In this document: piece by piece, positions 1-32,000 of the stretch
Layout of the letters: each line of letters starts with the position of its first letter
Numbering within the stretch: position 1 is the first letter of the stretch
Notes under the pieces: model-generated
The model's input: the letters and a program-made list of their open reading frames with translations, nothing else
Database searches by the model: none
Told to the model about the DNA's origin: nothing
Position numbers and translations under genes: made by a program
Assembly (NCBI RefSeq): GCF_002075285.3
Contig: NZ_CP021983.2
Span: forward strand, 4,140,001-4,172,000
Length of the DNA: 32,000 nt
Reading direction: 5' to 3'
Source: Halomicronema hongdechloris C2206
Lineage (GTDB): Bacteria; Cyanobacteriota; Cyanobacteriia; Phormidesmidales; Phormidesmidaceae

Positions 1-136
1 TTCTACCTCGAGTGAAGTGGCGCAGATAACGGCACAGCAATCAGAGTCATGGTCGTGAATCCATGGCTGATGCCTGACCTTAGGTAGCATCTCTGCGTTG
101 AGTTAACGTTCTGGCCCTTGATTTTCCATAGCTCCT

Positions 137-1270
137 ATGCGCATCGCCCTCTTCACAGAAACCTTTTTGCCCAAGGTCGATGGGATTGTGACGCGGCTCA
201 AACACACGGTGGATCACCTGCAACGCCTGGGAGATCAGGTGATGGTGTTTTCTCCGGAAGGAGGGCTGAGGGAATATAAGGGGGCTCAGATCCGGGGGGT
301 GTCGGGCATGCCCTTTCCCCTGTATCCCGAGTTGAAGCTGGCTTTACCCCGTCCCTCCATTGGTGAATCCCTGGAGGACTTCAAACCGGATTTAGTCCAT
401 GTGGTCAATCCTGCCGTGTTGGGGCTGGCGGGCATTTATTATGCCAAGACCCTGCGTCTGCCCTTGGTGGCTTCTTACCATACCCATCTGCCCAAGTATC
501 TGGAGCACTATGGCTTGGGCATGTTGGAGGGGCTGATGTGGGAGTTGATTAAGGCCATGCATAACCAGGCTCAGCTGAATCTCTGCACCTCTACGGCCAT
601 GCGGTCGGAACTCAGTGATCATGGCATCGAGCGGGTCGAGGTGTGGCAGCGGGGGGTGGATACGGAACTGTTTCGGCCGGCGTTGGCTAGCGTTGAGATG
701 CGATCGCATCTCAGCCAAGGCCATCCCGACGCCCCCCTGCTACTCTACATTGGTCGTCTCTCGGCCGAGAAAGAAATCGATCAGATTAAACCGGTGCTGC
801 AGGCCATTCCGGGGGCCCGGCTGGCCCTGGTGGGAGACGGCCCTTACCGGGCGGAGCTAGAGAAGCATTTTGAAGACACGCCGACCCACTTCGTGGGCTA
901 TCTGGAAGGGGAGCAACTGGCGGCAGCCTACGCCGCCGCCGATGCCTTCATTTTCCCGTCCCGTACCGAAACTCTGGGGTTAGTGCTGCTGGAAGCCATG
1001 GCTGCCGGTTGTCCAGTGGTGGCGGCTGACTCTGGCGGCATTCCCGACATCGTCACCGATGGGGTCAACGGTTATCTATTCGATCCTGTCGATGAGCAAG
1101 GAGCCGTCATCGCCACTCGTCGGTTGCTATCGGGGCAGACTGACCGAGAAGCCCTACGCCACAATGCCCGGGCCGAGGCAGAAAAATGGGGTTGGTCAGC
1201 CGCCACCCAGCAACTGCAAGGGTTCTATCAAGCGGTGTTGGCGGAGTTAGCCATGCCCTTGGCAGCTTAG
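137..1270 (+). CDS. sqdX: GT4-family glycosyltransferase, SqdX-like sulfoquinovosyl-diacylglycerol synthase
   Basis: 377-aa ORF with an ATG start. The N-terminus MRIALFTETFLPKVDGIVTRL and the GT-B donor-binding stretch FIFPSRTETLGLVLLEAMAAGCPVVAADSGGIPDIV are GT4 hallmarks. The SqdX assignment is from my recall of cyanobacterial SqdX sequences, not a search. Confidence 0.75.
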   Translation: MRIALFTETFLPKVDGIVTRLKHTVDHLQRLGDQVMVFSPEGGLREYKGAQIRGVSGMPFPLYPELKLALPRPSIGESLEDFKPDLVHVVNPAVLGLAGIYYAKTLRLPLVASYHTHLPKYLEHYGLGMLEGLMWELIKAMHNQAQLNLCTSTAMRSELSDHGIERVEVWQRGVDTELFRPALASVEMRSHLSQGHPDAPLLLYIGRLSAEKEIDQIKPVLQAIPGARLALVGDGPYRAELEKHFEDTPTHFVGYLEGEQLAAAYAAADAFIFPSRTETLGLVLLEAMAAGCPVVAADSGGIPDIVTDGVNGYLFDPVDEQGAVIATRRLLSGQTDREALRHNARAEAEKWGWSAATQQLQGFYQAVLAELAMPLAA

Positions 1271-1410
1271 GCATTCTTGCTGAGGAATCCCTTAGGGACA
1301 AGGGGGCAGGGGAGCGAGGAAACAGCCTTGATGGCCAAACAGTCGGAAATCGGTAGTCTCGGAATGACTCGTGACCAGTGCTCTGCAGCAGAAATAGCGC
1401 CTCTCAGACA

Positions 1411-2853
1411 TCAGGCCAGGCCAGCAAACTCATCGATGACCTGGAATAGTTGGCTAATGTGGCAGGTGTCGGTATAGGGATTCAGCAGCACCAGCTTCAG
1501 CCAGCGCTGCCCCCGATAGGCCGGCAGAGAGAGAAACCAGGAGCGCTTTTGCAGATAGGTCTGCAGGTTAGCGTTCCAGGTATCCCACTGAGCTGAGGGC
1601 AGGGTGGAGGGACAGCCGCGAAAGCAAACAATATTCATCTCAGGGTGACTGGCCAGTTCCAGAAAGGGGCGGCGATGGATTTCCTGAAGCACCTGTTCAG
1701 TCAGGCGATAACTGGCCTCAATCAAACGGTCGTAGCCTTGCCGTCCCAAATGTTGCAGGGATAGCCATAGCTTCAGCACATCCACATGGCGGGTCCCCTG
1801 GACGGCAATTTCTCCCAAATTGGTCCAGTCGGCATCGCTGTTCATGTAGGGGGCAGCTACCCGAAAGTGATGGTGCAGCTGCGCCATGTCTCGAAACAGA
1901 ACCGAGGCACAGGTCTTAGTCACGTACAGCCACTTCTGGGGGTTGACGGTGATGGAATCGGCCTGCTCGATGCCGGCTAGGCGCCAGCGCTGTCGCTGAG
2001 AAAAGATCAAGGCGCCGCCGTAGGCGGCATCCACGTGGAACCATAGGCCCTGCTCGCGGGCGATGGCAGCAATCTCCAGGAGAGGGTCGATGTTGCCGGT
2101 GACGGTCGTGCCCGCCGTGGCCACGATGGCGAAGGGATGCTGGCCCAGGGCTCGGCTCTGCTGGATGCGATCGCACAACTGCTGCGGCTGCAGTTGCGAA
2201 TTCTGATTCACCGATATCGGCACCACCGCCTCTGTGCCCAACCCCAGCATCATGGCCGCCTTATGAATGGAAGTGTGCGCCACCGCCGAAGCCAAAATCA
2301 CCGGCGCCTTTTCTAGACCCACAATTCCCCGTCGCAGACTGCCGAGCTTAGCATTACGGGCCACCGCCAGTGCCTGCAGATTAGCCAGGGAGCCGCCACT
2401 GACCAAGCTGCCCCCGGCAGACTCTGGCAAGCCAAACTCTCGGGCCAGTTCCTGCAATACCTGCGGTTCCAGCTGAGAAAAGACAGGAGACATCTCCACA
2501 CTCAACATATTGTTGTTGAGCGCCGCTGCCACCCAATCTGCCAGCACCGACGCCGTCGTTGGCAGAGGGTCCATATGACCTAAATAGCCTGGGTGAGCTG
2601 GGTTCATAGCCTGGGCCATGAGCTGCCACAGCTGCTCCAACAGAGCCGCCATCTCGGTGGGCTGATCCGGGATCCTAGCCGAAACCCCCTGTTTCACCTC
2701 AGGCAATGGCTGATGACCAGCAGCTTGGGTGAGATAGTCCAGAATGTGAAGTGTCACCTGCTGCACCAGGCTCTCGATCTCAGATCGATTATTGCCGAAG
2801 GGGTCAATGAATGCCGTACCAGGTAAACCAGATAGCGCCACGGTGAATTTCAA
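1411..2853 (-). CDS. Group II pyridoxal-phosphate-dependent decarboxylase (substrate not assignable)
   Basis: 480-aa ORF. Motifs HVDAAYGG and SITVNPQKW (Schiff-base Lys) are typical of DDC/GAD/DABA-decarboxylase-type enzymes. The start is TTG 2853 or GTG 2841; there is no upstream ATG. Confidence 0.8.
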
Positions 2854-2942
2854 TCAGGGAACGTCCATTTATCTTGGCATCCAGGTCAGCTGCTTGGGTA
2901 GCCGTAGGGTTTTGGTCTCCCCACCCCCCCATCACTCTCCAC

Positions 2943-3449
2943 CTAATCTGTCTCTCCCGTTTCCTGCTGTAACAGAGCGAACTCTTGCTGCAACTTGGCT
3001 TCTCGAGCTTCAAGCTCAGCTCGTTGAGCCTCTAGGGCTTCCCGTTCTTGCTTCAAATTTTGTTCCAGGGCTTGGATTTCATCGCGGCGGGCGGCGGTTT
3101 CTAGGGCACGCCGGTCGACTTCTTGGCTCTTGAGGGTCAGCGATTGTCGCCAGCGTTCAGCCCGCTCGACTTCCGTGGCTAAAAAATCGGGCGTGACGCC
3201 ATGGGCTAAAAACTGGTCCACCAGAGCTAGCACCCATGGGGTGGCGTCCTCAACCGCGGTGACCTGGTGCAATGGGTTTAGCTCTACCAGCACCAGGTGT
3301 CCGGCTTCAAAGCCCACTAAGTCTGCTGCCTCGACGATGCGCTCAGATGTCAAACGCTCCCAGGTATATTCCCCAGTCTGTTGTGCCAAGAGCACCAATT
3401 CTGTACTCGCTAGAAATGCCCGTTGTTGAACTTTGGCCAGGTACTGCAT
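2943..3449 (-). CDS. Hypothetical protein with a C-terminal coiled coil
   Basis: 168-aa ORF with an ATG start. The C-terminal third is a charged heptad-like stretch (EREALEAQRAELEAREAKLQQE). No catalytic domain recognised. Confidence 0.6.
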   Translation of the reverse strand: MQYLAKVQQRAFLASTELVLLAQQTGEYTWERLTSERIVEAADLVGFEAGHLVLVELNPLHQVTAVEDATPWVLALVDQFLAHGVTPDFLATEVERAERWRQSLTLKSQEVDRRALETAARRDEIQALEQNLKQEREALEAQRAELEAREAKLQQEFALLQQETGETD

Positions 3450-3728
3450 AGAGAATCCAGGCGGTGGGTGCCTACGGACTGAGTATACCCTCAGTCTTCA
3501 TTACCAGAATGCACTATATACGGCAATGCAGCCGGATGGATATTGAAGGAGCTGTGCCAGAAAAAAGACAGGCACACGAGGCGGTGGGATCCCCCTGAAT
3601 TTGCTGTAGAACTCACAGTAGCGAACCGACTACGATTTCGCCAGTTCTACAGAGTTCTGGGTTGGTCGGAGGAGTGATTTACGCGAGCCAGCAGCTGTCG
3701 TACGTGAGACCCATCCGCAAGCAAGATT

Positions 3729-4388
3729 ATGAGTCAATCCATCACGGTGTCCTGGTCGTCTATACCGGCTACTCAAGGATCAGTAGCCGCTCCTGACCAA
3801 CTGTCTAATTCCGAATTGATCGAACGGTGCCAAGCGCAGCTGCGGCCTGATCGAGTGGCGTTTGCCGAATTACTGCGGCGTTATCAGTCCCACATCGATC
3901 GCCTGCTGTATCATTTGGCCCCAGACTGGTCGGATCGCGCTGATCTGGCTCAGGAAGTCTGGATTCGGGTGTATCGCAATATTCGACGGTTGAACGATCC
4001 TAGGAAGTTTAAGGGATGGTTGAGTCGCATTGCTACCAACCTGTTCTACGACGAGCTGCGCAAGCGCAAACGGGTGAACCCGGCGCTCTCGTTGGATGCT
4101 CCTCGCTTACTGCATGACGGTGAGGTGGAGTGGGAATTGCCCACAGATGAGCCCAGCCCGGTCGATAGTCTGATGACTCAGGAGTTTTACGACCATCTGC
4201 AACAATCCATCGCCGAGCTGCCTGAGGTGTTTCGCACCACCATCGTGTTGCGAGAGATTCAAGGGTTGGCCTACGAAGAGATTGCCGACATCACGGGAGT
4301 ATCTTTGGGGACGGTGAAGTCCCGCATTGCTCGGGCCCGGCAACGGCTCCAGACCGACCTGCATCCTTATCTGGATGCTCACCTGTAG
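3729..4388 (+). CDS. ECF-type (group 4) sigma-70 family RNA polymerase sigma factor
   Basis: Region 2 is DLAQEVWIRVYRNIRRL...WLSRIATNLFYDELRKRKR. The region 4 HTH is YEEIADITGVSLGTVKSRIARARQRL. Confidence 0.9.
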   Translation: MSQSITVSWSSIPATQGSVAAPDQLSNSELIERCQAQLRPDRVAFAELLRRYQSHIDRLLYHLAPDWSDRADLAQEVWIRVYRNIRRLNDPRKFKGWLSRIATNLFYDELRKRKRVNPALSLDAPRLLHDGEVEWELPTDEPSPVDSLMTQEFYDHLQQSIAELPEVFRTTIVLREIQGLAYEEIADITGVSLGTVKSRIARARQRLQTDLHPYLDAHL

Positions 4389-4645
4389 CAACCGCCACAG
4401 CGCTGTGTACGGTTGTCGTCTAGCCAGCCTTCCTAGAATCAGGGATTGCATCGACTTGGGCTGACCGGTAGCCGTTATATTTACATAGCTCATAGGAATA
4501 GTGGTCAGGGCGAAGAAAACTAATCATTGTGGGGTCACGCGTTTCCTGAGGTTGCGATTAAGATCGAGGTTGACTGAGTAGTTACTACTCACGCTGCCAT
4601 CTTGTTCGATTAGGTGATCTGGTTTCGGTAGGACTCCCACCTGAT

Positions 4646-5176
4646 ATGACCTCTAAACAGTATTCGCCATTGACCTGTGAGCATCTCGCCCGTAGTCGTT
4701 CGGTTGAGACTATGCGGGAGCCGATACAGGAGTTGGATGTGATCAAGCGAGACCGTTTCGAATTGCTGAGTGCCTATCTAGACGGGGAAGTGAGCCCTGA
4801 TGAACGGCACCTAGTCAATACTTGGCTGAGTAGTGATCCGAGCGCCAAGTGTCTCTACCAGCGGCTTTTGCATCTACGTCAGGGGTTTCAAACCTCAATG
4901 CCGCCAGCCTCTCGCGATTGTGAAGCCACGATACAGGGTGTATTTCACTGTCTCAATCGGCGTCTGCGGCTAACCTGCATGGCCAGTGTTGGCGTGGTAG
5001 TCTTAGGCATCTTGGGTGGACTCTCGAATGCCTGGGCTCCCCGCCTCGGCGGAGTGGCCACGATGGTGGGCCTGCCAGGAGCCTCCAGTGGCGACCTGCA
5101 AATTACCCTGGACCAACCTGCGATCGCAATTCCCAAAGCGGGTGCCGTTGTCCCCGAGGCCCCCGTAGACAATTGA
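4646..5176 (+). CDS. Putative membrane anti-sigma factor
   Basis: Lies downstream of the ECF sigma gene. It has the anti-sigma N-terminal motif LSAYLDGEVSPDERHLVNTWL and one hydrophobic helix (LTCMASVGVVVLGILGGL). The start could be ATG 4712 instead of 4646. Confidence 0.65.
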   Translation: MTSKQYSPLTCEHLARSRSVETMREPIQELDVIKRDRFELLSAYLDGEVSPDERHLVNTWLSSDPSAKCLYQRLLHLRQGFQTSMPPASRDCEATIQGVFHCLNRRLRLTCMASVGVVVLGILGGLSNAWAPRLGGVATMVGLPGASSGDLQITLDQPAIAIPKAGAVVPEAPVDN

Positions 5177-5485
5177 TCTCCCCGATTCTGACCCATCGGG
5201 CCCCTGCGGGAGCTCTGGGGACGGAAACGGCAATGGTTTAGAGCACATCTAAGTCCCCTAGTGGTTCATGGCTCCTGCAGCCCAGGCAACCGTTGGGGGG
5301 CTCGCCATTTTAAACAGCTGTTTTTGTAGACTGTGGGTGATTGCGGGCTTTGAATACTCCAATGATGCCATCGTGGTCATTGCCCCCAGAGGCTAACCCC
5401 AAGGCCACAGAAATACCGGTAAGATCGGGGCAACGTCACCCGTTTGCGCGTCTGCGTCTGCTGTTGTATTTCGAGGACTAGCGCC

Positions 5486-7630
5486 ATGGCCTTTGACATC
5501 CGTCGCCTTGATGGTCTCGACTACGACGATGCCGAGCCCTTACTGGAGGACTACATTATCGAGGCCGTCGAGGCCTTTGCCAACTCAGCTACCGGCAAAG
5601 CCCACATAGAGCGGTTTCCAGAGGGCGGAGACTGGATTGGCACCTTCATCGAAATGGCCTACCTCTATGGCGGCTTTACCTTATCTAAGATGACCAAGGC
5701 CAACGCCCAGGAGGTGATGGAGTACATTCTGCCGCGCAAGCTGACTCTGCTGGATCCCAGCGATACTGATGGGGCCATTGATGAGCTGGTGGCCTTCTGG
5801 CGGTTTCTTGCCAAGACCTATCGCTTGCGCAGCGCCCATGCGATCGCAGCCTACCTGCAGTCCATCGCAGATAAATTTCCCCAATGGATGTTCGACCCAG
5901 CTCGGGGAGGGATGGCCAAAAATTTCATGATGCAGGGTCTGCAAGCCGGTTACGACATGACCACCCAGGAAGGGTTGGAGACCTTTCAGGCCGAATACAA
6001 CCGAAACCTGCCAGCCCAATCGTCAACCCCGGCAGGGATGCTCGATATCCCCATCCCCATGGATACCCCCCCCGCCGACATGAAAGCCGTCTTCGATCAG
6101 CTGGGGCTAGAGCTGCCCGAGGTGGGGCAGCCAGTCAACCTAAAGGCCCTGGCAGAGCAGTTCCTGGGAGTCTTGGAGCAGCTCGATCCGGCTGAGGCAG
6201 AGCAGCTGATCGCTAGTATGGAAGACGATCTAGACGATCTAGACGACGCCAGCATCGAAGCACCTCCCTCAGCCGCTGCAGGCGGCCAATCCACTGACCT
6301 GCGCACGCTGCTGCTGCAGGACAGTTTCAACCAGGACATCCCGTTAACGGAAGCAGAGCAAGCCCTACTGCGGGATACAACCATCAGCGAGACAGGCCCC
6401 GGCACGATTCTGCAAGACTTTCAAACCACCTTAGACTTCATCGGGGCCGATGGGGTACCGGTCAGCGGCAAGCTACAACACCTTTCCCTGAAGCTACTCG
6501 GAGAGCTAAATGGGCAATTGAGCCATCCCATCGCCATTGACCTGAAGCGACCCCAGCAAAAATCCTATCCCAACATCCACGGGCTCTACTTACTGCTGCG
6601 GGCCACCGGCATCACCGAGGTCGTGGCCAAGGGTAAACAATTGCGGCTGCGGCTGCATCCTGATGTATATGCTTCCTGGCAGCAGCTGACCCCCGCCGAG
6701 CGATACTTTACCCTGCTAGAAGCCTGGTTCCTTCGCAGTCATCCAGAAATGTTGGGCGAAGAGCGCTCCGGTCCTTTTACCATGGGCGATCGTTGCCTCA
6801 AAGTGTGGCCCACCCTACATCAGAAAACCAACCAAACCTTCCCGGACTATGGCCGTCAGGACATTCTCGCCTACTGGCCCGGCTTCTATAACATTGCCTT
6901 GATGGAGATGTTTGGCTTCGTTGAGCTGACCCACGGCAAACCCGACCCAGGCAAGGGCTGGCGCCTGAAAAAGCTCATGCCCTGCAATTGGGGCAATGCC
7001 CTGATGAAGCTGCTATTCAACGCTCACATGGCCGTCGGCTTACAGTGGCCTAGTGCCATGGATGCTACCCAGCCCTTTGGCGATCTCCAGCCTATCCTGC
7101 AACCCTATTTCCCAGACTGGCAACAAAACTTAGCGGTGCCCAGCTACCCCTTCCGCCCCGGACGACACATTTTCAAAGTGTCCTTGGGCAACATCTGGCG
7201 ACGGATCGGGATCTCGGGTGAAGCAACCCTGGCCGATCTGAGTCAGGTAATTCTGAACTCGGTCGGGTTTGACCGGGATCATCTGGATCAGTTCACCTAC
7301 AAGTCGCCCACGGGCCGCACGGTGGAAGTCATGCATCCTGGGTTCACCTATGACGAGGGCTTGCCGACCACAGTGGAAGTCCTCATCGGCAGTCTGCCAC
7401 TGTCGGAAGGCGGCACCATGGAATACCTGTTCGACTTTGGCGACTGCTGGAGATTTCAGGTACAGCTAGAAGCCATAGACCCTGAGGCCGACTCGGAAGC
7501 CCCGCCAGCATCCCGCAAGACTAAGCCAGCAAAGAAGCGCCGGGCCAAAAAACAGCGCCCTGTCGGCGAAGTCTTAGCCGCCCACGGCGAAGCCCCCGAG
7601 CAATATCCAGTCTACGAGGATGAGTGGTGA
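5486..7630 (+). CDS. pRiA4b ORF-3 / MM3350-like family protein with a large N-terminal extension
   Basis: The C-terminal MEYLFDFGDCWRFQVQLE matches the conserved core of the pRiA4b ORF-3 family. The track start 5444 is a TTG giving MRVCVCCC; ATG 5486 (MAFDIRRL) is preferred. The tail is Lys/Arg-rich. Confidence 0.75.
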   Translation: MAFDIRRLDGLDYDDAEPLLEDYIIEAVEAFANSATGKAHIERFPEGGDWIGTFIEMAYLYGGFTLSKMTKANAQEVMEYILPRKLTLLDPSDTDGAIDELVAFWRFLAKTYRLRSAHAIAAYLQSIADKFPQWMFDPARGGMAKNFMMQGLQAGYDMTTQEGLETFQAEYNRNLPAQSSTPAGMLDIPIPMDTPPADMKAVFDQLGLELPEVGQPVNLKALAEQFLGVLEQLDPAEAEQLIASMEDDLDDLDDASIEAPPSAAAGGQSTDLRTLLLQDSFNQDIPLTEAEQALLRDTTISETGPGTILQDFQTTLDFIGADGVPVSGKLQHLSLKLLGELNGQLSHPIAIDLKRPQQKSYPNIHGLYLLLRATGITEVVAKGKQLRLRLHPDVYASWQQLTPAERYFTLLEAWFLRSHPEMLGEERSGPFTMGDRCLKVWPTLHQKTNQTFPDYGRQDILAYWPGFYNIALMEMFGFVELTHGKPDPGKGWRLKKLMPCNWGNALMKLLFNAHMAVGLQWPSAMDATQPFGDLQPILQPYFPDWQQNLAVPSYPFRPGRHIFKVSLGNIWRRIGISGEATLADLSQVILNSVGFDRDHLDQFTYKSPTGRTVEVMHPGFTYDEGLPTTVEVLIGSLPLSEGGTMEYLFDFGDCWRFQVQLEAIDPEADSEAPPASRKTKPAKKRRAKKQRPVGEVLAAHGEAPEQYPVYEDEW

Positions 7631-7650
7631 GAGGATGAGTGGTGAGAGGA
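7616..7650. repeat. 15-bp tandem duplication (2.3 copies) spanning the stop codon of the preceding gene
   Basis: GAGGATGAGTGGTGA occurs at 7616-7630 and again at 7631-7645, followed by GAGGA. Each copy encodes E-D-E-W-stop. Confidence 0.9.
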
Positions 7651-7675
7651 TTTCTCCGCGGTCTCAGTTCTTGCC

Positions 7676-7975
7676 ATGCTTTCTCAAGCAACTATCCAGC
7701 AAATCGCAAATCAAGTGGCTGAGCGCTTTCGCCCTGAGACAATCTTCTCTTTGGCAGCTATGCCCGTGGTGAAGTCCATGCTAATAGTGATTTGGATTTA
7801 CTCGTGGTGATGGATACTGTGGCCCCCGGAGGACAACGTAGTGCTCCGATTTTGAAAATGCTGGTCCCAATACTACGCTGAACCCATTGATGTGGTCGTA
7901 CGCTCAGCTCAGCGCTTAAAGGACCAAGACTATGCAACACTTAAACCCGCTATTCCAGCCTGTAGGCTAAGTCTA
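7676..7975 (+). pseudogene. Minimal nucleotidyltransferase (MNT-like) pseudogene with at least two frameshifts
   Basis: Frame a gives MLSQATIQQIANQVAERFRPE from 7676. Frame b (7744-7878) gives LLFGSYARGEVHANSDLDLLVVMDTVAPGGQRSAPILKML, carrying the GS...DxD nucleotidyltransferase motif. Frame c (after about 7880) gives EPIDVVVRSAQRL. No single intact ORF exists. Confidence 0.7.
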
Positions 7976-7990
7976 AAGATTATAGGAGCA

Positions 7991-8062
7991 TGGGCGATAC
8001 TGGGTTCGAACCAGTGACCTCTTCCGTGTGAAGGAAGCGCGCTACCACTGTGCTAATCGCCC
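7991..8062 (-). tRNA. tRNA-Val (anticodon CAC)
   Basis: The reverse complement folds as a cloverleaf. Acceptor stem GGGCGAT/ATCGCCC; anticodon stem CTTCC/GGAAG with loop TTCACAC; T-arm ACTGG-TTCGAAC-CCAGT; discriminator A. There is one A-C mismatch in the D stem. CCA is not encoded. Confidence 0.85.
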
Positions 8063-8127
8063 GCTGGGCTACTTAATCTAGCACGACATCGGGCCAGGCA
8101 GCAATGCGCCAGGGGCGATCGAAGAGA

Positions 8128-8598
8128 TCAGGCCATATCTGAGGGCACCTGCCCCGAGGAGGGGTGCTGCAGTTGGGTCTGCAGCAGCGATTGCACATCC
8201 TGACGACGCACCTCAATGCCCTTGCGCACATTGCCAGGGGTATCGAAGAAGATGATGCTGTCGATGGGCTTCAGGGCCAGCATTTGAAACAGGATATGGG
8301 TAACGGGCAGCGGCAGGGCCATGACTTGGGGGTCTTTGACCGAGTGGGGGCCAGAGGCGACATCCTGGAGAGTGCAGTAGGCATAGACAATATTCTTGCG
8401 ATTCTCGGGTTGATTGCGATTACTCAGAGCCGTCATCACCCAATTTTGATCCAGGGTCTGCAAGATATAGTACTGGCCATGTTTGAGCTGCATCGCAATG
8501 GCTTTTAGGGTCGGTGCGATCGCACGCACCGCATCGGCTGTCATCCCATCATCGGGTGCTTCATCAATTAAGGTCTGTAGCTGCTGATCGAGATCCAT
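8128..8598 (-). CDS. Conserved hypothetical protein
   Basis: 156-aa ORF with an ATG start, host-like composition and no internal stops. No domain recognised. It is divergent from the HetZ-like gene. Confidence 0.6.
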   Translation of the reverse strand: MDLDQQLQTLIDEAPDDGMTADAVRAIAPTLKAIAMQLKHGQYYILQTLDQNWVMTALSNRNQPENRKNIVYAYCTLQDVASGPHSVKDPQVMALPLPVTHILFQMLALKPIDSIIFFDTPGNVRKGIEVRRQDVQSLLQTQLQHPSSGQVPSDMA

Positions 8599-8806
8599 GG
8601 GTTCCCTAATTCATTTGCGGCAGGTTGGTGTGCCAGTGCACTTCACCAAAGCTTTACATAGGGCTTGCTACCGGGGCAGAAGCCCCAGGCAAGTAGCTTT
8701 ACCAGAGCGTAGCATCATTGACATCGCCCCTAGTCTAGACCGAGATGCCATCAATGGGAGGACCTATGCTAGGGTTTTAAGGATCACATGCTGTCAGGGT
8801 ACTGCT

Positions 8807-9925
8807 TTGCAGAGCGTGGAAGGCTTATTTGACACACTGCTCAGCGAACTAGTAAACGCCACGCAATCTGCCGAAAAAAATTGTCGGCCCATTGCGGAGC
8901 GAATGACCCAGGAAGTCCTGCGCATCTGCTCAGAGAGTTCGCGTATTCAGGCTTCTGGGGATATTCGCCATTGGGCATTGACGTTGGGGCGACATCGCCT
9001 GAAGCAATGTGTCGGGTACTACCAGCTGGGATCCCGTCAGGGCCGGGTAGAACTCCACAGCACCCTCAGCGCCATTGTCTATCGATACATCACGCCACCC
9101 CAGGTGCAGGCTAGCTATCAGGCCCGTCTCAATCTGATTGAAGACTTCCTGCAAGGATTCTATGTCGAATCCCTCAATGCCCTGCGGCGGGAATATCACT
9201 TGCCGGACACCTACCAACCCCGCACCCTGTTGGAGCTGGCAGAATACATGGCCTTCAGTGAGCGCTATGGCAAGCGCCGCATTCCCCTGCCAGGACGCCG
9301 TAGCCAACAGCTAATTATTTTGCGGGCCCAGACCTTTGCCAAGCAGCAGCCCCCGGAAATGGTCATCGACATCGAACAGGCCACCGAATATAGCAGCAAT
9401 GATAATGAGGACTCCCGCAGTATGGGATCTTCCCAGCGGTTACGGGAGCAGATGGTGGTTCAAGACGAGGAACTGTCAGAAGATACCCTGCGCCTTCGAG
9501 TCGTCGAGGCCCTACTGAGCTATCTAAAAGATCGCGATCAGGAAGACTGTGCCGACTACTTTACCCTGCGCCTATTAGATCTGCCCACCCAGGAAATCGA
9601 ATCCCTGTTGAAATTGTCTCCACGGGAACGGGACTACTTACAGCAGCGGTTTAAGTATCACCTGCTGCGCTTTGCCCTCTCGCATCACTGGGAACTAGTG
9701 CACGAATGGCTGGAAGCCGACCTAGAGCGTAACCTGGGGCTGACTCCCCAGCAGTGGCAGAATCTGCAGGACACCATTTCCCAGAAACAAGTGAAGCTGC
9801 TGCAGCTGAAGCAGGAAGGCCATGCCGATGTTGACATTGCCCGTAACTTAGGATTAACACCGACTCAATTTCAAAAACAATGGACTAAGCTGCTAGAACA
9901 GGCCTGGGAAATTCGTAACCTCTAA
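8807..9925 (+). CDS. HetZ-related DNA-binding protein (putative)
   Basis: The core RIQASGDIRHWALTLGRHRLKQCVGYYQLGSRQGRVELHSTLSAIVYRYI and EYMAFSERYGKRRIPLPGR resemble HetZ-family proteins as I recall them. The C-terminus carries two HTH-like segments (LSPRERDYLQQRF; DIARNLGLTPTQFQKQW). The ORF is open from 8597, but the first in-frame ATG is far downstream. TTG 8807 or GTG 8816 are the likely starts, so the start is uncertain. Confidence 0.55.
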   Translation: MQSVEGLFDTLLSELVNATQSAEKNCRPIAERMTQEVLRICSESSRIQASGDIRHWALTLGRHRLKQCVGYYQLGSRQGRVELHSTLSAIVYRYITPPQVQASYQARLNLIEDFLQGFYVESLNALRREYHLPDTYQPRTLLELAEYMAFSERYGKRRIPLPGRRSQQLIILRAQTFAKQQPPEMVIDIEQATEYSSNDNEDSRSMGSSQRLREQMVVQDEELSEDTLRLRVVEALLSYLKDRDQEDCADYFTLRLLDLPTQEIESLLKLSPRERDYLQQRFKYHLLRFALSHHWELVHEWLEADLERNLGLTPQQWQNLQDTISQKQVKLLQLKQEGHADVDIARNLGLTPTQFQKQWTKLLEQAWEIRNL

Positions 9926-9949
9926 TCGTCCGGACTCGGATATTGGCCT

Positions 9950-10972
9950 ATGAAAAGAGACACAGATACCGTTAAGCAGTTCCTGCTTTGGCTTTTGCAG
10001 GACCTTGACTCGCCGGCCCCAGCATCTTCTAGGTCGGATGAGGTGTTCCTCAAGCCAAATCATGGGCCATCAGGGATTGCGTTGCAGGACACTCACGATG
10101 AATCTTGGGATCCTTTGGACCTAGAAGCTCCAGAGTTATGGGAACAGGATTCACGGGTATCACAAGACACCGATGGACAACCCCCTATTTTGGATCTGGG
10201 AGAGATACCTGCTGTGCAAGATCGTTTTCAAGCCCTTTTAAAGCGGCAACTACAACTGGATATCGAGCGGCGCCCACCCCTGTTTCCCTGGGAAAAAGAG
10301 CTGCAAGACTACCCGGTGGACATGCCCTCTGAGTTGGCCTCGACCACCCCTGGCCCGTTACCTTACCTGTGGTTACATCAGTTGCGATCGCTATCCTTAC
10401 CGACGCCCCTACCGGACGAGCTGCTGGATACTCTGCTGCAGCGATGCCAAGCCTTGATTCAGCGGCCTCTAAAGTCTGGAGTGCGGCTGGTTAAGGTGGT
10501 TGAGACCTTGTTTCCGGAGCAGCCGCAGGCGGTAGAGCGTTTGGCGGGGATGGTATTGACCCCTGCCTATCGAGGACAGTTGATGACAGACCCCGGGACG
10601 ACAGAGTTGACCTACGACCAGGCCAATCCGCAGCAACAGATGGCCTTGTCCCTGCTGGCGGCGCGCCAGATCTTTGACACGTTGATCTTAGACCTATCGG
10701 CCCAACAGCCCCAGGTCAGCCGGCAATGGATGACGGACGTCGGCCTATTGCGATTGACGGCATCCTACGAGGCCGAAGCAGCTCGGGTAATGGTGCAGGC
10801 GGAGCTGCCTGCCGCTGGTCGGGTGAGTTTAGGCCAGGCTCCTCAACGGGCCACCAGTACCAGCTCGACTGGACCTGTGACGGTAACCCTGGAGGACGTG
10901 TCTGCTCAAGTCTATGCCCTGGAGGTGGAACTAGCCGGAACCGCCTTGCAATTCGCCATCCATCTCACCTGA
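9950..10972 (+). CDS. Hypothetical protein, possibly PatU-like (assigned by position downstream of the hetZ-like gene)
   Basis: 340-aa ORF with an ATG start, 24 bp after the HetZ-like stop. It is Pro/Leu/Gln-rich. The PatU assignment rests only on the known hetZ-patU synteny. Confidence 0.5.
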   Translation: MKRDTDTVKQFLLWLLQDLDSPAPASSRSDEVFLKPNHGPSGIALQDTHDESWDPLDLEAPELWEQDSRVSQDTDGQPPILDLGEIPAVQDRFQALLKRQLQLDIERRPPLFPWEKELQDYPVDMPSELASTTPGPLPYLWLHQLRSLSLPTPLPDELLDTLLQRCQALIQRPLKSGVRLVKVVETLFPEQPQAVERLAGMVLTPAYRGQLMTDPGTTELTYDQANPQQQMALSLLAARQIFDTLILDLSAQQPQVSRQWMTDVGLLRLTASYEAEAARVMVQAELPAAGRVSLGQAPQRATSTSSTGPVTVTLEDVSAQVYALEVELAGTALQFAIHLT

Positions 10973-11004
10973 GCTAGCATAGAGGCGCCTTTACACACTG
11001 GCTA

Positions 11005-13314
11005 GTGGTGATCTCTGAACGGGTGCATCGGTCTCTTGGCCGCTTCCAACCCAGGGCGAGGCATGCCGAACGGGTGGAGGACTCGGCGGTGTTGCGGGTG
11101 CTGGTGCAGGCCCTAGTTACCATAGGCATTCTATCGGTGGCGGTGGCGGCAGCGGGGGTAACCAGCACCTCGGCTGGGAATCTCCTGGCCATTCCCCTCA
11201 GTGCCATCGGGGCGTACTGGAGTTGGCGCCAGCGGCGACGGCGCAATTTAGCGGTTAAGTTTGGCATTGCCATTGGCATGCTAGCGGCGCTGGCGGTGTT
11301 CTTAACCCGATTGTTGGCCCAGCCAGGGGATACTCGCATTGTCTTGGCCGAGTTGCTGATTCAACTGTTGGTGCTGCACAGCTTCGATCTGCCGCGGCGC
11401 AAGGATCTGGGCTATTCCATGGTGATCGGGCTGATCCTGCTGGGAGTAGCAGCCACCATCAGTCAAACCCTAGCCTTTGCCCCGTTACTGCTGGCCTTCT
11501 GGTTGCTGGCCCTGCCGGTGTTGGTGCTGGATTACCAGTCTCGGTTGGGTAAGAGCTTGCGGTCATGGCGTGATCTGGGCCGGATGGTGGCGTGGCCGCG
11601 GTTGGGGGGTGTCTTGCTGGTCACGCTAGCCCTGGGACTGGCGATCTTTGCGGTGTTGCCGCGGTTACCGGGCTATCAGATTCGCAACTTTCCCATCAGT
11701 GCCACCATCGATGTCGATGCTGACTTCGATGGCAGAGCCATTGTCAATCCGGGCTATACCAATCCCGGCCGTGGCACCGACGAGGACACGGGAGCTGGCG
11801 GTGGCGGCTTCGAGGAGGGTGGCGAGGGCACGGGCATGGCCACTGGCCCCGGTCAGTTAGACGACACCGCCTACTATGGCTTTAATCAACAGATGAACCA
11901 GAACCTGCGCGGTACCCTGACGCCCCAGGTGGTGATGCGGGTGCGATCGCAAGCGGAGGGCTTCTGGCGAGTCTTGGCCTTTGACCATTACACCGGCCAG
12001 GGGTGGGAAATTTCCCGCAATGATTCGGTGCAGACCCTAGAGCGGTCTCAATTGTCCTATCAAACGGTGCTGCCGATTCGATTCAACCGGGGCCAGTCCC
12101 GGGAAGTGATCCAGACCTACACGGTGGTTGACACCCTGCCTAACCTGATTCCAGCCCTTTACCAACCCTCGGAGCTGTATTTTCCTACCCGGGAGGTGGC
12201 CATCGATACCGAAGCCGGGCTGCGCTCGCCAATCCCGCTGCAGGCGGGGTTGACCTATACCGTCATCTCGCGGGTGCCAGACCGCGATCGCACCCGTTTG
12301 GGCCAAGCAGACACTACCTATTCAGAGGCTATTCGTCGGCACTATTTGCAGGTGCCCCCGGCCATTCGCCAACGGGTGCGGCAACAGGCCGAGGCGCTGC
12401 TAGCCACTGCCCCCAATCCCATTGAGAGCCCCTATGAGCAAGCTCTATTTTTAGCCCAAGCCCTGAAGCAGCGCTATACCCTACAACCGGAGCTGCCCTT
12501 CTTCGGAGCACAGCAGGATCTAGTGGAGGCCTTTCTTTTCACCTACGAAGGCGGCTATCCCGATCATTTTTCCACCACCCTGACGGTGCTGTTGCGCTCC
12601 CTGGGGATTCCGGCCCGGCTGGTGGTGGGGTTTGGCCCCGGAGAATTTAACCCCTTCACCGGGTTTTATGTGGTTCGCAACACCGATGCCTACGCCATGA
12701 CAGAGGTGTACTTCCCGGACTATGGCTGGTTCGCCTTCGACCCGATTCCGGGCCATCCCTTGCTGCCGCCCAGCCCCAAGGAGTATGAACCCTTGAGTGT
12801 GCTGAAACAGTTCTGGAGATGGGTGGCAGGCTGGTTACCATCCCCAGTCGCAGGCGCCCTCAATGGCATGCTAAGACACATCGGCCAGGTGATTGCCGAT
12901 GCATTGGGCTGGTTTCAGGCCATGGGCCAGGGTTGGATTGGTCTGCTGTGGAGGGCTGTGGCTCTAGTTGGCCTGGGCTTTTTCGGCTGGCTGGCCTGGG
13001 CAGTGGGGCGGTGGGGCTGGCGCCACTGGCAGTGGCAACGCCTGCCGCCCGTAGAGGCTGTCTATCGTCGCTTGCTGGTTTGGCTGCACCATCAGGGCTG
13101 GCCTAAGCAAGCCCACGAGACTCCGATAGAGTACGCTCAGCGCCTACAGCACATCCTGCCTACCCAGCAGGGCCAGGGGGTTGCCACCATCCTTTGGGCC
13201 TATGCCCATTGGCGCTACGGGGGGCTGCCGCAGAATGTGGCGGTCTTGCAGGCCACGTTGCGATCGCTACGGCGGCGCCAAAACCGTCGTCGCCGAGTCA
13301 ACGTGAGTCCTTAA
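11005..13314 (+). CDS. Multi-pass membrane protein with a transglutaminase-like domain (DUF3488/TgpA-like architecture)
   Basis: GTG start. There are about 6 N-terminal TM helices and a Gly/acidic linker. The transglutaminase-core-like segment is GGYPDHFSTTLTVLLRSLGIPARLVVGF...DAYAMTEVYFPDYGWFAFDP. A C-terminal TM region and a basic tail follow. Confidence 0.8.
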   Translation: MVISERVHRSLGRFQPRARHAERVEDSAVLRVLVQALVTIGILSVAVAAAGVTSTSAGNLLAIPLSAIGAYWSWRQRRRRNLAVKFGIAIGMLAALAVFLTRLLAQPGDTRIVLAELLIQLLVLHSFDLPRRKDLGYSMVIGLILLGVAATISQTLAFAPLLLAFWLLALPVLVLDYQSRLGKSLRSWRDLGRMVAWPRLGGVLLVTLALGLAIFAVLPRLPGYQIRNFPISATIDVDADFDGRAIVNPGYTNPGRGTDEDTGAGGGGFEEGGEGTGMATGPGQLDDTAYYGFNQQMNQNLRGTLTPQVVMRVRSQAEGFWRVLAFDHYTGQGWEISRNDSVQTLERSQLSYQTVLPIRFNRGQSREVIQTYTVVDTLPNLIPALYQPSELYFPTREVAIDTEAGLRSPIPLQAGLTYTVISRVPDRDRTRLGQADTTYSEAIRRHYLQVPPAIRQRVRQQAEALLATAPNPIESPYEQALFLAQALKQRYTLQPELPFFGAQQDLVEAFLFTYEGGYPDHFSTTLTVLLRSLGIPARLVVGFGPGEFNPFTGFYVVRNTDAYAMTEVYFPDYGWFAFDPIPGHPLLPPSPKEYEPLSVLKQFWRWVAGWLPSPVAGALNGMLRHIGQVIADALGWFQAMGQGWIGLLWRAVALVGLGFFGWLAWAVGRWGWRHWQWQRLPPVEAVYRRLLVWLHHQGWPKQAHETPIEYAQRLQHILPTQQGQGVATILWAYAHWRYGGLPQNVAVLQATLRSLRRRQNRRRRVNVSP

Positions 13315-13352
13315 TTAGCGATTGAAAAATTGCCCCTCATCCCCGAAATCCC

Positions 13353-14027
13353 CTACACCCGAAATAGGGTATTCCTAACCTGCTTTTGCAGCTGGCGGCT
13401 GACATAGCAATCCCCGTTGAGGCAGTCTAGCAATAGCTGATTGGCATTGTAGTATTCCTGCAAAGTCTCAATCTCAGCGTCACTAAAGTGCCAATCGTGA
13501 CCAATATCACGGTGGCGAATAAGGTGTGCCTGCAGTCGAGATACTACAGCGCCTAGATTATCCATCCACTGCTCTTGCATATCCGACTGCAATTGTAGTG
13601 TTTCCATGGTCTCTTGCCAGCCAGTCTGGAATGAGTCTTTGCTGGGAAATGAGGTGAGCTGAATCGTCGCATTAATGATCTGTAAATCGGCCTTGACCTT
13701 GTCCCAGGCTGTGAAGACTTCAGAGCTAGACTCTGAAGTCTTGGATAGTTTTTTGAGGTTACTCAGAAAATTAAGCAACAACCGATCTAGATCCATTTCT
13801 GGCTCGATTGTCGTGGAATCCAGGGGGCTAATTATCTCTTCGCGGCTGAGTGAATAGATGAAATAAAAGGCTCGAACGAAAGATTGAGGCCGTTTTGTCT
13901 CTATCTGTGACGCCTTCTGATTCACCCAGGTCAGAAACTCAATGAGCCGCGGCTCAAATGATAGAATCTCATCAGTTTTCTGCTGCATGAGCTTGATCAA
14001 ACCATCAGCCCGAGCAGACATATTCAC
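13353..14027 (-). CDS. 3' fragment of the IS-split NACHT gene (NACHT C-terminal helical region)
   Basis: It reads in frame with the 15260-16895 fragment once the IS and one target-duplication copy are removed (...FLLAVN|MSARADGLIKLMQQ...). GC is low (about 43%), like the 5' fragment. The C-terminal HDWHFSDAEIETLQEYYNANQLLLDCLNGDCYVS is typical of cyanobacterial NACHT tails, from recall. Confidence 0.75.
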   Translation of the reverse strand: MNMSARADGLIKLMQQKTDEILSFEPRLIEFLTWVNQKASQIETKRPQSFVRAFYFIYSLSREEIISPLDSTTIEPEMDLDRLLLNFLSNLKKLSKTSESSSEVFTAWDKVKADLQIINATIQLTSFPSKDSFQTGWQETMETLQLQSDMQEQWMDNLGAVVSRLQAHLIRHRDIGHDWHFSDAEIETLQEYYNANQLLLDCLNGDCYVSRQLQKQVRNTLFRV

Positions 14028-14030
14028 CGC

Positions 14031-15259
14031 AGGGCCATTTCATTCTCAAGGGGACCTAAAGATGCTAGAGTTTCAGGCTAATCCCAATGGTCCTAGCGTC
14101 TATGCGTCTGCCCCCTACCCCTACTACCCTCGACTCGAGGCATGAGCCTGCTGTAGAGCGCATCGAGATCCTCGAAGCCTTCGTTGCCCTGCCAGATGTC
14201 CGTCAGGCCTCTGGCAAACGACATCAGATGGCCTTATGCCTGGCGCTCTTCACCCTGGCGGTGACGGCCGGTAATCGTGGATTTCTGGCCATTGGCGACT
14301 GGCTCAAAAGCTACCGCAGCGAGTTGATTGACCTCTTCAACCCGCCCAAGGGCCGTCTTCCCTCCTACAGCACGATTCGCCGGGTGCTGCTAAAGCTAGA
14401 CTATGGACAGTATTCGGCGGCCTTGGCTCGGTTCTTTGGCATTGAACCGTTAGCCGGTGAAACCTTAGCGGTGGATGGCAAAGTCTTACGCGGGTCGTAT
14501 CAACTGGAGACTGACAATCCTGACTCTCCCCCTCATCCCGCCATTCTATTGGTCAGTGCTTATCTGGTGGAGCGGGGGTTGATTCTGGAGCCCTATCAGG
14601 TAGAGCACAAGACCAACGAAATCAAAGCCCTGCCCGAGTTCATTAAGCAACTGGCGCTGAAGGGGGTGGTGATAGCCTTTGATGCGATTAGCACCCAAAA
14701 AAAACTGTCAGCTCATCCTTGACACCGACAATCATTACTTGGGTGCCCTCAAAGGCAATCAGGGTAACTTGCACAAAAGCGTTCAGGCCAACTTTATCGC
14801 TGAGGACAGCTACACCGAGGTCAGTAAAGGGCATGGGCGACTGGAGAAGCGGGTCGTTAGCCTATGCACCACCCTCGATAACATCAAGCCCTGGCCAGGG
14901 CTGAAGACGCTCATTCGAGTGGAGAGTGAGCGACACTTCAAGAAGGGCGGGCAGCCTCACTTAGAAACTGAGACCCGCTACTATGTCGCCTCGTTTTTAG
15001 AATCAGCGGAATCCTTGGCTCGGCGCATTCGGGGCTATTGGGGCGTTGAAAATAAGGTACATCATATCCGGGATGTGACCCAGGGAGAAGATGCTTCGCG
15101 CATTCGTATGCACCAGTTGCCGCAAATCTTCGCCGTCGCTCGAAACTTCGCGCTCAACCTCTATCGCTCCAACGAGTTCGCCAATATGGCTCAGGCTGAA
15201 CGACTCTGCAAGTTTGGTCTAGATACCCTCAAGGCCATTTTTAGAATGAAATAGCCCTG
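14031..15259 (+). mobile_element. ISAs1-family insertion sequence (1229 bp)
   Basis: The terminal inverted repeats are CAGGGCCATTTCATTCT (14031-14047) and AGAATGAAATAGCCCTG (15243-15259), matching 16/17. A perfect 9-bp direct repeat TATTCACCG flanks the element at 14022-14030 and 15260-15268. It encloses an ISAs1-type transposase. Confidence 0.9.
14087..15254 (+). pseudogene. ISAs1-family (H-repeat-associated type) transposase, split by a frame change in an A8 run
   Basis: N-terminal motif ILEAFVALPDVRQASGKRHQMALCLALFTLAVTAGNRGFLAIGDW. Other family motifs are DAISTQKK, LGALKGNQGNL and YWGVENKVHHIRDVTQGEDASRIR. It forms two overlapping ORFs (14087-14722 and 14679-15254), and the frames meet at AAAAAAAA 14697-14704. 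Confidence 0.85.
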
Positions 15260-16895
15260 TATTCACCGCCAACAGAAATACCTCATTCCATTGCTTGTTT
15301 CTGACCTGCTCAAACACAGTTTGTAATCGCTCAAGCTCATACTCAGAGGCAATCGCCTTGGCAGCAAAGTACTCTTGAAAGCTGAGGTGAGAGAATGAGT
15401 AAATACCGTAGGCACGCTCTACAAACAAACCATGCTGTGCCTCTATAGATTTCAAGACAATCTCTCCCTGCCGTTCCATCTCATAGGGCAGGAGTTTACG
15501 ATTGCGCTTGCCCGGCAGATTGACAATATAGTTGGCGATGTAGTCGGCAAGAGTTTGTTTCCTGAAGAAAATGGCTGATTGCTCAAATGCTTGCAGGGCA
15601 ATGTGGCTTAGCATGCCTACTTTTCGAGCAACAGAGAGTTCTTGGTAGAGCTGACCCCGCTCAATATTACGGCTGGCATCCCATCGCCTTAAGAGTGTAT
15701 TAATTCCCTCTTCATATAACTCTGCCCGACTGTCTGGAAAATCTGCCTCCTCTTCGAAAACCAAGCATAGCAGGGTTAGCAATAATGGATTCGTTGCCAA
15801 CTCTTGAATCCGAGGATTTCGTTGGAGTTTTTCCAAGAAGCGGGCCGCCTTGTCAGGTGTTTGTTTATGGGTAAACCAGTGATTGGCAAACTCCTGGATT
15901 TGCTGCTCGTTGAAATCGGCAACTTCTACTTCAGTAAACTGCTCAAAGACGTATTCTTGAGCCGCAACTCGGCAGGTTAAGATAAAGCGATTCCCATGAA
16001 AATTTTCAGTAAAACTTTGGATTTGCTGATTGACTCGGTGTAAGTCTTCTATCCGTACTTCATCTAGTCCATCCAAGAGCAGTAAAACCCGTCTCTCTTT
16101 GAGTAGGTACTCGATTTCATAACCATGCACCTTCCAGGAGTCATGATCCTGAATCAGGTATTCTAGCAGACTAGGTGATCCATTCTTCTCCGCAAAATCT
16201 TTGAGGACGACAAATATGGGTAAATGGTCAGGAAAGAGTTTACGCTCGCTACACTGAATGGCTATGTGCTTGAGGAATGTAGTTTTGCCAGCACCTGGCT
16301 TACCTATGACCAGTAGTTTTTCTTGCTGTTGCACATAATCAATTCCGGATATCTTCTTCACTATTCTGCGATTCAGGCCGAAGCGATCCAAGCTATTGCC
16401 GTCATTTTTAGCTTGAAAATCCCGAAGTAGGTCATCAATCCGTAACCGTCGATGCCTTGAGACTTGCTCTAAGACATTAATCTCCGTGAAAATGCTGGAC
16501 AGTTCCAAGGGGCTCGTCATATCGAGCACTCGCATGGTACTGCACTCATTACGAATTTTTTCCCTTAATCGCTCATTAAGTTCGTTCACAAAGGCGTCGG
16601 TGTCTATGTCACTCAAACGACTAGGGTGGTTCGGATTTTCTCGGTGATATTGTTCCTGGAGAAAATAGCGGAGTCGCTCTTTCTTACCCCGCCCACCTTC
16701 CCTGAAGCTAAATTTCACATAGACATTCCCCATCCGCGCTTTATAGGCAGACAGGGAAATGTTTAGGTTCTTAATAATGACTTGATCGGTTATTTCACTG
16801 GAGAATGTCTCGACAAAGGCTTCTTCCTCAAGCGACGTCAAACCATATTCCCTCGCCAATTTGACGAGGAAATCCTGCGATATTTCTTCCTGCAT
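15219..16895 (-). CDS. HTH-NACHT NTPase, 5' fragment interrupted by the IS (last 13 codons are IS-derived)
   Basis: Walker A GKPGAGKTTFLKHIA; Walker B LLLLDGLDEV. The N-terminal LuxR/sigma-region-4-like HTH is LTSLEEEAFVETF...NISLSAYKARMGNVYVKF. Native sequence ends at 15260; TGLFHSKNGLEGI-stop is read from the IS end. ATG 16895 is preferred over the track's TTG 16946. Confidence 0.85.
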   Translation of the reverse strand: MQEEISQDFLVKLAREYGLTSLEEEAFVETFSSEITDQVIIKNLNISLSAYKARMGNVYVKFSFREGGRGKKERLRYFLQEQYHRENPNHPSRLSDIDTDAFVNELNERLREKIRNECSTMRVLDMTSPLELSSIFTEINVLEQVSRHRRLRIDDLLRDFQAKNDGNSLDRFGLNRRIVKKISGIDYVQQQEKLLVIGKPGAGKTTFLKHIAIQCSERKLFPDHLPIFVVLKDFAEKNGSPSLLEYLIQDHDSWKVHGYEIEYLLKERRVLLLLDGLDEVRIEDLHRVNQQIQSFTENFHGNRFILTCRVAAQEYVFEQFTEVEVADFNEQQIQEFANHWFTHKQTPDKAARFLEKLQRNPRIQELATNPLLLTLLCLVFEEEADFPDSRAELYEEGINTLLRRWDASRNIERGQLYQELSVARKVGMLSHIALQAFEQSAIFFRKQTLADYIANYIVNLPGKRNRKLLPYEMERQGEIVLKSIEAQHGLFVERAYGIYSFSHLSFQEYFAAKAIASEYELERLQTVFEQVRNKQWNEVFLLAVNTGLFHSKNGLEGI

Positions 16896-17152
16896 GACTC
16901 GCGGTAGATGTGCTCTTTTAACCCTGTACCCCTTATATTCAGCCAAAAATCCGGGAGCGTCAATGGTTATGGAGTCAGCCCCATTGTTGGTCTAAACGGA
17001 TACTCGATAGCTCAAAGTAAGTATTCTGCTTCCAAACCTTTGGGCTGAGAGTACTCGGATCCGTGTTATAGTTCCGGGTAGTTTATGACGACTGCAGCTG
17101 CAGAACCTAGGCTACCTCCGTCTCTCGAAGCTTAGTCATATCAGAGCCGCCA

Positions 17153-17186
17153 TTGGGAAAAGTTGGGAAAAGTCGGGAAAAGTTGG
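17153..17186. repeat. 10-bp tandem repeat (3.4 copies) with phased A-tracts
   Basis: The sequence is TTGGGAAAAG TTGGGAAAAG TCGGGAAAAG TTGG. It lies in the divergent intergenic region between the NACHT gene and the NfeD-like gene. Confidence 0.9.
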
Positions 17187-17261
17187 CCTTTCTCTAACGA
17201 GCAAGTATAAAGTCTAAAAGCCATAGTTAGAGTGTTGCCCCCCAGTTGAGGTGTTAACACC

Positions 17262-17549
17262 ATGCAATCCTTTAATTTTGATCTTTATAGCCCCTATCCG
17301 ATCGAATTACGGCAACAAGTAGGCATTGCTACCGTATGTCGCACCATAACTCCTGAGCGTTCCGGTCGAGTTCACTTTGAAGCCACGGATTGGCCTGCCC
17401 GCCTCTATGATCCGACCCTGCATCAAAGTCTTGAGCCGGATGCCTTGGTTCACGTTATTGGACGTCAGGGTCTGACGCTGCTAGTTACGCCTAAGTCAAG
17501 GGTCGCTGTCCCCAGTTCGGCTCAATCGCTGGACTATCTTTCTAGCTAG
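17262..17549 (+). CDS. NfeD-like OB-fold domain protein
   Basis: 95-aa ORF. The segment GIATVCRTITPERSGRVHFEATDWPARLYDP...LVHVIGRQGLTLLVTP matches the NfeD C-terminal OB-fold pattern (G-x-V-x-F-x-G-x-W-x-A ... V-x-V-x-G-x-x-G-L-x-L-x-V). Confidence 0.6.
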   Translation: MQSFNFDLYSPYPIELRQQVGIATVCRTITPERSGRVHFEATDWPARLYDPTLHQSLEPDALVHVIGRQGLTLLVTPKSRVAVPSSAQSLDYLSS

Positions 17550-17703
17550 AACTCTGCCCTGGAACCTGGATGCGATTTAGCCAGCTTATATCACTGACAG
17601 GGGAAAGAGCTCGGACTAACAGACTTCTCTTCCCTGTTACGTCATCCAACGTCTTGACAGCTACGAGCCTACTGTTTGAGATCTCTAAAGAGGAGGATGC
17701 AGC

Positions 17704-17931
17704 ATGCGTCAACCTTATCGCCAGAATCAACTGCTGCACTGGATAGGAATTTCGGCAAAGCTCCTATTTGCAACCCTATTAGTTGCTACAGTACTTTGTC
17801 TTTTGGGCGCAGTGTTAGGGGTTCCTGATGCGGCGTGGAGTTTGTACACGGCGCTCTGGCCGATCTTTTGGAAGAGCGCTCTGACCCTAATCTGTCTCCT
17901 AGCCATCACCATTTCGCTATCTTCTTTGTAA
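17704..17931 (+). CDS. Small membrane protein (2 predicted TM helices)
   Basis: 75-aa ORF with an ATG preceded by a strong Shine-Dalgarno sequence (AAAGAGGAGGA, 17688-17698). It has two hydrophobic helices. Confidence 0.55.
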   Translation: MRQPYRQNQLLHWIGISAKLLFATLLVATVLCLLGAVLGVPDAAWSLYTALWPIFWKSALTLICLLAITISLSSL

Positions 17932-17932
17932 T

Positions 17933-18565
17933 CTAGGCGCTTGGGCTCACGGTACTAGTTGCAGCCTCAGTGGACTCGGCTTTTTCCGCCAGCTCTTGCA
18001 ATCGCTTGATGCGATCTTCAGTGGGAGGATGGGTCATGAACAACGTCATCAGCCCTTCTTTTGAGAGCGGATTCATGATGAACATCGAGGCAAAGGCCGG
18101 ATTGCCGTGAATCGGCACCTCCTGTCCCCGGGTTTCCAGGGTTTCCAACGCCTTTACCAGGGCCAGGAGGTTCCCTGTAATCTCGGCGGCACCGGCATCA
18201 GCGGCACATTCTCGAGTGCGGGAGATGGCCATGCGCAGTAAACCGGCGGCCAGGGGACCAACCACCAGCAAAAACAAAATGGCAATGGGATTGCTACCCC
18301 GTCGCCCGACTAGGGCAACGGGAAAGTACAGGGCCCCTAGCGTCAGAATGCGCCCCAGGTAAGTCATTGCTCTGGAAAGTGTCCCCGCCACCGCTTGGGT
18401 CAGGGTATCGCGGTTGCGTACATGGGTGAGCTCGTGGGCAATCACACTGTCTAACTGATCATCCGGCAGTAGATCGATGAGGCCTTGGGTCAATGCGATC
18501 GCAGCGTGGTTCGGATCGCGTCCGGTGGCAAATGCATTGGGAGAGTCCGACGGCACCACATACAA
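17933..18565 (-). pseudogene. htpX: HtpX-like M48 zinc metalloprotease, 5'-truncated
   Basis: It begins at the conserved YVVPSDSPNAFATGRDP segment and has HELTHVRNRD (HExxH) plus the C-terminal THPPTEDRIKRL. About 80-90 N-terminal residues, including the first TM helices, are absent. An in-frame TAG sits immediately upstream, and only a TTG start is available. Confidence 0.7.
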
Positions 18566-18730
18566 CGTAATGCTCTACTCTGTTACATCATAAAACTCAA
18601 CGTTTAATAGGCTTCGCCAGCACAGTGGCTATCCACTCGTCGTTGTAGGCTTCTTTAAGGGGTTTGGGGCCGAGGCTGCCCGCCACTTTGGGCGGCGTTT
18701 TTTGACTTCTTTAAGTCAGCTTCTAAAGTT

Positions 18731-19216
18731 TTAGCATCCTATTGATTTTGCAAGGATATTGACTTCAGCTTTGGGCAATCGGCGGTTGTGGCGCTTGAGG
18801 ATAGAGAGCCATTCACACAGGAGTTCTGCACTGGCTAATTGGCGCTCATAAACGGACTGGATAATCCAGAGGGTGCCATGAACTGGGACTTGCTGCTTCT
18901 GACAGGATCTTCGGAGAGGCTTTTCGTTGGTTAACAACAGCCGTTGATAGGTCTTGGCATAGTACAGGCAGAGGGCATCTTGAAAACTGAGTGGTCCCCT
19001 TTGATAGGCGCGGGCTAGGAGCGCCCACTCTTGGGTGACGGTAACCGTTTGAATGCCAGCAGTCACGATCGCCTCCGGCAAATCCGGCTGACGAGGGTGG
19101 CAGCATTCATCAAAGACGACATCCAGAACCTCGACTGTGCCCAACTGTGTCAAGACGGATAAGCCATCAACATAGCCCAGGTCTATGAGGACATTGGCAT
19201 CTGACAGCAGAATCAA
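18731..19216 (-). CDS. PIN-domain protein (putative toxin partner of XRE-ImmA/IrrE)
   Basis: 161-aa ORF. The N-terminal LLSDANVLIDL carries the acidic PIN residue, and further acidic positions occur in DVVFDE, SFQDAL and LLLTNEKPL. Its TTG start overlaps the upstream stop (TTGA at 19213-19216). Confidence 0.65.
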   Translation of the reverse strand: MILLSDANVLIDLGYVDGLSVLTQLGTVEVLDVVFDECCHPRQPDLPEAIVTAGIQTVTVTQEWALLARAYQRGPLSFQDALCLYYAKTYQRLLLTNEKPLRRSCQKQQVPVHGTLWIIQSVYERQLASAELLCEWLSILKRHNRRLPKAEVNILAKSIGC

Positions 19217-20301
19217 ACTTCCAGTTCCTCCAACCAGTCGTTCAGTGTGTCGCGCAACTCGACCAAAGGCTTGCCTAAAATCTCTGCGGCTCTAGAAATC
19301 GTAATTTCTTCTTGGAGCAAGGCCAGAAAGACCATGCGTTCCAGGCGAGTTAAACGTTCGGAGTCTGGTAAATCAACAGGTTCATTGGTTAGGCCATGCT
19401 TCTTATTGAGCTGGCCAATTTGCTGCTCTTTTTGTTTTTGGGAGATGATGCCGACGTCAGCAGCTCGGTACAAAACGGTTCTCATGCTGACGCCATATCG
19501 TCGCTTCATATCGGCGAGTAGGGGTTCTGGCAGCCAGCGCCGGCGATAACCATGCAGTTCACGGCGGATGACATCTTCGGGCAAGAGAACGGCCCCGGCG
19601 AAGTGGTTGGCTACCTTTTCCCGTGGGTCAGAGCGCCCGCCTGCTTTTTCGTTGGGGACTCGATACTCCTGACGATGAAAAATTAGGTGGGCAAGCTCGT
19701 GGAGGGCAGTGAAGAATTTCCGCTCCGTGGGATGAACCGCATTGATAAAGATGACGGCACCTGAGGTTTCGGTGTAGGCCGAAAACCCTGAGATCTCGTT
19801 GGGCAGCGGGTGCAAGATGACCTTCAGCCCTTTCGACTCCAATAGGGCCAGGGCATCTCCCAAGGGGCAGGTTTCGCCCATGCCCAGCCAGTCGCGAATC
19901 TCCCGTGCGACTTCTTCAACGACATGAGCATCGTACCCGGCCAGCGGGCGCATCTCTGGCAGGGTGGGGATTTCGTGGATCAGTTGCTCAATAAAGGTAT
20001 AGTCTTCGGCTTTTCGGGAGAGGGCCGCCCGCAGGTGAGGATTGAGCGCCGAGGGCTGATCAGCCCGAAACATCAGCCCTGCCGTTTCGGGCATGGCCAC
20101 AGCCTCGGTGTCTGGCAGTAGCAGATCGACTGCGATGTCCAAGAACTGAGCAATTTGGGTGAGTTGAGCGACAGACGGTTCCCGATCGCCCTTTTCCCAC
20201 GCGGCGATCGTTTGCCGGGTAACCCCTAGATATTGTCCCAGCTCTGCCTGAGAGATTCCGGCTTGCTCTCGATAAATTCGGATTGAGTTAACATTTCTCA
20301 T
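19213..20301 (-). CDS. XRE-family HTH fused to an ImmA/IrrE (COG2856, M78) zinc metallopeptidase
   Basis: The N-terminal HTH is ISQAELGQYLGVTRQTIAAWEKGDREPSVAQLTQIAQFL. The central region carries HELAHLIFH (HExxH). Confidence 0.85.
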   Translation of the reverse strand: MRNVNSIRIYREQAGISQAELGQYLGVTRQTIAAWEKGDREPSVAQLTQIAQFLDIAVDLLLPDTEAVAMPETAGLMFRADQPSALNPHLRAALSRKAEDYTFIEQLIHEIPTLPEMRPLAGYDAHVVEEVAREIRDWLGMGETCPLGDALALLESKGLKVILHPLPNEISGFSAYTETSGAVIFINAVHPTERKFFTALHELAHLIFHRQEYRVPNEKAGGRSDPREKVANHFAGAVLLPEDVIRRELHGYRRRWLPEPLLADMKRRYGVSMRTVLYRAADVGIISQKQKEQQIGQLNKKHGLTNEPVDLPDSERLTRLERMVFLALLQEEITISRAAEILGKPLVELRDTLNDWLEELEV

Positions 20302-20368
20302 ATCCTATTTTGGGGATTTAGACCTAGTATTGTCTTATAAATCTAACACTCCTTGGTGAAGGGTCCTA

Positions 20369-20635
20369 ATGTCAAAGTCACAAAGCGGCAAAAATCAACA
20401 TGTTGTTCCTCATCCTGATGGCTGGGCGGTAAAAGCTGAAGGCGCTGATCGGGCGACGCGGGTGACGGAAACCCAAAGAGAGGCGATAGAGATTGCTCGC
20501 AATATTGCCAAAAACCAGGCTTCAGAGCGAATTGTGCATGGTCAGAGCAAATTGTGCATGGTAAGAATGGTCGCATTCGTCAGAAGAACAGCTACGGCAA
20601 TGACCCCCATCCTCCCAAGGGGTAAGGCAGAGTAG
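20369..20635 (+). pseudogene. DUF2188-family protein, C-terminus frameshifted by a 20-bp tandem duplication
   Basis: N-terminus HVVPHPDGWAVKAEGADRATRVTETQREAIEIARNIAKNQ. The duplicated 20-mer is CAGAGCGAATTGTGCATGGT (20523-20542) and CAGAGCAAATTGTGCATGGT (20543-20562). Deleting one copy restores ...SERIVHGKNGRIRQKNSYGNDPHPPKG-stop at 20625, which is the family-typical ending. Confidence 0.75.
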
Positions 20636-20681
20636 AGATTCTGTTTTTGGTCGATACAGCTACAAATCGTGGGGGGGTGAA

Positions 20682-21115
20682 ATGGCCAAGTTTCTATCCC
20701 AGAAAGTGGCTAATCTCGGCGGCGATCCGGAATCAGTACAGCTGGTCCGTTTCGGGGCATCCCATACCGTCGATGGCGTCAGTTTCACCACGGTTCCCGC
20801 CGTCCACTCCAACGGTCTCAGCGGTGATTTCATCGAGGGAGAATTGGGAGAAAGCCTGAATGCTGCCGGACTGAGGGCCTATGTGGGACCCTCCACCGGC
20901 TATGTGATTACCTTTTCTAATGGCCTAGTGGTTTATCTGTGATCGCCTCCCATGCCAACGAAGCTGCTCCCCGTAGCGGCGTGCTGCAACCCAATACAAA
21001 GACGGCTACCTTCCTGGAGGCCACCGATACGCCTGTGTATCTTCCCCTCAGTGGCCACCGCCTTTCCTTCAACGGCGATGGCATCTGTACGGCTGGGTGT
21101 GGGGAAGCGGAATGA
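20682..21115 (+). pseudogene. MBL-fold metallo-hydrolase remnant (5'-truncated, internal deletion/frameshift)
   Basis: Frame 1 gives ...GPSTGYVITFSNGLVVYL-stop at 20942. Frame -1 continues from 20939 as VIASHANEAAPRSGVLQPNTKTATFLEATDTPVYLPLSGHRLSFNGDGICTAGCGEAE-stop. The HxHxDH region and the segment between the two pieces are missing. Confidence 0.55.
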
Positions 21116-21196
21116 ATCATTTAGGGCTTGCGCATAGCCCCCTTGCATTCCCCAATTCTGGAGGAGATTGAATCCGGTTTCCTCCTATTTCCAACC

Positions 21197-21228
21197 ATAA
21201 AAAAGCGATTGGGACTTAGCCCAATCGC
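21197..21228 (-). terminator. Rho-independent terminator for the 21261-21644 gene
   Basis: On the minus strand there is a perfect 9-bp stem, GCGATTGGG / CCCAATCGC (21205-21213 and 21220-21228), with a 6-nt loop. TTTTTT follows immediately (plus-strand A6 at 21199-21204). It lies 33 nt after the stop codon. Confidence 0.8.
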
Positions 21229-21260
21229 AGAAACGAAATTCGACCAGCCAAATTTGTCGA

Positions 21261-21644
21261 CTACTGTGCAGCGGCCGCCGGTGGATCGGCTTCGATGCGG
21301 GCGTGACTGCTGCGACGAATGCGGTCTTGGCGTCGCACGCCTCCGGCCATCTGATACTCGATGCTGTCTTTGCCGTATTGAAAGGCCACTCCGGTTAGCA
21401 TCTGCGAAGACATTTGCCTCAGGTCTTGTTCCAGGGAGATGATTTCGCTACGCAGCGTATCGACTTCTGTCAGGGCGGTGTTGTAGGCACTGAGCTTATC
21501 CCGCAGACTATCGATCCGCTGGTTGAAGGTGTCTAGGGAACGATCATCACCAAAGTCGATGGCAGGATCAATGGCCGCGAGGCCAGCGGCGCGAACTTCC
21601 GCCTGTTCGAGAGTGCGAGAGGTTGTACGTTTCCGGTATACCAT
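21261..21644 (-). CDS. Hypothetical protein (predicted helical / coiled coil)
   Basis: ORF with ATG 21644 preceded by AGGTGA; the track start GTG 21653 is less likely. It is followed by a strong terminator. No domain recognised. Confidence 0.6.
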   Translation of the reverse strand: MVYRKRTTSRTLEQAEVRAAGLAAIDPAIDFGDDRSLDTFNQRIDSLRDKLSAYNTALTEVDTLRSEIISLEQDLRQMSSQMLTGVAFQYGKDSIEYQMAGGVRRQDRIRRSSHARIEADPPAAAAQ

Positions 21645-22038
21645 TTTGTTCACCTATTCATAAACAGCTATGGGGAGCCTGGGATTGGGAAGCCGTCGCC
21701 AGGAAGCAGCCGCCCGGTATGACCGGATTAGGGAGACCCGACACTGACGACTCCCATCGCTGCTGTGCCATCGAGGCTGCAGACATCGCAGCGATGAGGG
21801 CTGGCGCCGAGTTCTGATCGCAGGGGCGATTGCGTTGGCTGAATCTTGGTGCTGCCGTGAACCGGGTTGGGGCTTGTGGTTTCTGGCAGGCTTCTCTCTC
21901 GAGCTCTGTACCTACAGTAGCTTCACGCCTGGGGGAGTTCCCTCAGAAGAACTGCTGGATATGATGATTTTTTGGATACATCATGGCTGAGTAGGATTAC
22001 GGTAGGGCGACCTGACGACGCCTTGAAACCTGAGATCC

Positions 22039-22227
22039 AAGCTTGTGTTGTTAGATCACAAGCTTGTGTTATGGGAGCACAACCTTGAGTTATAGGAGCA
22101 GAAGCTTGTGTTGTTAGATCACGAGCTTGTGTTATGGGAGCAGAAGCTTGTGTTGTTAGATCACGAGCTTGTGTTATGGGATCTCAAGCTTGAATTATGG
22201 GATCCCAAGCTTGTGGGATTCGATCTC
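22039..22227. repeat. Tandem array of nine 21-bp units (alternating subtypes, effectively a 42-bp higher-order repeat)
   Basis: The units start at 22039, 22060, 22081, 22102, 22123, 22144, 22165, 22186 and 22207. The two subtypes are AAGCTTGTGTTGTTAGATCAC and (A/G)AGCTTGTGTTATGGGAGCA(C/G). A degenerate tenth unit may lie at about 22018-22038. Stops occur in all six frames. Confidence 0.9.
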
Positions 22228-22435
22228 GGGGGTCTAGGATGCGATCGCACCTCTCTGCCTCCCAGATTCAGGCTGGAACGTTGAGATTCTAGCTAGTAAC
22301 CCAAGATGTCGAAAGCTCCATAGCAGCTGGGGAGTCAATCTTGCGATCGCACCCCGTAAGAAAATGAAAAGAGCCACGGAAATATCAGGGGGTTCTGTGT
22401 AGGGTATTGAGTAAGTCGTTAACTCCCCTTCCCGG

Positions 22436-22849
22436 ATGGCAACTCCCCAGGATTCTCCTGCAGATCGCTCTGTGCAGGTTGGCGGTGACATCACCGGCAG
22501 CGCCGTGGTTACCGGCGACCACAACACGGTGCAGGTTCAACCGGCATCATTACCGTCGCCGGAAACGGTCGATATCCAGGCCGAACTGAAGGCCTTGCAA
22601 ACGCTGCTGGCCGGCTTTGATGACCCGGTGGCCACCGGGGTCGCCCAGAAGCTAGCGCAGGAGGCCGCCAAGCCAGAGCCGGATAAGAGCGCCATCGCCA
22701 CCACTTTAGAAACGGGCCTGACCTACGCCCAGAGCCTGGCTGGATTCGCCGAGGCCATCGACAAGCTGCGGCCCCATGTGGAAGCGGCGGCTGGCTGGCT
22801 AGGCAAGCAGGGCTATAAGCTGCTGCCGCTGGTGGGATTAACGCTGTAG
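22436..22849 (+). CDS. Small protein sharing its N-terminal leader motif with the downstream STAND NTPase
   Basis: 137-aa ORF with an ATG start, ending 39 bp upstream of the STAND gene. Its N-terminus DRSVQVGGDITGSAVVTGDHNTVQV parallels DRSIRIEDSAVGSAIVSGDGNTIYV in the next gene. The rest is Ala-rich and probably helical. Confidence 0.65.
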   Translation: MATPQDSPADRSVQVGGDITGSAVVTGDHNTVQVQPASLPSPETVDIQAELKALQTLLAGFDDPVATGVAQKLAQEAAKPEPDKSAIATTLETGLTYAQSLAGFAEAIDKLRPHVEAAAGWLGKQGYKLLPLVGLTL

Positions 22850-22888
22850 GGCAGATACCATCTCAGCATTAGGGGAATTCCGCAAGCG

Positions 22889-23950
22889 ATGACCGAGCCC
22901 CAACCTGACCGCAGCATTCGCATCGAGGACAGCGCCGTTGGCAGTGCCATCGTGTCTGGGGATGGCAACACCATCTATGTGATCCAGCAGAGTCTAGAGC
23001 AACGGCAGCCGCAACCAGCGGCAGATAATCCCGCCATTGGCCCCAACCCCTACAAGGGATTAGCGGCGTTTAAGGAGCGTGATAGCGATCGCTACTTTGG
23101 CCGGGAAGCACAAGTCGAACGACTCTGGCAGTGGTTTCAGACTCTGGTTGAGCAATCTACGGTTCCGAGAGTCCTGCCAATCTTGGGGCCATCGGGGTGT
23201 GGCAAATCTTCCCTGGCGAGAGCGGGCCTGATTCCTGAACTGGCTCGACGACCGCTACCAGGGAAAGAACAGATGCGGGTGGCGGTGCTGGTGCCGGGCA
23301 CTCACCCGGTTGCAGCCTTGGCAGGGGTGCTAGCTAAAGCTGTGACTCAAGACTCCATGCCGGTGACTAAAACACGGGAGTTTGCGGCTGAGCTGAGGTT
23401 GCAGGCTGAAACGGGAGACTACGATGGTCTGCGCCGCATTGCCAACCTGATGCCCCAGATTCAAGATTCGCCGCTGGTGATACTGGTGGATCAGTTTGAG
23501 GAGGTTTATTCGCTCTGTAAAGACGTTAGTGAGCGGCAGGCCTTTATTGAGACGTTAATCCATGCGGCGGGTGACCCGACGGGCAATGTATCGGTGGTGA
23601 TCACGCTGCGGAGCGACTTCTTGGGAGAAACCCAGCAACATCCAGTGCTGAATCAGATTCTGGGCAGCGCGGGATATAATCCCGTCGTGCAAGCCATGAC
23701 TCCAGAGGAGTTGCGCCGGGCCATTGCTGAACCCGCGAAGCAGGCTGGACATCCCCTGGATGAAGCCACGATTGATTTGCTGGTGAAGGATACGGAAGGA
23801 CGGGAGGGGGCGTTACCGCTGTTGCAATTTGCCCTGACCCGGATGTGGGACGGGTTAGGGCAGGGAAATCCCCGGCTGACCTGTACCGTGAGATGGGCGG
23901 TGTGGGCGGTGCACTGGCGGGGAAGGCTCAGGAGATCTATGAGCGTCTGA
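22889..23950 (+). CDS. nSTAND-type P-loop NTPase, N-terminal part of a frameshifted STAND-TM-WD40 gene
   Basis: After the leader motif it reads NPYKGLAAFKERDSDRYFGREAQVERL, then Walker A GPSGCGKSSLARAG and Walker B LVILVDQFEEV. The conserved LPLLQFALTRMW then runs into the out-of-frame tail GNPRLTCTVRWAVWAV. Confidence 0.8.
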   Translation: MTEPQPDRSIRIEDSAVGSAIVSGDGNTIYVIQQSLEQRQPQPAADNPAIGPNPYKGLAAFKERDSDRYFGREAQVERLWQWFQTLVEQSTVPRVLPILGPSGCGKSSLARAGLIPELARRPLPGKEQMRVAVLVPGTHPVAALAGVLAKAVTQDSMPVTKTREFAAELRLQAETGDYDGLRRIANLMPQIQDSPLVILVDQFEEVYSLCKDVSERQAFIETLIHAAGDPTGNVSVVITLRSDFLGETQQHPVLNQILGSAGYNPVVQAMTPEELRRAIAEPAKQAGHPLDEATIDLLVKDTEGREGALPLLQFALTRMWDGLGQGNPRLTCTVRWAVWAVHWRGRLRRSMSV

Positions 23951-26900
23951 ACCAGGACGAACAAGCCATTGCCAGACGGGTCTTTGTGGGGTTGGTGCAG
24001 CTTGGGGAAGGCACCCGCGATACTCGGCGACGGGCGGCGTTAGAGAGTTTGGTGGCAAGTCGGGATACGCCAGAAGCGGTGAAGCAGGTGATCCATCGGT
24101 TTGCCTCACCGGGGGCAAGATTGGTGACCCTCGCCCACGAGGCTAAGCAAGAAACGGCAGAAGTGACCCATGAGGCGCTGTTTGACCATTGGCAGCAGTT
24201 GTATGACTGGCTAGACAGCAGTCGAGACGATATTCGCTTTCAGCGGCGACTGGAGGCAGCGGCAACGTATTGGGAGAAGCAAGGACGACCTGAGGGACTG
24301 CTGTGGCGACGACCCGACTTGGATCTCTTACACACCTATTTCGCGTCTTTTCAGCAAGACATGACTACCTTACAGCTTCAGTTTTATCAAGCATCTACAC
24401 GTGCAAGAAAACTACGAAAAATTTTAGTTTGGGGAATAGTCGGGGCATTAGGAGTAATGACTGGAGGCATAGCTTGGTTTGGTCGTCAGGCACATCGAAC
24501 TGCATTTCTATCTAAGACTCAACAGTTAGCGCTGCAAGCTGAGTCTCTAGTGAGTCAACAAGAAGTACAACAACAAAAAGCAGGAGCTTTACTAGCAGTC
24601 AAGTCCTGGCAGCAGTTTCAACTGATGAAAAAATCATCCTTAGAAGTTGACCGAGCGCTCCGAAGTAGTTTAAATGTTCTCCCTGAGAGTGAGTTCATCT
24701 ATCTTGACCATATTAATGAGATTGTGTCTTGGGGTTCTATTGGCATAACATCTTTCACCATTGGACATAATTACTTTATTGACTCTGCGATCTTTAGTCC
24801 CGATGGTGAGAAAATTGTTGTTTTTTATCAAACTCCTGAAAGCTCTTTCTGGTCTGGTGAGGCGAGAATTTGGGATGTTGCGACTCAGAAGGAGATTTTT
24901 CGAATAGATCATGAGGTAACTATAGACTCTGTCACTTTTAGTTCTGACGGAGAAAAGATTTTTTACAGTAGCACAGATGAAGTGTTTTTTGGAGTAGATG
25001 TATCGACCCAAAAAGAATTGTTTCGCTTTGAATTAGATAGCCCTGTTGATTCGATTGTTTTTAACTCTGACGGAAAATCGTTTATTTTAGCTTTTAAATA
25101 CAATCCTTACTTGCTAGAAATTCGGGATATTAAGAGTGGCAAGAAAATTCGTGAAATTACTGACTTAGATCTGTTTCAAGATTTTTCGTTTAGAGTAGAT
25201 GATGCAAAAATTATCTCTATCAATTTGGAGGGTATAGTAAAGACATGGGATATCCATACTGGAAAAGAGATAAATCAAATACAAATAGCAAATCTTCAAA
25301 AGTTTGACTATGCGGTTAAATTAAGTCCTGATGGGAAGCGGTTCATTTCTAGTAGCGAAGGCGATGATGGCATATTGCTATGGGATACTTTCAAAGGATC
25401 TAGAATTTCTTGGATCAGTCACGCAGACTATTACTCTGCTTTATTCAGTCATAATGGCAAATGGTTCGCTTTTCTTGACAAAGACGGAGTTTTGAAGGTA
25501 CACAGATCCTCTGATGGAAAAGAAGTTTTTTATTCTCAGGATGGTCTTGAAGTTAAATCTTTCAAATTTAGTCCCAACGAGAGTCAGATAGCCTTTGTGA
25601 CGGCGGATGATATGGTAAGAGTATGGAGTATCAATGTCAGAAGAGAAGTTGCTCGCTTTAATCATGAGGGATATATTCGAGCAATTAATTTTAGTCTTGA
25701 TGGAACGAAAATTGCTTCTGCTAGTGTCACAGATACTGGCTTAAGTAATTACTGGATTCCTCTTGATATGCCAACTCTAAAAGTTTGGAATGTTGACACT
25801 GATACTAACGAAGAATTTTCTCTCAAACACAATGATAGTATTAACTTTGCTACTTTTAACCCAGATGGAACGAATGTTATTTCTGCAAGTGATGACGGAA
25901 CAGCAAGATTATGGAACACATATACTGGACAAGAATTGAAAAGTTTTGATCATAAAAATCCAGTTTTATTCGCATCGTTTAATCCCACCAAGAATCAAAT
26001 AGTTTCTGTTGATGCTGACAAAACGTTACGAGTGTGGGATATCAAAACTGGCCTAGCATTAGAGGAAATAAAGCATGAACACAATATTGAATTTGCTGCC
26101 TTTAGTGCTGATGGAAGTCGATTATTCTCTTTAAGCTACAGTGGAGATCGTGAAACTCCGATTTCCAATAGGGATAGTACCATTAGAGTATGGGATACAA
26201 ATGACTATAATGAAATAATTCATACTGATTCTGGATTTAACAGAAATATCTTCTTCAGCTCTGATAGTAAATGGCTTGCTCATTATGATGGTGAAGACTG
26301 GAGGTTTTGGAATACTGATACTGGGCAAGAAGTTTCTGAGCCTAATTACCGAAAGGGATTTCTTATTAATTTCAGGGATTTGAGGACTCAGTATTTCAAC
26401 CCTGAAGCGTGGGATAGAGGAAAACCATTTAGTCCGGATGGAAGCCGGATTTTTCGAAGTGACAGCTTGTTTAATAGAGGGTTGGTAGAGATTTTAGAGC
26501 TTCCTTCTGAGCGCAATAAGATAAGCCAGTTTACTCATGGCCATCAATTTAATGATGCAGATTTTAGCCCCAATGGTGAACTTATAGTCTCTTCTAGTGA
26601 TGATGATACGATAAGAGTCTGGAAAACTTCCGATGGTTCAGAAGTCGCTCGATTTAGTCATAAGAACACTACCTCTGTAGCTTTTAGTCCTGATGGGACT
26701 CGAATTGTCTCCACCAGTGCTAACCACACAGCAAAGATATGGCTGATTGATACAGCAGAGTTGGCTGCGAGGGTTTGTCAGAGAGTCAAGCGAAATTTGA
26801 CCTCTGAAGAATGGCTCAACTATATTGGCTCAGAATTAACAGAATACGAATTAACTTGCCCAGACTATCCAGTGCATCCTAGCCTTCTTGATAGAGCAAG

Positions 26901-27075
26901 AATTGATGCTGCACGTGGTGATATTCGTTCATCTATAGTTCTCTTAAATCATCTTATTAGGATCAGTAAGACGGCTGGTCACACCGTTGATTTAGATCCT
27001 TCAACGGAGAGCATTGAACAAGATCCTAAAGCTTACTCGAATAAAATTGCAGCAGATAGCGAGGCAGAACAGTAA
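23845..27075 (+). CDS. C-terminal part of the same STAND gene: helical region, one TM helix, about 14 degenerate WD40 blades and a Cys-containing tail
   Basis: The frame is -1 relative to 22889-23950. KSPADLYREMGGVGGALAGKAQEIY...GEGTRDTRRR continues the family-typical sequence. The TM helix is ILVWGIVGALGVMTGGIAWFG. WD40 signatures include FSPDGEKIV, DDGTARLWN, DKTLRVWD and DDDTIRVWK. The tail is RNLTSEEWLNYIG...LTCPDYP. Confidence 0.8.
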   Translation: MGRVRAGKSPADLYREMGGVGGALAGKAQEIYERLNQDEQAIARRVFVGLVQLGEGTRDTRRRAALESLVASRDTPEAVKQVIHRFASPGARLVTLAHEAKQETAEVTHEALFDHWQQLYDWLDSSRDDIRFQRRLEAAATYWEKQGRPEGLLWRRPDLDLLHTYFASFQQDMTTLQLQFYQASTRARKLRKILVWGIVGALGVMTGGIAWFGRQAHRTAFLSKTQQLALQAESLVSQQEVQQQKAGALLAVKSWQQFQLMKKSSLEVDRALRSSLNVLPESEFIYLDHINEIVSWGSIGITSFTIGHNYFIDSAIFSPDGEKIVVFYQTPESSFWSGEARIWDVATQKEIFRIDHEVTIDSVTFSSDGEKIFYSSTDEVFFGVDVSTQKELFRFELDSPVDSIVFNSDGKSFILAFKYNPYLLEIRDIKSGKKIREITDLDLFQDFSFRVDDAKIISINLEGIVKTWDIHTGKEINQIQIANLQKFDYAVKLSPDGKRFISSSEGDDGILLWDTFKGSRISWISHADYYSALFSHNGKWFAFLDKDGVLKVHRSSDGKEVFYSQDGLEVKSFKFSPNESQIAFVTADDMVRVWSINVRREVARFNHEGYIRAINFSLDGTKIASASVTDTGLSNYWIPLDMPTLKVWNVDTDTNEEFSLKHNDSINFATFNPDGTNVISASDDGTARLWNTYTGQELKSFDHKNPVLFASFNPTKNQIVSVDADKTLRVWDIKTGLALEEIKHEHNIEFAAFSADGSRLFSLSYSGDRETPISNRDSTIRVWDTNDYNEIIHTDSGFNRNIFFSSDSKWLAHYDGEDWRFWNTDTGQEVSEPNYRKGFLINFRDLRTQYFNPEAWDRGKPFSPDGSRIFRSDSLFNRGLVEILELPSERNKISQFTHGHQFNDADFSPNGELIVSSSDDDTIRVWKTSDGSEVARFSHKNTTSVAFSPDGTRIVSTSANHTAKIWLIDTAELAARVCQRVKRNLTSEEWLNYIGSELTEYELTCPDYPVHPSLLDRARIDAARGDIRSSIVLLNHLIRISKTAGHTVDLDPSTESIEQDPKAYSNKIAADSEAEQ

Positions 27076-27243
27076 AATGTATTCGGTACGTTCGCGAGGG
27101 AAGCATGGCTTACTTACGATCGCTAAGCCTGGAAGTAAACTCGTCGTATCTTGTAAGCAGGGTTGGCGCGATGCCCTCCACATCCTAATTCGCCAAACCC
27201 ACAGCAGTTAAGATTCAGAGACAGCCATCCTCACAGGTTCCCT

Positions 27244-27381
27244 ATGGAAACGCTAGAGCGAATCACAGTCGATCCCAATGTTTGCCTCGGTCAACCCACG
27301 ATTCGAGGCATGAGAATCACTGTGAGCTTTGTTCTCAAGCTCTTAGCCAGTCATCTCTCAGTGCAGGAAATAAGGAATTAG
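27244..27381 (+). pseudogene. DUF433-family protein, 3'-truncated (45 codons)
   Basis: METLERITVDPNVCLGQPTIRGMRITVSFVLKLLASHLSVQEIRN-stop. It lacks the usual YP-x-L...AL-x-YA C-terminal third. ATG 27244 lies within the longer track ORF 27163-27381. Confidence 0.6.
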
Positions 27382-27384
27382 CCT

Positions 27385-27627
27385 ATGAATCTCTTAGAAA
27401 GCCAAGTCTTAGAAAAAATGAAGGTTCTATCTCAGGAAAAACAGCAAGAGGTTTTAGACTTCGTGGAATTTCTCATTTCAAGAGCTACACCCCAGGCAAG
27501 TTCTATAGAGCTTCCCCAACCTTTAGAAAGCTCATTCGTTGAAGCCGCCCGACAATATGTTGGTTGCACCGAAGGACCAGGAGATCTTTCGACAAATCCC
27601 AATTATATGGAAGGCTATGGGACTTAA
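27385..27627 (+). CDS. Type II antitoxin (DUF2281-like) paired with the downstream PIN toxin
   Basis: 80-aa ORF. The N-terminus LEKMKVLSQEKQQEVLDFVEFLISR and the C-terminal DLSTNPNYMEGYG are typical of antitoxins of cyanobacterial PIN toxins. Its stop overlaps the next start (TAATG). Confidence 0.65.
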   Translation: MNLLESQVLEKMKVLSQEKQQEVLDFVEFLISRATPQASSIELPQPLESSFVEAARQYVGCTEGPGDLSTNPNYMEGYGT

Positions 27628-28049
27628 TGGCGCAGTCTCATCTAATAATCGACACGGGTCCGCTAGTCGCCATTATTAATCGACGTGATCAATGGCATGA
27701 ATGGGCTGTCAACGAACTGAGCCTGATCCAACCGCCTTTATTCACCTGTGAGGCTGTAATTTCCGAAGCTCATTTTTTGTTAGGACGAGTCCATAATGGA
27801 AGAGAAGCTTTGATGGGTCTGTTGGCTGATCGGCTGGTGCAAATTCCCTGGCAGCTTTCTGAAGAGTTGGATTCAGTTAGGAAGTTGTTGCAGCGTTATC
27901 GGTCAGTACCAATGTCTTTAGCAGATGCCTGCTTGGTGAGAATGGCTGAGCAATATTCGGGAAGCAAAGTCTTTACGATTGATGGTGATTTCAGGATTTA
28001 CCGAATGGATCGTGATCAAATCATTCCTGCGATCATACCTGAGGATTGA
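27627..28049 (+). CDS. PIN-domain toxin (VapC-like)
   Basis: MAQSHLIIDTGPLVAII carries the first acidic residue. Later motifs are CEAVISEAHFLL, SLADACLV and FTIDGDFRIY. The ATG overlaps the antitoxin stop. Confidence 0.75.
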   Translation: MAQSHLIIDTGPLVAIINRRDQWHEWAVNELSLIQPPLFTCEAVISEAHFLLGRVHNGREALMGLLADRLVQIPWQLSEELDSVRKLLQRYRSVPMSLADACLVRMAEQYSGSKVFTIDGDFRIYRMDRDQIIPAIIPED

Positions 28050-28070
28050 ATGGCCTAACCAGAACCGGGC

Positions 28071-28415
28071 TTATGGCAGCCACCAGCGCGCAGCCTTTGC
28101 CGCTTGAAGAGTAGTAGAAAGCATGAGTTGCCTACTTGGTGAGTAGCAGATGGGATAATGCAAGCAATCTCTCAACAGACTTTTGCAAGTCTTCGTAGGC
28201 ATGAACCTCGTCCCGGTGCCTGAGGTAGTAGCCATCACAAGGTAAATATCGGAAAGCTGTAAGGATGGGTATTGCTCCCCGATTTCTTCTGGAGTGCAGC
28301 CCTCCAGAAAAGCAATCACAACGGTGTCTAGCGTGACACGAGTTTCAGCAACTCGGACAACACCTTGAGCATCAGCTTTGATCGGTGCAGGTTCAAGCGC
28401 AATAGCTAACGTCAT
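28071..28415 (-). pseudogene. DUF433-family protein with a frameshift near 28233
   Basis: The first 60 codons (GVVRVAETRVTLDTVVIAFLEGCTPEEIGEQYPSLQLSDIYLV) are DUF433. The family-typical continuation GYYLRHRDEVHAYEDLQKSVERLLALSHLLLTK-stop (stop at 28133-28135) lies in another frame. The 114-aa track ORF has a non-homologous tail. Confidence 0.65.
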
Positions 28416-28661
28416 AGGCCTGCCTAGTCTTCTATTCTAGAGAATAGCAAAGGTCACCAGAGAAGCGCGGCGCACGTGCAAACGGTATGCATGGAATCAG
28501 TAATCGCCGATGCGCTTGCTGACTCCGCAGCTTCTGACAGCCTTTGCACAAGACTTCATGTTCCTGACTGGAACATGAGTTTACTTCTGGCAGGGGAGAT
28601 CGGGCGAGAACACGGTGACTTCTACAATAAAGTTACCTAGGTCGTCCACAAGGCCAGTGCA

Positions 28662-29216
28662 ATGATTGCCGTCCCCCACTACCTCAGCCCCGAAGAATAT
28701 CTAGATCTCGAAACCCAAAGCCCCATTCGCCACGAGTATCGCCGGGGCTTAGCCTATGCTATGGCTGGGGGTACCGACAATCACGATCGTCTGGCCCTCA
28801 ACCTGCTTACCCTCATTAACCTACATTTGGGCGATTCTGAGTGTCGATTCCATTCCGGCAATGTGAAAGTTAACTACCAAGACGAGTTTTATGACTATCC
28901 CGACGCCTTCATTACCTGCGATCCGCGCGATAGAGCCGATCGCTATATCAAACGCTACCCAAAACTAATTGCAGAAGTCCTGTCACCCAGTACCCAAGCA
29001 TTCGATCTCAGTGAAAAGTTCGATGATTATCAAAAGCTGGCATCTTTAGAAGAATATATGCTGATTTTCCAAGACAGTCAGCGGGTAGAATGCCGTCGCC
29101 GCACCCCTGGTAATACCTGGGAAAGCGTCGTTTATAGGATGGGCGATCGCGTTCTCCTCAAGAGTATTGACTTGGAATTTGCCATTGCTGACCTGTATCG
29201 CGGCTTAGATGGTTAG
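28662..29216 (+). CDS. Uma2-family (DUF820) PD-(D/E)xK endonuclease
   Basis: 184-aa ORF. Typical Uma2 features are SPEEYLDLE...RHEYRRG, the DAFITCD acidic residue, PKLIAEVLSPST and EYMLIFQD. Confidence 0.8.
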   Translation: MIAVPHYLSPEEYLDLETQSPIRHEYRRGLAYAMAGGTDNHDRLALNLLTLINLHLGDSECRFHSGNVKVNYQDEFYDYPDAFITCDPRDRADRYIKRYPKLIAEVLSPSTQAFDLSEKFDDYQKLASLEEYMLIFQDSQRVECRRRTPGNTWESVVYRMGDRVLLKSIDLEFAIADLYRGLDG

Positions 29217-29232
29217 TACCGACTATTAGGAT

Positions 29233-29389
29233 ACATCCCAGTTTTGCAAAAGTCATTCTGTCGGCGGAGCCGCGCCCTTGATGCAGGGTTAGTCTGAGAG
29301 TGCATCCCGACTTTGCAATTCCACGCGATTGGCCCTCATCCTCCAACCCCTTCTCCCAAAGTTGGGTGAGGGCTGCAAAACTGGGATGT
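29233..29389. repeat. MITE-like element: perfect 16-bp terminal inverted repeats with an internal third copy
   Basis: ACATCCCAGTTTTGCA (29233-29248) is the exact reverse complement of TGCAAAACTGGGATGT (29374-29389). A related direct copy GCATCCCGACTTTGCAA lies at 29302-29318. TAGTCTGAG recurs at 29290-29298 and 29394-29402. Confidence 0.6.
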
Positions 29390-29487
29390 GCCCTAGTCTG
29401 AGGGGATTAGCGATCGATCACTTCTGACGCTGGTGAGCAATTTTCCCTGGCTGAGCATTAGTACAGATTAGCTAAATTAGATTCCAG

Positions 29488-29799
29488 CTAGAGATATTTC
29501 GGAGTTCTCCATAATCCACGAATTTGCCTCAACTCGGCCAGCCAGTTGAGATCACGTCCATAGGTTTTGTCTAAAGCTCCAGTTTTGACGAAGTGCAGAC
29601 TGATTGCTCTCAGAACTCCAGCATGACTGCCAAAAGTCAAATCTCTTGAAAGCAGCAAGGCAGAAGCAGCATGAAACGCCGCATAGTAAGCTCTGGATGC
29701 AGCATCATTTGGAAAACCAGACGATAACAACGTTCTTGCCGCTTCTAGGGAAGACTCCGCTCGGTTAAAGTTGGCCCGAATCTCCTCAGGACGGCTCAA
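29488..29799 (-). CDS. HEPN-domain protein (toxin of a HEPN/MNT pair), C-terminus possibly frameshifted or truncated
   Basis: SRAYYAAFHAASALLL...SHAGVLRAISLHFVKTG...LAELRQIR is HEPN-like. The expected D-Y-G continuation (DYGELRNIS) lies in the adjacent frame just before the stop. The TTG start overlaps the MNT stop (TTGA). Confidence 0.65.
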   Translation of the reverse strand: MSRPEEIRANFNRAESSLEAARTLLSSGFPNDAASRAYYAAFHAASALLLSRDLTFGSHAGVLRAISLHFVKTGALDKTYGRDLNWLAELRQIRGLWRTPKYL

Positions 29800-30137
29800 A
29801 GCGAGATCCCCTCTCGATGAATATTGCGATACAACTGACTGACCCCTTGCTCAAATTCGTCTTGGGCCGCAGGTTTAGCCGACAGCCAATAGCTGGCTTC
29901 CAGTTGGAGAGGATAAAGCAAATCAACAATGGTACGTAACTCCTGGAAGTAGTTGACCAGAGGAGCCAGCAAAACCAGTAGGTCAACGTCGCTCTCTGGC
30001 GTCAGCGCGTCCTTCGCGGCAGAGCCATAGAGAATGAGAGATTTCAGCTTATCGCCATAGTGCTCAAGCAAAACTTGTTTGCAGGCGGCCAGGGTCTCCT
30101 GTAAAGGGAACTCCAAATCCGGTTGAGCCGTTTTCAC
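29796..30137 (-). CDS. Minimal nucleotidyltransferase (MNT antitoxin of the HEPN/MNT pair)
   Basis: LILYGSAAKDALTPESDVDLLVLL carries the GS...DxD motif. GTG 30137 is proposed as the start. The track ORF extends to 30218 and would overlap the upstream Uma2 gene. Confidence 0.75.
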   Translation of the reverse strand: MKTAQPDLEFPLQETLAACKQVLLEHYGDKLKSLILYGSAAKDALTPESDVDLLVLLAPLVNYFQELRTIVDLLYPLQLEASYWLSAKPAAQDEFEQGVSQLYRNIHREGISL

Positions 30138-30156
30138 GTCGATTCCCTCGATCGCC

Positions 30157-30822
30157 TCATAGCTGCTGCGCCAACCACTGGGCCACACTGCCATTCGACT
30201 CCGTTGCCAGCCGTCCAAACGCCTGCTCCACCAGCGACGCCTCCAACCCCGCCAAAGCCACCGACGTCAGCGTCTGCTGATATAGCCCCTCCGGCGACAG
30301 TCGAAACACCATCAGCCGCGCCGCCTGCACATCAACCACCCAGTATTCCGGAATTTCCAGCCAGCCATAGATCTGCTTCTTCTCATCCAGATCGGTGGCC
30401 AGGGTGGTATCACCCACCTCACACACCAGATCCGGCACCCGCCACTGCCGCAGATTCACCCGCCGCGGTTCCCCCGGCTGCCAACGAGGCACATCCGCTC
30501 CGATGTATAACACCTCATCCGGTGAGGCCGCCCGCTGCTGAGGCTTTTCGAGAATGCATCCGCCCAAGCAGTCAAACGACTGCCCTGGCTGTCGACGGCT
30601 AAACCAGGCGAAAAAGATCATCGCTAACAATTCTCTGAAGCGGGCATGGTCGACCCCTTCCCAGCCCATATCAATAAACAACCGTCCTTGATTGAAGAAG
30701 ATGCGAAAGTGCTCAGCCTTGGCAGTATTGACGCTGTTCAGATAGTCTTGCCAGGTAGCAATGTACCACCGGGGTAGGTCGCTGGGGGACTGACGGGCCG
30801 GAATTTGAGAGACCGATACCAC
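30157..30822 (-). CDS. Uma2-family (DUF820) endonuclease
   Basis: 221-aa ORF with a GTG start. The motifs VPDLVCEVGDTTLATDLDEKKQIYGWLEIPEYWVVD match the Uma2 catalytic core. Confidence 0.7.
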   Translation of the reverse strand: MVSVSQIPARQSPSDLPRWYIATWQDYLNSVNTAKAEHFRIFFNQGRLFIDMGWEGVDHARFRELLAMIFFAWFSRRQPGQSFDCLGGCILEKPQQRAASPDEVLYIGADVPRWQPGEPRRVNLRQWRVPDLVCEVGDTTLATDLDEKKQIYGWLEIPEYWVVDVQAARLMVFRLSPEGLYQQTLTSVALAGLEASLVEQAFGRLATESNGSVAQWLAQQL

Positions 30823-30861
30823 GACACGCTGAGGCTCAACAGTAGTTCAATCATAGTAGTT

Positions 30862-31141
30862 CTGGACAAAGCCAGACATCTCACCGGGTGGTGAACTGAT
30901 TGCAGCAGCCCTCTCTCCTGAAGACAGCAACATCCGTCGGGACCGCAACGCCAAACTCAAACTCTATTCCGTACAGGGAGTGCAAGACTACTGGATTTGC
31001 GATCGCTTCACCCAGCACGTCGAAATTTATCGCCGCCAGAATGCTCAACTAGTGCGGATAGCTACTCTGCTGCCAGACGATGAACTCACCTCTCCGTTGC
31101 TACCAGAATTTCGCTGTCTGGTAGAGAATCTTTTCAAATAA
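30862..31141 (+). pseudogene. C-terminal remnant of a third Uma2-family gene
   Basis: An open frame without a start codon reads ...ELIAAALSPEDSNIRRDRNAKLKLYSVQGVQDYWICDRFTQHVEIYRRQNAQLVRIATLLPDDELTSPLLPEFRCLVENLFK-stop. This is only the C-terminal half of the Uma2 fold, and two stops lie directly upstream. Confidence 0.6.
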
Positions 31142-31182
31142 TCATGTCGCTGGCCAGGCCATAGGAATTTGCTACTGGCCCC

Positions 31183-32000
31183 CTACAGTAGATGGTGGAA
31201 GCGATCATCGGCGCCCAATTGCTTCACGGCTTTTTTGATGTCTTGGGTGCGGTCTTTGCGCACGATTAGGGTGGCGTTGCCGTCCCGCACCACCACCACG
31301 TCGTCTAGGCCGATGGTGACCACGACTTCGCTTGGGTCAGAGCTGTAGAGGATGCTGCCCTGGGTGTCGAGGCCCACATGGGTGGCTAGCTCCACGTTCA
31401 CCTGGTCGGGTTGCTTTAGCAGTCGCTCCACGGCGTTCCAGTCCCCCAGGTCGTCCCAGCCGAAGCTGACTGGCATCACGTAGGCCCGCTCGGTCTTCTC
31501 CATGACGGCGTAGTCGATGCTGAGTTTGGTCAGCTCCCCATAGGCGGCGGCCCCCTTGTCCGTCAAGGGCTGTATCAACTGGGGCGCATGGGTTTTGAGT
31601 TCCTGCAGCATCACCTGGGCCGGGAAGATGAACATGCCGCTGTTCCAGCTGAAGCGGCCACTGGCGATGAAGTCTGCGGCGGTGGCTTGGTCGGGTTTCT
31701 CGGTGAAGCGGCTGACCCGATAAGCCTCCAGGGAACCGTAGCTGCCGGCGGCGTCTCCCTGCTCGATGTAGCCATAGCCGGTGGCGGCATAGGTGGGACG
31801 AATGCCTAACGTTGCGATCGCATCCTGCTCCGTCGCCAGAGCAGCTGCAGCAGTGACAGTTTGACAAAACCGCTGGTCATCGTCGATCCAGTGATCTGCC
31901 GGGAAAAAGCCCACCATGGCCGTGGGGCCGTGACGCTTGGCGATTTCCAACGTGGCCCAGGCCACCGCCGGGGCCGTATCGCGGCCCTCTGGTTCCACTA
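31183..32000 (-). CDS. Mannose-1-phosphate guanylyltransferase (partial; the 5' end lies beyond the window)
   Basis: EPEGRDTAPAVAWATLEI, FPADHWIDDD, GIRPTYAATGYGYIE and SWNSGMFIF are NTP_transferase / ManC-type motifs. The ORF is open to the window edge. Confidence 0.8.
   Translation of the reverse strand, partial: VEPEGRDTAPAVAWATLEIAKRHGPTAMVGFFPADHWIDDDQRFCQTVTAAAALATEQDAIATLGIRPTYAATGYGYIEQGDAAGSYGSLEAYRVSRFTEKPDQATAADFIASGRFSWNSGMFIFPAQVMLQELKTHAPQLIQPLTDKGAAAYGELTKLSIDYAVMEKTERAYVMPVSFGWDDLGDWNAVERLLKQPDQVNVELATHVGLDTQGSILYSSDPSEVVVTIGLDDVVVVRDGNATLIVRKDRTQDIKKAVKQLGADDRFHHLL

Follow-up and report, generated by a model that had tools for sequence, protein, structure and literature searches.

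An ISAs1-family insertion sequence with a two-frame transposase in a cyanobacterial HTH-NACHT-NCH2 gene

Anatomy of the Inserted Element

At the locus studied here, a mobile element of about 1.2 kb has broken a cyanobacterial NLR-like (NACHT) gene located in a window of 32,000 nucleotides, i.e., the whole stretch of DNA that was analyzed (Table 1). A preliminary description of this DNA, made from the sequence without database searches, had already proposed that an insertion sequence (IS) splits an HTH-NACHT gene, and the inverted repeats, the target-site duplication (TSD) and the in-frame reconstruction of the gene confirm this. Positions 1-1230 of the element align over their full length with independent copies from other genera at 82-88% nucleotide identity, and 12 related IS copies carry duplications of their own, 9-10 bp each, so that the agreement of the boundaries with those of independent copies supports the anatomy of the insertion. 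The start of the element had been placed at 14031, one base too far downstream, while its end at 15259 was correct.

Both termini of the IS read CAGGGC(C/T)ATTTCATTCT. The proposed repeat length of 17 bp is borne out, with the qualification that the left repeat and the reverse-complemented right repeat agree at 16 of 17 positions and are thus not identical; the lone C/T difference recurs in the closest relatives. Within the window, the 17-mer is confined to the two ends of the IS (0 occurrences expected from 100 shuffles). The 9-bp target duplication TATTCACCG was found to be perfect, as claimed, and the tenth base differs. With regard to base composition, the IS has a GC content of 54.1%, close to the previously estimated 55% and to the window as a whole (53.3%), while the earlier figure of about 43% for the target gene was too low, the two gene fragments having 45.1% and 46.8%.

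Copies of IS elements are classic trouble spots for assembly, and a collapsed or misplaced repeat could in principle have produced the arrangement. Such a misjoin would not, however, yield a perfect 9-bp duplication at both repeat tips, of a length typical of this IS clade, and we regard an artefact of this kind as very improbable. The arrangement is best explained by transposition of a DDE-transposase element of the ISAs1 family into a chromosomal STAND NTPase gene, at codon 545/546, where the filling-in of a staggered target cut generated the duplication. A recent date, as had been suggested, is plausible; 12 intact homologues share 161 invariant columns, and the reconstructed protein departs from these at 4, in each case conservatively.

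Table 1. Positions of features of the interrupted gene and of the inserted element within the window.
Feature	Position	Strand	Remarks
3′ fragment of the HTH-NACHT-NCH2 gene	13353..14029	-	Last 222 aa, beginning at M546, and stop
NCH2 (NACHT C-terminal helical domain 2)	13359..13613	-	PF22727, 82.6 bits (cut-off 27)
Target-site duplication, left copy TATTCACCG	14021..14029	.	Direct reading
ISAs1-family insertion sequence	14030..15259	+	1,230 bp; both transposase halves above NF033564 cut-off
Left terminal inverted repeat CAGGGCCATTTCATTCT	14030..14046	+	Terminus kept in 38 full-length relatives
Transposase ORF1, 211 aa	14087..14722	+	DDE_Tnp_1_assoc and first half of catalytic domain
Transposase ORF2, +1 frame	14679..15254	+	Second half of DDE domain; open from 14676
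A8 tract, putative slippage site CAAAAAAAAC	14697..14704	+	Transposase frame changes here
Read-through of truncated gene into IS	15219..15259	-	13 IS-encoded codons TGLFHSKNGLEGI, plus stop
Right terminal inverted repeat	15243..15259	-	Reverse complement CAGGGCTATTTCATTCT; contains transposase stop codon (...FRMK*)
Target-site duplication, right copy TATTCACCG	15260..15268	.	Direct reading
5′ fragment of the HTH-NACHT-NCH2 gene	15269..16895	-	Native codons 1-545 from ATG at 16895
NACHT NTPase domain	15867..16316	-	PF05729, 72.1 bits (cut-off 26.7)
Putative N-terminal LuxR/GerE-type helix-turn-helix	16674..16859	-	Residues about 13-74; family-profile evidence

One Gene in Two Pieces

As stated in the preliminary description, the upstream fragment runs through ...WNEVFLLAVN into IS sequence. 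There it continues with TGLFHSKNGLEGI to a stop, the T codon straddling the boundary between TSD and IS at 15260, and the truncated gene product amounts to 558 aa (P0002). The mechanical start of this ORF is an in-frame TTG at 16946, upstream of the ATG. The downstream ORF on the minus strand indeed begins (V)NMSARADGLIK and is listed mechanically as a 224-aa ORF with a GTG start. In silico removal of the IS and one copy of the TSD results in a stop-free ORF of 2,355 nt. Counted from the TTG it comprises 784 codons, while the ATG (MQEEIS), at which the homologues begin as well, gives 767 aa; this is in line with the single ORF of about 770-785 aa originally predicted.

The frame match alone would arise by chance in one of three cases, and a GTG/ATG start opens the 224-aa ORF, such that two separate NACHT-related genes with a coincidental in-frame junction had to be considered. 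The reconstructed protein has over 4,500 intact homologues in cyanobacteria, which are about 770 aa long and span it from end to end; none starts or ends at the junction. Among the best 120, 119 are single proteins of 660-864 aa, nearly all with a coverage of 75-100%, the sole entry of 558 aa being the window's own truncated product; not one natural homologue in this set ends where the 5′ fragment does. In an alignment of 13 sequences, the junction ...EVFLLAVN|MSARAD... falls inside a gap-free block and is flanked by the invariant residues W536, E538, V539 and L542 on one side and M546, A550 and D551 on the other. A syntenic orthologue (L071; 74% amino acid identity), which is preceded by the same two upstream genes and lacks the IS, is colinear without gaps over the site on the DNA level, with ...CTAGCAGTGAATATGTCATCC... 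compared to ...TTGGCGGTGAATATGTCTGCT... in the reconstruction. This 74% orthologue is the only proxy for the empty site, for which an exact 34-nt scan of a metagenome collection gave zero matches. In addition, NCH2 in the 3′ fragment is a domain associated with NACHT, which itself resides in the 5′ fragment. The spanning homologues, the gap-free block and the colinearity of the orthologous site thus bear out a single gene and refute two separate ones, a reading to which we assign practically no credence.

The restored gene specifies, in this order, a putative LuxR/GerE-type helix-turn-helix (HTH) domain, NACHT, a helical region and NCH2. Walker A (GKPGAGKT, residue 198 of the 767-aa protein) and Walker B (LLLLDGLDE, residue 271) fit the consensus GxxxxGK[ST] and the NACHT-specific form D[GAS]hDE, respectively. 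The label HTH holds on the level of the family only: A profile built from 24 homologous N-termini matches GerE (1fse_A, E=4e-6) as well as the DNA-binding domains of VraR, VpsT and ComA, and 10-11 of the 24 match PF00196 or PF08281. From this sequence alone it cannot be derived, as the N-terminal 117 aa of this gene had no Pfam match even at E<=10. PADLOC defence models yielded matches only at the level of the P-loop, and scores for the NCBIfam antiphage models EruA and DS8 were far under the cut-offs. The architecture suggests control of transcription gated by ligand and NTP.

The IS now parts NCH2 from the NACHT module. The truncated product would keep the HTH and NTPase modules and lose the C-terminal 222 residues including NCH2, and the 3′ piece would have neither a promoter of its own nor a start of the kind used by the homologues. 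The insertion is read directly from the DNA; from it we infer that the gene is most likely inactivated. Some activity could persist in, or be acquired by, the truncated HTH-NACHT protein.

Genomic Surroundings

The contig of the closest relative shares 85% nucleotide identity with the window over 5.3 kb. Synteny stops exactly past the TgpA gene that neighbors the NACHT gene, near window position 13300, where the GC content also falls, and the relative's contig is devoid of the NACHT gene altogether. The same variable region harbors other conflict-type genes. Given that the NACHT gene is low in GC and lies where synteny breaks off, among such genes, its loss is probably tolerated. Its disruption is a routine, textbook IS knockout in a variable genomic region. 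For annotation, three ORFs are to be replaced by one disrupted HTH-NACHT-NCH2 gene and one IS, and the insertion could be used to mark the strain.

The Transposase Changes Frame at a Conserved A Tract

The layout of the transposase in two reading frames was absent from the preliminary description. ORF1 corresponds to ISAs1 profile positions 3-152 and stops six codons past the A tract; ORF2 covers positions 151-313. Scores for NF033564 are 87.7 bits for ORF1 and 123 bits for ORF2 (cut-off 70), and the transposase also matches PF13808 and PF01609. The best match of the IS among GTDB representatives stems from Nodosilinea sp. LEGE 07088 (90% amino acid identity). ISAs1 elements are abundant, e.g., in Acaryochloris and in the Leptolyngbya/Nodosilinea group. 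Megablast of the IS against a plasmid collection gave zero matches and a distant search of the same collection found relatives at 64-72% only, while exact look-ups of the truncated NACHT protein and of transposase ORF1 returned zero records.

Dozens of related elements, drawn from many genera of cyanobacteria, shift frame at this tract (A7 or A8; +1 or -1), and in 38 full-length relatives CA7-8 occupies an identical codon position. CAA-AAA-A, synonymous sites included, does not vary among the relatives, compared with A/G variation in nine of ten other conserved K/Q codon columns. A7 is commoner than A8 among the sampled relatives, and the A8/+1 layout of the present copy is the sole case in the sample. 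In-frame relatives carry A9 or A10. Values of dN/dS lie between 0.05 and 0.17 in both halves of the transposase for the wider relatives and between 0.06 and 0.14 for ORF2 in a subclade in which all six sampled genomes have the split version (dS 0.33-0.92; 182 codons of ORF2 stop-free). These ratios indicate strong purifying selection on both halves. In one metagenome-assembled genome (MAG), four identical split copies, all A7, are found at four sites with a separate TSD each. Although long reads may underlie this MAG, A7 also occurs in several assemblies for which the naming of contigs (NODE_/cov_, k127_, ilm_asm) points to short-read assemblers.

The split could be due to a frameshift that made the transposase a pseudogene, or to a sequencing error in the homopolymer, the IS copy being a dead relic and the tract a mere mutational hot spot. 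Homopolymers are prone to indels, in-frame relatives with A9/A10 exist, and frameshifted transposases have been taken as likely pseudogenes in the Acaryochloris literature (PMC8763236). On the other hand, the present IS is equal to its nearest relatives in total length and differs from them by a C-to-A substitution and not by an indel. The split is common to whole subclades across genera with a dN/dS of about 0.1 and no stops in the downstream frame, identical split copies have transposed, and the predominance of A7, two bases short of the in-frame state, over A8 is the opposite of single-step decay from A9. We therefore consider decay or error a quite unlikely explanation. The IS shows no visible degeneration: Its termini, the two ORFs and the site of the frame change have the same arrangement as in its relatives.

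Phase variation on the DNA level would likewise keep both ORFs under selection. Here, replication slippage would toggle elements between OFF (A7/A8) and ON (A9/A10) states, with transposase made only by ON copies, which may move OFF copies in trans. This is in accordance with the occurrence of tract lengths of 7, 8, 9 and 10, sometimes inside one sublineage. However, none of the six loci of the above MAG is in frame, the four identical copies there all being A7, the step from A7 to ON requires a change of two bases, and element L002 regained the frame by a 4-bp duplication with the tract unchanged. Phase variation thus appears rather doubtful, albeit less so than decay.

Independent translation of ORF2 was rejected as an unlikely general solution, since a start is not common to all elements: In the +1 class the FDA codons give an in-frame ATG (TTTGATGC), the same bases give TGA in the -1 class, and some elements (e.g., L031) have no start near the A tract.

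The conserved tract and split, purifying selection, the identical split copies with their own TSDs and the in-frame A9/A10 relatives together lead us to the view that transposase expression probably depends on slippage at the A tract, the split looking programmed and not broken. Full-length transposase in this clade would most probably arise in this way, with ...DAISTQK(K)NCQLILDTDNHYLGALK as the predicted trans-frame junction peptide; ORF1 alone would yield a truncated DNA-binding product. Against slippage, A7-A8 tracts are short for efficient slippage of RNA polymerase, the layout of the present copy stands alone in the sample, and in-frame A9/A10 relatives could mobilize split copies in trans. 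A conserved stimulatory RNA structure at the tract was sought with RNAalifold in 14 diverse elements and is rejected (-2.3 kcal/mol, 0 compensatory pairs). Since the frame changes in either direction, +1 or -1, among the elements, realignment of RNA polymerase is favored; Antonov et al. 2013 (PMC3711429) regard the occurrence of both directions as indicative of transcriptional realignment. In the literature, we found no description of slippage-dependent expression for ISAs1. For a widespread cyanobacterial clade of ISAs1 elements we thus lean, with slightly better than even confidence, toward programmed slippage on a conserved A7-A10 tract within the catalytic domain, with realignment as the likeliest mechanism and the length of the genomic tract controlling how much truncated relative to full-length product is made.

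Were the split programmed, cyanobacterial annotations and estimates of IS activity would undercount active ISAs1 elements, "split" ISAs1 transposases annotated as fragments or pseudogenes would belong to active elements, and ISAs1 would become an added recoding family beside IS1, IS3, IS5 and IS630. As a whole, we are highly confident that the locus is best explained by an ISAs1 insertion in a NACHT gene with a 9-bp TSD, probable inactivation of the gene and probable A-tract slippage in the transposase.

Comparison with Known Systems

Members of the ISAs1 family (ISfinder) comprise about 1.2-1.5 kb with CAGGG-tipped inverted repeats of about 17 bp and target duplications of about 8-10 bp, and their transposase is described as a single ORF without interruption. 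The present IS resembles ISAs1, IS1358 and ISEc1/H-repeat in transposase matches (NF033564, DDE_Tnp_1_assoc, DDE_Tnp_1) and, by these criteria, in its 1,230 bp, repeats starting with CAGGG and 9-bp duplication. It differs in the frame shift of the ORF at a conserved A7-A8 run, a property common to the majority of the cyanobacterial relatives sampled. The assignment to ISAs1 rests on homology, and the two overlapping ORFs are best read as a variant layout.

As in those IS1, IS3, IS5 and IS630 elements that rely on programmed frameshifting or transcriptional realignment, an upstream ORF with a DNA-binding part would be joined, at a slippery run rich in A, with the catalytic part encoded downstream. 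In contrast to these, the shift lies inside the catalytic domain, just past the FDA motif, and not between domains; the aspartate of this motif beside the A tract is presumably the second catalytic Asp. The ISAs1 case also differs in that a stimulatory structure was not found. A review from 2016 names only these four as recoding families (PMC5009743), and +1 and -1 layouts within one family have been reported for DDE_Tnp_1 and IS630 clusters (PMC3711429).

The interrupted gene resembles bNACHT proteins, of which many paralogues occur in cyanobacteria (Kibby et al., bioRxiv 10.1101/2022.07.19.500537), in its NACHT module with a D[GAS]hDE Walker B (here DGLDE), an N-terminal domain in effector position and a C-terminal helical domain, while its N-terminal domain is a putative LuxR-type HTH and not a toxin-like effector. 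The combination of a STAND NTPase with a GerE/LuxR-type DNA-binding domain, putative in the present gene, resembles regulators of the MalT/AfsR type. MalT carries its HTH at the C-terminus and belongs to a different NTPase clade, whereas the present gene combines an N-terminal HTH with a NACHT-type NTPase.

Termini and family of the insertion sequence

The insertion sequence ends in CAGGGCCATTTCATTCT on the left and, as reverse complement, CAGGGCTATTTCATTCT on the right, which match at 16 of 17 positions, and is flanked by the target duplication TATTCACCG, identical on both sides, with the tenth base not repeated. The preliminary description had recognized this perfect 9-bp duplication as well as the correct end of the element, while its start, given as 14031, was off by one. 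The terminal 17-mer does not recur in the window, where none is expected by chance. Both transposase frames, ORF1 and ORF2, score above the 70-bit cut-off of the NCBIfam ISAs1 transposase model (87.7 bits over profile positions 3-152 and 123 bits over 151-313, respectively), and Pfam DDE_Tnp_1_assoc and DDE_Tnp_1 are also matched. From first to last base, the element is alignable with copies in other cyanobacterial genera (82-88% nucleotide identity). Since 38 full-length relatives share the terminal repeat and 12 have 9- or 10-bp duplications of their own, the boundaries and the duplication reflect a genuine transposition event. The transposase stop codon lies within the right inverted repeat (...FRMK-TAG inside AGAATGAAATAGCCCTG) and the C-terminal RMK is kept in full-length relatives retrieved as protein, most of which end in LFRMK; the repeat is therefore doubly constrained. 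GC content is 54.1% for the element, 53.3% for the window and 45.1% and 46.8% for the gene fragments, for which an earlier value of about 43% was slightly low.

Features of the interrupted NACHT gene, the insertion sequence and the second split gene
Feature	Position	Strand	Remark
3' gene fragment	13353-14029	-	
Target duplication	14021-14029, 15260-15268		
IS element	14030-15259		1,230 bp; direct reading
Transposase ORF1	14087-14722		matches NCBIfam ISAs1 model
Transposase ORF2	14679-15254		matches NCBIfam ISAs1 model
A8 tract	14697-14704		ORF1/ORF2 junction
Right inverted repeat	15243-15259		contains transposase stop codon
5' gene fragment	15269-16895	-	
Second split STAND NTPase gene	22889-27075	+	frame change near 23858-23878
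ORF	22889-23950	+	nSTAND1 profile positions 1-240
ORF	23845-27075	+	other frame; nSTAND1 positions 248-378 and WD40 propellers

The interrupted gene and its product

Removal in silico of the element and one copy of the duplication yields an uninterrupted minus-strand ORF of 784 codons when counted from a TTG and of 767 aa when started, as in the homologues, at the ATG (MQEEIS...). A search of 5.8 billion proteins gave more than 4,500 homologues of the reconstructed protein. Of the best 120, only one, the 558-aa product of the window itself, stops at the junction; each of the remaining 119, which are almost all cyanobacterial, is an undivided protein of 660-864 aa, with query coverage of 75-100% in nearly all cases. 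In an alignment of 13 sequences the block that contains the junction (...EVFLLAVN-MSARAD...) is free of gaps, and invariant residues flank the junction on either side. The contig of the best homologue, P0001 (74% identity), has the same two upstream genes as the window, and its DNA is colinear over the insertion site, a natural empty site (CAGTGAATA vs. CGGTGAATA in the window, the latter being the reverse complement of the target duplication). The in-frame restoration, the homologues spanning the junction and this empty site bear out the earlier proposal that a single gene was split, for which intact homologues ending with the 5' fragment, together with independent homologues of the 224-aa ORF that have their own starts, had been named as counter-evidence. 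At 161 alignment positions that do not vary among 12 intact homologues, the reconstruction shows four differences, all conservative; this absence of visible decay is compatible with a recent insertion, to which it gives no date.

Pfam NACHT is matched in the 5' part (72 bits) and NCH2, the NACHT-associated C-terminal helical domain, in the 3' part (83 bits). The NTPase motifs are Walker A GKPGAGKT and Walker B LLLLDGLDE, the latter fitting the D[GAS]hDE signature that sets NACHT apart from other STAND clades (Kibby et al., bioRxiv 10.1101/2022.07.19.500537). Scanned alone against Pfam, the N-terminal 117 residues gave no match, so the HTH previously assigned does not follow from the window sequence by itself; it holds at the level of the family, because GerE (1fse_A, E=4e-6) and further DNA-binding domains of LuxR type were hit by a profile built from 24 homologous N-termini, 10-11 of which match PF00196 or PF08281 individually. 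In one close homologue the N-terminus reads, by eye, as an Xre-type HTH (...LTNQKLAGELQVTRQPVDNFFNGKP...) replacing the LuxR-type domain, a swap that supports this position as a DNA-binding output module. PADLOC models gave no match beyond the P-loop, and NCBIfam antiphage NACHT models scored far under their cut-offs. By its architecture, the HTH-NACHT-NCH2 protein is a putative nucleotide-gated DNA-binding switch or sensor.

The truncated product retains the N-terminal HTH together with the NACHT module and the helical region after it, gains 13 IS-encoded residues and lacks 222 residues including NCH2. Loss of function appears the likeliest consequence, and no polar effect is expected because the neighbouring gene is convergent.

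Genomic setting

The contig of the closest relative (L082) encodes a TgpA orthologue with 89% amino acid identity and shares 85% nucleotide identity over 5.3 kb (window 7990-13300). As all similarity ends immediately past TgpA (at about 13300), the NACHT gene lies at the margin of a variable region. Past this point, the interrupted NACHT gene, a small NfeD-like ORF, an HTH_3-Peptidase_M78 gene, an nSTAND1-WD40 gene and a PIN gene have no counterpart in L082, GC drops to 35-46% between 24 and 27 kb, and the whole looks like a variable conflict-gene region. The nSTAND1-WD40 gene is also split, so that the window holds two disrupted NLR-like genes. That an IS disrupts an NLR-like gene which is non-essential and horizontally mobile is an ordinary phenomenon, and the observation and interpretation of the split NACHT gene in the preliminary description hold.

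A conserved frame change in the transposase

Relative to ORF1, ORF2 is in the +1 frame, and the frame change occurs at the same codon in almost every copy among 70 related loci drawn from one-genome-per-species contigs. Within the 38 full-length elements (the window copy and 37 others), 23 have A7, about 20 of them with ORF2 at +1, 13 have A8 with ORF2 at -1 and two are in frame by other routes. The A8/+1 state of the window equals its nearest relatives in length (A8-C-TGT vs. A7-CC-TGT); its tract thus differs by substitution, not indel, and a homopolymer sequencing error is unlikely. Plasmids of Acaryochloris in RefSeq share the A7 and A8 arrangements, and the annotation there gives two 'ISAs1 family transposase' CDSs for each. 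In-frame relatives present in metagenomes have A9 or A10, reading QKKTC or QKKNC, and A7 is accordingly two bases and A8 one base short of in-frame; the commonest state is two bases off, and close relatives can differ in direction (e.g., loci L029 vs. L017). For the split layout, DNA-level phase variation with trans-mobilisation is a conceivable but unlikely explanation. In L002 (CALNYB010000051.1), an A8 element is back in frame via a duplicated 4-bp GAGC, located a few bases 3' of the tract, without change in tract length, while its sisters from the same MAG, L036 and L037, are out of frame and have no such duplication.

Across the clade, dN/dS is 0.05-0.17 in both transposase halves. In a six-genome subclade in which every member is split, the 182 post-tract codons show dN/dS of 0.06-0.14 and no stops at dS of 0.33-0.92. 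CAA-AAA-A is invariant, while nine of ten other conserved Lys/Gln codon columns vary between A and G. Four copies in one MAG, all A7, are identical over 1,233 bp and occupy four separate sites, each flanked by a different duplication; the same holds for two identical A8 copies, and split copies appear to have transposed recently. A plain frameshift mutation in the window transposase is argued against by the shared split, purifying selection, the invariant tract and this recent transposition, and plain decay of the window copy in particular seems improbable. These comparisons indicate that the split has persisted for long and is functional. Two further observations concern individual copies: ORF2 of L020 (CAWCKX010000002.1, 3901-4784), from a multi-copy MAG, is broken by foreign DNA of about 0.9 kb, possibly a nested insertion, and near-identical members of the clade, L007, L050 and L064, lie on short contigs assigned to Dermatophilaceae or Bacteroidota MAGs, for which mis-binning is more likely than cross-phylum transfer.

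Programmed slippage on the A tract is the reading that we hold to be fairly probable. No conserved RNA structure was found flanking the tract. Antonov et al. (PMC3711429) interpret such a two-direction frame pattern as a sign of transcriptional realignment and not of one ribosomal mechanism. Ribosomal frameshifting may nevertheless operate in the -1 class, because the A_AAA_AAA heptamer is in the correct phase there. The conserved frame change is the only feature of the locus beyond routine and is put forward as a lead. We found no description of frameshift use in ISAs1 in the literature searched; a 2016 recoding review lists IS1, IS3, IS5 and IS630 as the only families using it (PMC5009743), and a study of cyanobacterial insertion sequences took frameshifted transposases as probable pseudogenes (PMC8763236).

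What the first reader, a model, noticed from the sequence alone, without database searches (positions are those of the whole stretch)
22436..27075. Candidate two-gene STAND module: a 137-aa protein and a giant NTPase-TM-WD40 protein share the same N-terminal leader
Two co-oriented genes lie 39 bp apart.

Both open with a homologous segment of about 30 aa:
- small protein: DRSVQVGGDITGSAVVTGDHNTVQVQPASL
- STAND protein: DRSIRIEDSAVGSAIVSGDGNTIYVIQQSL
- shared pattern: D-R-S ... G-S-A-x-V-x-G-D-x-N-T-x-x-V ... S-L

The remainder of the small protein is Ala-rich and has no catalytic motif I can recognise. Its C-terminus, GWLGKQGYKLLPLVGLTL, is hydrophobic.

In described NTP-dependent conflict systems, STAND/NLR-like NTPases recruit separately encoded partners through shared N-terminal adaptor domains. 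By analogy, I infer that the leader is a homotypic interaction module tethering the small protein to the NTPase, as either effector or regulator.

I do not recognise this pairing as a named system. The locus also has its own repeat array upstream and a divergently transcribed, strongly terminated small gene (21261-21644).
Basis: partly seen in the sequence, partly recalled or inferred. Interest (0 to 1): 0.75.

Follow-up and report, generated by a model that had tools for sequence, protein, structure and literature searches.

The report
Amyloid-motif effector and STAND receptor pair
A small protein and the giant NTPase encoded next to it share a short motif of a known bacterial "amyloid signalling" type, so this is probably a cell-death or immunity switch of a known kind, built from a new effector domain and a new class of receptor.

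Summary
The 137-aa ORF (22436-22849) and the frameshifted nSTAND1-TM-WD40 gene (22889-27075) lie 39 bp apart. They share a ~30-aa N-terminal segment: BLASTP 17/39 identical, E 4e-6; no shuffle in 20,000 reaches the score.

The small ORF is a real, conserved gene with 415 cluster representatives and no Pfam, NCBIfam or PADLOC model. In at least 14 of 50 related loci, a standalone copy sits directly 5' of a large gene carrying the same leader, nearly always an nSTAND1.

The adaptor idea is therefore supported, but the leader is not new. It is a BASS6-type bacterial amyloid signalling sequence (Dyrka et al. 2020). That motif normally sits at the C-terminus of Bell-domain effectors and the N-terminus of adjacent NLRs.

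Three things differ here:
- The motif is N-terminal to a ~100-aa helical domain that is not detectably related to Bell.
- That motif-plus-domain module also occurs fused behind TIR, CHAT and pentapeptide-repeat domains.
- The receptor is an nSTAND1 NTPase with a conserved predicted transmembrane helix.

Amyloid templating and the effector's activity are inferred, not shown. Partner-specific co-variation is weak. This copy's receptor carries a 1-nt frameshift.

Verdict: a new variant of a known kind.

The parts
22436..22849 (+). Small effector-side gene (137 aa; XM38_039490 of Halomicronema hongdechloris C2206): BASS6-type motif followed by a helical module
   Evidence: ORF. 100% match to an NCBI protein and 151 homologues with E <= 0.01 (120 listed, 58-81% identical). 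415 cluster representatives. No Pfam, NCBIfam or PADLOC family.
22463..22552 (+). Effector-side leader, residues 10-39 (DRSVQVGGDITGSAVVTGDHNTVQVQPASL): BASS6-type amyloid signalling motif
   Evidence: An HMM built from 88 published BASS6 motifs hits residues 10-30; the top 14 of 4113 ORFs are all module leaders. hhalign against the Bell family aligns only this segment (91.3%, E 9.4e-7). AF2 pLDDT is below 50 for residues 1-33. Composition is rich in S/V/G/T/N/I/Q and almost lacks K/P/L.
22553..22846 (+). Helical domain, residues 40-137, with near-invariant C-terminal GWLGKxGxKLLPLVGLxL; candidate executioner or regulatory domain
   Evidence: AF2 gives helices 47-59, 64-77, 84-98, 104-125 and 127-133 with pLDDT about 85. 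No Foldseek PDB match with E < 1 and no significant PDB sequence match (best E 0.072). Conservation. Lies at the C-terminal end of the protein in nearly all of the 150 listed representatives.
22889..27075 (+). Receptor gene: leader-nSTAND1-TM-WD40, about 1395 aa if repaired, split by one frameshift
   Evidence: ORFs, Pfam, orthologues of 725-1430 aa.
22907..22996 (+). Receptor-side leader, residues 7-36 (DRSIRIEDSAVGSAIVSGDGNTIYVIQQSL)
   Evidence: Matches the small-protein family HMM at residues 4-36, E 2.2e-5. hhalign 97.7%. hhalign against the Bell C-terminal BASS: 73%, E 3e-5.
23048..24294 (+). nSTAND1 NTPase domain (PF20703), interrupted by the frameshift
   Evidence: first ORF residues 54-323 match profile positions 1-240; second ORF residues 12-150 match positions 248-378.
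23863..23868 (+). Frameshift site: one base missing in the GGGAAA run
   Evidence: Orthologues read ...LQFALTRIWEGLxxGKxPAxxYRxMGGVGGALAGKAQ. The window reads ...WDGLGQG in one frame and KSPADLYREMGGVGGALAGKAQ in the next. Neither reading frame has any other stop.
24418..24474 (+). Predicted transmembrane helix (second ORF residues 192-210), flanked by RARKLRK on the N-terminal side
   Evidence: Kyte-Doolittle 19-aa window scores 1.67. A segment at the same place, just after nSTAND1, is found in 13 of 15 orthologues, and in the window copy too.
24830..26770 (+). WD40 beta-propeller region (presumed sensor), of unusually low G+C
   Evidence: Pfam WD40 and beta-propeller hits over second-ORF residues 385-972. 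GC 0.35-0.41 against 0.56 upstream.

Best explanation
This is a two-gene amyloid-signalling type immune or cell-death module, built from non-canonical parts.

The receptor is a STAND NTPase of the nSTAND1 clade. Its NTPase is predicted to be cytoplasmic. A single membrane-spanning helix follows, then a C-terminal WD40 sensor.

Proposed mechanism, by analogy with NWD2/HET-S and Bab/Agp (inferred): a ligand bound by the WD40 part drives NTP-dependent oligomerisation. This brings the N-terminal BASS6-type motifs of several receptor molecules together, so that they adopt a cross-beta fold. That fold templates the same motif at the N-terminus of the small protein. The motif is disordered in the resting state. 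Its conversion changes or polymerises the attached four- to five-helix domain, which then acts as the effector. The most likely action is on the membrane, through its conserved C-terminal WLG...KLLPLVGL segment. In relatives the module carries fused TIR, CHAT or other domains, and polymerisation would concentrate them.

Shown here: the motif is shared, it is of BASS6 type, the gene pair is conserved, and the partner domain is new.

Inferred: amyloid formation, the direction of signalling, the membrane topology, and what the helical domain does.
For: 1. The shared motif is real.

2. The motif is of BASS6 type.
- Published BASS6 sequences such as Roseiflexus A7NJM5 (LGERSVAIGGDVTGSVIVTGDRNTVQ) nearly equal the window's ADRSVQVGGDITGSAVVTGDHNTVQ (supplement of PMC8086366).
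- An HMM built only from 88 published BASS6 motifs ranks module leaders as the top 14 of 4113 ORFs.
- Cyanobacterial Bell proteins fetched independently end in NRSVAIGGSVSGSVIVTGDRN.
- hhalign of the module family against the Bell family aligns only the motif (91.3%, E 9.4e-7).

3. The genomic logic equals that of published BASS pairs: effector gene 5' of the receptor, same strand, short gaps. The gap is 39 bp here and -1 to 103 bp in twelve standalone-module loci; two more loci carry an intervening gene or ORF. Compare 10.1101/2020.01.06.895854. No terminator-like site lies between the two genes.

4. The same leader sits on receptors of two STAND clades flanking one CHAT-module gene: nSTAND1, and a divergent NACHT gene in L034 and L039.

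5. The module is fused behind immune effector domains. Among 49 fusion representatives: TIR_2 in 11, CHAT in 5, and SEFIR, caspase, trypsin and EAD1 in 1 each.

6. AF2 predicts a disordered leader on a confident helical bundle, as expected for a motif that is soluble until templated.

7. Composition matches the published BASS bias: rich in G/N/Q/V/I, poor in K/P/L.

8. Amyloid signalling between a small helical effector and an adjacent sensor has been shown experimentally to give phage defence (Bab/Agp; 10.1101/2024.11.07.622273).
Against: - No experiment or structure prediction here shows that this motif forms amyloid or that the two proteins interact.
- Partner-specific co-variation is weak: 12.3 against 11.7 identities of 30, permutation p 0.03, or 0.08 on a non-redundant subset. 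Effector-type and receptor-type leaders form two separately conserved classes.
- Individual E-values of the BASS6 HMM are weak (0.013 for the window protein). Receptor-side leaders were not among its top hits.
- The topology is reversed relative to every published BASS effector.
- The helical domain has no recognisable relative, so its function is a guess.
- Its C-terminal segment is not hydrophobic enough for a classical transmembrane helix.
- About 11 of the roughly 26 standalone modules whose downstream sequence could be read, and all pentapeptide-repeat fusions, have no STAND gene next to them.
- The receptor in this window is frameshifted.
Confidence: 0.6

Rival explanations
1. The leader is a homotypic adaptor that does not form amyloid. 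It would work by beta-strand augmentation or a small oligomer, in the manner of the effector-associated domains (EADs) of NTP-dependent conflict systems. It tethers the small protein to the NTPase as a regulator, cap or scaffold rather than as a templated executioner.
For: - Same-adaptor coupling is the general logic of these systems (PMC7159879).
- One module fusion carries EAD1.
- Effector-type and receptor-type leaders are two distinct conserved classes with little partner-specific co-variation. That fits a fixed heterotypic interface as well as it fits templating.
- The AF2 model shows a two-residue beta-bridge between the end of the leader (residues 35-36) and the C-terminal tail (135-136), which hints at an intramolecular role.
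Against: - The motif is sequence-similar to a family whose members were selected as amyloid signalling sequences. Related BASS1, BASS3 and BASS11 motifs form fibrils and prions.
- No Pfam EAD model matches.
- A 30-aa segment rich in G/N/Q/V/I and free of K/P/L, predicted disordered, is not a folded adaptor domain.
Confidence: 0.2
2. The locus in this strain is a decaying remnant. The receptor is a pseudogene, and the small gene is either orphaned or served in trans by another leader-bearing receptor elsewhere in the genome.
For: - A single-base frameshift lies inside the NTPase domain.
- A second STAND gene (NACHT, 15219-16946) in the same window is split by an IS element.
- Many modules in other genomes stand alone without an adjacent STAND gene.
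Against: - The shift lies in a GGGAAA run, a typical site of sequencing error.
- Apart from it, about 1395 codons are free of stops in two long frames.
- The small ORF is intact and 58-81% identical to homologues.
Confidence: 0.3
3. The shared segment is a recognition or cleavage site for a protease such as CHAT, or a degradation tag. It would mark both proteins for the same processing step, as in protease-activated effectors such as EACC1.
For: - In the CHAT-module, caspase-module and trypsin-module fusions the segment lies between the protease and the helical domain.
- Small 5' genes activated by cleavage are known (EACC1; PMC12642450).
Against: - In the window, and in most loci, no protease is encoded.
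- The segment begins 6-10 residues from the N-terminus of both proteins, so cleavage would remove almost nothing.
- No EACC1 model matches.
- The most common fusion partner is TIR, which is not a protease.
Confidence: 0.05
4. The similarity is a chance match between two low-complexity N-termini.
For: The segment is compositionally biased.
Against: - E 4e-6 with composition-adjusted BLASTP.
- 0 of 20,000 composition-preserving shuffles reach the score.
- hhalign E 1.5e-12.
- The same pairing recurs in at least 14 independent loci.
Confidence: 0.01

Closest known systems
Bell-domain / NLR gene pairs with BASS6 (bacterial amyloid signalling sequence family 6), Dyrka et al. 2020 (bioRxiv 10.1101/2020.01.06.895854; datasets in PMC8086366)
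   Same: - The same motif family ([GD][ED/N]RS[VI]x[IV]GGx[VI]xGSx[IV][VI]TGDxN).
- The motif sits at the extreme N-terminus of a STAND NTPase that has C-terminal repeats.
- The small effector gene lies immediately 5', on the same strand, with a short gap.
- The small protein is about 140 aa with an alpha-helical bundle.
- Found in filamentous cyanobacteria.
- A classical cyanobacterial example was fetched here: L051, Bell-BASS6 then BASS6-NB-ARC-TPR.
   Different: - The motif is N-terminal, not C-terminal, to the helical domain.
- The helical domain is not detectably homologous to Bell; hhalign aligns only the motif.
- The conserved hydrophobic segment is at the C-terminus instead of the N-terminus.
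- The receptor is nSTAND1, which lay outside the NACHT/NB-ARC screen of that study, and it carries a transmembrane helix.
HET-S / NWD2 (Podospora anserina) and Bab / Agp (E. coli, BASS11; bioRxiv 10.1101/2024.11.07.622273)
   Same: The proposed mechanism is the same. The sensor's N-terminal motif templates the effector's motif. The effector is a small helical membrane-targeting domain, and the output is cell death or abortive infection.
   Different: - Different motif families (HRAM, BASS11).
- The effector motif is C-terminal in those systems.
- Agp is not a STAND NTPase.
- Those systems are experimentally proven; this one is not.
EAD-coupled NTP-dependent conflict systems and the nSTAND1 clade (Kaur et al. 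2020, PMC7159879; Kaur et al. 2021, PMC8195603)
   Same: - nSTAND1 NTPase core (Pfam PF20703).
- The principle that the same short N-terminal element on the NTPase and on separately encoded effector proteins couples them.
- Effector repertoire of TIR, caspase/CHAT and trypsin.
- Association with multicellular bacteria.
   Different: The coupling element is not one of the folded EAD or Death-like domains (no Pfam match). It is a ~30-aa beta-prone motif of the BASS type.
EACC1-caspase two-gene system (PMC7159879; PMC12642450)
   Same: A small 5' gene with no enzymatic domain, next to a large multidomain immune protein. nSTAND1 is sometimes part of EACC1 systems. The small protein is a candidate pore-former.
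   Different: No match to the EACC1 model. No protease in the window's receptor. The coupling element is a shared motif rather than a cleavage site.

Membership tests
BASS effector/NLR amyloid-signalling gene pair (Dyrka et al. 2020) | A ~25-aa motif shared between the N-terminus of a STAND/NLR protein and the product of an adjacent gene | tested here: met
   for the window; for at least 14 further loci.
BASS effector/NLR amyloid-signalling gene pair (Dyrka et al. 2020) | The motif belongs to one of the defined BASS families (here BASS6) | tested here: met
   An HMM of 88 published BASS6 motifs ranks module leaders as the top 14 of 4113 ORFs. hhalign to Bell C-terminal BASS6: 91.3%, E 9.4e-7. 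The receptor-side leader is weaker: 73%, E 3e-5.
BASS effector/NLR amyloid-signalling gene pair (Dyrka et al. 2020) | The motif lies at the C-terminus of the effector protein | tested here: not met
   The motif covers residues 10-39 of 137, N-terminal to the helical domain. In fusion proteins it is internal and is followed by the helical domain.
BASS effector/NLR amyloid-signalling gene pair (Dyrka et al. 2020) | The effector carries a Bell domain (or another named effector domain) | tested here: not met
   hhalign of family A1 against Bell family A4 aligns only the motif. No Pfam, NCBIfam, PADLOC, PDB or Foldseek relative was found.
BASS effector/NLR amyloid-signalling gene pair (Dyrka et al. 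2020) | The receptor is a NACHT or NB-ARC NTPase with TPR or WD repeats | tested here: not met
   The NTPase is nSTAND1 (237 and 128 bits). NACHT scores 18.3 bits, below its 26.7 cut-off. The broader feature, a STAND NTPase plus WD40, is present. Divergent NACHT receptors with the same leader exist in L034 and L039.
BASS effector/NLR amyloid-signalling gene pair (Dyrka et al. 2020) | Collinear genes with a very short intergenic distance | tested here: met
   39 bp in the window; -1 to 103 bp in related loci.
BASS effector/NLR amyloid-signalling gene pair (Dyrka et al. 2020) | Composition enriched in Q/N/G/V/I and depleted in K/P/L | tested here: met
   On the effector side, S, V, G, T, N, I and Q make up 80% of residues and K+P+L 1.6%. 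On the receptor side, K+P+L make up 1.8%.
BASS effector/NLR amyloid-signalling gene pair (Dyrka et al. 2020) | The motif forms amyloid fibrils or prions, and the receptor motif seeds the effector motif | not testable with these tools
   Needs peptides, GFP fusions or solid-state NMR. An AF2 monomer only shows the motif as low-confidence.
nSTAND1 clade of STAND NTPases (Pfam PF20703) | Match to the family profile above the gathering score over its full length | tested here: met
   profile positions 1-240 (237.1 bits) and 248-378 (127.6 bits) across the frameshift. The cut-off is 27.1 bits.
EAD-coupled conflict systems (Kaur et al. 2020) | The coupling element is one of the EAD or Death-like domains | tested here: not met
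   No EAD Pfam model matches either window protein.
EACC1-caspase system | The 5' protein matches EACC1 and the 3' protein carries a caspase-type peptidase | tested here: not met
   No EACC1 hit and no peptidase domain in the receptor.

The most novel reading that the evidence does not exclude
The ~100-aa helical domain is a previously unrecognised amyloid-triggered executioner. It would be a topological mirror image of HeLo/Bell, with the motif at the N-terminus and the membrane-active segment at the C-terminus, and it is used both alone and as a constant tail behind TIR, CHAT and pentapeptide-repeat proteins. Its nSTAND1 receptors would be membrane-spanning NLR-like sensors that read an extracytoplasmic signal through their WD40 domain and pass it on inside the cell by amyloid templating.
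Probability: 0.3. Interest if true: 0.75.

Novelty: new variant of a known kind. Interest (0 to 1): 0.6.

Why it matters
Published amyloid signalling in bacteria is described as Bell-type effectors with a C-terminal motif, paired with NACHT or NB-ARC receptors. A 2026 review still describes it this way (PMC13506858).

This locus, and the family of 415 clusters behind it, suggests three extensions:
- The same BASS6 motif is used in the opposite orientation.
- It is used with an unrelated and unannotated helical domain.
- It is used by a different STAND clade that appears to span the membrane.

If confirmed, this widens the known repertoire of prion-like immune switches in filamentous cyanobacteria. 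It gives a name and a testable role to a family now annotated only as hypothetical proteins. It also offers a natural test of whether templating works regardless of which end of the effector carries the motif.

Tried and rejected
- **Leader-only database search.** The 42-aa receptor-leader profile returned only 12 short fragments at contig ends. I therefore could not survey all proteins that carry the leader. One of those fragments, P0272, does show that the Crocosphaera locus L006 continues into a leader-bearing gene.
- **Fold and sequence searches for the helical domain.** Foldseek against the PDB gave nothing below E 2.7. A PDB sequence profile search gave nothing significant (best E 0.072). 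Pfam at E <= 5 gave nothing for the window protein.
- **Partner co-variation.** The signal is only marginal. I do not use it as support.
- **Homology of the helical domain to Bell.** Rejected.
- **EACC1 or EAD membership.** Rejected.
- **The upstream 21-bp repeat array as part of the system.** Rejected, because no related locus has it.
- **Taxonomy of remote family members.** Could not be obtained; they are metagenomic with no names.
- **Not attempted.** The second structure job was not used. No multimer prediction is offered, and chimeric inputs are not accepted.

Full report
**1. What is in the window**

The window comes from Halomicronema hongdechloris C2206, a cyanobacterium of the Nodosilineaceae. 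The small ORF is identical to XM38_039490.

The ORF 22436-22849 (+) encodes 137 aa. A large gene starts at 22889, 39 bp downstream on the same strand. Pfam identifies this gene as an nSTAND1 STAND NTPase. Profile positions 1-240 fall in ORF 22889-23950 and positions 248-378 in ORF 23845-27075, followed by WD40 propellers.

Comparison with intact orthologues places the break at a single missing base in GGGAAA (23863-23868). There is no other damage over about 1395 codons. It could be a sequencing error or a very recent mutation.

A hydrophobic segment lies just after the NTPase domain (nt 24418-24474). Basic residues flank it on the N-terminal side. The same segment is present in 13 of 15 orthologues. 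The receptor is therefore predicted to have its NTPase inside the cell and its WD40 part outside.

**2. The shared leader is real**

- BLASTP of the two window proteins gives 17/39 identities, E 4e-6.
- The local alignment score is 72, against 22.4 +/- 4.5 for 20,000 shuffles.
- A profile of 15 receptor-side leaders matches the small-protein family profile at 97.7% probability, E 1.5e-12.

**3. The small ORF is a conserved gene family**

- 151 homologues were found at E <= 0.01. The 120 listed are almost all about 139 aa and 58-81% identical, from Leptolyngbya, Nodosilinea, Phormidium, Gloeothece and Crocosphaera.
- An exhaustive profile search found 415 cluster representatives at E <= 0.001, of which 245 are at E <= 1e-10.
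- The family has three conserved parts: an N-terminal NRSVxIGGxVTGSAVVTGDxNTVSVQFQQASLP segment, a helical middle, and a near-invariant C-terminal GWLGKHGxKLLPLVGLxL.
- No Pfam, NCBIfam or PADLOC model matches it.
- AlphaFold2 with the family alignment gives pLDDT below 50 for residues 1-33. Residues 40-137 form a confident four- to five-helix bundle.
- That bundle has no Foldseek match in the PDB and no PDB sequence match.

**4. Synteny**

A scan of one genome per species returned 50 loci. They fall into these groups:

- A standalone module lies directly 5' of an nSTAND1 gene that begins with the leader in the window, L002, L003, L010, L011, L016, L017, L019, L035, L038 and L046. In L004 an ORF, and in L005 a gene, is inserted between the two.
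- L029 has a leader-bearing 1404-aa protein of another kind.
- L006 ends in a leader-bearing fragment.
- In L025, L034 and L039 the upstream gene is a CHAT protease fused to the whole module. L034 and L039 also have a divergent NACHT gene with the same leader, so one effector gene is flanked by two receptor clades.
- In the two Scytonema loci, L043 and L045, an nSTAND1 gene precedes a CHAT-module gene (nSTAND1-TPR in L043).
- About ten loci have the module at the C-terminal end of ~700-aa pentapeptide-repeat proteins with no STAND nearby.
- About eleven standalone modules are orphans.

Among 49 fusion representatives, the N-terminal partners were TIR_2 (11), pentapeptide repeats (9) and CHAT (5). 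SEFIR, EAD1, trypsin, caspase and CHASE2 occurred once each. The module ends at the protein's C-terminus in nearly all cases.

**5. What the leader is**

It is a member of a described class, the bacterial amyloid signalling sequences (BASS) of Dyrka et al. 2020, and specifically BASS6.

- The published BASS6 dataset contains sequences such as LGERSVAIGGDVTGSVIVTGDRNTVQ (Roseiflexus) and AGVNVIASGNRSVAIGGNVSGSTIITGDQNQ (Chloroflexus). Validated pairs include ASGERSIAAGGNIGVAITGDG on the effector with ASGERAIAAGESIGVAVSGDNAR on the NLR.
- I built an HMM from 88 of those published motifs only and scanned all 4113 six-frame ORFs of the window and the 50 loci. The top 14 hits were all module leaders at the expected position. 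The window protein hit at residues 10-30, E 0.013.
- I fetched cyanobacterial Bell-domain proteins independently. Several end in NRSVAIGGSVSGSVIVTGDRN or GERSVAIGGDVKGSTIVTGDQN.
- Profile-profile comparison of the module family with this Bell family aligns only the motif, at 91.3% and E 9.4e-7. The helical domains do not align.
- Two classical comparators were read: L051 (Bell-BASS6 followed after 2 bp by BASS6-NB-ARC-TPR) and L052.
- The leader's composition matches the published BASS bias: rich in S/V/G/T/N/I/Q, with under 2% K+P+L.

**6. How it probably works**

The argument is by analogy with NWD2/HET-S and with Bab/Agp, which was shown to give abortive-infection phage defence.

- Ligand binding by the WD40 part would drive NTP-dependent oligomerisation.
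- The clustered receptor leaders would form a cross-beta nucleus.
- That nucleus would template the leader of the small protein, and the attached helical domain would then be activated or polymerised.
- The conserved segment farthest from the motif (C-terminal here, N-terminal in HeLo/Bell) is the natural candidate for the active element. This is inference.
- In the fusions, the same event would concentrate TIR or CHAT domains.

None of these steps was or could be tested here.

**7. Weak points**

- Partner-specific co-variation is marginal: 12.3 against 11.7 identities of 30, p 0.03, or 0.08 on a non-redundant set.
- Receptor-side leaders resemble published BASS6 less than effector-side leaders do.
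- Many modules are not next to a STAND gene.
- The helical domain's function is unknown.
- This copy's receptor is frameshifted.

**8. Comparison and novelty**

The logic and the motif are known.

Three features are not described in the papers I could read, including a 2026 review that still places BASS at the C-terminus of HeLo-like domains:
- the reversed placement of the motif;
- the new helical partner domain and its fusions;
- nSTAND1 receptors with a transmembrane helix.

Dyrka et al. noted BASS motifs in the 'C-terminal region' of some TIR2 and CHAT proteins. Some of those may be members of this module family, but I could not check this.

I rate the finding a new variant of a known kind, with interest 0.6.

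Noticed in passing
window 24400-27075: G+C falls from about 0.56-0.58 in the leader and NTPase part to 0.35-0.41 in the part after the transmembrane helix (the WD40 sensor). None of the 15 orthologous receptors shows a drop of this size below its own locus average; two (L003, L038) decline more mildly. This looks like a sensor-domain swap from a low-GC donor, with the junction at the transmembrane helix.
   Followed up: partly
window 23863-23868: The single-base frameshift in the receptor lies in a GGGAAA homopolymer context. It may be an assembly error rather than a true pseudogene.
   Followed up: partly
window 22034-22215: A tandem array of 8.7 copies of a 21-bp unit (GATCACAAGCTTGTGTTATGG) lies about 220 bp upstream of the small gene. 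Each unit is centred on an ACAAGCTTGT palindrome. Allowing 2 mismatches there are 13 matches in the window, against 0.7 expected. The array is absent from all 50 related loci. Its function is unknown.
   Followed up: partly
window 13353-16946 (- strand): A second STAND gene (NACHT, 15219-16946) appears to be split by an IS element (DDE transposase ORFs 14087-15254). Its NACHT C-terminal helical domain (NCH2) continues at 13353-14027.
   Followed up: partly
window 18731-20301 and 27385-30822: The neighbourhood is rich in toxin-antitoxin-like and mobile-type genes: an HTH plus Peptidase_M78 (ImmA/IrrE-like) gene overlapping a 161-aa ORF, a PIN-domain gene, a DUF433 gene, and two Uma2-family putative endonucleases.
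   Followed up: partly
L034 1064-2854 (-) and L039 4386-6653 (-): NACHT NTPases transcribed divergently from the CHAT-module gene carry the same leader after a ~30-aa N-terminal extension (SDRHITVDGNVEGSAVIAGDSNTVVVH). One effector gene thus seems to be served by two receptor clades.
   Followed up: partly
L013, L014, L015, L018, L020, L021, L022, L027, L032, L037; also L040 and L041: The module is fused to the C-terminus of ~560-740-aa pentapeptide-repeat proteins in housekeeping-like neighbourhoods. In L040 and L041 it lies convergent to a pentapeptide-repeat gene. Why a repeat protein of this kind should carry an amyloid-motif module is unexplained.
   Followed up: no
P0175 / P0354 (metagenomic): In rare proteins the module is N-terminal and is followed by a transmembrane segment and a CHASE2 domain. 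One cluster member is annotated as CHASE2 plus TIR. This is the only exception seen to the rule that the module ends the protein.
   Followed up: no
It has no Pfam family (only a sub-threshold HBM hit, E 0.0058). I did not check whether it is conserved next to the system.
   Followed up: no

Follow-up and report, generated by a model that had tools for sequence, protein, structure and literature searches.

On balance, the STAND gene in the analysed stretch of Halomicronema hongdechloris C2206 DNA (32,000 nt, here called the window) appears to be a recombinant mosaic in which a host-like NTPase half is followed by an AT-rich sensor half, module exchange being the likeliest way in which it arose. 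In the assembly the gene occupies two ORFs in different frames, ORF A (22889-23950, XM38_039500 of H. hongdechloris C2206) and ORF B (23845-27075), as seen from the ORF list and a three-frame translation, and its nSTAND1 domain is split by a frameshift over two annotated CDSs of this organism. With the frameshift repaired the predicted product of the locus is a single NLR-like protein of 1395 aa from the nSTAND1 clade of STAND proteins, with domains in the order short N-terminal adaptor-like motif, P-loop NTPase plus helical domain, hydrophobic helix with linker, WD40 array of about 16 blades and helical tail. The features are as follows.

22436-22849, + strand: 137-aa ORF directly 5' of the STAND gene, putative adaptor partner (ORF list)
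22889-23866, + strand: first part of the nSTAND1 NTPase, ORF A to the frameshift (Pfam PF20703, E 6.7e-70, profile 1-240)
23186-23209, + strand: P-loop motif GPSGCGKS in the first part of nSTAND1
23483-23503, + strand: Walker B motif LVDQFEE in the first part of nSTAND1
23866-23868, + strand: frameshift site, an AAA run with one base missing (homologues imply GGA AAA TCC CCG, G-K-S-P)
23866-24322, + strand: C-terminal helical part of nSTAND1 in the frame of ORF B (PF20703 profile 248-378, E 1.2e-36)
24298-24330, + strand: LLWRRPDLDLL, the last family-wide conserved motif (invariant or near-invariant alignment columns)
24323-27084, + strand: low-GC tract comprising the linker with hydrophobic helix, WD40 array and helical tail (stop codon 27073-27075)
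24421-24483, + strand: hydrophobic 21-residue helix ILVWGIVGALGVMTGGIAWFG, candidate transmembrane segment preceded by RARKLRK (Kyte-Doolittle)
24748-26745, + strand: WD40 beta-propeller array of about 64 strands in about 16 strongly diverged blades (Pfam WD40, PF00400, E 5.2e-44)
26752-27072, + strand: family-specific helical tail (CQRVKRNLTSEEW...LTCPDYPVHP...DLDPSTE; model helices H809-H914)

The 1-nt frameshift falls inside the nSTAND1 domain, leaving profile positions 1-240 in ORF A and 248-378 in ORF B, so that the assembled gene does not encode one uninterrupted polypeptide; together the two ORFs supply the full-length PF20703 profile, Walker A and Walker B included, and the Pfam match stops at about nt 24295. 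Homologues aligned at the frameshift read EGK(A/T)PA and every one of them is continuous there. As the genome is a hybrid assembly of 454, Solexa and early PacBio data, a homopolymer sequencing error at 23866-23868 may be responsible. For this 454/Solexa/PacBio hybrid the genome paper states that many PacBio reads were chimeric, that contigs were joined by hand and that those of low coverage were discarded; it also describes a closed genome in which contig joins were checked by PCR/Sanger. The locus, annotated as two unrelated CDSs, is better read as one gene, possibly pseudogenised. Long-standing decay after the frameshift was rejected because the region 23866-24322 retains a host-like composition (GC 0.60, GC3 0.62; ORF A has GC 0.58, GC3 0.62) and is 57-87% identical to relatives per 30-aa window, and because the frame of the C half stays open over 917 codons. 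The chance of such an open frame is about 10^-28.8, and stops number 38-124 in the other five frames; the sensor half, with its intact propeller-forming frame, is still a gene. The accessible part of the proteome supplement text contains no mention of locus tags XM38_039490-039520, and a terminator and promoter scan 3' of the stop codon gave nothing beyond chance.

The break in composition is sharp. In the preliminary description GC had been counted by hand in seven 60-nt windows, and all seven values were reproduced exactly (60.0, 63.3, 51.7, 36.7, 36.7, 40.0 and 55.0%); its step inside a single ORF is real and lies inside ORF B, but the frameshift means that 22889-27075 as a whole is not one ORF. 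GC is 58.7% at 22889-24322 against 38.5% at 24323-27084. The maximum-likelihood change-point is at nt 24323 (59.6% to 37.6% GC, log-likelihood gain about 97), just after LLWRRPDLDLL and ahead of the hydrophobic helix that starts at 24421, which bears out the earlier placing of the fall at the NTPase/sensor boundary; the second is at nt 27084 (37.8% to 48.7% GC), about 10 nt past the stop codon and so inside the margin of about 50 nt first given for the end of the tract. A change-point on GC3 only falls at nt 24382, GC3 dropping from 0.62 to 0.30 within about 60 nt, an abrupt silent-site break inside coding sequence of the kind that marks a mosaic gene. GC climbs to 50-55% right after the stop codon, and GC3 is also depressed (0.44-0.52) in the downstream genes at 27.5-29.2 kb.

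At 38.5% GC the tract lies far below all other 2.76-kb windows (mean 54.4%, sd 3.2, minimum 46.6%), and its GC3 of 0.30 is lower than that of all 24 other ORFs of the window (0.44-0.78). GC at its fourfold sites is 0.27, compared with 0.46-0.57 in all 15 intergenic stretches of the window, and decay under the host mutation spectrum is therefore an unlikely source. Relative synonymous codon usage (RSCU) of the N half correlates with that of native genes at +0.57, while the C half gives -0.45 against native genes and +0.46 to +0.73 against four Nostocales loci. In dinucleotide signature, normalised for GC, the tract lies at a distance of 0.092, and 48 other windows lie at 0.046 +/- 0.012 (maximum 0.078). 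The amino-acid composition of the C half is shifted towards AT, with FYMINK 0.28 and GARP 0.19, compared with 0.10-0.20 and 0.26-0.33 in homologous C halves, and by the same measures the N halves of H. hongdechloris and its homologues are alike; amino-acid composition alone was rejected as the cause of the break because GC3 and fourfold sites show the largest drop.

The sensor half has the parts expected of a WD40 sensor, the PF00400 match, the AlphaFold2 model and Foldseek all indicating repeated four-stranded blades and closed propellers. The model (pLDDT 75) has strands E141-E806 followed by helices H809-H914; the top Foldseek matches are the tandem propellers 2ymu (a Nostoc repetitive propeller) and Apaf-1 3sfz, with 3j2t also found (E 2e-32 to tandem propellers), and in Pfam the array also matches many beta-propeller families. 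The helix ILVWGIVGALGVMTGGIAWFG contains the highest Kyte-Doolittle 19-mer of the protein (1.83) and sits within a long predicted helix (model residues 14-75); homologues have a hydrophobic segment at the same place. The blades had been described as unusually divergent and not homogenised, and this is correct: the identity of a blade to its best other blade is 0.32, whereas 10 homologues have 0.53-0.84. TRF found no tandem repeat in the WD40 region, and in the Nodosilinea homologue P0122 it found 15.8 copies of a 123-nt unit with 86% matches (blade self-identity 0.81), so the array lacks the features of highly repetitive (HIC) WD40 arrays, in which blades are at least about 70-80% identical and DNA tandem repeats are present. 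The helical tail is low in GC too (GC3 0.31) and is 40-57% identical to the tails of P0122-P0128 and P0014.

At the composition break protein identity collapses as well: with all 14 relatives it is 57-87% over aa 451-480 and falls to 23-53% over aa 481-510; DNA identity to homologues is 61-79% in LLWRRPDLDLL and 42-58% over the following 60 nt. Leptolyngbya/Nodosilinea-like cyanobacteria contain relatives of the NTPase half and of the upstream 137-aa gene at 60-76% identity. The NTPase half has more than 100 PF20703-carrying homologues at 55-76% identity among its 120 best matches, including relatives at 70-76%, whereas the sensor half has no relative above about 34% in 5.8 billion proteins, the ceiling for the C half overall being 31-34%. 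No donor or relative of the sensor half was found in those 5.8e9 proteins, in 1.84e9 representatives, in IMG/VR or in PLSDB; a phage or plasmid origin was rejected for want of a match in the last two. A protein search with linker plus tail gave a single 40% match, P0388. The two ends of the protein also differ in their nearest relatives, which are P0014, P0002 and P0003 (75-76%) for the N half and P0128 (57%) for the tail, the tail of P0014 being 43% identical; C-half identities are all low and, as no relative of the sensor half was found, this two-lineage test rests on weak identities (43-58%). Compared with the Nodosilinea locus the upstream ORF is 63-66%, the N half 61-62%, the linker 33-37% and the tail 45-46% identical, and in the Nodosilinea trio identity is lost gradually over aa 520-600, with no clean joint. 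Across the family the identities of NTPase and sensor are discordant (P0002 versus P0014, N 86, C 38; P0003 versus P0010, N 70, C 73; P0122 versus P0124, N 46, tail 67; P0122 versus P0014, N 61, tail 50), and module shuffling therefore occurs.

The preliminary description had the sensor cassette swapped in from a low-GC donor, for which the foreign-looking codon usage and dinucleotides and the N/C discordance in the family speak, but neither a donor lineage nor a related strain with another cassette at the same junction was found to go with it. The NTPase half and the 137-aa gene 5' of it are of host composition. If the gene is a mosaic, the segment from just past LLWRRPDLDLL to the stop codon would stem from a family member that had diverged deeply and evolved long in a genome of about 35-40% GC, the sensor module having been joined in frame at the last family-conserved sequence block. 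Recombination would then be the cause of the composition break, and the source of the sensor was presumably a low-GC cyanobacterium. Either direction may apply, with the sensor imported or the NTPase replaced. Against the mosaic, the tract ends only about 10 nt past the stop codon and there is no displaced remnant of an older sensor downstream, neither of which would be expected of a random foreign fragment; the old hybrid assembly with its reported chimeric PacBio reads, the gradual loss of identity in the Nodosilinea trio and the milder GC3 drops of homologues (below) also count against it.

Some of these features would follow if the sensor had always been in the lineage and had drifted, as a fast-evolving module, to an AT-rich equilibrium while the NTPase half was held at host GC, which we consider rather unlikely. 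Under such divergence in situ the sensor would have become too diverged to recombine and so would escape GC-biased gene conversion, or codon-usage selection, and the sharpness of the boundary would reflect the end of homology with relatives at the PDLDLL motif. AT-richness is reportedly general in bacterial sequence that is orphan or evolves fast (Daubin & Ochman 2004; Lassalle et al. 2015), and the coincidence of the tract limits with the module start and the stop codon, the orphan, unhomogenised sensor and the failure of protein searches to find a donor all fit. The preliminary description had taken the same intragenic GC step in all homologues as the sign of a family-wide property; the step is not common to all, but a milder drop in GC3 past the motif, in linker and/or WD, is present in six of 10 homologues (L023b, P0126, P0124, P0134, L001 and L002) and some step at the boundary is therefore a family tendency, which favours divergence in situ. 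The GC3 difference (WD minus N) ranges in homologues from -0.14 to +0.19, in both directions, and linker GC3 minus that of the NTPase half has a mean of -0.10 and a minimum of -0.25; H. hongdechloris is an outlier against them (z -2.9 for WD, -2.1 for linker), which weighs against this explanation. So does the fourfold GC of the tract, far under that of native non-coding DNA in the window, as does its dinucleotide signature, the most deviant of the window, and the two halves lie in one transcript, so codon selection should be equal. A link between GC3 and blade homogenisation through GC-biased conversion, which appeared strong with six genes, was rejected, as with 11 it is not significant (rho 0.58, p 0.06), nor is the correlation without H. 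hongdechloris (rho 0.44, p 0.2), which also tells against divergence in situ; the link fails as well for the linker and tail, which are equally AT-rich and not repeats.

An unlikely variant is that the polarity was reversed, the whole gene having come from a low-GC source, perhaps with the downstream PIN/DUF433/Uma2 block, and its 5' half having later been overwritten by homologous recombination that brought in a host-type NTPase with the upstream adaptor gene and ended at the conserved motif. The depressed GC3 at 27.5-29.2 kb would be explained, as would the uniform divergence of the upstream ORF and N half, as one block, from the Nodosilinea locus, and a conversion tract running in from the 5' side would lose homology at the last conserved motif, where the junction lies. 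Set against this, no N-half paralogue from H. hongdechloris is among the 120 best matches (the best non-self match, at 76%, is from other organisms), and the rise in GC directly past the stop means that the downstream block differs from the sensor in composition. In a scan of genome contigs two close loci (Calothrix and Nostoc) and no H. hongdechloris paralogue were among the matches listed.

It is very improbable that a low-GC organism in co-culture contributed a homologous gene fragment which the hybrid assembly fused into the gene of H. hongdechloris. The chimeric reads, manual joins and discarded low-coverage contigs of the genome paper and a frameshift typical of homopolymer error 460 nt upstream would suit such an artefact, but it needs two joins, in frame and collinear with the family architecture, with motifs neither duplicated nor lost; family nucleotide identity at the motif (61-79% over 33 nt) is too low for an assembler overlap, and contig joins of the closed genome were checked by PCR/Sanger. 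We also give little credence to a targeted diversification or mutation regime that keeps only the sensor module AT-rich, from the PDLDLL junction to the stop, with H. hongdechloris at the far end of the milder GC3 drops of six of 10 homologues. AT-biased hypermutation or diversification of the sensor segment, as a bacterial counterpart to RIP or DGR-type targeting, is hardly credible: the tract equals the sensor module, an orphan with unusually diverged blades, and in multicellular bacteria the sensors of NACHT and nSTAND1 proteins are known DGR targets, but DGR variable regions are C-type-lectin folds of about 100 bp and not 2.7 kb of WD40, no reverse transcriptase was found among the Pfam-scanned window ORFs and no template repeat was identified, a C/G to T/A mutator would destroy TGG and CAA/CAG codons and yet 917 codons are open and complete propellers are modelled, and the linker and tail, though not repeats, are just as AT-rich.

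The mosaic reading has its closest mechanistic parallel in Rhs/CDI polymorphic toxins, in which C-terminal displacement occurs and the GC profile delimits the modules (Jackson et al. 2009, BMC Genomics 10:584, PMC2935791). There a conserved core and a short, highly conserved peptide motif are followed by a variable C-terminal module of other base composition, swapped by recombination at the motif; LLWRRPDLDLL, with the change-point at 24323, is a junction motif of this type, the likeness being one of mechanism only. The variable module here is a 900-aa sensor and not a small toxin, with no immunity gene, toxin tip or Rhs repeats. Displaced orphan modules of the Rhs kind were rejected, as tblastn with 11 family proteins found no remnant outside the gene, and the downstream genes are PIN, DUF433 and Uma2 (Pfam). 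Apaf-1 and fungal HET-E, HNWD-type NLRs likewise have a STAND NTPase followed by tandem beta-propellers, but the NTPase clade here is nSTAND1, not NB-ARC or NACHT, and fungal and most cyanobacterial WD40 arrays have highly similar blades and repeat reshuffling, unlike the low blade identity and lack of DNA repeats here. With experimentally demonstrated bacterial STAND defence systems (Avs, bNACHT) the gene shares the general tripartite logic and highly variable C-terminal sensors, but it has no nuclease, protease or TIR effector; known anti-phage STAND models gave no PADLOC match, and NCBIfam gave only weak sub-threshold propeller matches. A DGR-diversified STAND sensor was rejected, with no reverse transcriptase or CLec domain in the Pfam-scanned window ORFs and no template repeat identified.

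In multicellular bacteria, swapping of sensor modules is the presumed route to new specificities for STAND/NLR-like proteins, and direct footprints are rare. Module exchange is an already known evolutionary route for NLR-like genes; what the locus offers is a clean junction, resolved to the nucleotide, where the conserved motifs of the NTPase module end, with halves separable by composition without phylogeny. Should LLWRRPDLDLL turn out to be a recurrent swap site in the family, this would specify how nSTAND1 proteins exchange their sensors and would allow recent swaps to be screened for simply by composition. The modelled, well-folded propeller without relatives in about 6 billion proteins shows how far sensors can diverge.

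The nearest relatives in architecture are the nSTAND1 STAND NTPases (Kaur, Iyer, Burroughs & Aravind 2021, eLife, PMC8195603; PF20703), which the gene resembles in its P-loop NTPase and helical domain end to end, in a C-terminal sensor of supersecondary-structure repeats (WD40), in its occurrence in a filamentous cyanobacterium and in a short N-terminal module common to an adjacent small protein, following the 'EAD principle'. It departs from them in halves that differ by 20 GC points, unhomogenised blades, a frameshifted assembly and no recognised effector domain. The STAND protein would be an oligomerising switch that a ligand triggers, the propellers serving as its sensor and the small upstream protein being its putative recruited partner. 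The 137-aa ORF has no match in Pfam, PADLOC or NCBIfam and its GC3 is 0.73; syntenic ORFs of 139 aa lie 5' of P0122, P0123 and P0126 and match it at 63-66% identity. The first 39 or so residues of the 137-aa ORF are 44% identical over 39 aa to the N-terminus of the NTPase (E 3e-6, pairwise BLASTP).

In H. hongdechloris, a chlorophyll-f cyanobacterium with a genome of 54.6% GC (published genome), the gene that carries the compositional step is annotated as two overlapping ORFs, A and B, whose frames differ. The nSTAND1 profile (PF20703, Pfam) is split between them (positions 1-240 in ORF A, 248-378 in ORF B), aligned homologues have no break at this position (...W(E/D)GL..GK(A/S)PA...) and the site reads ggg cag gga aat ccc cgg, one A short of the expected GGA AAA TCC CCG. 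This indicates one gene whose reading frame shifts by 1 nt within the A-run 23866-23868; the preliminary description had assumed a single uninterrupted ORF, the only fault in its observation. The C2206 assembly was built on 454, 36-nt Solexa and early PacBio reads (published genome), and the shift may be either a 454/PacBio homopolymer error or a genuine inactivating mutation. The frameshift-repaired protein is 1395 aa long, collinear with homologues of 1380-1430 aa, and is laid out as follows.

Features of the gene
22889-23950, +, ORF A, 353 aa, identical to annotated XM38_039500 of C2206
23845-27075, +, ORF B, containing the annotated 1057-aa 'WD40 repeat domain-containing protein' of C2206
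Start of repaired protein, +, N-terminal motif
23186-23209, +, P-loop
23483-23503, +, Walker B
24298-24330, +, LLWRRPDLDLL motif that closes the helical domain
24421-24483, +, hydrophobic helix (Kyte-Doolittle 1.83)
Between hydrophobic helix and WD40 array, +, helical linker predicted by AlphaFold2
24748-26745, +, WD40 array of about 16 blades predicted by AlphaFold2
3' of the array, +, family-specific helical tail predicted by AlphaFold2

Recomputation of the hand GC counts in the preliminary description gave the same value in every case. GC content changes at nt 24323 (59.6% to 37.6%, log-likelihood gain about 97) and again at nt 27084 (37.8% to 48.7%), close to the end of the stop codon at 27075, while GC3 alone places the first change-point at nt 24382 (0.62 to 0.30). 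Overall the tract has 38.5% GC, compared with a mean of 54.4% (sd 3.2, minimum 46.6%) for other 2.76-kb windows in the 32 kb, and its GC3 of 0.30 is below that of all 24 other ORFs (0.44-0.78). Codon usage (RSCU) of this C half (24323-27084) correlates negatively with that of native genes of the window (-0.45) and positively with loci from four Nostocales genomes (+0.46 to +0.73); for the N half (22889-24322) the correlation with native genes is +0.57. The encoded amino acids are also AT-shifted in the C half (FYMINK 0.28 and GARP 0.19, against 0.10-0.20 and 0.26-0.33 in homologous C halves; the N halves are alike in both respects), which implies long evolution under AT pressure.

The place where GC falls is also the place where identity to relatives collapses, from 57-87% at residues 451-480 to 23-53% at residues 481-510 in all 14 relatives compared; at the DNA level it is 60-79% up to and including the LLWRRPDLDLL motif and 42-58% over the next 60 nt. 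More than 100 relatives of the N half were found (55-76% identity), chiefly from marine Leptolyngbya-like MAGs, Nodosilinea and Phormidesmis. For the C half both a word-indexed search of 5.8 × 10^9 proteins and an exhaustive HMMER search of 1.84 × 10^9 representatives returned only its own entry and generic WD40 matches, and the best identities of its non-repeat parts are at most 45% (linker) and 58% (tail). The 137-aa ORF upstream has counterparts at the corresponding site of three Nodosilinea loci (63-66% identity), and the genes adjoining these are 61-62% identical to the N half, 33-37% to the linker and 45-46% to the tail. Taken with the silent-site and dinucleotide data given below, these contrasts in composition and relatedness point to separate histories for the N and C halves.

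DNA of ten homologous genes was used to compare GC3 relative to the NTPase half. The WD array differs from the N half by a mean of -0.02 in homologues (sd 0.105, range -0.14 to +0.19) and by -0.32 in H. hongdechloris (z -2.9), and the linker by a mean of -0.10 (minimum -0.25) and -0.30 (z -2.1), respectively. No single GC step is common to all homologues and the H. hongdechloris gene is the extreme of the set, although the compositional step is in part a family-wide property: six of the ten homologues have lower GC3 in the linker just past LLWRRPDLDLL, so that some drop at the junction is recurrent. Pairs of homologues rank oppositely in the identities of their N halves and their C halves or tails (P0002 vs P0014, N 86%, C 38%; P0003 vs P0010, N 70%, C 73%; P0122 vs P0124, N 46%, tail 67%; P0122 vs P0014, N 61%, tail 50%), beyond what rate differences alone would give, which indicates that modules have been reshuffled within the family. 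The syntenic Nodosilinea trio (P0122, P0123 and P0126) has 86-98% nucleotide identity up to residue ~520, 52-67% in the linker (residues ~600-620), 65-78% in the WD array and again 68-93% in the tail; identity of third positions at conserved residues declines gradually from ~80% to ~40%, and independent repeat homogenisation could be part of the cause. GC3 of the WD array in these three genes is 0.78, 0.73 and 0.47, respectively, despite ~90% DNA identity among their N halves. Neighbouring nSTAND1-WD40 genes, two or more per locus, occur at the Nodosilinea loci L023 (notably 6856-8804), L024 and L027. Several of the nearest relatives of the N half, among them P0014 (L026, 18-2429) and P0016, are only 700-800 aa long, with about two blades followed by the tail or the protein end; as these sensors may be short only because repeated blades collapsed during metagenome assembly, statements on the C halves of short relatives are limited.

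The low-GC half is live coding sequence. It has 917 stop-free codons (chance about 10^-28.8 at its own base composition) and the other five frames contain 38-124 stops. An AlphaFold2 model built from 26 sequences (mean pLDDT 75) predicts about 64 strands between a long helical linker and a helical tail, and Foldseek matches it best to tandem propellers, namely 2ymu, WD proteins of the SSU processome and Apaf-1. Long-term decay after pseudogenisation was considered as the origin of the tract and is ruled out by the open frame, by this fold and by the segment 23866-24322, 3' of the frameshift and 5' of the step, which retains host GC and high conservation. The blades were described at the outset as unusually divergent from each other, and this is borne out by a best-other-blade identity of 0.32 compared with 0.53-0.84 in ten homologues. 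TRF found no tandem repeats in this array and, in the gene of Nodosilinea sp. E11, a 123-nt unit in 15.8 copies with 86% matches; the array is thus unlike the typically highly repetitive WD40 arrays of cyanobacterial and fungal NLRs.

The most economical reading, and on balance probably the correct one, is that the gene is a recombinant mosaic, with the direction of exchange left either way. A host-type block of adaptor gene and NTPase would have been joined in frame, at the last family-conserved stretch, to a linker-propeller-tail module from a deeply diverged family member long resident in a genome with some 35-40% GC. Of the swap proposed in the preliminary description, the mosaic origin therefore survives as the best explanation, with a contribution from the family tendency, but neither its low-GC donor nor an alternative allele at the junction was found in the databases searched. 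Divergence in situ at an AT-rich equilibrium would account for this missing donor, for the recurrent mild GC3 drops in homologues and for tract limits that match the module and the stop codon. It is nevertheless rather unlikely, fitting poorly both with the GC of 4-fold-degenerate sites, which at 27% for the C half (T.44, A.29, C.15, G.12; N half 66-72%) lies far under that of native non-coding DNA (46-57% in 15/15 intergenic stretches), and with a GC-normalised dinucleotide distance from the rest of the window of 0.092, the largest of any segment compared (others 0.046 +/- 0.012, maximum 0.078). A variant of the mosaic idea with reverse polarity, in which a foreign gene had its 5' half overwritten, is doubtful. 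An assembly chimera is very improbable as it would require two in-frame, architecture-keeping joins at a nucleotide identity of only 61-79%, and targeted hypermutation, for which the Pfam-scanned ORFs of the window hold no machinery and with which the intact 917-codon frame is hard to reconcile, can virtually be discounted. Neither phenomenon is new: STAND genes are well known to exchange modules, and mosaic genes to show breaks in composition.

Its profile match places the gene in the nSTAND1 clade, whose usual NTPase-plus-repeat logic it shares; none of the curated defence models (PADLOC, NCBIfam) matched it. No reverse transcriptase was found among the Pfam-scanned ORFs of the window, so it is not a DGR target. 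Its apparent build resembles C-terminal displacement in Rhs/CDI toxins, where a module differing in GC likewise comes after a conserved motif (PMC2935791), but the defining features of those systems (orphan tips, immunity genes, toxin domain) are absent at this locus and the resemblance is one of mechanism, not membership. By analogy with the STAND/NLR paradigm and Kaur et al. 2021 (PMC8195603), the protein would be a nucleotide-gated switch in which the propellers would bind ligand, the NTPase would oligomerise, the N-terminal motif would draw in the 137-aa neighbour by homotypic contact and the hydrophobic helix might anchor the protein in a membrane. The first ~39 residues of this neighbour (22436-22849), which has a hydrophobic C-terminus and no match in Pfam, PADLOC or NCBIfam, are 44% identical (E 3e-6) to the N-terminus of the NTPase (22889-23005); the two resemble an adaptor pair as described by the 'EAD principle'.

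Elsewhere in the window a second NLR-like gene (13353-16946, minus strand; NACHT ORF 15219-16946, NCH2 helical-domain ORF 13353-14027) is interrupted by an IS of ~1.23 kb (14030-15259) with 20-nt terminal inverted repeats and a split DDE transposase (ORFs 14087-14722 and 14679-15254). Its NACHT part has the second-lowest GC of the window (46.6%, GC3 0.48). An HTH and M78 (ImmA/IrrE-type) peptidase ORF (19213-20301, minus) matched PADLOC RmrA models (E 2e-42) and overlaps by 4 nt a 161-aa ORF without a family match (18731-19216, minus); an M48 peptidase ORF (17933-18565) comes next, and the group is possibly a further defence or regulatory module. The PIN (27564-28049, +), DUF433 (28071-28415, -) and Uma2 (28662-29216, +) ORFs have moderately depressed GC3 (0.44-0.52). 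A nucleotidyltransferase ORF (29796-30218) and a second Uma2 ORF (30157-30822) lie nearby; the region resembles an accessory island or one rich in toxin-antitoxin systems.
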